From the IMG/VR virus record IMGVR_UViG_3300045988_004668: a stretch of DNA of 42,282 nucleotides. The stretch is one strand, 5' to 3'. The DNA comes from a virus. Below the pieces are notes generated by a model, which worked only from the letters and a program-made list of their open reading frames with translations, was not told the origin of the DNA and ran no database searches. Shown here piece after piece: positions 1 to 42,282 of this stretch (positions within the stretch are counted from its first letter, which is position 1; each line of letters opens with the position of its first letter). A program made the position numbers and the translations under genes.

Positions 1-119
1 GCGGCGCCCTCCCGCAGGGTCTTGCTGCAATATCGAGTGCACGCCCCGTCACGATGCCATGATACTGGAAAAGTCGCGTCACGAAGTGTCAACTTTTTCG
101 GCACCTTGCACAAAAAAGC
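1..119. repeat. Terminal direct repeat, copy A (identical to 42164..42282)
   Basis: Read base by base: gcggcgccctcccgcagggtc...gcaccttgcacaaaaaagc occurs at both ends of the window. Confidence 0.95.
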
Positions 120-143
120 AGGGCTGCACGCCTGCAGTCCCGC
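112..143 (-). terminator. Intrinsic terminator downstream of the 159..431 regulator gene
   Basis: Hairpin gcagggctgca-cgcc-tgcagtcccgc (118..143; 9 Watson-Crick pairs, one G-U, one mismatch). On the minus strand it is followed by TTTTTT (117..112). Confidence 0.6.
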
Positions 144-158
144 TTTTCGTTGCCCAAA

Positions 159-431
159 TTATAGCTTTTTGGGGAAATCCTCGTAGTACCTTCGCACCAT
201 CCGGTGCAGCGTGGACTTGCTCAGGCAGTGCTTCATGCACACCGCCGTCGCCGTCGCGTCTGTTGTCACGAACTCAAACAGCGCCTGGTAGCTCTCCCCG
301 CCATGTTCCAGGCACAGGTTGAGGATGACCCGCTGGTCTTCTTCCGGCAGGTCTTTGTAAAGGCGTGAGGTGAAATAGATATACCCCTGCCGGTTGTAGT
401 CTACCTTCACGCCAGATTTGAAACGGAACAT
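159..431 (-). CDS. Small HTH protein, sigma-70 region-4-like C-terminus; candidate late-gene activator
   Basis: 90-aa ORF with ATG at 431. The C-terminal TAVCMKHCLSKSTLHRMVRRYYEDF looks like a helix-turn-helix. It lies directly upstream of terS across the circle junction, where Firmicute phages carry RinA/ArpU-type activators. Confidence 0.55.
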   Translation of the reverse strand: MFRFKSGVKVDYNRQGYIYFTSRLYKDLPEEDQRVILNLCLEHGGESYQALFEFVTTDATATAVCMKHCLSKSTLHRMVRRYYEDFPKKL

Positions 432-466
432 TCCCTCACGCCCTTTCTCTTACGCCGTCGTCTGTC

Positions 467-676
467 TCATGCGCCTGCGAAGCTCTCGCGGATGACGCCG
501 CCGCGCACCCGGAAGCTGACGACGTGGTATCTCCTCAGTGGGTGGATGTACGTCACCGTCCCCGTGAACGGCTTGCGCTCCTTCTTCGGCTGCTTTCTGT
601 CTTTTGCTTGGACGATCTCCGTCTCCCCGAATGTCTCCGGGATTCTCTGTACGATGTCTCCGATCTTCATGTTCAT
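467..676 (-). CDS. Hypothetical protein (69 aa)
   Basis: Its ATG at 676 overlaps the upstream stop as ATGA (translational coupling). Same strand and packing as its neighbours. Confidence 0.6.
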   Translation of the reverse strand: MNMKIGDIVQRIPETFGETEIVQAKDRKQPKKERKPFTGTVTYIHPLRRYHVVSFRVRGGVIRESFAGA

Positions 677-1098
677 ATCTCCTTGATCTCGATTCCGTGT
701 CTGTCCTGCATCATCTTCCGCTTGATGATATACTTCTGTGTCCGCGTCGCCCGGCTCTTCACGTCCTCGACGATCTTCTCCCAGCCGGTCTGCGTCTTCC
801 GCTCATAGCAGAAGTCCGCGCAGTACCGGATGGCGCGGATGCGTCTTCCGTCCGGCGTGGTGTATGCTTCCTGCAGCGTGAAGTCCTGCTGCAGCCGCAG
901 CTCGCGGATGAGTCCTGCCTGCAGCATGGCTTGCAGTTCCCGAAACCTTCCGGCCTCCTTCTTGCTGTCAAAGCGGATGCCCTCTGCCATCTCCGGCTCG
1001 TTCCGGTACTTCCTGGCCTTCTGTATCTGCGCTGTTTTGAGCTGAGCGAGTGCCTGCTGCTGCGCACGCAGCGGCAGGTCTTCCAGCCGTATGCCTAT
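673..1098 (-). CDS. DUF1064-family protein (start uncertain)
   Basis: KYRNEPEMAEGIRFDSKKEAGRFRELQ...IRYCADFCYE...VEDVKS matches the DUF1064 pattern (KYxN..GIxFDSKxE, aDFxY, EDVKG). A GGAGGTG lies at 1111..1105 but no canonical start follows at normal spacing. The first ATG (990) would cut off the conserved KYxN segment. The long N-terminal extension in the ORF track (to 1425) overlaps the Rep gene and is not credible. Confidence 0.6.
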   Translation of the reverse strand: MGIRLEDLPLRAQQQALAQLKTAQIQKARKYRNEPEMAEGIRFDSKKEAGRFRELQAMLQAGLIRELRLQQDFTLQEAYTTPDGRRIRAIRYCADFCYERKTQTGWEKIVEDVKSRATRTQKYIIKRKMMQDRHGIEIKEI

Positions 1099-1850
1099 CG
1101 TCCCCACCTCCGTCTCATCTCGAAGTGAATATAAACGCCCTTGTTGACGGCGTTGCGGACATAGCTGATGGATGTCAACTGGTATTCCGGATACCGCTGC
1201 TCCAGCTGCACCCATGCGTTCTTTTCCTCGATGGCGTCTACCAGGCTTCCCACCTCGTCCATCGTGATCTTCCCGTCGTACTGGGCAGGCTCCGGCTGCA
1301 CCAGGTTCCGGCTCTGGTTCCAGTGGCGGAAGAACAGTTTGTCCTTCGCGATATAGTGCGCAAGGCCCGTTACGCCATCCGGCCCGAACTGCAGACGGAT
1401 GCTGTTTGCATAGCCGCGTCCCCACAGCTTCTCGATCTCATCGCGGTCGAGTCCGCCGCTGATGATGAGATGGTGGTGGATGCGGTTTGTCTTCTTTCCG
1501 TATTCCGTGCAGCTGATATACTTGAACTCCTTGCCGATCTTGGTGTACCGCCGCTTCAGACGGCGGATGTAATTCTGCAGATCGCGCTGAGCACCTTTTT
1601 TTGTCTCTGGCTCTTCTCCCGGCCGGTAGGTGAGATGCAGAGCGATGTCGTCTTCCGTGAAATTCGTATGTACCAGGCGCGTGAGTCTCTTCTCCGCGTT
1701 CTTCTGGTTAAGTCTTCTCTGAATCTCGCTCGTCGGCTTGCAGCGGCTACGTCTGCGGCCTGGCTTCTGAAACACCGGATATATGTCCGCGTCCATGTAA
1801 TTGCCGCAGACATATACGCTTTCGCGGATGAAGGTGCGCCCCTGATACAT
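1095..1850 (-). CDS. HUH-superfamily rolling-circle replication initiator (Rep)
   Basis: Three RCR motifs occur in canonical order: IALHLTY (motif I), RIHHHLIISGG (HUH), GLAHYIAKDK (YxxK). ATG at 1850 is preceded by GAAGGAGGG with a 9-nt spacer. Confidence 0.75.
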   Translation of the reverse strand: MYQGRTFIRESVYVCGNYMDADIYPVFQKPGRRRSRCKPTSEIQRRLNQKNAEKRLTRLVHTNFTEDDIALHLTYRPGEEPETKKGAQRDLQNYIRRLKRRYTKIGKEFKYISCTEYGKKTNRIHHHLIISGGLDRDEIEKLWGRGYANSIRLQFGPDGVTGLAHYIAKDKLFFRHWNQSRNLVQPEPAQYDGKITMDEVGSLVDAIEEKNAWVQLEQRYPEYQLTSISYVRNAVNKGVYIHFEMRRRWGR

Positions 1851-1907
1851 GGCCCTGTGCCCTCCTTCGGAGAATGGTTGCTAAGTTAAGATTGCTTACA
1901 AGCCTTA

Positions 1908-1927
1908 ATTCGCGCGTACGCGCGAAT
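1908..1927. repeat. Perfect 20-bp palindrome ATTCGCGCGTACGCGCGAAT, followed by an AT-rich run
   Basis: The string is its own reverse complement. Positions were checked against the frame of ORF 1886..2305. Confidence 0.9.
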
Positions 1928-1984
1928 ATATAATGTATATGGCCAGCCTGCCATCGTCAGTGCCGGGAGGCTGTCCCCGGCAGA

Positions 1985-2004
1985 CAGGGCGCAGCTGCGC
2001 CCTG
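1985..2004. repeat. Perfect 20-bp palindrome CAGGGCGCAGCTGCGCCCTG
   Basis: The string is its own reverse complement. It lies 58 bp from the first palindrome inside a 414-bp gap with no convincing gene. Confidence 0.9.
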
Positions 2005-2264
2005 TTTCGGCTAATGTTCTTTCTGAATGAAGTATCCTCGGCACCAGGCTGGCGGCCTTCCGTCTGCGCAGCCGTCCATTCCCGTCGGAAATAACTGGGT
2101 AATTCTTCCATAGCAGGTGCTTGGCTGCAGCATCCGGATTCCGTCCGGCCTCGGAGGCGTCTGCTCCGCCGCGCCTGCGCGGTACCCGCAGCGAAGCGCC
2201 GTCATGCCGCCCGGCTGCTCTTCGCGGAAGGCCCGTGCGCAGCTGCTGCATCCCTGCTTTCTCG

Positions 2265-2438
2265 TCACGCTGGCCCCAGCTTTTCTGTCTCGCATGCTCT
2301 GGCAATGAGCGTCCATCGCTGCTTCCATGTCATAGCCGCCGCAATGATGGCCCGCAGCCGGTCGACGCCCTCTACCTCGACCGTTCCATACGCCTTGTGC
2401 GTCACGCGCCAGCGAAAGTTCTGCGTCTGTTTCTGCAT
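2265..2438 (-). CDS. Hypothetical small protein (57 aa)
   Basis: Internal ATG (MQKQTQNFRW...) is preceded by AAAGGAG. The upstream part of track ORF 2265..2606 is just the VR2 region read out of frame. Confidence 0.45.
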   Translation of the reverse strand: MQKQTQNFRWRVTHKAYGTVEVEGVDRLRAIIAAAMTWKQRWTLIARACETEKLGPA

Positions 2439-2458
2439 CGTGCGCTCCTTTCTGCGCC

Positions 2459-2486
2459 GATCTGCACGCGCACAGGCGTGCAGATC
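2459..2486 (-). promoter_or_regulatory. Hairpin 16 nt downstream of the VR2-target stop codon (candidate DGR target-recognition hairpin)
   Basis: Coding strand GATCTGCACGC-CTGTGC-GCGTGCAGATC: perfect 11-bp stem, 6-nt loop, no U-tract after it. The apex GCGCACAGGC (plus strand) is identical to the apex of the hairpin after VR1. Confidence 0.6.
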
Positions 2487-2502
2487 ATAGGTAGATTCCG
2501 GA

Positions 2503-3177
2503 TTAAAGGCAGAAGCCGAAGGCCACGCCATAGGCATAGCTGGCGGAGTTAATGCCCGCGCTGCCGTCGCTGTAGACCAGGCAGAAACCCGCGGAGTTGC
2601 TGGCATACGGAGAGCGGAGCCAGTACCACCATGTTCCTCTTCCCGGAACTTCCTTCACGCGGCTGCGTTCCGAGTCAAGCAGTTCAAACTGTTCGTCTCC
2701 CAGATCGCCGGGCGCCCACTCAGCCGCCGCCTTTGCGCCGAACATTTCCGTAAACGACGGCAGCCACAGCTTGTCCTGCGTCTGCACTTCTTCGCCGTTG
2801 ATCTTCTGCCGGATGGTGCGCGGCACGATCATCGCCTGCAGCTCTTTCGGCAGTCGAGGCAATACATCTTCGTTCAGCCACTTGCGCATCGCGCTGTCCT
2901 TCCAGCCGCCTTTGTTCGTCGCGTGGTCGTTCATTGCGTGCATCTTCTCCATGCAGTCCTTCAGTACAACCATCACGCGGCCTTCCTTCGTGACGTGCAC
3001 CACCTGCGCCGTCAGCTGCTCAAACACATCATTCTCATTGTCTGCGTCCGCCTCAAGGCAGATCGGGAACTCGCTGCCGACCTCCAGCATGATTTCCGCC
3101 AGGTTCATCTGCTCCTGCACGGTCTTCAGCTGCGCCCAGTCCGTCGTGATCGTCGTTCTTTTTGTGATGTCAAACAT
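2503..3177 (-). CDS. Stand-alone DGR target protein 2 (DUF6273-like / C-type-lectin-fold-type variable C-terminus)
   Basis: 224 aa, with AGGAGG upstream of the ATG at 3177. NKGGWKDSAMRKWLN...DKLWLPSFTEMFG...WWYWLRSPYASNSAGFCLVYSDGSAGINSASYAYGVAFGFCL parallels the C-terminal domain of the 30922..32583 protein. The last 34 codons are VR2. Confidence 0.85.
   Translation of the reverse strand: MFDITKRTTITTDWAQLKTVQEQMNLAEIMLEVGSEFPICLEADADNENDVFEQLTAQVVHVTKEGRVMVVLKDCMEKMHAMNDHATNKGGWKDSAMRKWLNEDVLPRLPKELQAMIVPRTIRQKINGEEVQTQDKLWLPSFTEMFGAKAAAEWAPGDLGDEQFELLDSERSRVKEVPGRGTWWYWLRSPYASNSAGFCLVYSDGSAGINSASYAYGVAFGFCL
2509..2610 (-). repeat. DGR variable repeat 2 (VR2), remote from the cassette
   Basis: Aligns without gaps to TR 30200..30301. 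There are 15 mismatches, all where TR has T on the plus strand (A on the coding strand). The first non-A mismatch is at 2611, after which homology decays. Confidence 0.88.
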
Positions 3178-3201
3178 ATCTTTTCCTCCTGAATCTGTCC
3201 G

Positions 3202-3537
3202 TCAGCCCATCATCTCTGCCAAATCGAGCAGCAGTCCTATGGTCTCGTCGTACTTTGCTTCCAGCCGCAGGGCGCAGTTCTCCATGCTCTCGTCTCCGAA
3301 CGGGCAGGCGAAGTGTCTGGCCTCGTCGCAGACCTGCCGCCCACATTCGTTCGCCAGTTCTACGATCTCCCTGGCCCCCTTCAGACGTGTGCGCAGCTTC
3401 TGAAACTGTTCGATCTTTGCCGGGCTTAGAACCTGATGCTCATACAGCCCCAGCTGCTGCACGAGGTCTTCTTTCTTCTCCGCGCTCCAGTACCCGCTCT
3501 TGATGCCGCTGCAGCGCTCTGCCGTCATAGCCTTCAT
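3202..3537 (-). CDS. Hypothetical protein (111 aa)
   Basis: ATG (MKAMTAERC...) lies just after the upstream stop with GGGAG upstream. The longer track ORF (to 3735) overlaps the preceding gene. Confidence 0.55.
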   Translation of the reverse strand: MKAMTAERCSGIKSGYWSAEKKEDLVQQLGLYEHQVLSPAKIEQFQKLRTRLKGAREIVELANECGRQVCDEARHFACPFGDESMENCALRLEAKYDETIGLLLDLAEMMG

Positions 3538-3541
3538 GCCG

Positions 3542-4246
3542 TCACTCCCACGCTGCGTCTGCCTTCTGCGGCACAACCTGCTTGTGGTGCGCCCCGCATT
3601 TTTCGCAGTAGTAATACCGCGTGCTGCCGTCTGTCCGCTCCAGAACCCATGCGTGATTGCACCGGCTCCGGTCCGGAACCTTCGGCAGCCGCTGCTCCAA
3701 ACGTTCCAGTTTCCGCCTGCGCCACTCGTCCACATCGTCCCGGCAGTCGTGCAGCAGCATCATCTGCTCCAGCATGATCTGCACGTCCGCAATCTCTTCG
3801 GCGATGGCGTCTGCGTTGTCCTCTCCGCGCACGCTTTTGCAAAGCTCCTTCTGCAGCTCAGAAAGTTCCTCTGCCGCCACGACGCTCTGCATCTCCGCGC
3901 CCCAGGCTCGCAGTGCCCTGCTGCAAAGCGTGCGCATCTCATCCAGCGTTTCGTCGTCCAGGCCCGGTGCCGTGCCTTTGCGGTTCGCCTTGTTGAAAAC
4001 GTCCCACTGCAGCCGGTATCCTTCCAACTCCCAGAGCTTGTTTGCGATATGCTCCAGGCAGATGCGCTCACCCATACGCTTGTCGTAGTTTGCCGGGTCA
4101 ACGCACGCGCTGTCGGCCGTCAGAACGAACCCGTTCTTCAGCTTCGCCGTTACCACCGTGCATTTCCCGAACAGCGTCAGTGTCCGGATGTCCGCTTCGC
4201 CGAGAAGCGCGTCAATTCTCTCCTTGGTAATCTTAATGTCGCTCAT
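3542..4246 (-). CDS. Fusion protein: N4 Gp49/Sf6 gp66-family domain + MazG-like NTP pyrophosphohydrolase domain + C-terminal Cys/His cluster
   Basis: KITKERIDALL...VVTAKLKNGFVLTADSACVDPANYDKRMGERICLEHIANKLWELEGY is the Gp49/gp66 signature. AAEELSELQKEL...AIAEEIADVQIMLEQM is MazG-like. The tail has CNH...CEKCGAHH. ATG at 4246 follows AGGAGGG. Confidence 0.8.
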   Translation of the reverse strand: MSDIKITKERIDALLGEADIRTLTLFGKCTVVTAKLKNGFVLTADSACVDPANYDKRMGERICLEHIANKLWELEGYRLQWDVFNKANRKGTAPGLDDETLDEMRTLCSRALRAWGAEMQSVVAAEELSELQKELCKSVRGEDNADAIAEEIADVQIMLEQMMLLHDCRDDVDEWRRRKLERLEQRLPKVPDRSRCNHAWVLERTDGSTRYYYCEKCGAHHKQVVPQKADAAWE

Positions 4247-4260
4247 AGCGTATCCCTCCT

Positions 4261-4569
4261 TCACATTCCCGGTGTCTCAATGATGCGGACGCCGTATTCC
4301 TCTGCGCAGGTGTGCTCGATCTTGCAGCCGCGTGCGCCTTCCCAGCCCGCTGCAAAATATGCAATATCCGCTGTTGCAAGCAGCTTCAGGCTTTCGCCCA
4401 GGAACCAGAGCGGCCGGTTGCACGCCGGGGCGTTTTCAAAGTAGCTGTCGATGATCTCGACTTCGTCCCCGATGGCCTCTTTCGCCTGGCAGATCGCGAC
4501 CTTCCGCTCCGCAAGGATTTCCTCCTTGCTCTTGCCCTGCATGGGCTGCGATATGAATAGCTTCTTCAT
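4261..4569 (-). CDS. DUF4406 / nucleoside 2-deoxyribosyltransferase-like protein
   Basis: MKKLFISQPMQGKSKEE...LLATADIAYFAAGWEGARGCKIEHTCAEEYGVRIIE fits the DUF4406 pattern (N-terminal Rossmann start, GWExSxGxxxE). ATG at 4569 follows AGGAGG with an 8-nt spacer. Confidence 0.65.
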   Translation of the reverse strand: MKKLFISQPMQGKSKEEILAERKVAICQAKEAIGDEVEIIDSYFENAPACNRPLWFLGESLKLLATADIAYFAAGWEGARGCKIEHTCAEEYGVRIIETPGM

Positions 4570-4675
4570 TCGTGTATCCTCCTTGTCTTCAAATTCTTTT
4601 AGGTGCTCGCGCAGTTCCGCGCACACCCACGCTGCCTGTCTGTTGTGATCCTCATACGTTCCCTCCTTCTTGTAA

Positions 4676-5809
4676 TTATTCCGCCGCTTTGGCGGCTAGG
4701 TATCTGATCGCGTCGTCCATCGTGATTTGTTCTGCTGCATTTATCAGGGCCACTTCCGGGTCTCGCCACTCGACGCCGATATAATCCAGCACGCGACCCC
4801 AGCCGTACCAGTTCCCGCGATCGTCCTGCATGACATGGTTCATCCACATTTCCCATTCTTTCGGGTTCCGCTCCCAGAGCCGGTCGAACCGATGCGGACG
4901 TTTCTCCATGTGTATGCCAAAGCCGCACATACTGCACCCAGTTCTCTGCGCTTTCGTTGTCCGCAGCGTTCCGTCTGCGTCTCGCGCGATCTCGCCGTAA
5001 ATTTCCGGAACCGGCACCTGCAAATCTAACGCGAGCTGCAGCAGGTCTTGTCTTGAAAAAATTGCGAATGGGCAGCTGCGCTTTGTACCTGCTGATATGT
5101 AGTTGCACCCGTGCATCATCAAAGCCTTCTGTCTGCGCCCACCTTCAGACGCCATCAGCCCCATGTATGGAAAGCACCCAGTTTCCTTTGCATAGTCATT
5201 GCACGGCTTTTCCTTCAGGTAGTAGCAGCATTTATCCGACACAAGGAAGTCCGGCGTCATGTAGTTGACGTCCTCGCGCTCGTTTTCGTATCCGCCGAAC
5301 AGCTCCAGCCACTTCTGCGCCAGCTTCATTCGTGTCCCCGTCCGGTATCCACCATAGGCCCCAGTTTCTCCAGTGATGATTGCATGACGAACCGTCGCGT
5401 TTTTCTCGCTCGGATTCTGAAGCAGCGAGATTTTCCCAGCGACCTCTTTTGAGATGACCGGCCATCCATATTCCCGCAGCACTTCGACCTTGCTCTTTAG
5501 CGGCTTCAGCGGCTGCACGCCAAGCTGTTTATGCACCCTCTGGATGGACTTGTCCTCCAGCGATGAGACAGAAACCGCAGGCACATCAATTCCGATGCTG
5601 CGCAGGAATAAAAGCAGCGTGATGGAGTCCAGGCCGCCGACTGCGACATAGCAGTTCCCTGCGACATCGGGGTGGTTGTAGAACTCCCACGCACGGATTC
5701 TCGCGTATTTCATCTTGAAGGCATAATCCATCTGCTGCTTTACGCGGAAATCAGCGATCTTGCGGTCTGTGTCCATCCGCGCGTTTCGCTCCAGCACATT
5801 CTCTTTCAC
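4676..5809 (-). CDS. PAPS-reductase-family (ATP-pyrophosphatase-like) protein with DUF3440-like Cys-containing C-terminal region
   Basis: YVAVGGLDSITLLLFL (PP-loop-like), CCYYLKEKP and TGCSMCGFGIH are typical of the phage/IbrA-type PAPS reductase family. A GTG at 5809 overlaps the upstream stop (GTGA) and follows GAAGGAG. An alternative ATG lies at 5776. Confidence 0.8.
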   Translation of the reverse strand: MKENVLERNARMDTDRKIADFRVKQQMDYAFKMKYARIRAWEFYNHPDVAGNCYVAVGGLDSITLLLFLRSIGIDVPAVSVSSLEDKSIQRVHKQLGVQPLKPLKSKVEVLREYGWPVISKEVAGKISLLQNPSEKNATVRHAIITGETGAYGGYRTGTRMKLAQKWLELFGGYENEREDVNYMTPDFLVSDKCCYYLKEKPCNDYAKETGCFPYMGLMASEGGRRQKALMMHGCNYISAGTKRSCPFAIFSRQDLLQLALDLQVPVPEIYGEIARDADGTLRTTKAQRTGCSMCGFGIHMEKRPHRFDRLWERNPKEWEMWMNHVMQDDRGNWYGWGRVLDYIGVEWRDPEVALINAAEQITMDDAIRYLAAKAAE

Positions 5810-5967
5810 GTCCGCACAACTCCTTCCGCCGCGTCCTTCTCTCGTTTTTCTCTGCACCACTCTGCGATCTCCGGGCAGTTGAACCTGCCCACGCAGACCT
5901 CTTCGTCGCACATCGGGCAGCACACCCATGGCGCCTCCCGCATATACGGGTCAACCTTCTGCTCCAT
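5806..5967 (-). CDS. Small Cys-rich protein (53 aa), possible zinc-binding partner of the PAPS-reductase-like gene
   Basis: MEQKVDPYMREAPWVCCPMCDEEVCVGRFNCPEIAEWC. The ATG is preceded by GGGAGAG, and the stop is coupled to the next gene start. Confidence 0.45.
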   Translation of the reverse strand: MEQKVDPYMREAPWVCCPMCDEEVCVGRFNCPEIAEWCREKREKDAAEGVVRT

Positions 5968-6127
5968 GATCTTCTCTCCCTTCCACGCGGTACAGCCTGC
6001 CGCTTCGCAGCGCATACAGCCCGCCGACCGTCAGCTCCATCGGCCACGGTATGATCTCCGCTCGCTTCGACTCCCACGCAATCTCGCCGCTGTTTCCGAT
6101 CTGCACGCGGCGCACCCGATACATCAT
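5951..6127 (-). CDS. Hypothetical small protein (58 aa), absent from the supplied ORF track
   Basis: Read by hand: GGGAGGAAAGACC-ATGATGTATCGGGTGCGCCGC... (MMYRVRRVQIGNSGEIAWESKRAEIIPWPMELTVGG...). It fills the otherwise empty 6016..6139 gap and has a strong RBS directly after the upstream stop. Confidence 0.4.
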   Translation of the reverse strand: MMYRVRRVQIGNSGEIAWESKRAEIIPWPMELTVGGLYALRSGRLYRVEGREDHGAEG

Positions 6128-6139
6128 GGTCTTTCCTCC

Positions 6140-6787
6140 CTAACTTTCGTATGGAGACGGCCAGCTCCAGTCCCAGTATTCGCCGCCGTCCCACTCGGTT
6201 CTGAATGTGTTGTGTTTTCCGTCGCCGCCGAAGAAGAGATATTCCGGCGGCAGCACACGGCCCACATCTGTCTCGCCCTGTTTTTCCCGCTGCCATCTGT
6301 CGATGACGTCCAGTGCCAGTTCTTTAAGCACCGGAAGCACCGGGTTCGTCGGGTCGTACCCGTGATACTGTGCACTCTGCGTGACGACACCGATGATGTT
6401 GTCCGGATAATACGGGTCATCGCTGTCTACGCGGTTCAGGATGTTCCAATAGATCGCGGCCCATTCCGTCTTCGACTGGCAAATCCAGCCCTCGCCGAAG
6501 CACGCCTGCGCCATGTACCGGGCCTCTTCGTCCCAGTCCTGCTCCGGCTCCGGTTCTTCTTCCGGTTCCGGATTCTGAGCGGGCGGCTCGTCCGGCTCCA
6601 GCTCCTGCGTCACCGGCTGCGCGGCTGCGGCTTCAGCCGCCTCTTTCGCTTCCTGCTTGCTGCGGTTCCGCGCAGTGCAGGCCAGCACTACGCCAGTCAC
6701 CAGGATACACGCCGCTACCAGCAGCTGCAGCTGGCGGATTCTTCTCCGCCGCCTCCGGGAGTACCTGCGTCTATGGCCTTGCTGCAT
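6140..6787 (-). CDS. Membrane-anchored SleB/CwlJ-family cell-wall hydrolase domain protein
   Basis: It has an N-terminal Arg-rich segment plus a TM helix (LLVAACILVTGVVLAC), an acidic Pro/Glu linker, and then ARYMAQACFGEG...AAIYWNILNRVDSDDPYYPDNIIGVVTQSAQYHGY (Hydrolase_2 pattern). Confidence 0.75.
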   Translation of the reverse strand: MQQGHRRRYSRRRRRRIRQLQLLVAACILVTGVVLACTARNRSKQEAKEAAEAAAAQPVTQELEPDEPPAQNPEPEEEPEPEQDWDEEARYMAQACFGEGWICQSKTEWAAIYWNILNRVDSDDPYYPDNIIGVVTQSAQYHGYDPTNPVLPVLKELALDVIDRWQREKQGETDVGRVLPPEYLFFGGDGKHNTFRTEWDGGEYWDWSWPSPYES

Positions 6788-7028
6788 ACCGGAATCCTCC
6801 CGCCGCCCAAGTAAGCAGCACGCCAGCCGTGCCGGTTCCCATCACGCGCACCGTGCCGATGCCGAGCGCCATGGTTCCGTTCTCCATACCACCGACGACG
6901 CCCAGCAGAAGCAGAAAACAAAGCGCCGCCAGCACGCCGCAAATCCTCCGTCTTGCCCGCACATCCTTCCGGCTGCGGTGCCGTGTTCGCCGCGTTCTTT
7001 CGCGCAGCACAATGATTTTCTGCTCCAT
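6771..7028 (-). CDS. Small membrane protein (85 aa)
   Basis: MEQKIIVLRERTRRTRHRSRKDVRARRRICGVLAALCFLLLLGVVGG... has a basic N-terminus followed by hydrophobic helices. AAAGGAAG precedes the ATG at 7028. Confidence 0.5.
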   Translation of the reverse strand: MEQKIIVLRERTRRTRHRSRKDVRARRRICGVLAALCFLLLLGVVGGMENGTMALGIGTVRVMGTGTAGVLLTWAAGGFRYAARP

Positions 7029-7045
7029 CTTCCTTTGTCCTCTCT

Positions 7046-7462
7046 TTATAGGAATGGCAGCGGCTCGCTGCCGCTCAACTCTGTCCATGCACCCGGCAGA
7101 TCGTCGTCCGCAAGCGGCACGTCTGCGGCTGCGTCCTTCCGGCTGTCCGCAAAATACATACTTTCAACCTGAAGCTCTGTGCTTTTTCGGCTCTGATCGT
7201 GCCGGTCTTTCCATGTCCTGGTCTGCATCCGGCCCGCAGCCACGGCCATGCGTCCTTTGGAGAACCATTTGCAGATAAACTCTGCCGTGTTCCGCCAGGC
7301 TGTGCAGTCGATAAAATCAGCAGTTCGCTGGCCGGTCTGCTCGTTCGGCTTTCCGTCCCGCTCTACAGCCAGCGTGAAGCTGCAGCAGGCGACGCCGGAG
7401 TTCGTGTGCCGCAGCTCTGGGTCTGCTGTCAGCCGCCCCATGATGATGCAGTTGTTCAGCAT
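7046..7462 (-). CDS. ssb: Single-stranded DNA-binding protein
   Basis: MLNNCIIMGRLTADPELRHTNSGVACCSFTLAVERD...DFIDCTAWRNTAEF is an OB-fold SSB signature. The acidic C-terminal tail ends in LPFL. Confidence 0.85.
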   Translation of the reverse strand: MLNNCIIMGRLTADPELRHTNSGVACCSFTLAVERDGKPNEQTGQRTADFIDCTAWRNTAEFICKWFSKGRMAVAAGRMQTRTWKDRHDQSRKSTELQVESMYFADSRKDAAADVPLADDDLPGAWTELSGSEPLPFL

Positions 7463-7821
7463 ACGCCAAGCTCCCACTTCTTCATAATGTTCTGTGCAGC
7501 CCGCTCTGTCAGTCCGATGAAGTCTTCGTCCGTCGTCCCCAGGAGAATGGCGTTCCCGACGATGACGTCATTGTAGGCAGCAGACAGATCTGTCGCCGTC
7601 TGATTGACTGGCAGGTTCTGCAGCTTTCCTTCCTCGTTGACGATGAGTGCGAGGCCGACGCCGGGTTCCTGGCTCCATCCCTGTGCCAGCGCTGTCGGCA
7701 CCGCCTCGATGTGGCCTTCTACGATCTTCTGCATCTCTTCCAGACTCAAGCAGTCTCCGGGGTAGCAGTGCAGCAGAACGCAGACCCCGTCGGTCTTAAT
7801 GATGATGGCGTATCTTTCCAT
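7456..7821 (-). CDS. DUF3846-domain protein
   Basis: MERYAIIIKTDG...MQKIVEGHIEAV...LALIVNEEGKLQNLPVN...VIVGNAILLGTTDEDFIGLTE matches the DUF3846 pattern. Confidence 0.7.
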   Translation of the reverse strand: MERYAIIIKTDGVCVLLHCYPGDCLSLEEMQKIVEGHIEAVPTALAQGWSQEPGVGLALIVNEEGKLQNLPVNQTATDLSAAYNDVIVGNAILLGTTDEDFIGLTERAAQNIMKKWELGVC

Positions 7822-7830
7822 GTCTTCCTC

Positions 7831-8064
7831 CTATCCTTCGATCGCTGCCGTGATGTTGTCGATGGCGTCCTGCAGACTGTCATAAGCGTCCGACAGATTG
7901 CTGCAGGCCTCGTCGGCCCGCTCGTATTTCTCGCTGCCCTGAAGGTTCTCCGGCATATTGTCCCGGTACTCTTCCTCCTGTTCCTGCAGTTCCTGGAGCA
8001 ATTCCTGCAGCGTTTCAAGCTGGTCTGTGATCTCTCTCAAATCCTTGCGCCTGAGCTTGTTCAT
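7831..8064 (-). CDS. Highly acidic coiled-coil protein (77 aa)
   Basis: The sequence includes LETLQELLQELQEQEEEYRDNMPENLQGSEKYERADEA...; roughly a third of residues are D/E by eye. Confidence 0.6.
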   Translation of the reverse strand: MNKLRRKDLREITDQLETLQELLQELQEQEEEYRDNMPENLQGSEKYERADEACSNLSDAYDSLQDAIDNITAAIEG

Positions 8065-8221
8065 ACCGTCGTTCCTTTCTCATTCGATACTCACATTGCG
8101 GGCAGATGTACCAGCCCTTCGGGGCGAAGAGGCTTACGTTCCAATCCAGCCCGCATCCGATGCACGTCTCATACCTGTTGCCCGGAATCCTGGCGAGCCT
8201 CGCCGCCTTCGTTCTTGCCAC
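8015..8221 (-). CDS. Putative zinc-ribbon protein (68 aa), overlapping both neighbours
   Basis: CIGCG...CPQC pair. A GTG at 8221 follows GGGAGGTG with an 8-nt spacer. It overlaps the 3' end of 8169..8507 by 53 nt and the start of 7831..8064 by 50 nt. Confidence 0.35.
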   Translation of the reverse strand: MARTKAARLARIPGNRYETCIGCGLDWNVSLFAPKGWYICPQCEYRMRKERRYEQAQAQGFERDHRPA

Positions 8222-8507
8222 GCCGCCTGCACCTCCCGTCGTTCTCCGGATTCTTGGAACCCTTGTTCCGCCGGGCAAGGGCGGCCTTGCGCTGTGCCAG
8301 CTCCGCATCGTAGACCCTCCGGCCCAGCTCGTCCATCTCACCTGTGTCGCCGCGCTTCAGCTCGCGGTAGATCGTGACGTAACACACGCCGATCTCGACG
8401 GCGATCTCTTCTGCGCTGTGCCCTGCGCTGTGCATCTGCTCAATGCGCTTGCGCTCAAACAGCTGCAAATCCTTCGCGCCGCGCCGGACATTTTCCTTGC
8501 TTTCCAT
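8169..8507 (-). CDS. HTH protein resembling the N-terminal DNA-binding domain of IS30-type transposases
   Basis: LQLFERKRIEQMHSAGHSAEEIAVEIGVCYVTIYRELKRG parallels the transposase N-terminus (DRIKIEMMLREKASIQQIADRLHVTYQTIWRELRRD). ATG at 8507 follows GGAGGTG. Confidence 0.65.
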   Translation of the reverse strand: MESKENVRRGAKDLQLFERKRIEQMHSAGHSAEEIAVEIGVCYVTIYRELKRGDTGEMDELGRRVYDAELAQRKAALARRNKGSKNPENDGRCRRRGKNEGGEARQDSGQQV

Positions 8508-8540
8508 GCTCTGCACCTCCTGTCTCACATTTCTGCGCAT

Positions 8541-8584
8541 AAAAAAGAATTGCAAGAAAGGCTTAAAACCTTTTCTTGCAATTC
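8541..8584 (-). terminator. Intrinsic terminator after the transposase gene (also an inverted pair of the AATTGCAAGA motif)
   Basis: The arms GAATTGCAAGAAAGG (8547..8561) and CCTTTTCTTGCAATTC (8569..8584) pair with one bulged T and a 7-nt loop. On the minus strand the hairpin is followed by TTTTTT. Confidence 0.6.
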
Positions 8585-8613
8585 ATTTTACAGGGCACGT
8601 TCGTAAATTGCAA
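8585..8613 (-). promoter_or_regulatory. Sigma-70-type promoter reading toward the 8169..8507 HTH gene
   Basis: Minus strand: TTGCAA (8613..8608), 17-nt spacer, TAAAAT (8590..8585). The -35 box lies inside a third AATTGCAAGA copy. The predicted start site falls inside the terminator stem, so transcripts from it would lack the full hairpin. Confidence 0.55.
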
Positions 8614-8643
8614 GAGTTAATTTCAAAAAATCCGAAAAATTTT

Positions 8644-9699
8644 TCAGCTCAGCGATGCCACAAACTCGTCGAACAGCATCCCCGCCGTCTTTCCGCCCAG
8701 GAGCTTGCGCGGATAGTTGTTCATCCAGTCCTGCACGGCGCTGATGTCCTCGTCCGGAACGGCGTCCAAATCTGTCCCCTTCGGGAAGAACCGGCGGAAC
8801 ATCCGGTTCTGGTTCTCGTTGGTGCCGCGCTCGTTGCTGCGATAGGGATGGCAATAGAAGACCTGCGTGCGCTGCTCGCCGGTCTCTTTGCTCGTCATCA
8901 TTCCCTCGTAGTCCATAAACTCGCTGCCGTTGTCCACCGTGATCGTCTTGAAGATGCGGCTGAACTTGTTGCCCCAGCGTCGCTCCAGCTGATCGAGCTT
9001 TTCCACGACGCACTCCATTGTGCACGCCGCCATCGGCAGAACCAGCTCTGTCCGCATCGCGCGTTCCGATAGCATGAGCGCACACTTGTGGCCATTCTTC
9101 TTTCCTTTCACCGTGTCCATCTCCCAGTGTCCTTCTTCCTTCCGCTCATCGATCTCCGGCGGCCGGTTCTCAATGCCTTCTCCTGGCGCCTGCCGTTTGG
9201 CCTCGCGCACCTTCTTGTATTCCCGCTTGTGCTCGCCGCGCTGCGGCAGGTCTTTGTTCGTGATGGAAAAGAAAACATCCCCGCTGTTGATGTAATTGTA
9301 GATCGTCTTCTCGCAGATGTCCACGTCGAACTTCAGCCCGCGCAGCTTAATCTCCATGATGACTGCCGCCGGGGAGTAGTGTTCCCGCCCAATCTTCTGC
9401 TCGATGAAATCATGCAGCGCGAAGTCGTGGCCGAGCTTAATCATGCCGCCTTTCGCCCGCTTGTTCTTCTCATACTGCGCCTGTGCGATGTCCGCCGAGT
9501 ACCGCCGCTCTGTCGTTAAGTTGCTCAGCGTATGCTCATACCACACCCCGTCGCGGCGCAGCTCGCGCCAGATGGTCTGATAGGTGACGTGCAGCCGGTC
9601 TGCGATCTGCTGGATGCTGGCCTTCTCACGCAGCATCATCTCGATCTTGATTCTGTCTCTGTACTGCAGGTGCTTAAACGTCCGCTTCATCTGTTCCAT
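8644..9699 (-). CDS. IS30-family DDE transposase/integrase
   Basis: 351 aa with an N-terminal HTH, HWEMDTV (first D), ITVDNGSEF (second D) and RGTNENQNRMFRRFFPKGTDL (E region). This is the IS30 family architecture. AGGAGG precedes the ATG at 9699. Confidence 0.9.
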   Translation of the reverse strand: MEQMKRTFKHLQYRDRIKIEMMLREKASIQQIADRLHVTYQTIWRELRRDGVWYEHTLSNLTTERRYSADIAQAQYEKNKRAKGGMIKLGHDFALHDFIEQKIGREHYSPAAVIMEIKLRGLKFDVDICEKTIYNYINSGDVFFSITNKDLPQRGEHKREYKKVREAKRQAPGEGIENRPPEIDERKEEGHWEMDTVKGKKNGHKCALMLSERAMRTELVLPMAACTMECVVEKLDQLERRWGNKFSRIFKTITVDNGSEFMDYEGMMTSKETGEQRTQVFYCHPYRSNERGTNENQNRMFRRFFPKGTDLDAVPDEDISAVQDWMNNYPRKLLGGKTAGMLFDEFVASLS

Positions 9700-9733
9700 C
9701 TGTCCGGCCTCCTATTGCCATTTCTTGCTTTTT

Positions 9734-9763
9734 ATTCTAAAGCTGATTAAGCCGAAATGTCAA
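9734..9763 (-). promoter_or_regulatory. Sigma-70-type promoter for the transposase gene
   Basis: Minus strand: TTGACA (9763..9758), 18-nt spacer, TAGAAT (9739..9734). It lies about 35 nt upstream of the ATG. Confidence 0.55.
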
Positions 9764-9769
9764 GCCGTC

Positions 9770-9804
9770 AAAAAAGACCTCCCTGCTGCGCAGCAGAGAG
9801 GTCT
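9770..9804 (-). terminator. Intrinsic terminator of the XRE-type regulator gene
   Basis: Hairpin AGACCTCCCTGCTG/CAGCAGAGAGGTCT (9775..9804, one mismatch) starts at the stop codon. On the minus strand it is followed by TTTTTT (9775..9770). Confidence 0.7.
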
Positions 9805-10045
9805 ATTCTTTTCCCAACAGCCAGTCCGTACTGACGCCCAGCACACCGGCGATGACCGGCAGTTCGAAGTCCGGCACCACGCGCTTTCCTGTTTCAATTC
9901 TGCTTACTGCCATCTGCCCGATCTGAAGCCCAGCCAGCTGCAGCTTCGCCGCCAGTGTGTCCTGGCTCATTCCGGCCTTTATCCGCGCCTCACGCACCCG
10001 CTCGCCGCATAGGTTGAACCGTCCGTCCAGAGTATAGAGCCGCAC
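9803..10045 (-). CDS. XRE-family HTH transcriptional regulator (CI/Cro-like)
   Basis: LCGERVREARIKAGMSQDTLAAKLQLAGLQIGQMAVSRIETGKRVV is a classic HTH_3 motif. GTG at 10045 follows GGGAGG with a 7-nt spacer. Confidence 0.85.
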   Translation of the reverse strand: MRLYTLDGRFNLCGERVREARIKAGMSQDTLAAKLQLAGLQIGQMAVSRIETGKRVVPDFELPVIAGVLGVSTDWLLGKE

Positions 10046-10157
10046 CGCTCCGCCTCCCTATAATCATCTTTTGCATAATCTTGCTTGAATTTAACATATC
10101 TTCGTGGTAATCTTATAAAAAAGATGATTAAACTGAAAATTTTGTGGAGGTGTAGCT
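10046..10157. promoter_or_regulatory. AT-rich divergent control region with a 12-bp inverted repeat and a plus-strand promoter candidate
   Basis: TAATCATCTTTT (10061..10072) and its exact reverse complement AAAAGATGATTA (10119..10130). TAATC(A)TCTT-like strings recur at about 10076 and 10108. The plus-strand candidate is TTAACA (10091..10096), 17 nt, TATAAA (10114..10119), then GGAGGTG and ATG at 10158. Confidence 0.55.
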
Positions 10158-11033
10158 ATGTCTGTCGATTATTACGCTCTCCTAGGTGTCCCTAAATTCT
10201 GCAGTTCGCAAGATGAAATACGCCGTGCATACCTTGCGCAAGCTCGTTTTTTTCACCCAGACGCAGGGAATGTTTCGCCTGAGATCGCACATCAAAAAAT
10301 GCAGCAGCTCAATACGATCTACGATACCCTGAAAGACCCTGATGCCAGAAGGCTGTATGACGCTAAACTCCTTTCTCTGATAAGGGCCAAAGCGTCTCCT
10401 AGTTTTTCAACTTCGCCCGCGCCGCCCACTCAGCCACCACGTCACGCCTCGCGGGCGCCTTCCAGGTTTAAGCGATCTGCTGTCGCTCTCGCCATCATTG
10501 CAGCCACATTGTTCGGTTGTCTTGCTCTCATCTGCATTTCCTCCAATATAGGAAAACCTTCAGCCCCGACCGCAACGGCCGCTGAAGCAGCCAATACTCC
10601 GGTGACTGCGCAGCCATCTTCGCCGCCAGCTTCTACTATGAAGCCTTTTCCCGTGCCGGACAGCGGGGAGGTGTTGTATCACGATCAGCAAGATCGTGTT
10701 GCCCCTTTTACCATCGAAACGTCCGGCAGTGGGTACTACGTCGTTAAATTGAAAGATCATATTTCTGGTGTTGATGTGCTGTGCGTTTTTATCCATGCTG
10801 GTGACACCGTCGATGTTGATGTGCCGCTAGGCGACTTCGATCTTTTCTATGCTTCCGGCGACGTATGGTATGGTTTGAAGTGTTTATTTGGCGACGCTAC
10901 AGTGTGTTCAAAGTCTACCAGCCTTTTTGACTTCAGCGAAATAGACGGATATGTGAGTGGCTGGACTGTCACGCTCTATCCTGTTTACAACGGAAATATG
11001 CAGACAGTCTCCATAGGCATCGATGAATTTTAG
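10158..11033 (+). CDS. Membrane-anchored J-domain (DnaJ-like) protein with an uncharacterised C-terminal domain
   Basis: DYYALLGVPKFCSSQDEIRRAYLAQARFFHPD...LNTIYDTLKDPDARRLYD is a J domain with the HPD tripeptide (10254..10262). It is followed by a Pro/Ser-rich linker, a TM helix (AVALAIIAATLFGCLALICISS) and a roughly 130-aa beta-rich-looking C-terminal domain. This is the only plus-strand gene. Confidence 0.85.
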   Translation: MSVDYYALLGVPKFCSSQDEIRRAYLAQARFFHPDAGNVSPEIAHQKMQQLNTIYDTLKDPDARRLYDAKLLSLIRAKASPSFSTSPAPPTQPPRHASRAPSRFKRSAVALAIIAATLFGCLALICISSNIGKPSAPTATAAEAANTPVTAQPSSPPASTMKPFPVPDSGEVLYHDQQDRVAPFTIETSGSGYYVVKLKDHISGVDVLCVFIHAGDTVDVDVPLGDFDLFYASGDVWYGLKCLFGDATVCSKSTSLFDFSEIDGYVSGWTVTLYPVYNGNMQTVSIGIDEF

Positions 11034-11037
11034 ATCA

Positions 11038-11065
11038 AGCGCCACCAGGTTCCCCTGGCGGCGCT
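11038..11065. terminator. Convergent (bidirectional) terminator hairpin between the J-domain gene and the giant gene
   Basis: AGCGCCACCAGG-ttcc-CCTGGCGGCGCT (12-bp stem, one mismatch) sits between the stops at 11033 (+) and 11083 (-). Confidence 0.6.
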
Positions 11066-11082
11066 CTTTCTATGTCCATCTG

Positions 11083-14000
11083 CTAGTCTTCCCGCTTTGC
11101 CTTCTCGCGCTCTGCGATCACCTGGCTGCCCACACGCTCGCTGTACGGATTGTTCTTCGCGCTCTTGCTTCCGGTGAACAGCTGCCAGAGCACGGCCCGC
11201 ATCTCGTTTGTCAGCTGCTGCGGCCCGTCGCCGCCCGGCAGCATAATGCCGCTGTGTCCGTTCAGCGCATCGATGGCGTTCTCAATCTCTTCGCCCTTGT
11301 AGCTTCCGTTCCCATCCTCGTCGAACTGCGGCAGGATTTCCTTCAGCTGCACCCACGTTCTTGCCTCGATGCCGTAGCTGTCGGCGATCTCGTATTTCTG
11401 CTTTGTCGAGTCCTTCATCACTGCGAGCAGTGCGTCGCGCTGCGCACTTGTTCCATCCACCGCGTCGATGGCTACCCGCCACTTCTGCACGTCGGACACA
11501 GTTTTCTTTCCCTCTTCCGGCGCAAGCTCTGCCATACCGAGCGCCACGTCCTTCGCGCTCTGTGCGTCCAGCCCGCCATCAATCGCGTCCAGATACTTGT
11601 CCACGGCTCCTGCCAGCTTCAGCTCCAGATAGTCCGCCATCTCTGCGCCGGTTGCCAGCACGTCGTCCGCCTTCTGCGTCGAGGTCTTCACTTTGTAGTC
11701 GTCGAATACAGCCGTCTTTGCTTTCTCTCCGGCGTATTCATACAGCCCGCTCAGCATCTTCTCCCGCGTCTCGTCGTCCGCCGTCTGGAACACGTCGCTT
11801 GCGGCCAGCGCCACCAGCCTGCTTCCGACGGCGCTGCTCCACGTCTTATCGTAGACCTGCTTCTGATAGGCCGAGAGCTTGCGGTCTTCGCCGTCAACGC
11901 TGATGCTGCCCGGCGTATCGGACGGAACCGCCTTTGTGAACCCGCTTTCGTAAAGAGACGCGAGCGTTTCGTTCGTCGTCTCATCCGTCTCCACGCGCCG
12001 GTTGTGCAGGGTATCGCTGATCTTGCGCTCCAGCTCCGCGCCGCGCAGGCCCTTCATCTGGTTTTTGTTCGCCGTGGCCAGCGCATCGTCGTATGCCGCC
12101 GCAAGTTCCGGCGAGGCCCAGCGCACCGTGCCGAGCAGATACGCCTCCAGGTTGTTGACCGAGATGCCCGGCAGGTATGTGGCCGCTGCAGCCGCCAGGT
12201 CTTTGATGCCGCCGACAATGTCACCGCTGTGCCGGTGCAGGTATTCGCCCATGCTTCCGCCGTTCTTCACGACGTCCGCTGCGTCCTTCAGCACATCCAG
12301 ACCGTTCTGCCCCTGCTCCACGATGGTCTCCACAACGTCGGACAGCTGCTCCAGGCCCGGCGTGTCGATGCCGTACCACTTGTCGCCCGTAATGATGTTG
12401 CCGATGACGTCCGCAAGTTCTTCTCCGTAGGTGACGATACCAGCCAGGTCTCCCACCAGCCCCAGCGCCATTTCCTTTGCCACGCTTCCTGCTGTAAGAT
12501 TCCCGTCCTCGTCGCGGTACGCCTTGCCCTTGCGCTTCCAGAGGTTCATCAAGAACTCGATACCCTGCGCCCAGATGTATCCGCCGACGGCTGCCAGGAA
12601 CGCAACGCCCAGCCCGTGCTTGGCCTTGTTGTAATTCTCCGTGTCTCCGATTCGCTTGTAGTATTCTGCCTCACCGGCACGCTGCCGCAGCGCATTGTAG
12701 GTCTGCGAGCTGTCCGACTTGAACATCGTAAACGCCCGCGTCACCGGATTCTTGCTCTTGCGCAGCGTGCCCTGGTGCATCTCGTCCGAGGTGGACTGAC
12801 TTCTCTCCACCGCTTCGTTGAATACTTCTGCAACCTTCTGATAGAACGGGCTGCTGCCGCTGTCGATCTGCTCCTGGCTTCCGGTCTCCAGCTCCGGGAA
12901 CTCAGCTCGTACCTTGTTTTCCGCCCACGGCCACAGCACGCTCGCGGCCCAGCCGTCCATGGCGGTGATCGCTCCGCCGCCGAAGATAAAGTTCGTGAAC
13001 TTGTTTGTCTGTGTCCAGTTCGGATTTTCCTTCAGCTGCTTGGTCTCCGGCGTAGAATAGCCCAGTGTTCTCCAGTCCAGCTCCTGCGTGTACTTCTCAA
13101 TCAGGCTCCGGTCGATGCGCTTTACCTGTCCCGGCGACGGGAAGTTCTTGAAGTCCAGCCACGCACCCGCCAGTGGAATCGAACCCAGCTGCTTAAAGAC
13201 GATGGATGGGTTTGCCCCTAACACGGCGCCGATGTAATTGCTGAAGACTTTTTCTGCGCCCATGCTCACGCTGTCGCGTGTGCTGGCGGCCCCGCCCTGC
13301 AGCGTCTGCACCAGGTCTTGGATGTACTTCAGGCTTTCGTCGCCCCAGTCGTGGGTGATAATGTCCGCCATGGAGTTTTCCCGCTCGCGCCAGTTGAGCA
13401 GTGTCTGCCAGTTTCGTGCCGGAATCGCCATGCCCACGAACCGTGCTGTCTGCTCCACATGGCGCTCAAAGGCGTCGAAGGCGCCGATGTTGTAGCTCGG
13501 ATTCTTGGAGAACTGGCGGCTCTTCAGATTGCCGACGCCTTCTGCCGTTGCGTCGTAGACACCCAGCTCGCTCTTGGTGTAGTTGGAGTTGGTGTAGATC
13601 GGCGTATAATTTTTGCTCACAGCCTTGTCGTACCCGTAGAGAATGTTGGAAACGCGGTTGATCTCCTTCTTGGCAAACACGTTGTAGTATTGCTCCAGCG
13701 CCTGTGCCAGCTCCTGTTCTTCCGGCGTTAAGCTGCCGACGATTGCCTTCACGGTCTCCGGCGCCATGCGTACAGTCTTTCCCTGGGCGAAGGCCTCGCG
13801 CCGCTTGCCCTGGCTGTAGAGCGTTTTGTCGGCGAAGGTGCGGCCGCCTTCCATGTGCCGCAGGTTTTCCGTGCTCTTGCTCTCCAGGTACATGTGCACC
13901 TTCTGTGTCGGCGTCATCCATACCGTGATCGTGTCCCCAAACTTCGGCGGCTTGCCGACCTCCAGTGCGCCGACCAGCTGCGGAATCTTCACCTCGTACC

Positions 14001-17000
14001 AGATGCCGTCGTCTCCCTGGCCGTCTGCCTTCTTGGCCCAGTCTTCATGCTCCGTCAAGAACTCGCGCAGCTGCTTTGTGGCGCTTACCGTGTAGTCGCG
14101 GATGTCCCGCTCGCCCTTCTCCAGCTGCTTGGCCATGGAGTACCACGCGCTGTTCGGGTTCCAGCCTGCCATGCGCTGCATCACGTTCATCGGAGAGAGC
14201 TGTTCCTGGTTGAACAGGCTGTCCAGCTTCTTTCCCTGGCGCGCCGCTTCGCCTGCCTTCGTCTGTGCGCCAAAGTCCAGCTCTTTCTTGCTGTCCGTGT
14301 AGACCTCTGCGAACAGCCGGTTCATGTCGTCGTTGATGACGTTGTTCCGGTTGTAGAACTCCGTCCGCAGTCCGACGGCTGCCTTATACAAATCCTGCAG
14401 CGCGTTCAAATCCATGTCCGCGATCTTCTTGTTGTCCAGGCGGTGAACGATCTTCTCCAGCTCTTTCGACGGCAGGAAGTTCGGGTCGTTTGCCTGTGCG
14501 TCCTTATACATCTCGGCCAGGTCTTTCCACGTCGCGTCGTATTTCTTGGAATAGCGCATCTCGTTTGCTGCGCTCACTGCGTAGATGTCCAGGTCTCCGA
14601 GCACCTCGTCCCAGGTTCCCTGCAGTTCCTCCGGCGCCCGGTACTGATTCTTGGCCAGCCACTGCAGTGCCTTCAGCGTCTTCTTCTGCTGCTCCTTCAG
14701 CTCGCGGTATTCCCGCTGCCGCTGGCTCATCTCCTTGCGCTGCTGCCGCTCCTTCGCGCGGCTGAGTGCTTCGCGCTGCCGGGCGGCTGCCGACTTCTCC
14801 CGCTCCTGCGCGATCTTCACGCCGGTTCTGTCTCGCAGATGAACCTCCAGCTTTGCTGTCCGCGTGAACGTGCGCAGTGCTTCGTCCATCTGTCGCTCGA
14901 TGTTATCCAGGACTTCGTCTTCCGAAACATATTCCTGCCCGGCCAGAAGAGCGGTGTACTGTGCCAGGCTCATGTTCTGGCTCTTGCCTTCTTCCGCCGT
15001 CTGCACAATGTTCTCCAGAATCTCCCGGCTGTCCAGATCGTCCGCATGGAACATCCCCGGCAGCGTGTCTGCAAGCTCTGCGTTGACCATGTCGATACCA
15101 GCTGCGCTCGTATCGTTTACCAGCATAACGCCTGCTGCAAATGCCTTCTTCCGGAAATAGCCCCAGTCGTCTCCGAACTCATGCTTCACGCTCTCCGGCA
15201 CATAGATGCGACGCCCCGCAATCTCCGACCGTGCCTGCTGCAGATACTCATCCGCTGCCACTTCCATGACGCCTTCTGCATACATCCGGTCGAAGAAGGC
15301 GTCCCGGTCTTCCTGCGTCAGTTCGCCGTTCTTGAGCATCCGGTCTGCCAGGCCGTCGATGATCTGGTTGATCTCTGCCCGCCGTCCTTCCGGAATGGAG
15401 AAGATGCCCTGCATATCCTGCCGCAGATTCCGCTTTGCAATGATCGGCAGACTTTCTGCTACCGGCTTCGTCTCGTTCTTCTTGCGCGGCTTTTTCTCCT
15501 TCTGCTCAGGCTCTGCCGGTTTGCTCTCCGACGCCTGCTCGATCTCGCCGCCGGTTTCTGCCTGCGGTTCGTCCACGGAGAAACGCATACCCTTCAGACT
15601 TCTGGCGATCTCCATGCGCTGCTCGTCGTTCCCGGCCTCGTACTCGATGACGTTCAAGCCCGCCGCCTTCATTTTCTCCAGCCGTTCCGGCGGGCAATCA
15701 TCCGGCGCAATGCAGACCGGCTCGTCGAATGTGACCACGCGCTGCGGCTTTGCCTCGAAATATCCCGTCGGCATTTCTGCCGCCTGGCGGTACATACCGG
15801 CAATCTCCGTGGCAAGCCCGCCGTCGATGTTATACCCCTGCCTGCTGAAGGCCTGCTGGATGCGCATGGCGTCCTGCCCGGCGTTCTCCATGAGAAGGCC
15901 CGCGATCTCATCCATGTCATAGCTTCCGGCCGTCTTCTGCACATCTGCAACGATGCCCCCGATGCGCTTGTCCAGCTCCTGCAGCAGCCGGTTATATTCC
16001 TCTTCCGGCATATTCTGCAGGCGGCCCTCGTCTGCATGGATGGCGTCCACGCTTTTGTATCTCGGCGTCGCGACAGATAAGATTCCCTTGGCGCCCACGC
16101 CCCAGTAGCTCTCGCCCCTGGCGCTCGCCCGGTTCATCGCTTTTACGATGTTCTCCGCCGTGTACGCGCCGTGCGTTTCCCGGAAGCTCCTGCGCTTGCC
16201 GGAAGCCGTGAAGCGTTCCTTCCCATTGTAGATGCCCGGCTCACCCAGCACGCCGCGAATCTGTCCGCGTACCCACGCCTCGACGTCTGCATCGTCCACC
16301 GCCTCGCGGAGCTTATCCTGCGTGGCATAGCGGTCTACGCCGTCGCGCGTCTGGCCACCGTCTTCATAAAGCGCTTCTGCGTTCCGGATGAAATCCTCTA
16401 CACGTGCGTCGCTGATCTTGTCCCGCTGCCGTGCAGTGCGCGTCTCGCGCAGCTCCGGCCTGCGGCTGAGCGCATATTCATGGTCTGCAATCCAGGAGGC
16501 CATGATGCTCTCGCGTGCCGTTTCCAGCTCTGCCGCTGTCAACCGCTCGCCGGTCTCCAGCTTCACATACAGCTGCGCCAGCTCCTGTGCGCCGATTTTC
16601 TCCGTGTACTCCTGCAGCGCCAGATTGCCGAAACTATCCCAGACTTTCTCCTTCAGTACAGGCTCGATGTCTTTGCCTTGCTCTGCAAGATATGCAGCCC
16701 GCACGGCGTCGTCTCTGGCCAGCTGTTTTGCAAGCTCCGCTTCGTCCATTCTGGCCACTTCGCCCACGCGGCCGCTGATGACGCTGTAACGGGAGAAGAT
16801 GCCGCCCGCCACCTGGTTTGCCAGCTGCGCGATCTTCTGCTCTGCGGCGCGTCCGGCCTCGTAGTTCACCTCCCGCTCGACGATTGCGTTTGCTGCCGTC
16901 GGCGTCCAGGCGTCTGCCCCGTAGACCTTGTTGCGCCGGTCTGCCTGCGGGTCGATGCTCTGGCGAGGGAAGACCAGCGTATAGTCTCCGTATTGCGTAT

Positions 17001-20000
17001 GCCCCTGGCTCGCCTTCACAATGGCGACCGACGGCGATGGGATAGCGCCGAGCTGCAGCATACTGTCCATCTTCTTGCCGTCCAGATTGTGAATGGCCAT
17101 CAAGTCCTGCGTCTGCTCAACCGGCTCGTCCAAAGAGAACCGGGCCTTGACAGGCAGCCGCTTCTCTGCTACACTGGCCTCAGAAGCATCTGTGGGCACC
17201 CTAACAGGGCGGTTTTCCGCTTTAGCTGTACCATTCTGGTACTGACGGGGAGGCGCAGGTGCTTTCTTTTCGTTCTCATTCAGCTGGATGGAGTACACAA
17301 ATTCTCCATCCGGCTTTTTCCGTACATTTGCCAGCAGGTCATAGACCCGTCCGTCGATTTGCACGGTCTTCACGAAATATTCCCAACCTGTAAGTCCCTG
17401 GTGCGCTTCGGATGTTTTGCCCTGTTCTTTGCCGCTTCCGCCGTGCTCTGCGTTTTCGACCAGATCAAAAATGTTCCCGTCCGCTCCTGTGTTGATCTTC
17501 GCCTTCCAGCCTCTTGGCGAAGACTTCTTATCGCCGTAGACGTTCTTCCGCAAATCATTCTCATCGAATGTCGCGTAATAGACTTCACCATCTCGCGCTG
17601 TGAACTTCGCTGTGCGGCCTGCGTATTCATTCCGCATGATGTCCATAAAGGCTTCCATGCGCTTCTTGTACGGCAGCTTGCGGACGGCCTCGCTGGTTTC
17701 ATACACTTCAGTCCCGTCGTCCGTCTTTCCGACGTAATCCAGGCTGTCGCTCAGATCGGCATAGACCGTGTTCTCATCAGCTCTGGCAGGCGGTGCCGCG
17801 CGGCGCTGCTCCGGTGTCAGCTCCCGGCGGCTGGCTGCGTCTCGCGCTTCAATCTCGCCTGCGGTATTGCGGTAAAGATCGTAGCTGTCCATCCCCACGC
17901 CGTTCTGAATGTCAATGATGCTGTCTTCCAGCTCTCCGATCTTCGCTTCAATGGCGTCGTCTTCCGCCGTCCACCGGTTCAAATCCCACGGCAGCTGTTC
18001 TTCCAGCCTGGCGATCTCTTCCCGGATGTCCGCAATTCTCGCTTCCTTCGCCTCGTCCCGGTGCTGCTGCCAATACTCCGGCGATGCGCCGCTCGCAAAC
18101 CCTTCTGCCTTCTGAATGGCGTGCTGGATTTCGTGGATGATCGTCGCCTCTGGTGCCGAGCGCAGCTTGCTGTCCAGCGCGATCTTGTTCTCGCTTGGAG
18201 AGAAATAGCCCTGCGTATTGCCCGGCAGCTCCTTGAACTCTACACGCACGTTGCGCAGCTGCGGGTACGCCTGGAACAGTTCCTCGTGATCGATGACGTC
18301 CTCCAGCGTTGCGCTGCCTCTGTCTACGCGCTCGCTTAGTCTCCCGTATTCTCGGCCCCAGGTCTTGTCCAACTCCTGAAGGCGCCCCTGGTCTTCCGGC
18401 TTCCACGCTTCTGCAGAACCGGTGAGCATCTTGTCCACGAGCTTCTGATATTCCGCATAGTCCGGGTGGTTCCGGCTGAAGGCTGCGTCTCCGCCGCGAT
18501 GATACTTCATCTTGCTGTCGTCGATCTCGAAACGCAGCTTTCCTTCCATGCCGGTGTGCCAGCCGGTTTCCTTTCGCACGCGCTCATCGTCTTCGCCCTG
18601 CATCTGAAGCTCCTGTGCGCGGGCGAGTGTCTTCTGATCTGCTGTGTTTGCATTCACGCCGCCGTAGCTGTAGCGCTCTGGCGGCCCAGTCCTGCGCTGT
18701 GTCGCCGCTGCCGTCTCGCTGCCCGGCGTGGTGATCTTCCGCTCCTGCAGAACCGCCTGCGCCTCGCTGCGGTACTTGTCGGCGTTCGCGCCGAAGAAGT
18801 TGATTCCCGCGTAAGCGTCCGCGCAGATTTCTTCTTTGACGATGCCGTAAGCCTCGGCCACTTCCTGCCCGGATGCGTGTTCCGGCAGATCGTACACACC
18901 GCGCAGGTTCTTGAGGTACTTGTCCATTATCGCGTCGAACTCTTCCCGGCTGTACTGTTCGACGATGGCCCGCTCGATCTGCCGCACAAGCCCCGGATTG
19001 TTGGCCGCGTAATCATGGAAGGCCTCGTGGTCTGCGATCTGGTCGATGTTCAGATAGCGGTGGTCTGCCTGGATGATGATGCCGTTTTCTGTGTAGACGC
19101 CGCGTGCCGCGCTCACCGAGCCATCTGCCTGGCGGATGCGGATGGAACCGAGCACATACGTCACCGGTTTCCCGGTCTCATAGGAAATGCGCTGCGCCGT
19201 CTGCTGCATCTGCGCATCCCAGTGAGATTCCGGCATGACCTGAATCTCGCGTTCCTCCGTTCCGTTCGGCAGGCCCAGGCTCTGGCTGCTTACTTTTTCG
19301 AGCCGTAGAGTTCGTCCAAGATTCTCTCTTTCAACAGCTGTTCTGCCCTGGTTAAAGGTGCGTTGTGGTCTGCCTTCTGCCAGGATTCCACTCTGTCCGC
19401 CGGTACTCTCACCGAGAATCCGTCCGCCGTCTCCATCAGGTAGCTGCTCGCTCTGCTGTTCTGTGCCTGGCTGCTGCCCGGCTGGAAGCTGTTCTGTGCC
19501 ATTGTTCATTCCTCCTTCATGCGTTGTTGCTTCATTCTGTACGCCGGGCTGCTGGCTCCCTGGCACCTGCTGCGCGGCAGTGTTGACCGGCTGCTGATTT
19601 TGTGCCTGCACGTTTCCGGACACGACCGCTTCGATGTCCGCGTCCGTCATCTGCCGCATGACGTTCTGCACTTCCGGGAAAGAAAGCAGCTTGCTGAGAA
19701 CTTCGCCATCTGTGATCTGCCCGCGATAGAACGCCTCAATGCCGCGTGCCATCGACTGTGCGCGTTTTCCGCTCACGCCCATGGTCTCCAGGCGTTCCAG
19801 CGGTGTGGCAGTCTGTTCGGTCTGCACCTGCTGCGGCGTCAGCAGCCCAGCTTCCTGCTGCGTGCTCTGTTCCAACTGCTGCGGCTGCACGGCTGCGGCC
19901 TGCGCCGCCGTCGGAAGACTTGGCTGCTGTGCCTGCTGGTTTTGTTCCGCTGCCTGCACTGCAATCTGCGCAGCCGCTGCCGCTGCGTTCCCATTTTGCA

Positions 20001-22203
20001 GAGCCTGCCCGCTCTCCGGCGGCTGTGTGTTCTGCGTTCCAGCCTGTGCCTGCTGCAGTCCCTGCTGGATGGCGGTCTGCAGCTCCTGCTCCACCTGCTT
20101 CTGCATCTGCGGGTCTGTCGGTGTCGTTGGCAGGTCTGCCGCCGTTGGCAGCTGGCCCGTGCTTCCGCCGCCCGGCAGCATGACGTTCGGTGTCTGCATG
20201 GCGCTGGACGCCGCAGCGTACCCGTTGACATACGCCCGCATCGCCTCGTCGATGAGATCGAGCGTTTCATTCAGATTGTCCACGGCCTTCTGCTGGCCCG
20301 CAATGTAATAGCTGTTGACGCTTTCACGCAGGCTCTGCGTCTGCTGCATGATGAACTGCGCCCGCTGCGCCTTTGCTTCCGGCGTCATGTTTTCCGTTCC
20401 GGCCGTCATTGCGCGGTATCCCTGCTCAATGGCCTGGTATGCCTGGTTCATCTGCGCCTTCTGCTGCTGTGTCGTCTGGTAGCTGCTGATTGCGCTGCTC
20501 AGCACAGAGAACGCAAACGCCGTCACGAGGTTTGTGGCGATCTCTTCTTTCGTCGGCTTTTCATCTGCCGCAAGATAGCCGACCGCCTGGTTCACGCTCG
20601 CGTTCGTCACGCCGCTTGCTGTCTGCCGTAAAAACTCCATGAACGGCGTCATCTTATGCGTATCACGCAGCACGTTGGCAAGCCCTGTTCCTACCAGTCC
20701 GCCTGCCAGGTTGCCAGCCATGCCCTGTGCGCCGCTGATGGCAATGCGTTTGAGGTAATCTTCCGTGCTCATGTCGCCCATGGCGGCTGCGCCTGCATTG
20801 TGTACGGCGTCAGCTCCGGCAAAGCTCAGCGCTCCCGCCGCCACCTTGAAGCCGAGGCTGCCGGTGTTCATTCCTGCTGCCGCAAGCCCGGCGCCCGCCG
20901 CTTCTCCGATGCCGGACATCAGCGCCAGACTTCCCGCGATCTTCGCGCCGCCCGCGAGCACCGGATGCTCTGCCTGCGCCCGCTGCGCGTTTTCCATCTG
21001 CCGGTGATACTCATCCTCGTTCGCGCCGAGCGCTTTTCCGACTGCAGCCGCAGCCGATGTCACACCCAGTCCCTCCTGCAGCCCGCTCGCAACCGCCGTC
21101 TGCTTGGAGTACAGTCTTGTGTAAAGAACATCGTAAATCTGCTGCCACTGCTTTGCCGCCTCTGTGTCACCCTTGCGCATCGCTTCCTGATACGGCGCAA
21201 AGGCCGTCACATTCTGCTCATAGCCTAGAAGCCCGCCGAACCCGCTCTGCGTGCCGATGATCTCTTCTGCCTCCTGCTTCTGGCGTTTCGTCCAGATTCC
21301 CGGAACGCTTGCCAGCGCAATGAGCCGGTCTTTATACCGTCCCACATTTTTCGCGGTGTACGTCTCCGGCCGCTTCGTGCCCTGCATCTGGCTCTCGCTC
21401 TCCTGGCGGTCGATCTCGTCCTGCAGCTCCTGGATGCGCCGGTCTGTTTCACTCTGCGCAGACTCCGCCTGGAAGGTTGGCAGCGTCGAATCGCTGGCTT
21501 TGCCCAGCATGGAAAGAATACTGGGCTGCTGCGCCTGCTCCTGCTTCTTCTGGCTCTCCAAGATGGCGAGCGTCCGCTTCATGCCCTGCAGCTGATCGTG
21601 CGCCACCGCTTCGTCCAGCGCCTTCTCGCGCTGCGTGGTGTAGTAATAATCCTGCGCATCATGCAGCTTTTCTGCGTAGCTGTTCGCAGCATCCACTGTG
21701 TCGAATACACCCAGGAACTCCCCGGTGTCGTAGAAGTGCTGCAGAATTTCGTCTCCGTCGCTGCTTCGGTATGCCTTCCCGTCTTTCATCCAGACCGACG
21801 GAAGCAACACCTCCTTGCCCTGAATGTTGAAGCTCGTGCTGTCCACGGTCGAGATGCTGCCGTCGGCGTTCCGATACTGCGGCCGGTTGTAAAGGTCGAT
21901 GTTGCCCACGCCATACTGGCCGATCTCCTGGTTGTATCGTTCCTTCTGCCGCTGAGAAGTTGGGGCCGGTGCGCCGAGTCCTGCAATGCTGGCAGGCGTT
22001 GCCGTCCGGTCGAATCCGCTTCTCTCGCTCTGAGGGGCCTTCTGCTCCTGCGCCTGGCGGCGCTGCTGTGCGGCGCTCTGCGCCTGGCGGATGAAGTCCT
22101 GCTTATTGAGGACGCCACCGGCCTCCTGGCCGGTGGTCTGTTCCCAGTTGCTCTGCTGCTTGTCCGCTTTGTTCAGGAAAGATTTCTTGGAAATAACGCT
22201 CAT
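11083..22203 (-). CDS. Giant 3,706-aa multidomain virion/ejection-type polyvalent protein
   Basis: A single uninterrupted ORF with AGGAGG before the ATG at 22203. It carries an N-terminal NIDLYNRP-type module, Gly/Ala-rich hydrophobic segments, Gln/Ala-rich linkers and two HExxH motifs (HEAFH, HEIQH). Repeated xFSxDEP-delimited modules occur, and there is a second hydrophobic segment near the C-terminus. Confidence 0.85.
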   Translation of the reverse strand: MSVISKKSFLNKADKQQSNWEQTTGQEAGGVLNKQDFIRQAQSAAQQRRQAQEQKAPQSERSGFDRTATPASIAGLGAPAPTSQRQKERYNQEIGQYGVGNIDLYNRPQYRNADGSISTVDSTSFNIQGKEVLLPSVWMKDGKAYRSSDGDEILQHFYDTGEFLGVFDTVDAANSYAEKLHDAQDYYYTTQREKALDEAVAHDQLQGMKRTLAILESQKKQEQAQQPSILSMLGKASDSTLPTFQAESAQSETDRRIQELQDEIDRQESESQMQGTKRPETYTAKNVGRYKDRLIALASVPGIWTKRQKQEAEEIIGTQSGFGGLLGYEQNVTAFAPYQEAMRKGDTEAAKQWQQIYDVLYTRLYSKQTAVASGLQEGLGVTSAAAAVGKALGANEDEYHRQMENAQRAQAEHPVLAGGAKIAGSLALMSGIGEAAGAGLAAAGMNTGSLGFKVAAGALSFAGADAVHNAGAAAMGDMSTEDYLKRIAISGAQGMAGNLAGGLVGTGLANVLRDTHKMTPFMEFLRQTASGVTNASVNQAVGYLAADEKPTKEEIATNLVTAFAFSVLSSAISSYQTTQQQKAQMNQAYQAIEQGYRAMTAGTENMTPEAKAQRAQFIMQQTQSLRESVNSYYIAGQQKAVDNLNETLDLIDEAMRAYVNGYAAASSAMQTPNVMLPGGGSTGQLPTAADLPTTPTDPQMQKQVEQELQTAIQQGLQQAQAGTQNTQPPESGQALQNGNAAAAAAQIAVQAAEQNQQAQQPSLPTAAQAAAVQPQQLEQSTQQEAGLLTPQQVQTEQTATPLERLETMGVSGKRAQSMARGIEAFYRGQITDGEVLSKLLSFPEVQNVMRQMTDADIEAVVSGNVQAQNQQPVNTAAQQVPGSQQPGVQNEATTHEGGMNNGTEQLPAGQQPGTEQQSEQLPDGDGGRILGESTGGQSGILAEGRPQRTFNQGRTAVERENLGRTLRLEKVSSQSLGLPNGTEEREIQVMPESHWDAQMQQTAQRISYETGKPVTYVLGSIRIRQADGSVSAARGVYTENGIIIQADHRYLNIDQIADHEAFHDYAANNPGLVRQIERAIVEQYSREEFDAIMDKYLKNLRGVYDLPEHASGQEVAEAYGIVKEEICADAYAGINFFGANADKYRSEAQAVLQERKITTPGSETAAATQRRTGPPERYSYGGVNANTADQKTLARAQELQMQGEDDERVRKETGWHTGMEGKLRFEIDDSKMKYHRGGDAAFSRNHPDYAEYQKLVDKMLTGSAEAWKPEDQGRLQELDKTWGREYGRLSERVDRGSATLEDVIDHEELFQAYPQLRNVRVEFKELPGNTQGYFSPSENKIALDSKLRSAPEATIIHEIQHAIQKAEGFASGASPEYWQQHRDEAKEARIADIREEIARLEEQLPWDLNRWTAEDDAIEAKIGELEDSIIDIQNGVGMDSYDLYRNTAGEIEARDAASRRELTPEQRRAAPPARADENTVYADLSDSLDYVGKTDDGTEVYETSEAVRKLPYKKRMEAFMDIMRNEYAGRTAKFTARDGEVYYATFDENDLRKNVYGDKKSSPRGWKAKINTGADGNIFDLVENAEHGGSGKEQGKTSEAHQGLTGWEYFVKTVQIDGRVYDLLANVRKKPDGEFVYSIQLNENEKKAPAPPRQYQNGTAKAENRPVRVPTDASEASVAEKRLPVKARFSLDEPVEQTQDLMAIHNLDGKKMDSMLQLGAIPSPSVAIVKASQGHTQYGDYTLVFPRQSIDPQADRRNKVYGADAWTPTAANAIVEREVNYEAGRAAEQKIAQLANQVAGGIFSRYSVISGRVGEVARMDEAELAKQLARDDAVRAAYLAEQGKDIEPVLKEKVWDSFGNLALQEYTEKIGAQELAQLYVKLETGERLTAAELETARESIMASWIADHEYALSRRPELRETRTARQRDKISDARVEDFIRNAEALYEDGGQTRDGVDRYATQDKLREAVDDADVEAWVRGQIRGVLGEPGIYNGKERFTASGKRRSFRETHGAYTAENIVKAMNRASARGESYWGVGAKGILSVATPRYKSVDAIHADEGRLQNMPEEEYNRLLQELDKRIGGIVADVQKTAGSYDMDEIAGLLMENAGQDAMRIQQAFSRQGYNIDGGLATEIAGMYRQAAEMPTGYFEAKPQRVVTFDEPVCIAPDDCPPERLEKMKAAGLNVIEYEAGNDEQRMEIARSLKGMRFSVDEPQAETGGEIEQASESKPAEPEQKEKKPRKKNETKPVAESLPIIAKRNLRQDMQGIFSIPEGRRAEINQIIDGLADRMLKNGELTQEDRDAFFDRMYAEGVMEVAADEYLQQARSEIAGRRIYVPESVKHEFGDDWGYFRKKAFAAGVMLVNDTSAAGIDMVNAELADTLPGMFHADDLDSREILENIVQTAEEGKSQNMSLAQYTALLAGQEYVSEDEVLDNIERQMDEALRTFTRTAKLEVHLRDRTGVKIAQEREKSAAARQREALSRAKERQQRKEMSQRQREYRELKEQQKKTLKALQWLAKNQYRAPEELQGTWDEVLGDLDIYAVSAANEMRYSKKYDATWKDLAEMYKDAQANDPNFLPSKELEKIVHRLDNKKIADMDLNALQDLYKAAVGLRTEFYNRNNVINDDMNRLFAEVYTDSKKELDFGAQTKAGEAARQGKKLDSLFNQEQLSPMNVMQRMAGWNPNSAWYSMAKQLEKGERDIRDYTVSATKQLREFLTEHEDWAKKADGQGDDGIWYEVKIPQLVGALEVGKPPKFGDTITVWMTPTQKVHMYLESKSTENLRHMEGGRTFADKTLYSQGKRREAFAQGKTVRMAPETVKAIVGSLTPEEQELAQALEQYYNVFAKKEINRVSNILYGYDKAVSKNYTPIYTNSNYTKSELGVYDATAEGVGNLKSRQFSKNPSYNIGAFDAFERHVEQTARFVGMAIPARNWQTLLNWRERENSMADIITHDWGDESLKYIQDLVQTLQGGAASTRDSVSMGAEKVFSNYIGAVLGANPSIVFKQLGSIPLAGAWLDFKNFPSPGQVKRIDRSLIEKYTQELDWRTLGYSTPETKQLKENPNWTQTNKFTNFIFGGGAITAMDGWAASVLWPWAENKVRAEFPELETGSQEQIDSGSSPFYQKVAEVFNEAVERSQSTSDEMHQGTLRKSKNPVTRAFTMFKSDSSQTYNALRQRAGEAEYYKRIGDTENYNKAKHGLGVAFLAAVGGYIWAQGIEFLMNLWKRKGKAYRDEDGNLTAGSVAKEMALGLVGDLAGIVTYGEELADVIGNIITGDKWYGIDTPGLEQLSDVVETIVEQGQNGLDVLKDAADVVKNGGSMGEYLHRHSGDIVGGIKDLAAAAATYLPGISVNNLEAYLLGTVRWASPELAAAYDDALATANKNQMKGLRGAELERKISDTLHNRRVETDETTNETLASLYESGFTKAVPSDTPGSISVDGEDRKLSAYQKQVYDKTWSSAVGSRLVALAASDVFQTADDETREKMLSGLYEYAGEKAKTAVFDDYKVKTSTQKADDVLATGAEMADYLELKLAGAVDKYLDAIDGGLDAQSAKDVALGMAELAPEEGKKTVSDVQKWRVAIDAVDGTSAQRDALLAVMKDSTKQKYEIADSYGIEARTWVQLKEILPQFDEDGNGSYKGEEIENAIDALNGHSGIMLPGGDGPQQLTNEMRAVLWQLFTGSKSAKNNPYSERVGSQVIAEREKAKRED

Positions 22204-22213
22204 ACTTTCCTCC

Positions 22214-23572
22214 TTACTTGTACTTCACGGAGTCGTCGATCTTGATTCCGCTCACCTCGTAAATCCGTTTCGCCACGTCAGACCACTGCTGCTTCGACAT
22301 CTGCCCGCGTGCGCCGACGGCCACATCATAGGCCCTGTCATAGTTGCCCTGGCCGAGCAGTGTCGAGATCGTCCGCTGTACGCCGTTATACGAATCTCTC
22401 GCCATGGCCACGTTGCCGCTGTAGCTGCCGCCGCCGTTGATCTTCGAGCCTCCAGCGCTTCCGGAGCCGGAACCGCCGCCACTGCTTCTAGCGCCCTTGG
22501 CCGCCAGCGCTGCCTCGTATGCAGATGTGTCGATGCCCAGCTTCCGGAGATACGAATAGTCGCCGTACTGTGCAGCCAGCTGTGCCTTCTCCAGTGCCTC
22601 GCCGCGAAGTCCCGTCTGCTGGTTGATCTCGTCAAGCAGGTTCTGGTAGCTGAAACTGCGGTCTGTGTTGTACTGGTTCAGCTCGTTCAGATACTTCGTG
22701 TAGTCCAGCTGCTCCAGTGCGCTCGCCGTCTGCACGTCGTTTGCAATCCGGCTGTAAGCATCTGCCCATGTCTGGTAATCGAAGTTCCGGTTCGTGTTGT
22801 ACTGCTGCAGCTCGTTGAGATACTTGTCATAGTCCGACTGCTCTGCGCCCTGCACGGCGCCCAGATCGCTGAGCTTCATGTTGTAGTCGTTCATGTACTT
22901 GTTGTAGGCCAACTGATAAAGCTCCGGAATCTTGTCTGTCATCTGCGCCGCATAGTAGTCTCCGGCCTGCGCCGCTGCCGTCGCCGCATAGCTCGATGGG
23001 ATGCCGCCGGACGCTGCTGCCGCTGCGCCGATGGCGTTCTGCTGTGCACGGTCTCCTTCGCGGGTGTACTGCTTGCGGTACTGGCTGTAGAGCTGGTCGC
23101 GCTCCGGGTCATAGCTGAACGCTTCTCGGTTCAAAATCTGCTTCAGCAAATCCTGGATGGTCTCGTCATACCGGTTCGTGTATTCCGGCTGTGCGACGTC
23201 ATAAGAATAGTCGCCATAGTTCAGCTGCTTGTTCAGAAGATCGTCCACAAGCCCCGTTCGGTTCGAAGAGTACGTCGGCTTTGCATCCTGCTGGAAGCTG
23301 TTCGGGGAAAGTGGGTCGAGGTAGAACTGTGAACCCGCTCCGCCGCCCGTGTAGTTTCCGTAGCTGCTGCGGATGCCTTCCGCGCCTAGGTTTGCCAGTG
23401 CCCGCTGCTCCGGCGTCGTGGCGTTGTGGTAGTCGCGCTTGTATTTCAGGATGCTCATTCCCGCATCCGGATTCTGCTGTGCCAGCTTCAGATCGGCCGA
23501 CGAGAACTCGCTGCCGAGTCCGGAGTTCGTCAGCTCCCGCTGAAACTCGTCGTATGTAAATCTCTGTGCCAT
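22214..23572 (-). CDS. Virion-associated protein (452 aa) with internal repeat and Gly/Ser linker
   Basis: AAAGGAG precedes the ATG. DYDKYLNELQQYNTNRNFDYQ and DYTKYLNELNQYNTDRSFSYQ are repeated. It lies between tail genes and the giant gene. Confidence 0.65.
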   Translation of the reverse strand: MAQRFTYDEFQRELTNSGLGSEFSSADLKLAQQNPDAGMSILKYKRDYHNATTPEQRALANLGAEGIRSSYGNYTGGGAGSQFYLDPLSPNSFQQDAKPTYSSNRTGLVDDLLNKQLNYGDYSYDVAQPEYTNRYDETIQDLLKQILNREAFSYDPERDQLYSQYRKQYTREGDRAQQNAIGAAAAASGGIPSSYAATAAAQAGDYYAAQMTDKIPELYQLAYNKYMNDYNMKLSDLGAVQGAEQSDYDKYLNELQQYNTNRNFDYQTWADAYSRIANDVQTASALEQLDYTKYLNELNQYNTDRSFSYQNLLDEINQQTGLRGEALEKAQLAAQYGDYSYLRKLGIDTSAYEAALAAKGARSSGGGSGSGSAGGSKINGGGSYSGNVAMARDSYNGVQRTISTLLGQGNYDRAYDVAVGARGQMSKQQWSDVAKRIYEVSGIKIDDSVKYK

Positions 23573-23590
23573 TGTCGTCTCCTTTCATGG

Positions 23591-25201
23591 TTACAGTTCG
23601 CTTCCTGTGTAGACCTCGCGCACCAGCGAATACAGTCTGCACCCGCCGCTGCCCGTCATCCGGATGCGGAAGTGATCGCACCGGCGCGGCACGATCGGCA
23701 GATAGAAGCTGCGTTTCTTTTCTGCCTGCAGCGTCTTCACCTCGCGCCAAACGCCGTCTGAGTCGAACTGCATCTCGATCTTCACGCTAGCCCCTTCGTC
23801 CAGCTCCAGCCGCACCAGCAGCTTTCCGATGCCCTTCTTCTGCGGAATCGGCACCGACGCTGAGGAATACGTTGTGTACTCGTAGAAGTCCGCCCACTCC
23901 GTCATCCAGGAGACCTCTGTCTCCCGAACCGCCGCGGCTTGCGCCGTCCTGGCATTTCCGTTCAGCAAAAGCCTTCCGTCTGCAGCCAGGAAATACAGCT
24001 CCCCGTTCCAACCCCAGCCGACAACCTCCAGCGCATCTTCCCGGTGCCACAGGCCCCGCAATGTGTCATACACAAAAAGATGCCAGGCGCCCGCCGTGTC
24101 CTTCATCGAGACGTAATACTTCGTTCCGTCGCTGCCGCCCACGGCGTTCCGGAACCGCTGCGTGCCGAACGCTGCGCCCACCTGCTGCGGGATGCCGCCG
24201 GAGTAGGCGACAATGCCCGTGCGGGCCAGGTAGAAAAGCGTCTCTCCGGCAATGGCGATGGACGCATCGCTGCCAGCTTCCACGCCCAAAGAGGCGCTGC
24301 CCATCACTTGGAAGTTCGACGGCTTGTCTCCGTAGACCTTGTAGATGTGCTCTTCCTTGAAAAAGCATGGATAACCCAGGTAGCTGCAGCACGCCGTGAA
24401 GTCTCCCGCGCTGCCGACATTTACGCTGTAGCTGTCCGTGGCCACGCCGTCAAATACATTCCAGTTGAAGATGTCTCCGAGTTTGCTGGCGTAGATTGTG
24501 TCTTCCTTGCAGCCCCAGAGCCTGTTCTCATTCTCACATAGGAAGTCCATATCCGGCACGGTTCTCTTGATGGTCAAGGTCTCGCTGTCCCCGCCGCTTC
24601 CGATCGTGAAGGTGTTTTCATAGAAGCGGAGGTAGTCGCCGTCGATTTCCCGGATGATCGGCGTTTTGTTGTTGCTCTCATGCTTCACTGCGCCGGAGAT
24701 CGTCACCGCGTCTCCAACCTTGAAGACAGAATCCCACGCTGCGCCGGACGCATAGATCGTGTTGGCCTTTGCGTCCTCGCCTGCGTAGGTTCCGTCCTGA
24801 ATCTTTGCGCTGCCGGTGAAGCTCGCTTCCATCGTGCCGAACTCGTCCGCCAGGCGGTTATAATACTTCTTGTCCGGCAGGATGATGATGTACGCGCCCA
24901 GGCTCGCGAACTTCTTTCTCCCGTTCGTGACAGTTCCCTTGAGCGTTCCGTCTGCGTAGAACCCCGTTCCGTCCACCCAGTACAGCCCGTCGTGCGCGTA
25001 GAACCCGTTCGGTTTTGTGAGTGTGCGTACCTTCCAACGCGGGCGCCTGGGTGCGAGCAGGGGATAGAAGTCGCTCGTCATATTTTTCATGTCCCAGATG
25101 TCGCCGTTGTCTGCGCCGAGCGTGTGGTTGTACCCGCCGAACTTTGTCTGCTTGTATTTCTGGATACCGTCCTGGTTTGCCATTGGCGGCAGTCCGATCA
25201 T
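23591..25201 (-). CDS. Tail structural protein (536 aa; function not assignable by eye)
   Basis: ATG at 25201 overlaps the upstream stop (ATGA) and follows GGAGGTG. Large beta-rich sequence located inside the tail block. Confidence 0.6.
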   Translation of the reverse strand: MIGLPPMANQDGIQKYKQTKFGGYNHTLGADNGDIWDMKNMTSDFYPLLAPRRPRWKVRTLTKPNGFYAHDGLYWVDGTGFYADGTLKGTVTNGRKKFASLGAYIIILPDKKYYNRLADEFGTMEASFTGSAKIQDGTYAGEDAKANTIYASGAAWDSVFKVGDAVTISGAVKHESNNKTPIIREIDGDYLRFYENTFTIGSGGDSETLTIKRTVPDMDFLCENENRLWGCKEDTIYASKLGDIFNWNVFDGVATDSYSVNVGSAGDFTACCSYLGYPCFFKEEHIYKVYGDKPSNFQVMGSASLGVEAGSDASIAIAGETLFYLARTGIVAYSGGIPQQVGAAFGTQRFRNAVGGSDGTKYYVSMKDTAGAWHLFVYDTLRGLWHREDALEVVGWGWNGELYFLAADGRLLLNGNARTAQAAAVRETEVSWMTEWADFYEYTTYSSASVPIPQKKGIGKLLVRLELDEGASVKIEMQFDSDGVWREVKTLQAEKKRSFYLPIVPRRCDHFRIRMTGSGGCRLYSLVREVYTGSEL

Positions 25202-25590
25202 GCGCCGTCACCTCCGAACCGGATGAACCCCTCCAGCGCTTCCAGATGGATGGGCTTGATCTTCTGCGGCTCCGGAACCGCCGCCTGTTTCCAGTCGATC
25301 TCCGTCTCGACATTGGCCAGCTCAAACCGTCGCGTGTTATATTCCGGTGCGTCTGCCGGGTCTTTGAAGAGGAAGGTGCCGCGCTCCGTGAAGGCAACGT
25401 TTCCTTTCTCGTCGAGCTGCCCGAACTCCTGCGTCAGCTTATTCTCTTCGCGGATGTAGAAGTCCACAGAGGGCTGCAAGGCCCGCCGCAGTCTTGCCAG
25501 CGTGAAGGCCGTCTTGTAGTCCCATTCCATCTGCGAAAGATAGTTCACCGCCATGCAGGCGTTGACGCATCGGATGAGTGTTGTTTTCAT
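25198..25590 (-). CDS. Small tail-module protein, DUF1617-like (tentative)
   Basis: VNACMAVNYLS...AFTLARLRRALQPSVDFYIREENKLTQEFGQLDEKGNV...FELANVETEIDW resembles the Firmicute-phage DUF1617 pattern. AAAGGAG precedes the ATG. Confidence 0.5.
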   Translation of the reverse strand: MKTTLIRCVNACMAVNYLSQMEWDYKTAFTLARLRRALQPSVDFYIREENKLTQEFGQLDEKGNVAFTERGTFLFKDPADAPEYNTRRFELANVETEIDWKQAAVPEPQKIKPIHLEALEGFIRFGGDGA

Positions 25591-25602
25591 GCTGTGCTCC
25601 TT

Positions 25603-26592
25603 TCAGCTCGTGCTCAGCGGCGAATCGTTGATGTAGACCGTACCGTAGAATTTGATATTCCCGCCCGACGAGATCGTCACGCCGCTGTTGCCGTAGATGT
25701 AAATATTGTCGTCCGCCTCGATGGAGATGCCGCCCGCCGACTGCAGCTTCATGGCAAACGACACGCCGCGAATGTAGTTCGTGTAGATGAACATTCTGTA
25801 CCGGTTTTCATACTGGCTGCCTGCTCCGTTGGCGTCCAGCCGGATGCCGCCTGCGGTGTAGCTGCTGTTCATATAGCAGAACTCGATCTCGCCGCCCCAG
25901 ATGCCGTTCGACTGCAGGATGCTTCGGAAGGTGCTGCCTTCGATGGTGCAGCCGTAGATGTCGATGGCGTCGATCGTGCCGGTCGTGATGTTGCTGCCGT
26001 TGATCGTTGTCTGTCCTGCGGTGGACAGGTCTGAGAACGTGACCATGCCGCTGAAGCTGATCGACTTGCTTGACACCACCACGCCGTCGCGCATGAGCTT
26101 AATCGTGCTGCTGCTTTCTCCGTTGGAGACCGACAGCGTGATGCTGTTGACCGTCTGTGTCAGAGACGATACGCTGCCGTCCAGCGTCGTGATTCTGCTC
26201 TGCAGCGCTGTCGCCGTCTGCTGCAGCGACGAAACATCTCCTTCTGCGTTCGTGATGCGCGTCGTCAGGCTGTTGGCCGTCGCAGTTAGAGACGTGATGT
26301 TTCCTTCTGCATCTTCCAGCCTCGCACCCAGGCCCTCTGCCGTGACCTGCAGCGCAAGAATCTGCTTCTCGTCATTTTCTAGCTGCACATATACCGGCTC
26401 CGTGATGATGTTCACGATCTCATCAAAGCCTGTCTCATTGAAGTTGTCTTTGTCCAGATTGCAGAACGAATACCGCAGCTGCTCCAGCAGCATATAGAGA
26501 TAGCTCGTGATCTGCTCGATCTTGTCCTTGTCGGACGTTTCTTTCGTGAACTGTGGAAACCCCGTGTCCGCGCTCAAAATATTGGATGGCAC
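25603..26592 (-). CDS. Tail fiber / tail spike-like protein
   Basis: It has a coiled-coil repeat region (ITSLTATANSLTTRITNAEGDVSSLQQTATALQSRITTLDGSVSSLTQTVNSITLSV) followed by a Gly/Asn/Ser-rich beta-helix-like C-terminus. GTG at 26592 follows AGGAGG. Confidence 0.65.
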   Translation of the reverse strand: MPSNILSADTGFPQFTKETSDKDKIEQITSYLYMLLEQLRYSFCNLDKDNFNETGFDEIVNIITEPVYVQLENDEKQILALQVTAEGLGARLEDAEGNITSLTATANSLTTRITNAEGDVSSLQQTATALQSRITTLDGSVSSLTQTVNSITLSVSNGESSSTIKLMRDGVVVSSKSISFSGMVTFSDLSTAGQTTINGSNITTGTIDAIDIYGCTIEGSTFRSILQSNGIWGGEIEFCYMNSSYTAGGIRLDANGAGSQYENRYRMFIYTNYIRGVSFAMKLQSAGGISIEADDNIYIYGNSGVTISSGGNIKFYGTVYINDSPLSTS

Positions 26593-26650
26593 CGTATCGC
26601 CTCCTTATAGCGTTTTCGGGAAGGGCCGTCTCCGGCCCCTCCCGTGCGTC

Positions 26651-27424
26651 TCACGCCAGGCCCGCGAGCTTTGCGAACCGGTACAGTACCGTCACAAACT
26701 GTTCTCGCGTCATCATGTCCTGCCACATATAGTTCGGCTCGCCGTCTTCCAGCGTGCCGCCGCCGAGCACGATGCCCTTTTCCGTGGCCCACTGCCGGGC
26801 TTCTTCGCTGTACTGGCTGCAGTCGTTGTCCTGCAGGTCTTTGCGCATCTGCCCAAAAAGTTCTGCGAATCTATCCTTGTCCATGTTCTCGTCCTCCATT
26901 TCTCCGTCGTCTAATGCCATTACCGTGTGTCCCTGGGATACCAGGATGTCGCCGCGCCGCAGCCAGCGGTCGTCCGTCAAAAACTTCTTCCCGCTCAGCA
27001 TCTCGAACTGTCCGGTCGTCGGCCAGTCGTGCAGCATACAGTAAGTCGTGCAGCTGTTGCCCTGGCGCCTGAAGAGTTTCTTCAGCTCCGTCGCGCCTGC
27101 CGAGATCGCGCACAGCATCATAAATGCCGAGCAGTCTGTCTCGACCGGCTTGTTGATCTTGCCGAGCGCGAAGTCTACTGCCTCCGCAGCGGCGTATGCC
27201 GTGTTGCGCCCGTCCATGTCATAGCCGATGTTCCGGTTCCGTACGCCGTCTTCGCAGGCCTGCGCCGCCCGCTCCGACATGGCCGGGTCTTTGAACCGAA
27301 GAATCCCCAGCCAGCTTCCGTTGTACCAATACGAGAAGTTCAGCTCCCGGCCCGTCTGGTTGCCAGGCTTCTGCCCGCGTCCGCCGGTCTCTCCGAGGCT
27401 TGCCTGGCCGATGCGGATACTCAC
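26651..27424 (-). CDS. Endolysin: peptidoglycan amidohydrolase (NlpC/P60-like Cys peptidase type) with SLH-like C-terminal wall-binding segment
   Basis: GETGGRGQKPGNQTGRELNFSYWYNGSWLGILRF...NIGYDMDGRNT...ETDCSAFMM...GHTVMAL fits the peptidoglycan amidohydrolase family pattern. The C-terminus (ARQWATEKGIVLGG...MTREQFVTVLYRF) is SLH-like. The GTG start is coupled to the holin stop (GTGA). Confidence 0.8.
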   Translation of the reverse strand: MSIRIGQASLGETGGRGQKPGNQTGRELNFSYWYNGSWLGILRFKDPAMSERAAQACEDGVRNRNIGYDMDGRNTAYAAAEAVDFALGKINKPVETDCSAFMMLCAISAGATELKKLFRRQGNSCTTYCMLHDWPTTGQFEMLSGKKFLTDDRWLRRGDILVSQGHTVMALDDGEMEDENMDKDRFAELFGQMRKDLQDNDCSQYSEEARQWATEKGIVLGGGTLEDGEPNYMWQDMMTREQFVTVLYRFAKLAGLA

Positions 27425-27738
27425 TGCGCGTCACCTCCTGCCGGAAGCAGCCCTTTTTTGAGGTCATATACTGCCGCTTCGATCATGGCGTCCAGGCGCG
27501 TCTCGTCGAGCGTGACGCCGTGTTCCGCCAGCCAGTTGATGACGTATGCCTTCTTCTCCTGGCCGCGCCCGGAGCCGACATAAATCTGCTCCGCTGCGCT
27601 AACCGCAATGCGCACCCAGGCGTTGATCTCCGTCTGCTGCTGCGCTGTTGTTTTCGAGCGGATGTACGGGATGACGATGGCGGTAATGACCGCCGCAATG
27701 AGCGCGAATACTGTTTCGATGATGGGTGTAATGTTCAT
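27421..27738 (-). CDS. Holin, LL-H-type
   Basis: An N-terminal TM helix (IIETVFALIAAVITAIVIPYI) is followed by AWVRIAVSAAEQIY...GQEKKAYVINWLAEHG, as in LL-H family holins. It lies directly upstream of the endolysin. Confidence 0.7.
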   Translation of the reverse strand: MNITPIIETVFALIAAVITAIVIPYIRSKTTAQQQTEINAWVRIAVSAAEQIYVGSGRGQEKKAYVINWLAEHGVTLDETRLDAMIEAAVYDLKKGLLPAGGDAQ

Positions 27739-27750
27739 GGTGATCTCCTT

Positions 27751-28017
27751 TCAGATTTCTTGATCGGTTTCTTCTGCTTCCTTTTTTCCGACTGCCCCGA
27801 AGCCCTTCCGCTTTTCAAACAGACTCTTCAGGCAGTACAGAGCGACAACGCCGACGATCTCCGTCACGGCCGTCTGGCTCAGCTTCTCGGCGATGGACTC
27901 TTTTCCGAGGTATGCCAGGATGTAGCTGCACCACACCCAGCCCACGCCGTTTCCCAGGCAGAACCAAAGCGCCCGCTTTGTGGTCGTCTTTAAGCTGGTG
28001 CGTTTCTGCTGCTTCAT
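27751..28017 (-). CDS. Two-TM small membrane protein (second holin/antiholin candidate)
   Basis: ALWFCLGNGVGWVWCSYILAYL and VTEIVGVVALYCLKSLF are hydrophobic helices, and the C-terminus is charged. The ATGA start is coupled to the upstream stop. Confidence 0.55.
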   Translation of the reverse strand: MKQQKRTSLKTTTKRALWFCLGNGVGWVWCSYILAYLGKESIAEKLSQTAVTEIVGVVALYCLKSLFEKRKGFGAVGKKEAEETDQEI

Positions 28018-28253
28018 GTTCCGTGCTCCAAATCGTCGATGCGATGGTTTGCAACCTTCAGCTTTTCCTCGAAGACCGCCGCCTCCTCTTCCAGATGGTA
28101 GGTGCGCTCCACCAAACCGTTGTGCTTCGCTACTTTCTGCTCCAGCTGCTCCAGCCGGTATGCAATGAGCGCCGCGCTTTTCCGGTTCGCCAGGTATGTC
28201 CCGATGAGCGTACCGGCAAGGCTCAGCACGGCCACCACGATGGTCTCCGTCAT
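28014..28253 (-). CDS. N-terminally anchored coiled-coil protein, XhlA-like lysis-cassette component (tentative)
   Basis: MTETIVVAVLSLAGTLIGTYL is a TM helix. It is followed by a coiled coil ending in NHRIDDLE. ATGA is coupled to the upstream stop. Confidence 0.45.
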   Translation of the reverse strand: MTETIVVAVLSLAGTLIGTYLANRKSAALIAYRLEQLEQKVAKHNGLVERTYHLEEEAAVFEEKLKVANHRIDDLEHGT

Positions 28254-28834
28254 GCCGTCACCTCTGTCCATCCATACACGCCCGGCTCCCACGTGTTCGC
28301 GTCCACATCGCTCGTCCAGTGTTTGCCGTTGCGGCTCACTTTTGCGCCCTTGGCGTAGGCATCCGTGCTGCCCACCGGCTGGCTCCACTCCGGCCATTCC
28401 TCTGCCGGGTCAGAGATGCCCACCCACAGCGACGGGCTGTCCTCCGGTTTCCAGCCCGCCTGCGAGGTGTGCGCCTTCAGGCATTTGTAGAGCTTGCCGC
28501 TGCGCTCCCTGATCTGCCCCACAGTGTAGGCCACCGGGTATTTCCATGGGCTGAACAGCTCCGCGTGTTCACCGGCCGTCACGCCGTCGATACTTCCGTT
28601 CTCAGCCAGTGTGACAAATGCGATGGCGCTTGCCGCCTGGTTTTCCTGCAGGAATGTTCCGGTGTCACGTTTTACCAGGATGATCTGCGACAGCAGCATG
28701 GGCGTTCCGCCCACGGCCACGCCTTCGGCCTCATCCTCTCCGCATAGCAGCCAGAACCCGTCCGGATGCCTGCGGATATAATCAGGGGCTTCCGTCAGTG
28801 CAATCACGCCCCCGTCCTTCCGAATTTCGTACAT
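28250..28834 (-). CDS. Protein with two CBM5/12-like carbohydrate-binding repeats
   Basis: YTVGQIRERSGKLYKCLKAHTSQAGWKPEDSPSLW and AYAKGAKVSRNGKHWTSDVDANTWEPGVYGW fit the chitin-binding type-3 aromatic pattern. ATG at 28834 follows AAAGGAG and lies 31 nt inside the RT gene 3' end. Confidence 0.6.
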   Translation of the reverse strand: MYEIRKDGGVIALTEAPDYIRRHPDGFWLLCGEDEAEGVAVGGTPMLLSQIILVKRDTGTFLQENQAASAIAFVTLAENGSIDGVTAGEHAELFSPWKYPVAYTVGQIRERSGKLYKCLKAHTSQAGWKPEDSPSLWVGISDPAEEWPEWSQPVGSTDAYAKGAKVSRNGKHWTSDVDANTWEPGVYGWTEVTA

Positions 28835-29961
28835 TGATGGTCTCCTTTCTCCCCGAACAGCTTTCGATACAGCTTGTCCGTCTTCCGCAGCACCTTCCAG
28901 CTGTTTCCCCGTCGCATGTGGCCCTTCCAGCTCTCATACGACGTGCGCACGTCTTCTTCCGTCATGCGCCCGTCATCTACCCACCGCCGGAACTTCCGCA
29001 GCTTCTGCCGCATCTTTCTGGTGCTTTTGCGCTGCACCTTCCGAATGACGCCGCCGGTCTGCGTCAGCTTGAACTTTGTTTTCAGAAACCGCACGCCCTG
29101 CCTGATCGGCAGGATGCGCGTTTTCTTCTCGCTCAGCTGCAGCCCGATACCGGCGCAGTATTGCCGGATGCGTGCGGCGCATTCCTCCAGATACCGGACG
29201 TCCTCGCAGATGAGATACCCGTCGTCCATGTACCGGCCGTAGCCCCGGATGTGCAGCTGCTCTTTGATGAAATGGTCAAGGCCGTTTCCCAGCATCAGCG
29301 CGTCGATCTGGCTCACCTGGCTGCCCAGTCCGAATCCTCGCTCGCCGAAGTCCGCCATGAAGCTCTCTGCCCGCTCCCGGACGCGCTCGTCGTAGAGCCT
29401 GCGCCGGTTCTCCCGATGAATCGGTTCCTGCGGTGCGGAGTTGAAATAGTCCGTGAAGTCGAACACCAGGATGCCGCCCTGCATCCCATGCTTCCGGTAA
29501 TGCCGCTGCAGGTGTCGGTTCATTCTGTCCATGGCAAAGTCAATTCCCTTGCCCTTCAGACTCGCTGCGTTGTCGTATATGAAGGCCGATGAGAACAGCG
29601 GCACCAGCGCATTGTCACATAAGCACCGCTGCACCACGCGCTCTGAGATGTGGACGCTCCGGATGTGCCGCAGCTTTCCGCGCTCCATGATGTCAAACTC
29701 ATGGAACCCCATCGTCTTCCACGTTCCGTCCATCAGCGCCTTCCGCGTCCTGGCCGTGTTCTCAGACAAACTCGCCAGATACCGCTGCGTCGAGCACTTC
29801 CAGCGCACGCCCTTGCAGCACGCCAGCCCCGCTTTGTATAGGTTCTCGTAACTGAATACCTGCTCAAAGCTGCCGCACGCTTCGCTCCTGGCCCGGCGTT
29901 TTGCTTCCCGCCCGGCGCGGCGTCTTTGATACCGGCCCTCTTTTCGCTCTTCGCTTGTCAT
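28804..29961 (-). CDS. DGR-type reverse transcriptase
   Basis: KLRHIRSVHISERVVQRCLCDNALVPLF, ASLKGKGIDFA, GLGSQVSQIDALMLGNGLDHFI (the SQ motif typical of DGR RTs) and YGRYMDDGYLI (YMDD catalytic box). It sits next to TR and Avd. Confidence 0.92.
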   Translation of the reverse strand: MTSEERKEGRYQRRRAGREAKRRARSEACGSFEQVFSYENLYKAGLACCKGVRWKCSTQRYLASLSENTARTRKALMDGTWKTMGFHEFDIMERGKLRHIRSVHISERVVQRCLCDNALVPLFSSAFIYDNAASLKGKGIDFAMDRMNRHLQRHYRKHGMQGGILVFDFTDYFNSAPQEPIHRENRRRLYDERVRERAESFMADFGERGFGLGSQVSQIDALMLGNGLDHFIKEQLHIRGYGRYMDDGYLICEDVRYLEECAARIRQYCAGIGLQLSEKKTRILPIRQGVRFLKTKFKLTQTGGVIRKVQRKSTRKMRQKLRKFRRWVDDGRMTEEDVRTSYESWKGHMRRGNSWKVLRKTDKLYRKLFGEKGDHQCTKFGRTGA

Positions 29962-30199
29962 GTATGGTTCTTCTCCTTGCCCGTTCGGGCACCCGCCGTA
30001 AGGGATGATTGTCGGGTGCGCGTTCTACCCTCGTGGCAGTCCGGCTATGAAACAGGCCCGCGCACATCGGCCTGCCATGCAAGCAGCGTCCAGCCGTCTG
30101 CACCGGCGGATTGTTTTGGCTTTTGCCGGGAATAAGCTCTCCTTCTGCATAGGTACTGCTTCGCCGCCTTCCGGCGGTTACTGCGTCAGACCGTGCTGT
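29962..30199 (-). ncRNA. TR-RT spacer, expected to be part of the structured DGR RNA
   Basis: 238-nt non-coding stretch between TR and the RT start codon. It contains CCGCC-GGAA-GGCGG (GNRA-type tetraloop hairpin on the minus strand, about 30162..30175) and further short GC stems. Track ORF 29864..30217 starts inside TR and is not credible. Confidence 0.5.
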
Positions 30200-30332
30200 G
30201 CAGAATCCGAAGGCCACGCCATTGGCATTGCTGGCGTTGTTATTGTTCGCGTTGCCGTTGCTGTTGACCAGGCAGAAATTCGTGGAGTTGCTGGCATTCG
30301 GCGAGCGCTCCCACCAGTTGGCTGCAGAGCCG
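30200..30332 (-). repeat. DGR template repeat (TR), 133 nt
   Basis: Intergenic copy of the VR sequence carrying 33 coding-strand adenines. In the VR frame it would encode 13 AAY (Asn) codons: GSAANWWERSPNASNSTNFCLVNSNGNANNNNASNANGVAFGFC. Confidence 0.92.
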
Positions 30333-30366
30333 ACGGCAACAAAAAACAGAGCTTAACCCATGTTGT

Positions 30367-30819
30367 CTATTCTTCCGAAACTCCGGCAGGCCCGTCCGGC
30401 AAATCCTTGTACCGCTGCCGGTCTTTCTTCCGGACAGCTGCCAGCAGCTTCGCTTCCTCCGCGATCATCGCACCCCACTGCTCCATGGCTTTCCCAATCC
30501 ATTTGCACCCTTCCGGGTTCTGCCGGGCCGCCTCGTACAGTAGCTGCAGCTTCGGGTCGAGATTCTGCAGTGCAATGTTTGCGCGTGTCAGCTCGTCCCG
30601 GCGCATCTGCGCCTCGTGCTGATTCGTCGGCCAGATGTTGTTGGCCGCTGTCGCGTGCTCATGCACGTCGCTGGCCAGCTGCATGATGCGCGACGTGAGG
30701 AAGAACGTGTACCGCTTCGGTGCCTTCATGCAGCAGCTGAGTGTGAACGCTTCCAGCTTCTTCGCCGTGTCCACGAACTGCATGCTGCTTTCGCTCCGTT
30801 TGGATTTGTAGACCGACAT
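30367..30819 (-). CDS. avd: Accessory variability determinant (Avd)-like four-helix-bundle protein
   Basis: 150 aa, helical and basic. KAPKRYTFFLTSRIMQLASDVHEHATAANNI fits the Avd/four-helix-bundle family pattern. It sits in the canonical position between target gene and TR. Confidence 0.75.
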   Translation of the reverse strand: MSVYKSKRSESSMQFVDTAKKLEAFTLSCCMKAPKRYTFFLTSRIMQLASDVHEHATAANNIWPTNQHEAQMRRDELTRANIALQNLDPKLQLLYEAARQNPEGCKWIGKAMEQWGAMIAEEAKLLAAVRKKDRQRYKDLPDGPAGVSEE

Positions 30820-30840
30820 ACCGTCTCGTCCTTTCTTGCC

Positions 30841-30878
30841 GCCTCCTGCCCGCAGCGCACAGGCTGCTGGCCGGAGGC
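30841..30878 (-). promoter_or_regulatory. Hairpin 43 nt downstream of the VR1-target stop codon (candidate DGR target-recognition hairpin)
   Basis: Coding strand GCCTCCGGCCAGCAGC-CTGTGC-GCTGCGGGCAGGAGGC: 14 of 16 stem positions pair, and the 6-nt loop is identical to the loop after VR2. Confidence 0.55.
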
Positions 30879-30921
30879 AGAGCTTTCTTCGTTTTGAAAT
30901 CTCGGCTTTCCGGATTCTGGA

Positions 30922-32583
30922 TTAAAAGCAGAAGCCGAAGGCCACGCCAGTGGCACCGCTGGCGCTGTAAACGTACGCGTCGCCGTCGCTGCCGACCAGG
31001 CAGAAATACGTGGAGTCGCTGGCAAACGGCGAGCGCTCCCACCAGTAGGCTGCAGAGCCGTTCCGCTTCTTGACCTTGCTGTTGCCCGCCTTATAGTAAT
31101 CGTACTGCGTGCCTTCGCCTGCCGCCGAGTAGCTGGTCGAGCCGAAGATTTCGACCTCGCTGAGCAAAAACAGCTTGTCCGATACCGTCTCGATCGTCGA
31201 GCTTGCGCCGCCCACGGATGCCTTCTTGCTCACCTCGCGGATGCCGTTCTGTACCTCCGTAGGCATGAGCGCCAGAATCGCAGGCAGATGCGTCGTGCGC
31301 ATTGCGCTGTTCTTCCAGCCGCCGGAGTTCGTGTCCGAGCTGTTCATAGCCTTTGTGTCGCCGTAGCAGTCGTGCAGCTGGAAGGTCAGCGGCGCCTTCC
31401 CGCCGGATGCGTAGGTGTCGTGGTTCTTGCCGATGATGTCCACCTGATAGCTCGTGCCATTGATGGTCATCGTCTTGCTGTTGCCCACCGCCCATGTGCT
31501 CGGCACGCTGCCCGAATGGCACGCCGCGATGATGGAAGCCCAGTCGTTGTCCGCGAAGTTGTCCTTCAGGAAGCTCACCGTCACCGCGCAGGTCTTGCTC
31601 GCTGGCGCAGTATAGTTTGTTCCTGCTGCCACACTGATGGTGATCTTTGCGCTGCCGTTGGCCTTGCCCGTCACCGTCACCGTATTGCCCGATACGCTCA
31701 CCGTCGCCGCCGCTGTGTTGCTGCTCACGGCGCTGATCGTGCCGTTGCCGCTGCGCGTCACCGTGATGGTCTTGCTCTTCGTCGTGGTATCCAGCGTCAT
31801 GCTGGTAGGGGAGATGCTGAGGCTCCCCGCTGCCTTCCCGATACTCCAACTCACGCTCTTCGGCGTGGTGCTTCCGTCGCTCCAGCGGTAGTTGCTCTTC
31901 GGCGTGAAGGTTGCCGTGTAGCTTCCCGCGTTCGTGCCGGATGTCGTGCCGCCGATGGTCAGCTGTGTCGTGCTGTAGTTGTTCCATGTGGGGGACTGGC
32001 TGCCGCCGTTGTAGGTCAGCGTCCCGCTCTGGCTCGGCACCGCAGAGATCGTCTTCCGGTTCACCGTCACGCTCGTCGTCGCCGTCTTCGTTACGCCGTT
32101 TTCCGTGTAGCTCACCGTGATTGTCTGCGTGCCGACCGTGCTCAGTACCGTCGGGCTGCAGCTGTAGCCGGTCACATTGGCCGTGGCGCCGTCGGAGTAG
32201 GTGGCCTTCACCACCATGCCCGCGCTCTGGAAGCTGTCGCCGTACTCATAGACCTTCTTCGTCGGCTGCGCCGTGATCTCGATCTTCGTCAGCCGGTGCA
32301 CCACCGTAATGGCCTGCTCCGCCGTCTTCGTCACGCCGCCTTCCGTGTACTCGATGGTGACGCTCGTCGTGCCGTCCGTCAGTGCCGTGTCCGGGCTGAA
32401 GCTGTATCCCGTCGCCTTGAGCGTGGCGCCGTTGGAATATGTCGCCGTGACGATCATCCCTGCCGGGCTGAAGGTTTCACCGGAGACGTAGGTCGTTTTT
32501 GCTGGCGGCGTTGTAATGGCGATCGACACCAGCTTCACCCCGCCGCCTCCGCCGCCTACCATGTTGAAGACTAATCCGTTCAT
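30922..32583 (-). CDS. DGR target protein 1: Ig-like-repeat adhesin/receptor-binding protein with DUF6273-like variable C-terminal domain
   Basis: It has an N-terminal Gly run, two Big_3-like repeats (ITTPPAKTTYVSGETFSPAGMIVTATYSNG..., ITAQPTKKVYEYGDSFQSAGMVVKATYSDG...) and a Big_2-like repeat. These are followed by NSGGWKNSAMR...DKLFLLSEVEIFG...YWWERSPFASDSTYFCLVGSDGDAYVYSASGATGVAFGFCF. The ATGA start is coupled to the tail fiber gene. Confidence 0.9.
   Translation of the reverse strand: MNGLVFNMVGGGGGGVKLVSIAITTPPAKTTYVSGETFSPAGMIVTATYSNGATLKATGYSFSPDTALTDGTTSVTIEYTEGGVTKTAEQAITVVHRLTKIEITAQPTKKVYEYGDSFQSAGMVVKATYSDGATANVTGYSCSPTVLSTVGTQTITVSYTENGVTKTATTSVTVNRKTISAVPSQSGTLTYNGGSQSPTWNNYSTTQLTIGGTTSGTNAGSYTATFTPKSNYRWSDGSTTPKSVSWSIGKAAGSLSISPTSMTLDTTTKSKTITVTRSGNGTISAVSSNTAAATVSVSGNTVTVTGKANGSAKITISVAAGTNYTAPASKTCAVTVSFLKDNFADNDWASIIAACHSGSVPSTWAVGNSKTMTINGTSYQVDIIGKNHDTYASGGKAPLTFQLHDCYGDTKAMNSSDTNSGGWKNSAMRTTHLPAILALMPTEVQNGIREVSKKASVGGASSTIETVSDKLFLLSEVEIFGSTSYSAAGEGTQYDYYKAGNSKVKKRNGSAAYWWERSPFASDSTYFCLVGSDGDAYVYSASGATGVAFGFCF
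30928..31060 (-). repeat. DGR variable repeat 1 (VR1)
   Basis: Gap-free 133-nt alignment to TR with 18 mismatches, all at TR coding-strand adenines. All 13 TR Asn codons are replaced (Y,F,D,Y,G,D,D,Y,V,Y,S,G,T). Confidence 0.92.
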
Positions 32584-34403
32584 GTTCCCACCTCAATTCT
32601 CGTGATGTTCACCGTCAATGCCGCCGTCGGCGTCTGGCTGCAGTGGAAGGTCATCTTGCCTGCCTGCGTCACATTGTCCGCGTAGATGATCGCCTCGCTG
32701 TACGCGCCGAAGCTGGCCGGTGCAGGCGTCACCACATACGCATACGCGCCCGTCAGGATGTTCGCGTTGCTCACCGTCTGCGCTTTGCTACTCCAGCTGG
32801 CAGCCGCCAGCGTCACCGTGAAGGAAACAGCTTTCCCGCTCTTTGCGTTCCAGGCCGTCCGCTCCGCTGCTGTGACGTGCTTCGTGGTATCGGCCTCGTG
32901 GTCGTCGAGGTTGCCCTGCACAGTTGCCGCAGCGCCTGCCGTTTCTTTCCCTGCAAGTGCGGTTCGGATGTCGCTGTGCGCCGCGCTGGAGCTGTTGTGT
33001 GCCGACACCGCGCTGGCCGCTTCCGACTTGCCGGTTCCTGCCGGGTCTGCGCCTGCCTGCACCGCCGTTACCTGGTGCGGGTTGTCCGTGTTCCCGGTAT
33101 GTGCGCCCAGGCTTGTAGCGTTGGCCTTCTTGTCAAGCTCTGCCTTCACGCCGCCGCTGGTCACAGGGTTCGTGCTGTTCGCTGTCGGGGCTGCGTCGAA
33201 GGTCAGTTTGTCCTGCTTGCCGTTCCACTTGGTGCGCTCCGCTGCCGTGACGTGCTTCGTGGTATCAGCCTCGTGGTCGTCCAGGTTTCCCTGCACGGCG
33301 CCCGCCTTGGTCTCGGCGGTTCCCGCTGCGTCTGCGCCTACCATCTCTGCGGTATAGTCTCCTGCCTTCGGAACAACTGCGCCGCCTCGTCCGTTGAAGC
33401 TCGTCACGCCGCCGCCCGCGATGGCCTGCGCACTGTCGCACCAATACTTCGCGTTGTTGGTGTTCTCGCCCTCGCGTGTTCCTGTTCCGCCCACGGCCCA
33501 GCTCTCAGCTGCTTTTGCGTTTGCCTCCACGCCCTGTGCGCTGCTCTGCGCAAGCTCCGCGCTTTCCTGCGCGTCCGTGGCCGCCGCCTGGGCGTCCGTC
33601 TTCGCAGTCTCTGCTGCAGCCTTGGCTGCCTGCGCCGCCTGCTTGTCCTGGCCTGCGCTTGCAGCGGATGCAGCTGCTGCCGTCTTGCTGCCGACCGCCT
33701 CATCTCTTGCCGCTTCCGCAGCCGTCTGCGCGGTTGCCGCATCTCCAGCCGCTTTTGTCGCTGCCGCGCTGTCTGCCGCGACGGATGCCTCGCTTTTCTT
33801 GGCGTTCGTCTCCGCCATCTTTGCTGCCGCCTCAGACTCTGCCGCATTGCTGGCCGCCGACTCTGCGCCTGCCTTCGCCGTGCGGGCATCCGTGGCCGAC
33901 TGCGCCGCCTGCGTGGCGTTCGTTGTCGTGGCCTTCTGCGCGTTCTCCGCCTTTGTGGCGGCCTCCTGCGCCGTGTCGGCTGCCCCGGAAGCTGTCTGCT
34001 CGGAAGCAGCTGCCGCTGCCGCCTTCGTGCTGGCGGTTGCTGCTGCCGTCTGCGCAGTGCTTGCGTCGGTCTGAGCGCTCGATGCTGCCGACTGCGCGGC
34101 TGTCTTCGCCGCTTCTGCCGCTGTCTTGGCCGCCTGCGCCTGTGAGATCGTCGCAGAGACCAGGTCTCCCTGCAAATCTGCAAGCGTCAGAATCTCACGC
34201 CACGCGCTGTCGTCTTCGTTTTCATACTTCCACTGCAGCTGCCCGTCGGTCTCGCTGTAGCGGATGACGACCGGTTCGCCGCCGTCGCCTTTCAGGCTGG
34301 CCAGCCACTCTTCTTCGGTTCCGATGAAGCCGTGCTTCACGGCGATGCCATAAGCCGTGATGTAATACCCGCGCCACTCGGTTCCGATCTTCGTGTAGCT
34401 CAT
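32580..34403 (-). CDS. Tail fiber protein with long Ala-rich coiled-coil stalk
   Basis: The stalk is roughly 300 aa of A/Q/T/S/E/K heptad-like sequence. It is followed by a duplicated VQGNLDDHEADTTKHVTAAERTxWNxK module and a beta-rich C-terminus. GGAGGTG precedes the ATG at 34403. Confidence 0.8.
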   Translation of the reverse strand: MSYTKIGTEWRGYYITAYGIAVKHGFIGTEEEWLASLKGDGGEPVVIRYSETDGQLQWKYENEDDSAWREILTLADLQGDLVSATISQAQAAKTAAEAAKTAAQSAASSAQTDASTAQTAAATASTKAAAAAASEQTASGAADTAQEAATKAENAQKATTTNATQAAQSATDARTAKAGAESAASNAAESEAAAKMAETNAKKSEASVAADSAAATKAAGDAATAQTAAEAARDEAVGSKTAAAASAASAGQDKQAAQAAKAAAETAKTDAQAAATDAQESAELAQSSAQGVEANAKAAESWAVGGTGTREGENTNNAKYWCDSAQAIAGGGVTSFNGRGGAVVPKAGDYTAEMVGADAAGTAETKAGAVQGNLDDHEADTTKHVTAAERTKWNGKQDKLTFDAAPTANSTNPVTSGGVKAELDKKANATSLGAHTGNTDNPHQVTAVQAGADPAGTGKSEAASAVSAHNSSSAAHSDIRTALAGKETAGAAATVQGNLDDHEADTTKHVTAAERTAWNAKSGKAVSFTVTLAAASWSSKAQTVSNANILTGAYAYVVTPAPASFGAYSEAIIYADNVTQAGKMTFHCSQTPTAALTVNITRIEVGT

Positions 34404-34765
34404 ACATACACCTCCATGTGGGTGTCTGCCGGATGGTAGTTGAGCGCGAACCAGCGCATGAACTCGCTGAAAAAGCTGTTGAATACCTGCATCGTATTCT
34501 GGTACTTGTTGTACTCGCCGTTTGCAAAGTCGATCATGGCCGTCAAATAAGCCCAGTAGATTTTGTCGTGCGGCGGCTGCGCCAGCAGCTCCTTGTCCTT
34601 ATCTGCGTCATAGTGGTAGGTGATGATCTCTTCGCTTGCGAAGAGCAGAACCTCCGTCTGCACCAGCCCCTCGCACTCGTTGAGCCACTGCGTCTTTGCC
34701 TCGTTGGAGAAGGCGTTCGGCTTGATCTCGTCCACCATGTCGATGACGCTCTTCAAGGTTGCCAT
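34400..34765 (-). CDS. Head-tail joining region protein (121 aa; function tentative)
   Basis: ATG at 34765 follows AGGAGGTG. It lies between the capsid genes and the tail fiber. Confidence 0.5.
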   Translation of the reverse strand: MATLKSVIDMVDEIKPNAFSNEAKTQWLNECEGLVQTEVLLFASEEIITYHYDADKDKELLAQPPHDKIYWAYLTAMIDFANGEYNKYQNTMQVFNSFFSEFMRWFALNYHPADTHMEVYV

Positions 34766-34836
34766 GCCCGGCACCTCCTTCCTCGAAAAATGCAAAGCCG
34801 GGGCGACGGCAAGCGCCGCCGTCCCGGTTCTGTGTG

Positions 34837-35052
34837 TCAGGTTGTCGCGCTCAGCTTTGTGGCCAGCGCGTTATATTTCGCCTTCAGCTCGTTTGCCAGC
34901 GTGACGACGGCGTCAAACTCCGCCTTCGTCGGTGCCGAGCCTGCGGCGGCGGCCGCATCTGCGGCCGTTACCTTGGACGTGGACGCCTTCATGCTGCCGA
35001 GTTTCAGTTCATCGGTCACTTCCAGGTTTGTGAACCTTGTGTACTTTCCCAT
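34837..35052 (-). CDS. Small capsid-module protein (71 aa)
   Basis: GGAGGG precedes the ATG. It lies immediately downstream of the major capsid gene and has an Ala-rich helical C-terminus. Confidence 0.5.
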   Translation of the reverse strand: MGKYTRFTNLEVTDELKLGSMKASTSKVTAADAAAAAGSAPTKAEFDAVVTLANELKAKYNALATKLSATT

Positions 35053-35067
35053 CCTGAAGCCCTCCTG

Positions 35068-36075
35068 TCAGCCGCCGACAAGCTGCGTGCCGCCGGTCAC
35101 GCCGCCGACGCAGAACGCCCGCCAGTCGTTGAAGCCCGCGATGAAACGCGCATAGCCCTTCCAGACGTTGGCGTCGTTGCCTGCCAGCTCGCTGCGAACC
35201 TCCAGCGCCACTCGGTCAAGCCACACGGCGCCGCCGTATTCCTCGTTGTACTTGCTGTCTAGCAGCACCCACGGCTTCGTGCCTGCGGTGATAAACTGGT
35301 TGAGGTACGGCCAGACGATGACGTTCCAGCGGCCAAAGTTGAAGTTGAAGCCGTTGTTGGCGGTGTTCGGGTCTTTGTCTGCGCCGATCGCGGCGAAGAC
35401 ATCCCGCTTGAGCGTGTACTCGTTCGGGATGAGGATGGTCGTCGGCGCCACGTCCAGGACTTCCTCGTTGTCGCCCCGGAAGTCCTGCATGGCAGACTCC
35501 GCTGCAGCCAGCGCGTCGCTGGAGAAGCCGTCGGCAAAGAGGTTCGACTGCTTCTTCTTGCCCAGTGCCGACGGATGCTCCTTGGCAAACAGGCACTTGC
35601 CGTCCGCGCCCAGCGTAGAGAAGGTCTTGCCGTAGAACTTCGTGCTCGTTGCGCCGGTGATGGCCGCGCCGAGCAGCGCCGCGCCGAACTTCTCGCGCGT
35701 GCGGTAATACGACGTGATGAAGCCCGCAGGCTGCTTCTTGAGGTCCATCAGCTTGCCGTCTTCCACGATCTCGCGCGACAGCGAGAAGCTGTTCTTCCAG
35801 GTCATGTGCTCCAGGAACTTGCTGAAGCCTTCCTGCATACCATCCACGGGATAGTCGCCGTTCTCGCCGACCGGCTGGAAGCCCTCCATCGCGGTCATGG
35901 TCGTGAACTTCTCGCCCCAGTGGTTGCTGGGGGAGATGTTGAACAGCTCCGGCAGCATGCTGGCCTGCTCGAAGGCCTCGCCGCGCTTCTCCAGGAACAT
36001 CTTGATCGGTTCCTGGCTCTTGCCGAAAATGCTGTCCTGAAGGCCGGAGCCTTCGGTAAAGGTAATGTTAGCCAT
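35068..36075 (-). CDS. Major capsid protein (HK97-fold type)
   Basis: 335 aa, downstream of the scaffold and decoration-like genes. AAAGGAG precedes the ATG. The sequence style (...FSKFLEHMTWKNSFSLSREIVEDGK...WPYLNQF...) is typical of phage major capsid proteins. Confidence 0.8.
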   Translation of the reverse strand: MANITFTEGSGLQDSIFGKSQEPIKMFLEKRGEAFEQASMLPELFNISPSNHWGEKFTTMTAMEGFQPVGENGDYPVDGMQEGFSKFLEHMTWKNSFSLSREIVEDGKLMDLKKQPAGFITSYYRTREKFGAALLGAAITGATSTKFYGKTFSTLGADGKCLFAKEHPSALGKKKQSNLFADGFSSDALAAAESAMQDFRGDNEEVLDVAPTTILIPNEYTLKRDVFAAIGADKDPNTANNGFNFNFGRWNVIVWPYLNQFITAGTKPWVLLDSKYNEEYGGAVWLDRVALEVRSELAGNDANVWKGYARFIAGFNDWRAFCVGGVTGGTQLVGG

Positions 36076-36098
36076 TGCTTATGTCTCCTTTCCTGGTA

Positions 36099-36491
36099 TC
36101 AGAAGCGGACGCGGCACATATCGCCCGCCGCCGTGCCGTCCATATAGACGACCTCGGCCACGCCGCTCGCGGTCGTGCCCGTGACCTGCAGACCGTCCGT
36201 GTGCAGCGTGACCTTGCTGCCCAGCTTTACGCTGGTAGCTGCCGCCGCAAACGTGGTCTCGAAGATCATGTCCTTGTTTACCCGAATCACGGGGATGATG
36301 TCGCCCGCCGTGCACGGGCTGTCCTTCTCGCACATGGAGATGTACGTCGGCGCGTTCGTGCCGGTTGCCAGTGCGAGATTGCCGCCCGACTGGACAAGTG
36401 CCATGCCGACCTTCGGCGTAATGGCGCCGCACGGCAGATACTCGATGCCCGAAATCCTGTTGTCATCGATGCTGTGAATTTTGAAACTCAT
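36099..36491 (-). CDS. Capsid-associated protein, DUF2190-like (decoration-type; tentative)
   Basis: 130 aa from ATG 36491 (AAAGGAG upstream). Beta-rich sequence ending in GDMCRVRF, positioned between scaffold and MCP. Confidence 0.5.
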   Translation of the reverse strand: MSFKIHSIDDNRISGIEYLPCGAITPKVGMALVQSGGNLALATGTNAPTYISMCEKDSPCTAGDIIPVIRVNKDMIFETTFAAAATSVKLGSKVTLHTDGLQVTGTTASGVAEVVYMDGTAAGDMCRVRF

Positions 36492-36507
36492 GTGAAATGC
36501 TCCTTTC

Positions 36508-37482
36508 TCAGCCCTTGTGTGTCCGGCTGTAGTGTGCCTGAATCTCCGCATCGGTAACGCCTGGGTTCATGGTGCGGTACAGCTCCTTCACGTCCGAAGG
36601 AACCGTCACGGCGCCCTTTCCCCGCGTCTGTGTCTGCGCCAAATGCTGCTTCGACTGTGCGGCATTGATGGCCGCCTGCCGTGCCCTTGCCGCTGTGCCC
36701 TGTGAAAGCGTCTCGAAGTTCGCCAGCTTAAAAGCGTCGAGCAGACTGTTGCCCTTCTTCACCAGCTCATAGAACTGCGGATAGCTCGGCATCTTCGCCA
36801 GGTCTTGCAGCTCGCGGATGTTCGGGTCAAGCTCGCTGATCTTCTTCAGCTGCTCATCCACCTGCACCTTGGCCTGCGCCTCCTGGGCGTCCTGTCTGGC
36901 CTTCTCCGCCGCCAGCTTCGCCTCCCGCGCTTCGCGCACCTCCGGCAGATTCTGCACAAATTGTTTGAACTCTTCGTCGCTCATCCCGCTCTTTCGGAGC
37001 AGGTGAGACTTCTTCTCTTCCTCGAAGCGCTCCCGGTACTCTTCGTACTCCGCCTTCGAGGTGATGGGCTTCTTGGTGTACGGGTTTGTCATGCCGCTGC
37101 TTGCAAACGCCTCGTCAATGAACCGCTGCGCCTCTGCTCTGGCGTCCTCTCTGGCCTTTGCAATCGCCGCATCCCGCTCTGCTTCCGCCTTCCGGCGTGC
37201 CGCTGCAAACTGTGCGTTGCGGACATTCGCATCCTGCGCACCTTCGCTGCCCGTTTCTGTATTGCCTTCCGGCTGCTCGCCGCCTGCGTCTTCTTCAGAC
37301 GCCTGGTCGTCTGCGCCGGTTGTCTGCTGTGTATTGTCCTGGTCTTCTTCGGCAGGGTCGGCGATCTCCTGCACTTCTTCGCCTTGCGCCTGTTCTTCCT
37401 GCGACTGTGCAGGGTCGGCGGCTTCCTGCTCTTTTCCGCCTTCGTCGATGCCAAACAGTGCGCCGTAGTCGATCTCGTTCAC
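36508..37482 (-). CDS. Head scaffolding protein (DUF4355-like)
   Basis: It has a very acidic N-terminal third followed by a long charged coiled coil. It lies directly upstream of the capsid genes. GTG at 37482 follows GGAGGG. Confidence 0.75.
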   Translation of the reverse strand: MNEIDYGALFGIDEGGKEQEAADPAQSQEEQAQGEEVQEIADPAEEDQDNTQQTTGADDQASEEDAGGEQPEGNTETGSEGAQDANVRNAQFAAARRKAEAERDAAIAKAREDARAEAQRFIDEAFASSGMTNPYTKKPITSKAEYEEYRERFEEEKKSHLLRKSGMSDEEFKQFVQNLPEVREAREAKLAAEKARQDAQEAQAKVQVDEQLKKISELDPNIRELQDLAKMPSYPQFYELVKKGNSLLDAFKLANFETLSQGTAARARQAAINAAQSKQHLAQTQTRGKGAVTVPSDVKELYRTMNPGVTDAEIQAHYSRTHKG

Positions 37483-37564
37483 GTGTCCCTCCGGTGCCCG
37501 CAGTCTGCGGGCCTTGCATTTTTACGCTATTGCTGCGAAGTGTCGGGGCTGGCGGCGAGCGGCA

Positions 37565-37729
37565 TCACTTACCGCTCTTGCCGCTGCCGGAACTGCCGGT
37601 GCGAAGATCGTTGCCGGTCTTCACCTGGCCGTTGCCCTTCTTCACGTTCTGCGAGAAAGGCGCGTTGACCTTCTGTGCGCCGGTGTTCTGGATGCTGCCA
37701 GCGTAGCCGGGTCTCTTGTTGTCTGCCAT
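37565..37729 (-). CDS. Small basic low-complexity protein (54 aa)
   Basis: MADNKRPGYAGSIQNTGAQKVN...GSSGSGKSGK. ATG at 37729 follows AAAGGAGG. Confidence 0.45.
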   Translation of the reverse strand: MADNKRPGYAGSIQNTGAQKVNAPFSQNVKKGNGQVKTGNDLRTGSSGSGKSGK

Positions 37730-37855
37730 GTGTTCGTCCTCCTTTCTTTTTGGATGCTCCTGCGTCACGGCCAGCTGCGCGGGTGCCCCAATCCCGCGCA
37801 GCCTGCCGCTTCAGGAGGCCGGGCGATACCCGGATAAAAGAAACGATCAAAAGAA

Positions 37856-39991
37856 TCAAACAGGGGCTGTCCCCTGGGGCTGCTGTCTCGCTGCGGCAGA
37901 GTCCCGTGCTGCGTCCTGTCTGGCCCGCTGCACGACGGCCTGTGCCGTCTGCTTGTCGATACCGGATAGCTGCTGCGCCTGTTGGGCCTGCACGGCTGCC
38001 TGCTGTTGGGCCATCTGAATCTGCATGGCCATCTGCTGCTGTGCCTGCTGCTTCTTCAGCTCTTCTTCGAGATACCCGCGCGTCTCGCTGGCACCCGGAT
38101 AGTGCAGCATCTCCATCTTCGTCCAGAACAGGATGAGTGTCGGCAGCTGCGCCGGGTCTCCGAAGGCGCCGGTCTGCAGGTTCATGCGTGTTTCCTGCCA
38201 CATGGCCTCGCGGTTCGACGCCAGCGGCGCGGATGTGTCGCACGAGAAGAGGAACTGATCGTTCCAGCACCATTCCCCGGCGTCGTCCTGCTCCAGAAAA
38301 TCGTATCGGTTGAAGGTCTCATACTGCGCGTTTCCGTGGATGTCCGACGACACGACTGGCCGTGGCTCGTCTGTGTACGCCAGCTTGAACTTGAACATCG
38401 CTTCGAAGAGCGCAGCGTATGCCGCGTCCTTCATCACGCGCTTGGATTCCAGGCGCCCGGCCGACTGCGCCGCTGCGAACTCCTTGGCCTTGCCGCTCGT
38501 GGCGGTGTGGTCTGTGCGGCCCTGGAAGGAATCCGTAATGCCGATGACCTGCCGCGCCTCTTCGTAGACCTGTGCCAGATAGGTGAGGTCTTGCTGCACG
38601 TTGCCCTGCAAATCGTAGACGTCGATGAGCGCCTTCGTCGCAGCGTTGCCCGGCCGGATGACCTTCATGTCGTCCGCGTCCACGCGGATGCTGGCCTCGT
38701 CCGGCAGCGTGATATAGCTTCCGGATTTGAGCAGCTTGTCGATGATCTTGGCCTCGACACGGTTGGTGGTGTTCTGCTGGTCTGCAATCTTGTCGATGTC
38801 GCTGTCGCCCAGGAACCGGCCGTACATGCTCACGTTCTTCTGCAGAATGACGGGGAAGATGTCCGGCTTGTAGAACGGGATGCGTGTCGGCTCTTCCGTG
38901 ATCGTGACGACCGGCAGGCCCAGCTCGTCTGTCTGTGTCTCGCTGGCCATTTCTTTCGGAACGACGCCCGGAATGATGCTCCCGTCTGTGCGCTGAATTG
39001 GGAAGTAGACTTCCTCGTATTCCTCGGTGGACTCTGCCCACTTTGTCCCGCCGCAGTACGGGCAGGCCTTGCGCCCGCCGCGCTGTACCGCCGGTCTGGT
39101 CTCCCGCTCCAGCTCGTTCGCCGCTTCCTGAATGGCCGCTTCCGGTGTCTGCGGCTGCAAAATCGGCTGCGGCGGCGTCCCGTCTGTGCTCGGTTCATCC
39201 ATCGGTTCTGCTGCCAGCGGCTCAATGGCGCCGCACTGGACGCACCGGCGGAGCTTCCGCGCCTGGTAGTCGTCCAGGTCTTCCAGCTCCGTATCGTTCA
39301 CCCAGCTGTAAAGGCCGATGCCGCCCTTGTCGTTGCGGTAATAGGCGATGTACTGCGTGACCAGATCATCCGCCGTGGACGTGTCGCCCGTGCCCTTGAC
39401 GTCCGGCTCGCGCTCCGACTCGTCTGCCACACTCACGCCGTATTTCCGGCGGATGTACTCCTTCGTCTGCGGAATTTTGAGGATGATATAGTCCATGTCC
39501 TCCACGCCTGTGTAGACACCGTCCTGCGGCACGATCTGCTTCGGGTGCAGCGTGGACACGGCCAGCTCTCCGATCGTGAAGTGCGTCCGCTGTGTGTTGT
39601 CCCACTCGACCAAAAACGCAGCGCCGCCCTGGATGGGCACCGTGCGTTCCATCATGTCGTTCAGCTGTTCAAACGGCATCCTGTCCAGCTCGTTGCGGAG
39701 CATATCTTCGATGAGCTTGGCCTTCATCTCGTCCTTCTTCCGCCGGGCCGTGACCTTCGGCTGCGGAATGTTGCTGTCCGTCTGCGCTTCGATCAGCTCC
39801 GCGCAGATGTTCCGGACGTGCGGTGTCTGCGTTTTCCTCTCGCCCCGGACGATGGCCCGCAGCTGATTGACGCCTGCATACAGTGCCTCCCGCTCGTCCA
39901 TCCGGCTTGCCTCGGATTCATAAGCGCTTTCGTTTCGAGAGAGCCTGTCCTGCCAGAGCCGGAGCTTGTCGTTGTTCGCTCGTTTCGCCAT
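37856..39991 (-). CDS. Portal protein (with an internal CxxC...CxxC insertion and Gln-rich C-terminal tail)
   Basis: 711 aa, directly downstream of terL. ATG at 39991 follows AGGAG with an 8-nt spacer; the track start at 40000 is a GTG inside the RBS region. Size and position are typical for a portal. Confidence 0.82.
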   Translation of the reverse strand: MAKRANNDKLRLWQDRLSRNESAYESEASRMDEREALYAGVNQLRAIVRGERKTQTPHVRNICAELIEAQTDSNIPQPKVTARRKKDEMKAKLIEDMLRNELDRMPFEQLNDMMERTVPIQGGAAFLVEWDNTQRTHFTIGELAVSTLHPKQIVPQDGVYTGVEDMDYIILKIPQTKEYIRRKYGVSVADESEREPDVKGTGDTSTADDLVTQYIAYYRNDKGGIGLYSWVNDTELEDLDDYQARKLRRCVQCGAIEPLAAEPMDEPSTDGTPPQPILQPQTPEAAIQEAANELERETRPAVQRGGRKACPYCGGTKWAESTEEYEEVYFPIQRTDGSIIPGVVPKEMASETQTDELGLPVVTITEEPTRIPFYKPDIFPVILQKNVSMYGRFLGDSDIDKIADQQNTTNRVEAKIIDKLLKSGSYITLPDEASIRVDADDMKVIRPGNAATKALIDVYDLQGNVQQDLTYLAQVYEEARQVIGITDSFQGRTDHTATSGKAKEFAAAQSAGRLESKRVMKDAAYAALFEAMFKFKLAYTDEPRPVVSSDIHGNAQYETFNRYDFLEQDDAGEWCWNDQFLFSCDTSAPLASNREAMWQETRMNLQTGAFGDPAQLPTLILFWTKMEMLHYPGASETRGYLEEELKKQQAQQQMAMQIQMAQQQAAVQAQQAQQLSGIDKQTAQAVVQRARQDAARDSAAARQQPQGTAPV

Positions 39992-40021
39992 GATCTTCAC
40001 TCCTATGTCGTCGGCTGCCTG

Positions 40022-41542
40022 TCAGGTAGCCGGGGTTCCCCATTTCTTCTTCAGCATCTCCCGCTCCGCAGGTGATGCGTTTTCGTAGTCCTCCCACTGG
40101 CTGCGTGACCACTTCACGCCCTGCGCCCTCGGCTCCTGCAGCAGGTAGCTTTGCTGCGGCCGGATGTGGTGCGCAATGGCCAGCGACAGCACGCAGTCAT
40201 CGTGTGCGCCTGGCTCCGCTTCCGGCTTCAGGGTCTCCGGGTTTCGCACGAACGACAGCATCTCTTCCAGCGTCGTCTCGTCGTTCACGATCTCGATGTC
40301 GTCCCTCACAGCCTTGATGAGTTCAGCGAGGATGACCGGCCGCGTCTTCGTGTTCGTAAGAAATCCGAACGACTGCCGGACTTTGTGCGTGTAGTCGTCG
40401 ATGGTCTCCCGCACATACTGGCGCGGATACCGCAGCCGCTCCAGTTCCATGACGGGGTAGGTGGAAAAGTTCGTCTCCAGGCCGATGAGCGCCGTGTTGT
40501 AGTGCAGGCCCAGGCAGTAGACCTGCCGAGCGAAGACGTCCTCGTCGAATTTCCCGCGAAGCTGCGCCACCTGCACGCCGGTTCTGTTGTCCAGTACCTG
40601 CGCCACGAAGCTGTCGCTGCCCTCTCCGGCGGTGTCTCCGCCGATGACATACGGCACGCCCGGCTCCGGCTCGCGGTAGATGCGGATGCAGCCGGTCTTG
40701 TCGTCCGTCCAGTTGATCGAAGACAGCTTCACGCCGTCGTCGTCAAATTCAAAAATGCCCGTGCGCTTCGGCGGCCGGATGGCCTGCAGCCTTGCCGCCA
40801 CAGCCTTGCCGTCGAAGACCGTCTTGCCGGTCACGCCCCACATTCCCAGGCAGTAGACCTGGTAGTAATACTCGTCCGTCTCCTGAAAGCTCTCCAATGT
40901 CCGGATGGCCGCGTCGTCCAGAAAGCGGTTATCCTTGTAGGTGGACTCATGCACCCGTGCCCGTGGGTCTTTCCGGTCGAAGAACCGTTTCTTCAGCCAG
41001 TGCTTGATGCTGATCGGGTTGAAGGTGAGGATGATCTGCTGATACTCCCGCGTCCGGCCGCGCAGTCGGATGTCCAGCTGGTTGAAATCTCCCTCCAGCA
41101 GTTCGCTCGCTTCTTCAATCCAGATGCCCGTGATGTTGTAGATCGACTTCAGCTTCTCGACGTCGTCCAGACCTGCGAAGATGATCTCGCTTCCGTTGCG
41201 GAACGAAATAGCAAGGTCTGATTTGTTGGCTTTGTATCCGCTGTCCGGATAGAAGTCTGCCAGCTGTCCGAGCAGCTGCTTGAAGCAGCTCTCCCGCAGC
41301 GTCCTGGCGACCTTCCGGCAGACCAGAAACCGGTGTCCCGGCTCCGTGATGGCCCGCTCCAGAATCTTTCGTCCTGCGAAAATCGACTTTCCGGAACCGC
41401 CGCCGCCCTTCAGAACCAGGTATCTGTGCTCGTCCCAGAACAGCGGTAGGAACGTGCGGTTGTTCGTCTCCCGGAGATTCCGGAACCACAGCGCACATTC
41501 GACCTTCAGGTCAAGTTCCTTCTGCGTCTGCTTCTTCGCCAT
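40022..41542 (-). CDS. terL: Terminase large subunit (PBSX/Terminase_6-like)
   Basis: Walker A YLVLKGGGGSGKS, followed by the ATPase and nuclease halves (IWIEEASE..., GGDTAGEGSD..., GAHDD). ATG at 41542 overlaps the terS 3' end. Confidence 0.92.
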   Translation of the reverse strand: MAKKQTQKELDLKVECALWFRNLRETNNRTFLPLFWDEHRYLVLKGGGGSGKSIFAGRKILERAITEPGHRFLVCRKVARTLRESCFKQLLGQLADFYPDSGYKANKSDLAISFRNGSEIIFAGLDDVEKLKSIYNITGIWIEEASELLEGDFNQLDIRLRGRTREYQQIILTFNPISIKHWLKKRFFDRKDPRARVHESTYKDNRFLDDAAIRTLESFQETDEYYYQVYCLGMWGVTGKTVFDGKAVAARLQAIRPPKRTGIFEFDDDGVKLSSINWTDDKTGCIRIYREPEPGVPYVIGGDTAGEGSDSFVAQVLDNRTGVQVAQLRGKFDEDVFARQVYCLGLHYNTALIGLETNFSTYPVMELERLRYPRQYVRETIDDYTHKVRQSFGFLTNTKTRPVILAELIKAVRDDIEIVNDETTLEEMLSFVRNPETLKPEAEPGAHDDCVLSLAIAHHIRPQQSYLLQEPRAQGVKWSRSQWEDYENASPAEREMLKKKWGTPAT

Positions 41543-42044
41543 CGTCTTCTCGCTCCGTCTCCAGCAGCGCGTCGCGTTCCTCGGCCAGCAGCGCCAGCTT
41601 GTCTGCAATGCGCAGCTCACCGGCGCCCATCGAGCTGCGCGTCTTTTCGCCCAGCTCAACTTCCTGCTTCTGCCGCCAGCCGTAGTTATTCTGCAGATTG
41701 AAGATGATGCCCTGCAGTCCCTTCTCCCGTGTCAAAAGCTCCTGCTCCAGATACGCTTCAATCCGCGCTCTGGCTTCGGCTGCCACGTCTGCCAGCTCCG
41801 GATGCAGCGCAGGGTCTGCGTAGTTCTGCCAGGTGCTGCGGTCAATGCCCAGCTGCAGGCACAGTCCGGCGATCGACGGCGGCACAACGTACTGCAAAAT
41901 CTGAATCTCATCGCCGTCGTCGTTCCGGATGATGCCGCCCGTGTCGTCTCTGGCCAGAATCGTGCGCGAAATGCTGCGGAAATACCGTTCCGTTTCCTCC
42001 CGCAGCTTCTTTTTGGTGTATTTTTTGGGCCTTCCTGCCGCCAT
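41511..42044 (-). CDS. terS: Terminase small subunit
   Basis: MAAGRPKKYTKKKLREETERYF...PPSIAGLCLQLGIDRSTWQNY...GIIFNLQNNYGWRQK matches the terminase small subunit pattern. ATG at 42044 follows GGAGGTG with a 6-nt spacer. The upstream extension in the track ORF has no RBS. Confidence 0.85.
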   Translation of the reverse strand: MAAGRPKKYTKKKLREETERYFRSISRTILARDDTGGIIRNDDGDEIQILQYVVPPSIAGLCLQLGIDRSTWQNYADPALHPELADVAAEARARIEAYLEQELLTREKGLQGIIFNLQNNYGWRQKQEVELGEKTRSSMGAGELRIADKLALLAEERDALLETEREDDGEEADAEGT

Positions 42045-42163
42045 CTGCGCCACCTCCCGTCCCGGCGCTCTAAGGTTCCCGCGCGTGCGCACCCGTATGC
42101 GTGCGCTTGTCGTGGGGAAAAATTCAAATATGCTCTCCGCACCGCTCAAATCCCGCCTAATGC

Positions 42164-42282
42164 GCGGCGCCCTCCCGCAGGGTCTTGCTGCAATATCGAG
42201 TGCACGCCCCGTCACGATGCCATGATACTGGAAAAGTCGCGTCACGAAGTGTCAACTTTTTCGGCACCTTGCACAAAAAAGC
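42164..42282. repeat. Terminal direct repeat, copy B (identical to 1..119)
   Basis: Same 119-nt string as the window start. Confidence 0.95.

Follow-up and report, generated by a model that had tools for sequence, protein, structure and literature searches.

A small stand-alone DUF6273 protein encoded among replication genes is a second, remote target of a phage diversity-generating retroelement

The diversity-generating retroelements (DGRs) of phages are usually explained by the switching of tail-fibre receptors, an explanation that fits poorly with a family of small targets encoded among replication genes. One such target, a 224-aa protein carrying a variable region termed VR2, is the subject here; it is encoded in a phage genome referred to below as the window, i.e. 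the whole stretch of 42,282 nucleotides that was analysed. Its likeness to the Mtd protein of Bordetella phage BPP-1 extends to several points: each is a DGR target whose VR lies at the C-terminus, in a domain that is C-type-lectin-like in Mtd and has been reported as such for DUF6273, and each undergoes adenine mutagenesis and has cis signals located at the VR end and beyond it. However, Mtd is described as attaching to the tail fibre as a trimer through N-terminal beta-prism and beta-sandwich domains and as encoded beside the cassette, and these features (N-terminal attachment and trimerisation domains, tail-module gene beside the cassette) are absent from the small target. The tentaclin or Hoc-like architecture, in which Ig-like domains are combined with DUF6273, is likewise absent from it and present in the other target of the window (target 1), which resembles the tentaclin-type large targets. 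The tgt2 proteins of nd4/nd12 (Baykov et al. 2023) are, like the window protein, small and made of DUF6273 only, with a C-terminal VR. But nd12 tgt2 is located inside the cassette beside tail genes instead of in a replication block, is annotated as structural, and possesses extra terminal helices and a DUF3310-like motif.

The novelty implied by an earlier note on this DNA has to be given up, because homologous small remote DUF6273 targets have been published (Shimadzu orf43 and those of Toutatis, Lelie and CP11). In Shimadzu, the VR2 gene is orf43, labelled ‘unknown function’; reads from virions show both VRs modified, with 10-15 DGR-type mismatches in 2% of virion reads, and the position of the gene is not discussed in the paper (bioRxiv 10.1101/575076). 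Like the window protein, the orf43 product (209 aa) has DUF6273 only and a C-terminal VR, and is encoded far from the cassette, in the replication block. The two are nevertheless only distantly related (34% identity over 63% of the query, E 5e-10), and Shimadzu, a temperate myovirus, differs from the window phage in its replication module. In Faecalibacterium phage Toutatis, another gene that contains a VR belongs to the core genome and lies 17.5 kb from the TR; its product, gp24, is paired with a large Hoc-like/Ig target beside the cassette, the authors suggest a receptor-binding role, and the small gene persists where the DGR has been lost (Egorov et al., bioRxiv 10.1101/2024.10.15.618418). 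As in the window, gp24 is encoded in the early region and its VR differs from the TR by adenine mismatches, 12 in number, but this VR lies some 120 nt before the stop codon; none was found at the extreme 3′ end of the gene, and gp24 is too dissimilar to be matched by tblastn at E 1e-5. Phages Lelie and CP11 each possess one large and one small DUF6273 target (PMC11792537). Outside phages, the DGR-diversified putative antigen sensors of multicellular bacteria are a precedent for the use of variable domains in putative conflict systems and not in phage attachment (PMC10907252), but they differ from the window protein in being cellular, multidomain proteins. Finally, non-structural viral DGR targets are mentioned in a global survey.

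The window is a circular assembly, with positions 1-119 identical to 42164-42282 and hence a unit of 42163 nt, and nearly all its genes are on the minus strand. The late block starts with the small terminase gene (41511..42245) and continues with the genes for the large terminase, portal, major head protein and a tail-like protein, the DGR, the holin gene and then one gene each for an endolysin-like and an internal virion protein; the last gene is that of a 3706-aa polyvalent protein. The cassette itself has the order target 1, Avd-like ORF, TR, reverse transcriptase (RT) on the minus strand:

30922..32583, minus strand: target 1, 553 aa, with Big_3 Ig-like repeats and a C-terminal DUF6273 (Pfam); matches phrog_37900 and a Hoc-like PHROG
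30928..31060, minus strand: VR1, 133 nt, with 18/18 mismatches to the TR at adenines
30367..30819, minus strand: Avd-like accessory ORF, 150 aa, at the canonical position between target 1 and the TR
30200..30332, minus strand: TR, from repeat family D1 and alignment; its 3′ 102 nt are used by VR2 and all its 133 nt by VR1
28804..29961, minus strand: DGR RT (phrog_1423, E 3e-81; Pfam RVT_1), with LGSQVSQ and YMDD

The LGSQVSQ of this RT fits the [ILV]GxxxSQ signature of DGR RTs. The Avd-like ORF has no Pfam match and only a weak one to NF033474 (NCBIfam DivGenRetAVD; E 0.001, 19.4 bits against a cut-off of 80).

The early block occupies ∼10045 down to ∼150 and begins with HTH/rve-like, PAPS-reductase-like, deoxyribosyltransferase-like and Gp49-MazG-like genes, followed by a 111-aa ORF, the small target, two small ORFs, Rep and a DUF1064 resolvase-like protein; thus three small ORFs besides the target (3202..3537, 2265..2438 and 1886..2251) lie between the Gp49-MazG-like gene and Rep. 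Gene annotation agrees with the position in the early/replication block, between a Gp49-MazG fusion and Rep, that the earlier note had assigned to the target. The features around it are:

9734..9763, minus strand: promoter-like site, the best at the head of the early block (TTGACA-18-TAGAAT, 11/12 positions; consensus match only)
3542..4264, minus strand: Phage_gp49_66 / NTP pyrophosphohydrolase (MazG-like) fusion, upstream neighbour of the small target
3202..3537, minus strand: 111-aa ORF with no assigned function, ATG with a ribosome-binding site, upstream neighbour of the small target
2503..3177, minus strand: small DGR target gene, 224 aa (ORF list and translation), one DUF6273 domain
2509..2610, minus strand: VR2, encoding residues 190-223, with 16 variable codons and mismatches to the TR at adenines
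1095..1850, minus strand: replication initiator Rep, downstream (phrog_3584, E 1e-69; Pfam REP_ORF2-G2P)
118..135, minus strand: terminator-like hairpin and T-run just before the small terminase gene, a possible end of the early block (consensus match only)

VR2 is a genuine and currently used target of the single DGR of this phage. On the circular unit of 42163 nt the end of its gene is 14.3 kb from the TR, and this distance, together with the comparative evidence from relatives given below, bears out the earlier description of a second, remote target. In an ungapped comparison on the minus strand, VR2 differs from TR 30200..30301 (the 3′ 102 nt) at 15 positions, 15/15 of them at TR adenines; as had been claimed, there is no non-A mismatch inside 2509..2610, and the first mismatch at a non-adenine met on going outward is at 2611. 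Since only 29 of these 102 TR nucleotides are A, the probability that all 15 mismatches fall on A by chance is 2.2e-10. Repeat family D1 consists of three copies, at 2509-2641, 30200-30332 and 30928-31060. Within the 102 nt common to both VRs, 9 positions are changed in both, 8 in VR1 alone and 6 in VR2 alone; the two substitution patterns are independent, and the earlier view that VR2 was diversified separately from VR1 stands. The TR is rich in AAC/AAT codons, the 16 variable codons of VR2 allow about 3e16 possible peptides, and no change of an adenine can create a stop codon. One TR adenine behaves differently from the others: the counterpart of TR 30206 is C in VR2 (position 2515), in VR1 and in all VR copies among relatives, and it is thus a fixed TR/VR difference and not new mutagenesis. 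To judge by its sequence, it is a difference of the kind that would mark a target end (IMH-type).

The activity of VR2 was judged between related genomes, not from reads. The relatives are 16 IMG/VR contigs encoding the small target at 79-95% identity; close relatives are found only in metagenomic collections, megablast of 1800..4300 against GenBank phages having given no match. As many as 28/29 TR-A positions vary among the 16, against 16/73 of the other VR positions; the flanks are nearly invariant, the variation in the alignment being concentrated in 2528..2618, and dN/dS is 2.4 in the VR versus 0.46 in the scaffold. In a large protein collection, the VR2 peptide is unique in 103 of the 104 representatives of clusters formed at 90% identity. 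Residue preferences at the variable codons are position-specific, e.g. Y at 209 versus N/S/D/G at 204, and Tyr amounts to 24% of the residues at AAY-derived sites, an enrichment of which a substitution bias of the RT could be a partial cause. Two TR/RT types coexist among the relatives, the RT being either ∼99% or ∼71% identical to that of the window. The TRs of the two types differ at ∼10 non-adenine sites, and the small target stays 79-95% identical throughout. In 5/6 related genomes holding both VR2 and a TR, VR2 agrees with the resident TR at non-A sites: it is identical there to the TR of its own genome in L014, L010, L015 and L016, and in L001 it follows its own TR except for the 5′-most ∼15 nt. 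In L003/L074 it departs from the resident TR type. That VR2 follows the resident TR at non-adenine sites means that information passes from TR into VR2, and, among the sequence comparisons, this tracking of the TR type is the strongest evidence that VR2 is being rewritten. The 5′ boundary of the replacement is variable, and recombination or mixed assemblies occasionally put VR2 and TR out of step. One relative, L011, contains an N and a duplicated VR fragment.

The homology of the TR to VR1 and VR2 stops at ...TTCTGC; beyond this point, both VRs carry TTTAATCCRGAATC, which is absent from the TR. The features located there are:

2494..2507, minus strand: post-VR element TTTAATCCGGAATC, which contains the stop codon, is common to VR1, is not in the TR and is kept in relatives
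2459..2486, minus strand: 11-bp hairpin with loop CTGTGC downstream of VR2 (DNA fold -13.1 kcal/mol, z -3.5), a candidate target-recognition hairpin
30913..30926, minus strand: post-VR element TTTAATCCAGAATC after VR1 (motif search)
30839..30880, minus strand: hairpin downstream of VR1 with an identical CTGTGC loop (DNA fold and 10-mer match)

The 14-nt post-VR element has two matches in the window, each directly after a VR, and none in shuffles. A 10-mer spanning the CTGTGC loop, GCCTGTGCGC, is found after VR2, after VR1 and nowhere else in the window. The arrangement resembles that of the Bordetella phage DGR, with its target-end signals and downstream hairpin. The presence of both the element and the hairpin after the two VRs suggests that VR2 would be purpose-built as a target and not an accident. 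By the established DGR mechanism, the RNA of the TR (30200..30332) would be copied by the RT (28804..29961), together with the Avd-like protein, into a cDNA error-prone at adenines, and this adenine-mutated cDNA would replace the 3′ 102 nt of gene 2503..3177. Targeting would probably operate via the G+C-rich VR end, the common TTTAATCCRGAATC element and the CTGTGC-loop hairpin, a role that their conserved sequence suggests.

The protein encoded by this gene is, as had been proposed, a stand-alone variable domain of 224 aa. Pfam places DUF6273 (PF19789) at residues 70-222 (E 1.6e-24, 87.1 bits versus a curated cut-off of 23.5) and detects no Ig-like domain in it. There is no membrane helix and no signal peptide or signal-like N-terminus either, the highest Kyte-Doolittle mean over 19 residues being 0.95, and the protein is acidic (pI 4.9). 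The AF2 model used here, run on the more diverse alignment, consists of one globular domain (pLDDT 82.6, pTM 0.84) of low confidence only at the variable loop 192-210, and it shows no separate N-terminal attachment or trimerisation module; a run on a shallow alignment gave a pLDDT of 58.6. Foldseek returned only noise from the PDB with this model. From BFVD it returned DUF6273 proteins matched over the whole length (E down to 7e-11, TM 0.6-0.7), some of them stand-alone and others fused to tail-fibre-like proteins, with names that include tail-collar fiber and receptor-binding protein. A sequence-profile search of the PDB gave a single marginal match, the DUF6273 N-terminal domain of the ThomasA IgA protease, and the paper on this protease contains nothing useful on the role of the domain.

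The window protein is one of the small stand-alone targets of the Shimadzu orf43 / Toutatis gp24 type, which form a family of very high abundance. A profile built from three distant members collected 1557 clusters at 90% identity, some of them with thousands of sequences, so that the DUF6273 small-target family comprises at least that number of protein clusters. The full-length ORF and the invariant scaffold motifs are kept across the 1557 clusters and about five phage lineages. The features that place the window protein in the family are a size in the range of ∼190-235 aa, DUF6273 as the only domain, a C-terminal VR, a distant TR, a position in the replication module, and homology to Shimadzu orf43 and to the proteins of Acutalibacter phage Fontainebleau and Dulem virus 34. 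Genomic placement was compared in 10 contexts from about five phage lineages, i.e. Shimadzu, Dulem virus 34, Fontainebleau, Toutatis and six metagenomic contigs, and in 10/10 the small target is found among replication or DNA-modification genes. In Shimadzu it is located between DNA methyltransferases and Erf/SSB/replication initiator genes, in Dulem virus 34 between a methyltransferase and Rep, in Fontainebleau between DNA polymerase I and a primase-helicase, and in Toutatis between methyltransferases and a replication initiator, upstream of antiterminator Q; the six contigs, from window-, Shimadzu- and Fontainebleau-like lineages, have it among replication genes. The structural modules of these phages differ, being sheath-bearing, tape-measure-bearing or with a P22-type portal. 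The remote VR/TR match with adenine-restricted mismatches was confirmed in Dulem virus 34, Fontainebleau and Toutatis. In the GenBank records of Fontainebleau and Dulem virus 34 the small genes are not annotated as DGR targets, and a publication on Fontainebleau does not mention a DGR. What is contributed here beyond the published cases is the consistent placement among replication genes, along with the Fontainebleau and Dulem virus 34 instances. If nd12 tgt2, beside its cassette among tail genes, is set against the replication-block cases, the small DUF6273-only targets seem to fall into two kinds. Neighbours recorded within the family include genes for DNA methyltransferases and MazG-like, Gp49/Tad2-like (in relative L035), nucleoside deoxyribosyltransferase-like and PAPS-reductase-like proteins.

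As to function, we tentatively favour the possibility that the small target is a soluble early- or middle-gene product acting outside the virion, and that its variable face binds a ligand other than that of target 1; it would act within the host cell during infection or once set free by lysis. It is favoured because the early placement is conserved across virion types, because the small target has neither an attachment module nor export signals, and because VR1 and VR2 are no more alike within a genome than between genomes. Indeed, their identity at variable codons is 0.30 within and 0.33 between genomes, which points to different ligands. The cytoplasmic or early use of hypervariation suggested by the earlier note would fit the gene placement in every lineage examined; as regards timing, the gene would be early, the promoter and terminator calls being consensus matches only. 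The counterpoint to a role off the virion is that DUF6273 forms the C-terminal tip of tail-module proteins, as in target 1 and the BFVD matches. Should the small targets indeed work off the virion, they would reveal a second, unexplored purpose of DGR hypervariation in gut phages.

The main rival possibility, although we are inclined to doubt it, is that the small target is instead a receptor-binding or adaptor subunit of the virion, docking on the tail or the capsid and encoded outside the structural module. In other phages, the genes of some virion decoration proteins, such as Hoc and Soc of T4, lie apart from the structural ones. As has been proposed for tgt2 and Mtd-like proteins, the effect of VR2 would then be to broaden or double the recognition of hosts or surfaces. 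Such a role is in line with the 41% identity between residues 72-224 and the VR-bearing C-terminal domain of target 1, in the tail module, with fold matches in BFVD at the ends of proteins named tail-collar fiber or receptor-binding protein, and with nd12 tgt2, a small DUF6273-only target that adjoins tail genes; it is also the role favoured by the published authors. However, two facts of placement speak against it: 10/10 homologue contexts lie among replication or DNA-modification genes, in phages whose structural modules differ, and the Toutatis copy is positioned upstream of antiterminator Q. So do the model, a single globular domain devoid of a separate attachment or trimerisation module, and the behaviour of VR1 and VR2, on which no common selection is apparent. 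If the small targets nevertheless proved to be virion adaptors, they would constitute a detachable and widely shared receptor-binding module.

A more specific proposal, which we regard as unlikely, is that small early-module DUF6273 targets are intracellular antibody-like binders, pre-diversified so as to neutralise or hijack variable host factors, e.g. defence proteins. Weak hints in this direction come from the gene neighbourhood, the lack of an export signal and the independence of VR2 from VR1. Were it true, these would be the first hypervariable counter-defence proteins.

It is improbable that VR2 is a bystander, in a gene that arose as a copy of part of the target-1 variable domain, has kept the homing signals and is rewritten without selection for hypervariation. 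The small protein is a paralogue of the target 1 C-terminus, the scaffold dN/dS of 0.46 indicates only moderate constraint, one relative has a VR2 that disagrees with its resident TR, and, according to Egorov et al., the small gene persists where the DGR has been lost. All of this speaks for a bystander, but the full-length ORF and the scaffold motifs are maintained over 1557 clusters and some five lineages, and dedicated cis elements are conserved. It is on account of this conservation, of a TR design that excludes stop codons and of the position-specific residue preferences at the variable codons that we consider such an origin unlikely. That TR and VR2 resemble each other by chance or through faulty assembly is hardly credible: hypervariable regions can be mis-assembled, and L011 does contain an N and a duplicated VR fragment, but adenine restriction alone gives P ∼2e-10 and the arrangement recurs across numerous independent assemblies as well as in phage isolates.

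The arrangement is also present in phages that are in culture together with their hosts, which makes the question of function testable: Acutalibacter phage Fontainebleau (an inducible prophage of A. muris in the OMM12 consortium), Roseburia phage Shimadzu (host R. intestinalis L1-82) and Faecalibacterium phage Lelie. Two other ideas were considered and set aside. One is receptor masking of the kind known for T5 Llp, where the receptor used by the phage itself is blocked by a protein made early; the small target has no export signal, and the similarity of VR1 and VR2 is at chance level. The other is a variable specificity subunit for neighbouring DNA methyltransferases, to which the window phage, with no adjacent methyltransferase, does not lend itself; the observations that had suggested it are the adjacency of the genes and one methylase-DUF6273 fusion call (P0125).

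A 14-nt element and a hairpin with the same CTGTGC loop are found downstream of both variable repeats, VR2 of the small DUF6273 target and VR1 of the large target beside the cassette:

2494..2507, 14-nt element after VR2
2459..2486, hairpin with loop CTGTGC, downstream of VR2
30913..30926, 14-nt element after VR1
30839..30880, hairpin with loop CTGTGC, downstream of VR1

The spacing between element and hairpin is unequal, at about 7 nt after the VR2 element and about 32 nt after the VR1 element. The element and the CTGTGC hairpins are candidate target-recognition signals for this group of DGRs.

A DGR together with a remote small DUF6273 target inside the replication module is also present in Acutalibacter phage Fontainebleau (L033) and in Dulem virus 34 (L034), each of which has a second DGR target adjoining the cassette. 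The GenBank records of these two phages carry no DGR-target annotation on either target:

9330..9899 and ~35085..35200, DGR loci of Fontainebleau
35648..36313 and ~21419..21535, DGR loci of Dulem virus 34

In a Shimadzu-like contig (L036, 6001..6999), a small DUF6273 protein is joined to a DNA-methylase fragment and called as a single 332-aa product (P0125); in the Roseburia phage Shimadzu itself, the DNA-methylase and small-target ORFs overlap by 8 nt. The product may be a real fusion, a frameshift or a gene-calling artefact.

Among the IMG/VR relatives that share 79-95% identity with the window in their small target, each phage has either of two DGR cassettes, as seen when L105, L074 and L122 are compared with L055-L064. 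The reverse transcriptases of the two types are ~99% or ~71% identical to the window RT, and their template repeats (TRs) differ at about 10 non-adenine positions. That two cassette types occur despite such similar small targets points to exchange of the cassette within the phage group. In one relative (L003/L074), VR2 retains the other TR type and not that of its own cassette. Recombination within the small-target gene itself is indicated by our alignment of small targets (A2, P0051-P0067), in which some proteins are mosaics, with a C-terminal part matching the window lineage and an N-terminal part matching a lineage 52% identical to the window protein. In another relative (L011, ~2600..2700), VR2 is directly followed by an N and by a further VR fragment that is shifted. 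Such a pattern is typical where a hypervariable site assembles badly, and it calls for caution when VR sequences are taken from consensus assemblies.

Both the window (3542..4264, minus strand) and the relative L035 (6106..6657) have a Phage_gp49_66 gene that precedes the small target by a few genes, with a MazG-like pyrophosphohydrolase as partner domain in the former and a Tad2-like domain (PF11195) in the latter. PF11195 is a family linked to anti-Thoeris proteins.

Four other genes of the window deserve mention:

32580..34403, minus strand, 607-aa protein immediately upstream of target 1
11083..22203, minus strand, 3706-aa protein, a single giant ORF
10158..11033, plus strand, 291-aa protein, DnaJ domain at its N-terminus
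8644..9699, minus strand, IS30-like protein with HTH_38 and a weak rve match

The 607-aa protein lacks any Pfam domain and matches tail-protein PHROGs only weakly; its gene contains internal direct DNA repeats (units 32841/33216, 33017/33302/33590 and 33567/34071). The giant ORF, a quarter of the genome, carries polyvalent-protein domains LPD23 and LPD3 and a PBECR5 nuclease; its 4015-aa counterpart in L035 additionally has ART-PolyVal. Since it closes the late block, after the internal virion protein, its product may be an ejected multi-function protein. It is separated from the early block by the DnaJ-domain gene, the sole plus-strand ORF among those given a family. The window's sole candidate for an integrase or transposase is the HTH_38/rve protein; phage nd12, which has a DUF6273-only target, likewise carries an IS30-family transposase.

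Follow-up and report, generated by a model that had tools for sequence, protein, structure and literature searches.

A giant mosaic gene in a phage of gut Oscillospiraceae, probably encoding a polyvalent internal virion protein

What kind of protein takes up a quarter of a phage genome in one reading frame, and where would such a protein act? The locus that raises this question lies in IMG/VR virus record IMGVR_UViG_3300045988_004668, a stretch of 42,282 nucleotides that was analyzed whole and is called the window here. An exact 119-bp direct repeat at both window ends indicates a complete genome with 42,163 unique bp, and 26.4% of this complete genome is a single ORF. Giant polyvalent proteins are regarded as the weapons of a phage that arrive first in the host cytoplasm, and, as far as we are aware, almost none of them have been studied experimentally. 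The reading that we consider probable places the ORF among the late genes of a temperate, podovirus-like phage that infects gut Oscillospiraceae and takes its product to be a polyvalent internal virion (ejection) protein.

11083..22203, minus strand: giant gene, 3,706 aa plus stop codon, with an ATG start and an AAGGAGG ribosome-binding site upstream

A frame of this length could also appear if several genes had been merged through sequencing errors, in assembly or annotation. We found no support for such an artifact, the one relative that stops early (L029, at aa 2405) doing so near a contig end, and the explanation is effectively refuted by unbroken frames in many independent assemblies. In at least three datasets (IMG/VR 3300045988, IMG/VR 3300023502, and MAG CALCJW010000026.1), near-identical contigs carry intact ORFs of 3,510 to 3,705 aa, every relative whose ORF lies wholly inside its locus has one of 2,320 to 3,709 aa (stop to stop), and intact frames are also present in species-representative genomes. 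The GC3 of the giant ORF (0.76) is like that of neighboring minus-strand genes, its codon-position GC is typical of the genome, and the long plus-strand ORFs that overlap it have the wrong codon-position GC pattern. Measured against a 97.7%-identical relative, dN/dS is 0.10 overall and 0.07 to 0.22 in every region. The giant ORF is one real gene under purifying selection along its whole length, and the uninterrupted 3,706-aa frame covering 26% of the genome that a preliminary description had reported is borne out by the intact assemblies and by dN/dS. Many database fragments of family proteins begin at a position equivalent to aa 987 to 999; a gene split there in relatives was considered and rejected, since the single case checked is cut by a contig end and complete loci are continuous. 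The structural half found no match among GenBank phages by Megablast, and hence no cultured close relative in that collection, while tblastn with the C-terminal 1,491 aa returned only two weak fecal-virome fragments.

The preliminary description also placed the gene at the end of the late operon, which holds in that it is the last gene of a co-directional terminase-to-tail block. Upstream on the same strand are the genes for TerL, portal, major capsid, needle-like, and internal virion proteins, and the final part of the block contains the following.

25603..26592, minus strand: coiled-coil protein of 329 aa, gp58-like, with weak tail-needle matches; opens the block
23591..25201, minus strand: "internal virion protein" of 536 aa, phrog_511; conserved syntenic partner two genes upstream of the giant gene
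22214..23572, minus strand: function-unassigned protein of 452 aa; conserved syntenic partner directly upstream of the giant gene

The block runs from the needle-like gene through genes for proteins of 130, 536, and 452 aa to the giant gene. Eight related loci have the 536-aa internal virion protein, the 452-aa protein, and the giant protein in this same order, and four have the needle-like gene as well. Judged from sequence, the order matches a podovirus ejection-protein block, in which the 452-aa protein is a candidate second ejection protein, and gene content is what leads us to infer podovirus morphology for the phage. One could instead suppose that the giant protein never enters a virion, being either a late cytoplasmic multienzyme protein with a task such as host shut-off, superinfection exclusion, or interphage conflict or a captured ICE-type polyvalent protein delivered otherwise. 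Polyvalent proteins do occur on conjugative elements too (PMC5512222), but this supposition is very unlikely to be right: the phage genome is complete and has terminal repeats, and the genes scanned include none for a T4SS. The giant gene adjoins the structural genes, points the same way as they do, and invariably comes after an internal virion protein gene, and the same architectural logic in phages H66 and phi24B, described below, goes with proteins that are found in virions.

From its N terminus, the protein consists of a variable Gly/Ala-zipper region, a conserved zincin, swappable effector cassettes (aa ~1180 to 2210), a conserved helical core of ~1,280 aa, and a tail. Four features were delimited in the N-terminal part.

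21409..22053, minus strand: mobile N-terminal module, aa 51 to 265 (by sequence comparison)
20464..21246, minus strand: Gly/Ala-rich small-xxx-small (glycine-zipper-like) hydrophobic region, aa ~320 to 580 (by motif density)
19783..20103, minus strand: Q/A/P-rich low-complexity linker, aa 701 to 807 (by composition)
19387..19539, minus strand: second Q/A/P-rich linker, aa 889 to 939 (by composition)

The module at aa 51 to 265, which includes a weak DUF7336 match at aa 153 to 188, is 77% identical in L034, an otherwise different giant protein, and in the ~97%-identical phages L012 and L029 the stretch from aa 49 to 190 is swapped for 107 unrelated aa. Zipper motif density at aa ~320 to 580 is three times the median of the protein; the sequence of this region is unconserved, the same feature occurs within the first 900 aa of 96% of 103 full-length relatives, and the region is probably membrane-active. 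The Gln/Ala/Pro-rich linkers and hydrophobic Gly-zipper segments that had been described earlier are both present at these positions, and the first ~900 aa have the look of a membrane or linker region. The same part had been called tape-measure-like, a resemblance that proved to be compositional only, with no tape-measure family matched.

That resemblance is nevertheless what a tape-measure or other tail protein of a long-tailed phage, with enzymatic domains embedded in it, could present: such proteins likewise have hydrophobic segments of the Gly/Ala-zipper kind and stretches that are coiled or of low complexity, and some BFVD relatives of the giant protein come from contigs auto-labeled Myoviridae or Siphoviridae. 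We regard a tail protein as extremely improbable. Tape-measure, tail-tube, sheath, and tail-chaperone families were absent from the giant ORF and from the 20 larger neighboring proteins scanned, and the neighbors match needle and internal-virion-protein families. By the usual scaling, a tail measured by a protein of 3,706 aa would be about 0.5 micrometre long, and close relatives vary from about 2,300 to 4,075 aa through cassette swaps, a variation incompatible with a length ruler.

Between the linkers and the core lie the domains by which the protein can be classified.

18664..19386, minus strand: zincin-like block 1, aa 940 to 1180, with HEAFH at aa 1059 to 1063 and a conserved downstream EExxADAYAG
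18505..18672, minus strand: LPD23 domain (PF18838), aa 1178 to 1233 (E 1e-21, 76.9 bits, cut-off 27)
18079..18330, minus strand: second zincin, DUF6782 putative metallopeptidase (Pfam), aa 1292 to 1375, with HEIQH at aa 1357
17293..17475, minus strand: LPD3-like segment (PF18798), aa 1577 to 1637 (25.7 bits, just under the cut-off of 27; E 1.3e-5)
15571..17145, minus strand: PBECR5 cassette (PF18814), aa 1687 to 2211, made up of the Pfam part (aa 1687 to 1891) and an extension of ~320 aa

Both zincin-type motifs that had been noticed by eye were found, and they differ in how they can be assigned. The DUF6782 zincin scores 31.4 bits (cut-off 27, E 1.4e-7). Block 1, present in ~80% of family members, had no Pfam, NCBIfam, or PDB sequence match and is called a zincin from HExxH and the conserved Glu alone, no model recognizing it; we consider it a candidate processing protease. 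The PBECR5 match is the strongest (E 5.8e-57, 193.8 bits, cut-off 25), with the Pfam part a predicted BECR-fold RNase. A further 13 family proteins, as well as Acinetobacter phage Ab9, keep the whole cassette together, with H1705, P1724, S1725, and D1764 invariant. In the ~97%-identical phage L005, aa 1217 to 1641 are exchanged for 224 other aa. No ART domain was found in the giant protein, although ART-PolyVal is present in relatives, and no RNA polymerase family turned up when the entire protein and its 460-aa segments were scanned against Pfam, PHROG, and NCBIfam. Membership in the MuF/SPP1 gp7 group was rejected because the Phage_Mu_F signals (PF04233, 14.4 bits against a cut-off of 29.6; TIGR01641, 14 bits against 39.65) are subthreshold and cover ~40 aa at aa 2174 to 2218.

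Searches with the core recovered 143 clusters with 38 to 99% identity to it, and the family that the core defines comprises 1,945 representative clusters (50% identity) in Oscillospiraceae (pro)phages. Its full-length members have 2,000 to 4,075 aa, and the core is always C-terminal; ahead of it, relatives carry ART-PolyVal, ADPrib_exo_Tox, PBECR1/3/5, MuF_C, LPD3, LPD23, or RadC domains. Comparing module order in relatives had been proposed as a check, and the outcome is a conserved core with differing front cassettes: relatives retain the core and exchange cassettes, even when the phages are ~97% identical. The polyvalent class and its domain families were defined by Iyer, Burroughs, Anand, de Souza, and Aravind in 2017 (PMC5512222), and the likeness is close. 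The giant protein is likewise one very large chain of unrelated conflict-type domains (PBECR RNase, zincins, and LPDs), its gene likewise lies among the virion genes of a portal-terminase phage, and ortholog mosaicism is common to both. It departs from the class in that more than half of it (the N-terminal ~900 aa and the ~1,280-aa core) falls outside that domain catalogue and in that its first zincin is matched by no Pfam metallopeptidase model. With PBECR5, LPD23, and the DUF6782 zincin above Pfam cut-offs and the mosaic architecture of ~2,000 related clusters, the earlier assignment to polyvalent-type giant phage proteins is supported. The accompanying expectation of a rich source of unknown effector domains was overstated, since the variable effector stretch spans only aa ~1180 to 2210 and is mostly Pfam-named, the remainder being a structural-looking core and the membrane- or linker-like N-terminal part.

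The core, which we also call the carrier, and the tail complete the protein.

11614..15441, minus strand: conserved C-terminal core ("carrier"), aa 2255 to 3530, ~1,280 aa, mostly alpha-helical
11086..11613, minus strand: C-terminal tail, aa 3531 to 3706, in only about half of relatives

Among its invariant residues are H2783, within NLRHMxGGRTF, and further polar or aromatic positions (several Asn, Arg, Glu, and Trp). Near aa 3198 to 3222 the core has a helix of amphipathic or hydrophobic character, and five diverged relatives each have one hydrophobic segment above threshold at the corresponding place; the C-terminal hydrophobic segment of the preliminary description is therefore present as a helix, but in this protein it falls just under the hydrophobicity threshold. 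An AF2 model of the core (pLDDT 73.7) is mostly helix by DSSP. The core has no relative in Pfam, NCBIfam, or PDB: Foldseek of the model against PDB gave nothing at E <= 0.001, and neither the protein nor the family profile found more than low-complexity noise when searched against PDB sequences. Against BFVD, the model found 71 matches (best E, 5e-27), all of them C-terminal fragments of giant proteins and named PolyVal ART, nuclease, MuF-C, LPD, or structural protein. An AF2 model of the PLxRFG core (NCBIfam NF032893, "tail-700," F116-like podoviruses) matches 7 of the core's top 50 BFVD fragments, and its other matches include "Internal virion protein D" from phages CRP-4 and CRP-5. By predicted fold, the core appears related to the C-terminal regions of further giant polyvalent proteins, and it may be linked transitively to the PLxRFG core and to IVP-D, with the caveat that cross-family BFVD matches have TM values of 0.25 to 0.3 and that large all-helical proteins can inflate Foldseek scores.

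Profile comparisons did not detect these links at the sequence level. With hhalign, family profiles gave no significant alignment to Pseudomonas phage H66 gp60 (E 0.22), to the PLxRFG profile (E 0.1 and 0.35), to T7 gp16 (E 0.73), or to the L034 C terminus. The NF032893 model, which scores 801 bits on the H66 gp60 C terminus and 757 bits on P0124, had no match to aa 2255 to 3706 even at E <= 10. As a lead only, the same co-linear stretch (AV..[ST]Q ... [TM]FK[TS] ... hydrophobic helix) was aligned with H66/PLxRFG in two nonsignificant hhalign runs.

Several known virion proteins show how such a product could be used. H66 gp60 is of near-equal size (3,787 aa), is encoded by the last gene of the structural module, and follows the same plan of a variable polyvalent N-terminal part and a conserved C-terminal core; its LPD23 and zincin block is ~29% identical to that of the giant protein, and the predicted fold of the PLxRFG core matches a set of viral structures that overlaps the set matched here. 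It differs in having a methyltransferase-like segment. Its record is annotated as verified in the virion by mass spectrometry. Hardies et al. (PMC4819975) class H66 gp60 among the IVP-D homologs, ascribe a cytoplasmic domain to it, and show that IVP-D homologs can host cytoplasm-destined domains. PLxRFG proteins differ in their hosts, which are Proteobacteria, versus Firmicutes here. [quoted passage not shown] Its payload is an RNA polymerase rather than the RNase, zincin, and LPD cassette of the giant protein, whose host is a Firmicute. T7 gp16/IVP-D, the proposed inner-membrane part of the ejectosome, is likewise largely alpha-helical and encoded by the last and largest of the internal-protein genes; the giant protein has neither sequence similarity to it nor a lytic transglycosylase, the link being transitive via PLxRFG and BFVD models. 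Stx phage phi24B gp47 (2,811 aa), with LPD domains and a metallopeptidase, is abundant in virions by proteomics, invisible in cryo-EM maps, and proposed to be an encapsidated ejection protein (10.64898/2026.04.10.717836); it carries another LPD set (LPD1, LPD5, LPD38, and MuF-C) and is set beside the giant protein by description. A 2,198-aa putative polyvalent protein of coliphage PTXU04 is fitness-essential.

Packaging, ejection, membrane insertion, and processing are what we infer for the giant protein, by analogy in synteny, fold, and precedent where packaging and delivery are concerned. That it would be present in the virion and injected with the DNA is suggested by its conserved place after needle-like and internal virion protein genes, by its fold-related core with transitive links to H66 gp60 and IVP-D, and by the precedents of N4 gp50, H66 gp60, and phi24B gp47. 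The core, with the 536-aa and 452-aa proteins, would place a few copies inside the capsid, in the role of T7 gp16/IVP-D, of the N4 gp50 C-terminal domain, or of the PLxRFG region of H66 gp60. At infection, the protein would leave via the tail, ahead of or with the DNA; its glycine-zipper region and core hydrophobic helix could contact the cytoplasmic membrane and help build a DNA conduit, and the middle cassettes would enter the cytoplasm before any phage gene expression. There, PBECR5 may act on host RNA and the zincin on host proteins, in takeover or counter-defense. Because the host is a Firmicute, the T7/N4 model of an ejectosome across outer membrane and periplasm cannot apply unchanged.

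The evidence on the core also bears on a narrower role, in which the protein is packaged in the head and injected like the T4 Alt or P1 Dar proteins but takes no part in a conduit, the core being a capsid-targeting or portal-docking module (with MuF-like logic) or an unrecognized enzyme. Its many invariant polar residues might belong to an active site and not to a channel, weak MuF/SPP1 gp7-like signals lie just before it, true MuF_C domains occur in relatives, and the sequence link to T7 gp16 is absent. We nonetheless find cargo without a conduit rather improbable, as the gene keeps its third place in the internal-virion-protein block, extensive helicity with a hydrophobic helix is typical of IVP-C/D (PMC4819975), the core has a transitive fold link to IVP-D, and those MuF signals are far under threshold.

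A short motif lies at three module boundaries.

18658..18675, minus strand: RYSYGG, variant junction motif, aa 1177 to 1182, at the zincin-1/LPD23 boundary
17122..17142, minus strand: RFSLDEP junction motif, aa 1688 to 1694, at the start of the PBECR5 cassette
15565..15585, minus strand: RFSVDEP junction motif, aa 2207 to 2213, at the end of the PBECR5 cassette, ~45 aa before the core

The xFSxDEP strings had been recognized at the outset as delimiting blocks; RFSLDEP and RFSVDEP are confirmed, and RYSYGG adds a variant. Their consensus, R[FY]S[VLIM][DE][DE], is enriched about 80- to 140-fold, the strict form occurs in only 39 of 103 full-length relatives, and the RFS motif is absent from H66 gp60. 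It was not met in the passages of PMC5512222 consulted, and it is the most original detail of the giant protein. More speculatively, the family-wide zincin-1 might cleave at these junctions and free the modules. An extended form of this idea is a self-processing "polyprotein warhead," in which zincin-1 would cut at lineage-specific junctions, in the capsid or just after ejection, and release strain-specific effectors into a Gram-positive host before phage transcription. The released cocktail would be an RNase, a second zincin, and LPDs, with ADP-ribosyltransferases in relatives; the core, a fold with no solved representative, would build the conduit through the membrane for a podovirus ejectosome that is not of the phi29 type and that works in a cell lacking an outer membrane; and the motif would be a portable cut signal for cassette exchange between phages. 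We regard this as a tentative possibility, doubtful as a whole.

The design of a carrier with swappable enzymes is already known from other phages, and our data do not overturn current views but extend a known principle to a new host group with sharper boundaries. The anatomy is clean (conserved carrier, conserved zincin, swappable payload), the family is very large, and its Oscillospiraceae hosts are abundant, poorly studied gut bacteria. The part under arms-race pressure can be recognized from the cassettes that ~97%-identical phages have exchanged, and the junction motif offers a concrete hypothesis for the processing of such proteins. Since neither a Pfam or NCBIfam model nor a solved structure represents the core, it would merit definition as a family. 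Members are found in Oscillospiraceae prophages, one homolog having an integrase downstream, and relatives are known in the cultured strains Oscillibacter valericigenes Sjm18-20, where the prophage lies around 2.25 Mb of AP012044.1, and Pseudoflavonifractor sp. An85, which makes these predictions testable.

The giant gene is a single constrained gene that encodes a polyvalent domain set on a conserved carrier with a swappable payload, and its placement in a block of internal virion proteins is conserved. The window is a complete genome, assembled as a circle or terminally redundant, because an exact direct repeat of 119 bp stands at both ends (1-119 and 42164-42282), leaving 42,163 unique bp. 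The minus strand carries nearly all genes, coding coverage is ~94%, and one gene takes up 26.4% of the genome:

11083-22203 (minus): giant gene, 3,706 aa, ATG start after AAGGAGG

Its GC3 is 0.76 and its codon-position GC profile is the same as that of its neighbours, unlike the profiles of the long plus-strand ORFs overlapping it. The preliminary description had proposed one uninterrupted frame that resequencing might break into several genes. Near-identical contigs from several metagenomes and one MAG keep the frame intact (3,510-3,705 aa), and a stop-to-stop frame of 2,320-3,709 aa is present in every relative with the ORF wholly inside the locus. Comparison with a relative at 97.7% identity gives a dN/dS of 0.10 for the whole frame and values of 0.07-0.22 for the five segments taken singly; as it is low in all five, the whole frame is translated and constrained, and the single ORF stands. 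Of 79 aligned database fragments belonging to family proteins, about 30 begin exactly at aa ~987-999 (window ~19207-19245), directly after a Q/G-rich linker. The one case checked was a contig-end cut, suggesting that assemblies break in this hypervariable low-complexity stretch.

Pfam named four domains in the protein.

Pfam domains of the giant protein
aa 1178-1233: LPD23, E 1e-21
aa 1292-1375: DUF6782 metallopeptidase, around the second HExxH, 31.4 bits vs. a cut-off of 27
aa 1577-1637: LPD3, slightly under cut-off
aa 1687-1891: PBECR5, E 5.8e-57

PBECR, LPD and zincin "MPTase" domains belong to the vocabulary of polyvalent proteins as Iyer et al. (PMC5512222) defined them, and PBECR5, LPD23 and the DUF6782 zincin, together with the carrier and its swappable payload, support the polyvalent-type interpretation. 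The two zincin-type motifs reported earlier are present as HExxH. The protein also has the Q/A/P linkers, and in one region Gly/Ala small-xxx-small motifs are three times as dense as the protein's median. Searches of Pfam, PHROG, NCBIfam and PDB sequences gave no naming match for the first ~900 aa, aa 940-1180 or the last ~1,450 aa. The PBECR5 match is a portion of a ~530-aa cassette (aa 1683-2215), which 13 other family proteins and Acinetobacter phage Ab9 carry as a single unit. Residues H1705, P1724, S1725 and D1764 are among those invariant in the cassette; most PBECR clades are described (PMC5512222) as having a conserved active-site His in the N-terminal helix.

The family's anatomy was drawn from IMG/VR relatives and two protein-database searches, which were mutually consistent. 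What is new is a large Oscillospiraceae-phage family, defined by an unannotated C-terminal core (aa ~2255-3530) kept in all relatives of two sets (120/120 and 103/103). Identity in the core is ~30% to 99% among the matches listed, and with a 50% identity threshold the core defines 1,945 clusters, 714 of them with E <= 1e-30; full-length members span 2,000-4,075 aa, always with the core C-terminal. A first zincin block (zincin-1, aa ~940-1180), with HExxH ... EExxADAYAG conserved, occurs in ~80% of members. Between it and the core lies a variable middle (aa ~1180-2210), where ~25% of relatives carry the LPD23/zincin-2 block, ~10% the PBECR5 cassette, and others ART-PolyVal, an exoenzyme-type ADP-ribosyltransferase, PBECR1, PBECR3, MuF_C, LPD3 or RadC. 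The N-terminal ~900 aa are unconserved in sequence, yet contain the densest Gly/Ala-zipper window in 96% of full-length members; the last ~175 aa, a C-terminal tail, are found in about half. The earlier expectation of a rich source of unknown effector domains therefore has to be reduced, since carrier, membrane or linker parts, not undiscovered effectors, probably account for ~60% of the protein.

Also new are the cassette swaps, which are recent. One ~97%-identical phage has 224 unrelated residues in place of aa 1217-1641, and another has 107 residues in place of aa 49-190. A module at aa 51-265 recurs, with 77% identity, in an otherwise different 2,775-aa giant protein encoded by another phage (L034; IMGVR_UViG_3300045988_097562, 9557-17884); this protein also has the zincin block and cassettes in common with the family. 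Its C-terminal ~1,000 aa match neither the core profile nor the PLxRFG profile and are a third carrier type, and the same phage encodes a homologous internal virion protein. One database homolog of the core (P0075) has a complete L-rhamnose isomerase (RhaA, 571 bits) at its N-terminus, followed by ART-PolyVal and the core; this fusion is most likely a chimeric assembly or gene-call artefact.

A third new feature is a junction motif. The RFSLDEP and RFSVDEP strings, previously written as xFSxDEP, are both present and are cases of a family motif, R-[FY]-S-[VLIM]-[DESN]-[DE], seen 73 times in 126 family proteins (0.5 expected from shuffles) and 55 times in 103 full-length representatives (0.66 expected). 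In 29/103 proteins it is positioned 18-115 aa before the core begins, and it was found neither inside the core of the family proteins examined nor in any of 120 PLxRFG-family proteins. In the giant protein, RFS motifs flank the PBECR5 cassette on both sides, with F1689 and F2208-S2209 invariant across cassette homologs, and a variant sits at the zincin-1/LPD23 boundary. The obvious hypothesis is that the motif is a candidate processing or docking signal.

An AlphaFold2 model of the core (aa 2255-3454, from 41 sequences; mean pLDDT 73.7, pTM 0.58) is mostly helical with one beta-hairpin. Foldseek found no match in the PDB (best E, 0.16) and 71 matches in BFVD at E <= 0.001 (best, 5e-27), at 10-20% identity. 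Names among these include PolyVal ADP-ribosyltransferase, nuclease, MuF C-terminal domain, LPD-containing and type I restriction enzyme, as well as a "structural protein" of Tenacibaculum phage Gundel_1. Because almost every match is the C-terminal fragment of a long viral protein, the predicted fold identifies the core as a widespread carrier module of giant phage polyvalent proteins, one without a solved structure.

Pseudomonas phage H66 gp60 has a part that is ~29% identical to the LPD23 and zincin-2 block. The gp60 protein, a 3,787-aa "PLxRFG domain-containing protein," closes the structural module and is annotated as a virion part verified by mass spectrometry. Hardies et al. (PMC4819975) described gp60 as a homolog of internal virion protein D (T7 gp16) that, like N4 gp50, has a domain whose action must be cytoplasmic. 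Its C-terminal 887 aa, like the core here, are conserved and preceded by variable ART-PolyVal, LPD3, PBECR3 or MuF_C. By hhalign, the relationship of the core to H66 gp60/PLxRFG was not demonstrable by sequence (E 0.1-0.35), nor did T7 gp16 align (E 0.73); the NCBIfam PLxRFG model NF032893 gave nothing on the core vs. 801 and 757 bits on PLxRFG proteins. A PLxRFG-core model (pLDDT 78.3, pTM 0.69) matches "Internal virion protein D" of Roseobacter phages CRP-4 (E 4e-10) and CRP-5, and 7 of the core's top-50 BFVD fragments. Through this transitive fold link common ancestry of the two cores is likely but unproven, because cross-family TM-scores are low (0.25-0.3).

The same-strand genes upstream run in a defined order.

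Gene order leading to the giant gene
large terminase, portal, 324-aa protein, major capsid protein, tail-like proteins
diversity-generating retroelement, then endolysin-like-domain protein
coiled-coil needle-like protein, 130-aa protein, 536-aa "internal virion protein" (phrog_511), 452-aa protein, giant protein

T7-like and P22-like podoviruses place their internal (ejection) proteins after the tail and needle genes, the last being the largest, and the layout here, known from genes alone, is of that kind. The order 536-aa protein, 452-aa protein, giant protein recurs in all 8 related loci with any neighbour homolog; the 536-aa protein is 37-57% identical across them, and the needle-like gene precedes in 4. 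An Oscillibacter valericigenes prophage, the most distant locus checked, has no homologs of these neighbours. The N-terminal part had been called tape-measure-like, which was not borne out: no tape-measure relationship emerged, and scans of the giant ORF and 20 larger neighbouring proteins found no tail tube, sheath or tape-measure genes.

Hosts are Oscillospiraceae (MAGs and isolates of Faecousia, Oscillibacter, Intestinimonas and Pseudoflavonifractor). The group is temperate, because the complete Oscillibacter valericigenes Sjm18-20 genome contains an integrated copy and tyrosine integrase and repressor-like genes follow one homolog. A 351-aa HTH protein (8644-9699, minus; PHROG "transposase," weak rve integrase-core signal) may catalyse integration; in a related phage (L067), a tyrosine integrase gene follows that phage's own giant gene instead. 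Directly downstream of the giant gene here, 10158-11033 (plus) is the only sizeable plus-strand ORF without a longer minus-strand overlap. The structural block also encodes an endolysin-like-domain protein (26651-27424, minus; PF25309, E 7e-57) and, at 28250-28834 (minus), a carbohydrate-binding protein with CBM_5_12; both may be carried by the virion to degrade or bind a thick Gram-positive cell wall.

By analogy with T7 gp16, N4 gp50 (PMC13434306), H66 gp60 and phi24B gp47, we propose that a few copies of the giant protein would be packaged in the capsid together with the 536-aa and 452-aa proteins and would exit via the tail during infection. The glycine-zipper N-terminus and the core's hydrophobic helix could then contact the membrane, and the cassettes would work in the cytoplasm ahead of phage transcription. 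More speculatively, zincin-1 might cleave at the R[FY]S junctions; Iyer et al. (PMC5512222) suggested autoprocessing of this kind by the zincin domains of polyvalent proteins. A putative polyvalent protein of 2,198 aa is fitness-essential in coliphage PTXU04 (PMC11879866), in keeping with a structural or ejection role rather than a dispensable accessory.

The retroelement is a complete diversity-generating one with two targets (window 28804-31060 and 2509-2641).

Components of the retroelement
28804-29961 (minus): reverse transcriptase
30200-30332: template repeat
30928-31060: variable repeat VR1, 3' end of a 553-aa Big_3 and DUF6273 protein
2509-2641: remote variable repeat VR2, 3' end of a 224-aa protein, 28 kb away

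All VR1 mismatches (18/18) fall at template adenines, and the VR2 protein has the same C-terminal domain as the VR1 protein. An Rfam RT-2 RNA (RF03077, 140.6 bits; 29971-30195, minus) has the template repeat on one side and the reverse transcriptase gene on the other. Elsewhere, a type II hammerhead ribozyme (RF02276, 46.7 bits vs. a gathering score of 37, E 1.3e-6; 1942-2012, minus) adjoins the replication-initiator gene (1095-1850) and overlaps a small ORF (1886-2305).

Follow-up and report, generated by a model that had tools for sequence, protein, structure and literature searches.

The window analysed here is a 42,282-nucleotide stretch of viral DNA (IMG/VR record IMGVR_UViG_3300045988_004668), and all features described below lie on its minus strand. 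Target gene 1 is followed by avd, a template repeat (TR) and a spacer, and then by a reverse transcriptase (RT) gene, which is the canonical order of a diversity-generating retroelement (DGR). Target gene 1 (30922..32583) encodes a 553-aa protein that has Ig-like Big_3 repeats in its N-terminal part and a variable DUF6273 domain at its C-terminus (Pfam Big_3, 1.2e-14; DUF6273, 9.4e-14; phrog_37900, 8e-99), and its final 44 codons form the 133-nt variable repeat VR1 (30928..31060), where the original prediction had placed it. The ATG of this gene overlaps the stop codon (ATGA) of the gene directly upstream, a 607-aa fibre-like structural gene (32580..34403) with PHROG matches to tail protein and tail collar fibre, and this neighbour puts target 1 in the virion module. 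The TR (30200..30332) is 133 nt long and contains 33 adenines; it lies in non-coding DNA and nonetheless keeps a reading frame, that of the VRs, with 13 AAY codons. A spacer of 238 nt separates it from the RT gene, and this length, like the sizes of 553, 150 and 385 aa given earlier for the three ORFs, was confirmed.

The RT (385 aa, 28804..29961) carries the motifs SERVVQ, GLGSQVSQ and YMDD, in keeping with the ERVVQ, GLGSQVSQ and YMDD first reported, and matches RVT_1 (1.4e-8) and phrog_1423 (3e-81). Rather than grouping with group II intron or retron RTs, it has the BPP-1 DGR RT as its best solved relative (8ub7, E 2.8e-18, compared with 1.7e-5 for a group II maturase) and falls far below the NCBIfam cutoffs for group II enzymes (64 of the 300 bits required) and retron enzymes (26 of 235). 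The Avd-like accessory protein (150 aa, 30367..30819) is weakly matched at the level of sequence: phrog_3206 ('Avd protein of DGR') is found at 2.3e-6, NF033474 scores no more than 19 bits, where 80 are required, profile searches with the ORF did not find Avd in the PDB, and hhalign gave no signal against BPP-1 Avd. Its AF2 model (pLDDT 86.7) contains four long helices packed into a four-helix bundle whose best structural match is Avd (TM-scores of 0.82-0.83 to the bAvd chains 8ub8_C, 8ub7_E and 4dwl, with Foldseek E-values no better than 0.2-0.7).

Target gene 2 (2503..3177) sits among replication and nucleotide-metabolism genes and encodes a 224-aa protein with a single DUF6273 domain (1.6e-24), a domain that other work has described as C-type-lectin-like. 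The AF2 model of the variable domain has a pLDDT of 60, falling below 50 across the VR, and its Foldseek matches are meaningless. The large target, over residues 403-553, aligns with residues 72-224 of the small target at 41% identity (E 1e-31); judged by their sequences the two targets are paralogues with DUF6273 in both, and they are not structurally unrelated, although they had been called structurally different. The second variable repeat, VR2, previously delimited as 2509-2610, extends to 2509..2617, where homology starts at TR position 25. In the window the 7-nt extension holds one non-A mismatch, a synonymous G30 to T change, at a position that is G in the VR2 of other contigs. Starting 22 nt downstream of VR2 is an inverted repeat (2459..2486) with a perfect 11-bp stem and a 6-nt loop, a candidate target-recognition hairpin or cruciform. 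Its stem is kept and its loop changed in the related locus L012, and no T-run follows it; DNA folding near VR1 revealed no evident BPP-1-like hairpin.

Adenine-restricted differences between the repeats

A gapless alignment of the TR with VR1 over 133 positions contains 18 mismatches, 18 of 18 at TR adenines (hypergeometric chance 1.3e-13). Likewise, TR positions 32-133 differ from VR2 (2509-2610; 102 positions, 29 adenines) at 15 sites, every one an adenine (2.2e-10), and careful realignment yielded zero non-A mismatches within these intervals. When the window was scanned with the TR after replacing A with N and allowing 3 mismatches, exactly three copies were recovered (TR, VR1 and VR2), and the same scan of shuffled sequence recovered none. 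All 13 AAY codons of the TR are altered in VR1, as predicted. Because VR2 homology begins at TR position 25 and leaves the first AAY codon outside, the figure for VR2 becomes 10 of 12 AAY codons changed, replacing the original 11 of 13.

The TR ends in an IMH*-like segment (positions 112-133, 30200..30221; GGCGTGGCCTTCGG-A-TTCTGC), and no variable adenines lie past position 111. Position 127 is A in this TR (30206), in intact TRs across RT clades and in all TRs of the wider family but one, the altered TR of L143, whereas all 45 distinct VRs have C there (30934 in VR1, 2515 in VR2). As these alignments have it, the TR and the VRs differ at position 127 in a fixed way that does not stem from mutagenesis, so the informative differences number 17 in VR1 and 14 in VR2. 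The earlier count of 18 mismatches, all at TR adenines, stands.

Variation in natural populations and alternative readings

Public contigs were scanned for related VRs by fixing only the two constant ends, with positions 68-111 unconstrained. Among the 45 distinct VRs recovered, A sites in positions 68-111 are changed in 448 of ~900 cells (about half) and non-A sites in 3 of ~1080 (0.3%). The related contigs hold 16 distinct VR1 and 21 distinct VR2 sequences on flanks that are 91-99% (mostly 96-99%) identical to the window; contigs bearing VR3 and VR4 share with it only the target C-terminal domain. Of the TR copies, 19 of 20 are identical over the scanned 78 nt, as are all but one of the full-length copies (15 or 16 compared) across 133 nt. 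In four loci (L107, L108, L109 and L110) non-A changes in the TR are matched in its own VR, so sequence information passes from TR to VR. The VRs are thus not monomorphic, and the RT of relatives is intact, being 100% identical to that of the window in one and 97-99% identical in ten others. As read from these contigs, the DGR is active in natural populations. The A-only mismatches, the DGR-type RT and the hypervariable VRs in related contigs bear out the original prediction of a complete, apparently active element, and we consider it very likely that the window contains a complete DGR in a human-gut phage genome of ~42 kb.

The DGR could be genuine and the copy in this genome now silent, with the VR differences reflecting past lineage activity only. 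We think this unlikely, although Lelie and CP11, two Faecalibacterium prophages that are related and likewise have two VRs, did not vary at the level of reads when cultured, while their population alignments did (PMC11792537), and although identical VRs recur across samples (L002/L008 and L257/L260/L262). All components in the window are intact, the RT is conserved as described above, VR1 and VR2 differ in almost every near-identical genome, and recent point changes in TRs are already present in their VRs. It is considerably less probable still that only the cassette-adjacent VR1 is diversified and that VR2 is a frozen or orphan copy derived from duplication or recombination. The same variable module does occur in unrelated phage backbones that lack an RT, Avd or TR within 10 kb, such orphan modules carry identical VRs in different backbones, and in one 58.8-kb contig (IMGVR_UViG_3300045988_005966) a VR2 matching the window-type TR accompanies a non-cognate resident TR differing at 9 non-A sites; either the assembly of this contig is chimeric or its VR2 was left unrewritten. 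However, the 21 distinct VR2 sequences differ at A sites only, on flanks that are 92-99% (mostly 96-99%) identical, and the 90%-identity clusters of target 2, with thousands of members, confine their variability to AAY codons. Across 40 cluster representatives, the high-entropy columns of target 2 (191, 194, 196, 197, 202, 204, 206, 208-211, 214 and 216) coincide exactly with AAY and ACG codons. VR2 also keeps an IMH-like end with C127 and is followed by the strong inverted repeat, and Roseburia phage Shimadzu retains a homologue of the second target, which bears an A-restricted VR as well.

We give almost no credence to the idea that the repeats are ordinary diverged paralogues or products of gene conversion and that the RT belongs to an unrelated group II intron or retron element. 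The two targets are indeed paralogues, and the top NCBIfam match of the RT is a group II RT/maturase (E 9.6e-18), followed by the retron model, but both scores lie far under their cutoffs and the best solved relative is a DGR RT. The RNA beside the RT gene is RT-2, with no Rfam match to a group II intron or retron RNA, and the TR keeps its frame and 13 AAY codons in non-coding DNA. Mismatches limited to one base of one copy would be expected by chance at ~1e-13. Together, the A-only mismatches, the RT-2 RNA, the BPP-1-like RT and the population VR data refute this idea.

Spacer RNA and a proposed mechanism of diversification

The 238-nt spacer matches the full RT-2 RNA model (Rfam RF03077, positions 1-222) at 29971..30195, scoring 140.6 bits where the gathering threshold is 40. 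Shimadzu and six related loci likewise have RT-2 immediately before the RT gene; the motif is present in every related DGR examined, and in eight DGRs it begins 5 nt past the TR. Weinberg et al. (2017) assigned only RT-10 to a DGR (that of BPP-1) and speculated that other RT motifs belong to DGRs (PMC5737381). Spacer positions (Sp) 52-57 (GCAGAA, 30143..30148), which are followed by a conserved GGAG, are complementary to TR 128-133 (TTCTGC, 30200-30205). Across the family this helix shows six pair types, 100% of cells paired and compensatory changes in 4 of 6 pairs, in a table restricted to mismatch-free registers and with the Shimadzu register picked by complementarity; when registers were slid by 1-3 columns, at most 72% of cells were paired. 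The covarying helix lies outside the Rfam RT-2 model and probably determines where priming occurs. The corresponding pair in BPP-1 joins Sp A56 to TR U118, and the first base copied there is G117 (PMC6182149).

By homology to BPP-1, the RT-Avd complex would bind an RNA made of the avd 3' end, the TR and the RT-2 spacer, in which the last six bases of the TR would pair with Sp 52-57. By analogy to the same phage, we infer that the helix positions a spacer adenosine, approximately Sp A57, whose 2'-OH would serve as the cDNA primer, and that the cDNA starts at or just 5' of TR A127. The RT would then copy the TR toward its 5' end, misincorporating opposite adenines, and the VR sequence would be exchanged for the cDNA. 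The GC-rich IMH-like end may set the 3' limit of replacement, leaving C127 of the VRs never overwritten, and the extent of homology may set the 5' limit, at position 1 in VR1 and at about position 25 in VR2. This process is predicted to randomise 13 AAY codons in VR1 and 12 in VR2, as well as ACG and AGC codons, without creating stop codons and with changes confined to the C-terminal stretch of the DUF6273 domain. At the protein level, the DGR rewrites adenine-coded positions in the tips of both targets.

Relation to known DGRs

The window and BPP-1 (mtd-avd-TR-brt) share the order fibre, target, avd, TR, spacer, RT and lysis, and TRs of similar length (134 nt in BPP-1). Their RTs are homologous over the full length, although direct BLASTP against Brt gives an identity of only 23% (324 residues, E 1e-22), with LGSQVSQ aligned to IGSLTSQ of Brt. 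The modelled Avd fold is common to both, whereas Avd and the targets have no detectable sequence similarity. In both systems diversification is confined to adenines and makes use of AAY codons, the spacer RNA is structured and pairs with the TR over a short stretch ~56 nt from the spacer start, and fixed TR/VR base differences occur at the 3' end only. They differ in the spacer RNA (RT-10 in BPP-1, Rfam RT-2 here; PMC5737381), in the IMH/IMH* difference (five bases in BPP-1, a single base inside the repeat here), in the TR-spacer helix (2 clear pairs in BPP-1, 6 bp with covariation here) and in the variable domain (Mtd in BPP-1, DUF6273 here). Unlike BPP-1, the window has a second A-restricted target elsewhere in the genome that appears to be functional.

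The closest annotated relative is Roseburia phage Shimadzu (LR596903), whose RT is 47% identical. It has an annotated Avd, an RT-2 RNA (145 bits), the gene order fibre, target, avd, TR, RT and lysis, a VR1 at the end of the tail-fibre gene, and a VR2 in the small orf43 (209 aa, 34% identical to target 2 of the window). The small target lies among replication genes in both phages, orf43 being amid methylase and recombinase genes, and both share the fixed A(TR)/C(VR) difference and the 6-bp TR-spacer complement, although the helix sequence in Shimadzu is TTCCAC/GTGGAA. The large targets have just the C-terminal domain in common, and Shimadzu has a contractile tail with sheath, tube and tape measure, whereas no tail-tube module can be recognised in the window, which encodes a polyvalent protein of 3706 aa. 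Near-identical DNA is absent from the GenBank phage collection. The element belongs to a family of two-target gut-phage DGRs that is already described, and the original prediction overstated its novelty: a large target paired with a small, remote one, both with DUF6273, has been published for related gut phages, the design with a fibre-adjacent large target and a small target amid replication genes is published for Shimadzu, and the Faecalibacterium prophages Lelie and CP11 and the gut phages nd4 and nd12 have two VRs per DGR (PMC11792537, PMC10743442). RT identity to the window is 37% for nd12, 32% for nd4 and 33% for Toutatis. The large targets of nd4 and nd12 ('tentaclins') carry an N-terminal variable domain, in contrast to the C-terminal domain here. 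In Lelie and CP11, as in the window, the large and the small target both terminate in DUF6273, the C-terminus of which is occupied by the VR, and CP11, which at ~36 kb is smaller than the 42-kb genome described here, displays variation peaks and adenine loss at both VRs in population alignments.

Composition of the retroelement

The window carries a complete diversity-generating retroelement (DGR) with two diversified targets, all encoded on the minus strand. In cassette order, a 607-aa fibre-like protein (32580-34403) is followed by target 1 (30922-32583), a 553-aa protein with Big_3 and DUF6273 domains whose ATG overlaps the stop codon of the upstream 607-aa gene, by a 150-aa Avd-like ORF (30367-30819; phrog_3206, predicted four-helix fold), by the template repeat (TR; 30200-30332), a 133-nt non-coding repeat between the avd and RT genes, by a 238-nt non-coding spacer and by a 385-aa reverse transcriptase (RT; 28804-29961). 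This ORF and repeat map matches the minus-strand order of target, Avd-like protein, TR, 238-nt spacer and RT that the original prediction had read from the sequence alone. Target 2 (2503-3177) is a 224-aa protein in which DUF6273 stands alone. VR1 (30928-31060) and VR2 (2509-2617) lie at the 3' ends of the protein-coding targets 1 and 2, respectively, each ending 3 nt before the last sense codon/stop, and a degenerate scan of the whole window returned TR, VR1 and VR2 as the only three copies of the repeat.

The gapless alignment of TR with VR1 contains 18 mismatches in 133 nt, and that of TR positions 32-133 with VR2 contains 15 in 102 nt. Every one of them falls at a TR adenine (18/18 and 15/15, with chance probabilities of 1.3e-13 and 2.2e-10, respectively), so the adenine-limited divergence taken as the DGR signature holds on realignment. 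Reading all of these mismatches as mutagenesis goes one step too far, as the A-to-C change at TR position 127 is common to both VRs and constitutes a fixed difference. The earlier count of 11 altered AAY codons out of 13 in VR2 also needs correction: VR2 homology starts at TR position 25, which leaves the first AAY codon outside the repeat, and 10 of 12 are altered. The 7-nt extension of VR2 contains one non-A mismatch, which is synonymous and unique to the window genome.

RTs of the DGR clade contain a [LIV]GxxxSQ motif, as compared to QGxxxSP in group II enzymes. In the window RT, LGSQVSQ aligns with IGSLTSQ of Brt, the RT of the Bordetella phage prototype DGR (BPP-1), and YMDD aligns with YMDD (the catalytic YxDD). 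The protein matches phrog_1423 (3e-81) and Pfam RVT_1, and its best solved relative is the BPP-1 DGR RT (8ub7-8ube; E 2.8e-18; Foldseek label 'DGR ribonucleoprotein reverse transcriptase'), as compared to 1.7e-5 for a group II maturase; identity to Brt is 23% over 324 residues (E 1e-22). The best PDB relative, phrog_1423 and the motif all agree and point to an RT of the DGR type, as predicted. A group II intron RT was rejected, as TIGR04416 scored 64 bits against a cutoff of 300, and an Rfam search of the whole window found no group II intron RNA. A retron was also rejected: NF038233 reached 25.7 bits against a cutoff of 235, and the RNA beside the RT gene is RT-2, adjoining a TR. Among reference genomes, the closest RTs (71-72% identity) come from MAGs of Oscillospiraceae and Butyricicoccaceae. 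Relatives of the RT are encoded on more than 220 viral contigs and those of the variable domain on more than 340; it is a large family, common in the human gut.

The Avd-like ORF is weakly matched by sequence (phrog_3206, 2.3e-6; NF033474, 19 bits, cutoff 80), and its alignment gave no hhalign signal against BPP-1 Avd. Its AF2 model, built from a 29-sequence alignment, has a pLDDT of 86.7 and four long helices, with top TM-scores of 0.82-0.83 (rmsd 2.7-3.4 Å) to the bAvd chains in 8ub8, 8ub7 and 4dwl. The corresponding Foldseek E-values are 0.2-0.7, and high values are usual for helical bundles. As modeled, the ORF would be the small basic four-helix-bundle protein expected of an Avd.

The original prediction described two structurally different targets, but their C-terminal domains share 41% identity (E 1e-31) and both are DUF6273. 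The targets are thus paralogues, distinguished by an Ig-repeat extension at the N terminus. When the Avd-like ORF and target 2 were searched against the PDB by sequence and by profile, the only hits, if any, were designed helical proteins, hhalign of the target 2 alignment against Mtd gave no signal, and the AF2 model of target 2 is of low confidence (pLDDT 60), its Foldseek matches being meaningless. In DGRs, variable residues are presented on a ligand-binding surface of C-type-lectin or Ig fold. DUF6273 has been described as C-type-lectin-like in two papers (PMC10743442, PMC11792537), and a C-type-lectin-like display of the variable residues in the two targets is putative on that basis.

Population variation and direction of transfer

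IMG/VR and a metagenome collection were scanned with only TR positions 56-67 and 112-133 fixed and 44 nt left free. The scans gave 45 distinct VRs and 20 TR copies, of which 19 do not differ over the 78 nt scanned. Five of the VRs lie in a third gene context and three in a fourth, and the others comprise 16 VR1 and 21 VR2 variants from relatives' assemblies, so the monomorphic VRs that the original prediction had named as counting against it are not what is found. Within the unconstrained core of the 45 VRs, 448 of ~900 A cells are changed, as compared to 3 of ~1080 non-A cells, and the changed A sites carry G (54%), T (31%) or C (15%). The flanks of the close relatives that bear VR1 or VR2 are 91-99% identical to the window (mostly 96-99%), and contigs with the third- and fourth-context repeats (VR3 and VR4) share only the target C-terminal domain with it. 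In an independent protein collection, target 2 has thousands of members split over many 90% clusters, and the high-entropy columns among 40 representatives coincide exactly with the AAY and ACG codons in VR2. Compared across assemblies, these sequences provide strong population-level evidence for diversification in nature, as distinct from present activity of this genome copy. The direction of transfer, from TR to VR, is also visible in four relatives (L107, L108, L109 and L110), whose TRs carry one to nine non-A substitutions, each also present in the contig's own VR.

The VR3 repeats occur in orphan modules, at ~10001-10663 in each of five contigs (L184, L185, L193, L200 and L201) and also in L006, L009, L016, L018 and L021. 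In these contigs, which have other phage backbones, target 1 is represented by its C-terminal DUF6273 module alone (82-89% amino acid identity), and nearly every non-A site of their VRs fits the window TR. Within 10 kb of the orphan VR3 repeats, RT, Avd and TR are all absent, and two pattern scans found no TR in these contigs. L200 and L201, whose backbones share only ~1.3 kb, carry identical VRs, as do L184 and L185, whose backbones are 97% identical. Because identical VRs recur in separate backbones, the orphan copies look frozen rather than diversified. The fourth target context has the downstream flank TTTTAATCCAGCATCT.

Two further cases are mismatched. One contig (IMGVR_UViG_3300045988_005966, 58.8 kb; source of both L004 and L121) carries a VR2 that fits a window-type TR perfectly, and its resident cassette has an RT that is 71% identical and a TR that differs at nine non-A sites. 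In another relative (L173), VR1 follows its own TR at one variant stretch only. These contigs could be chimeric assemblies, recombinants, or carriers of VRs that have not been rewritten since recombination. The value of the dataset lies in an invariant TR, 45 VRs in two or more genes, point mutations that can be tracked from TR to VR, and the apparently frozen orphan copies; as a whole it illustrates the direction of transfer and the need for components in cis.

A proposed TR-spacer helix and a possible single-base discriminator

The 238-nt spacer is a full-length match to the Rfam RNA RT-2 (RF03077; 140.6 bits), which begins 5 nt past TR and ends 10 nt short of the RT start codon. The RT-2 motif can now be assigned as the spacer RNA in a large clade of DGRs. 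The TR bases that follow A127 (TTCTGC, 30205-30200) are complementary to bases 52-57 of the spacer (Sp; GCAGAA, 30148-30143), which are followed by a conserved GGAG. Six helix types occur in the family (TTCTGC/GCAGAA, TTCCGT/ACGGAA, CTCTGC/GCAGAG, TTCCAC/GTGGAA, TTCTGT/GCAGAA and CTTCGT/GCGGAG). Over these types all 36 cells of the 6-bp helix are paired, with two-sided changes at four of the six pairs, in a table of few rows that is limited to mismatch-free registers and in which the register of the myovirus Shimadzu was picked by complementarity; registers shifted by 1-3 columns pair at most 72% of cells. In BPP-1, the cDNA is primed from the 2'-OH of Sp A56, which pairs with TR U118, and G117 is copied first (PMC6182149); these positions agree with the BPP-1 sequence on checking. 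By analogy, the window element would be primed near Sp A57, and the first base copied would be TR A127 or its neighbour. Such a start agrees with the finding that no transfer is ever seen 3' of position 111. The covarying helix that appears to link the TR end to the spacer is a modest new point, and it predicts the priming site.

The repeats end in a 22-nt GC-rich segment that is conserved in all copies and contains one fixed TR/VR difference; beyond position 133 the flanks are unrelated. All 45 VRs have C at position 127, as compared to A in intact TRs, and no A past position 111 varies in VRs. The same distinction recurs in every RT clade examined (46-100% identity, including Shimadzu), in which TRs are GGA-TTCTGC-like and VRs GGC-TTCTGC-like. 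We infer from the analogy with BPP-1 that this segment would function as the counterpart of IMH and IMH*, the 3' ends of VR and TR whose difference sets the direction of transfer; in that phage they differ at five bases (PMC3240598). The single A (TR) or C (VR) beside the covarying helix appears to be the whole IMH/IMH* discriminator in this DGR family. If so, a single-base discriminator between donor and recipient would be simple to test and useful for engineering DGR-based mutagenesis.

An altered TR in the 63%-identity RT clade bears on this proposal. In L143 (5618-5751; compared with L142), the TR slot is still bordered by TR flanks on either side, but the sequence within it carries the C typical of VRs at the discriminator position and departs from the clade TR by ten A-to-N changes, and the contig's own VR contains all ten of these changes together with further A changes. 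This is the pattern expected if loss of the discriminator lets the TR be overwritten, after which the VR would be rebuilt from the changed TR. Alternatively, an earlier VR might have filled the TR slot by gene conversion. Under the overwriting model, L143 seems to be a natural case of a corrupted TR that still feeds its own VR.

Shortly downstream of the VR, Guo et al. 2011 described a GC-rich inverted repeat that forms a hairpin or cruciform (PMC3240598). VR2 is followed, 22 nt downstream, by a perfect 11-bp inverted repeat (2459-2486) with a 6-nt loop that is not GRNA, and VR1 has only an imperfect 43-nt hairpin (z-score -1.9). All four target contexts also share the motif YTTTAATCCRG past the end of TR homology (30915-30927 and 2496-2508 in the window), in a span made up of the final codon, the stop and five bases of non-coding DNA. 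Shimadzu is without it, and the motif could reflect common ancestry of the paralogues or be part of a target-recognition element.

Genome context, the second target and known systems

The first and last 119 nt of the window are identical (1-119 and 42164-42282), forming a direct terminal repeat, and related contigs join end to start; the genome is thus complete, circular or terminally redundant, and ~42,163 bp long. Because its ends join, VR2 lies ~14.4 kb from TR across the junction, via the terminase end, and not 27.6 kb away. Transcription is almost entirely from one strand. The small and large terminase, portal and major head protein genes precede the fibre-like gene, the DGR and the lysis genes, which are followed by a 3706-aa polyvalent protein, an integrase/transposase-like gene, and replication and nucleotide-metabolism genes that include target 2. 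The genome has no recognisable tail tube, sheath or tape-measure gene. The polyvalent protein is a single ORF (11083-22203, minus strand) that occupies a quarter of the genome and contains PBECR5 nuclease (2.4e-55), LPD23 and LPD3 domains. Between the DGR and the lysis genes, a 194-aa ORF (28250-28834, minus strand) with a CBM_5_12 carbohydrate-binding module (8.5e-15) shares 31 nt with the 3' end of the RT gene and precedes XhlA-like, holin-like and endolysin-like genes (26651-28397). Homology to many related contigs stops at ~8599-8601, beside a minus-strand gene (8644-9699) that matches phrog_4646 (integration and excision, 'transposase'; 2.3e-116), and one related copy sits in a 356-kb contig (VOFB01001027.1). 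Based on these three observations, the phage is probably temperate, with an attachment site or swappable integration module near 8600.

Target 2 is flanked by genes for replication, nucleotide metabolism and DNA modification. On the same strand, ~490 nt downstream, lies a type II hammerhead ribozyme (1942-2012, minus strand; Rfam RF02276, 46.7 bits, gathering score 37), within 650 nt devoid of a recognisable gene between target 2 and a replication-initiator gene (1095-1850). Target 2 has no Ig or anchoring domain and is diversified as intensely as the fibre-adjacent target 1, and its homologue in the unrelated Shimadzu (orf43) lies between a methyltransferase and an Erf recombinase. It is conceivable, although we consider it improbable, that target 2 is not a virion receptor-binding protein but a binder that the DGR diversifies and that is expressed together with the genes for replication and nucleotide metabolism; such a protein could, for example, act on a variable host factor or defence component. 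The discriminator and helix are better supported than this reading.

A megablast search of the cassette against GenBank phages gave no match, and there is thus no close annotated relative at the DNA level. The closest annotated relative is Shimadzu, which has a 47% identical RT, an annotated Avd and an RT-2 RNA. In BPP-1 and Shimadzu, as in the window, the DGR lies between fibre and lysis genes. Shimadzu VR1 is in a tail-fibre gene, just as the window VR1 is in a fibre-adjacent target, and its VR2 is in the 209-aa target 2 homologue among recombination genes. The unusual features claimed for a two-target DGR have already been published for relatives: the Faecalibacterium prophages Lelie and CP11 have large and small DUF6273 targets, and CP11 has the same population signature at both VRs (PMC11792537), while two-target gut phages with single-DUF6273 small targets are also known, ~13% of DGR cassettes being quoted as two-target (PMC10743442). 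This is a textbook element, and since gut phages of Clostridia with the same two-target layout have been described before, it leaves the picture of DGRs unchanged. The modest new points appear to be RT-2 as the spacer RNA of this DGR clade, the covarying TR-spacer helix, and a donor/recipient difference of a single base, as compared to the five IMH/IMH* bases that differ in BPP-1.
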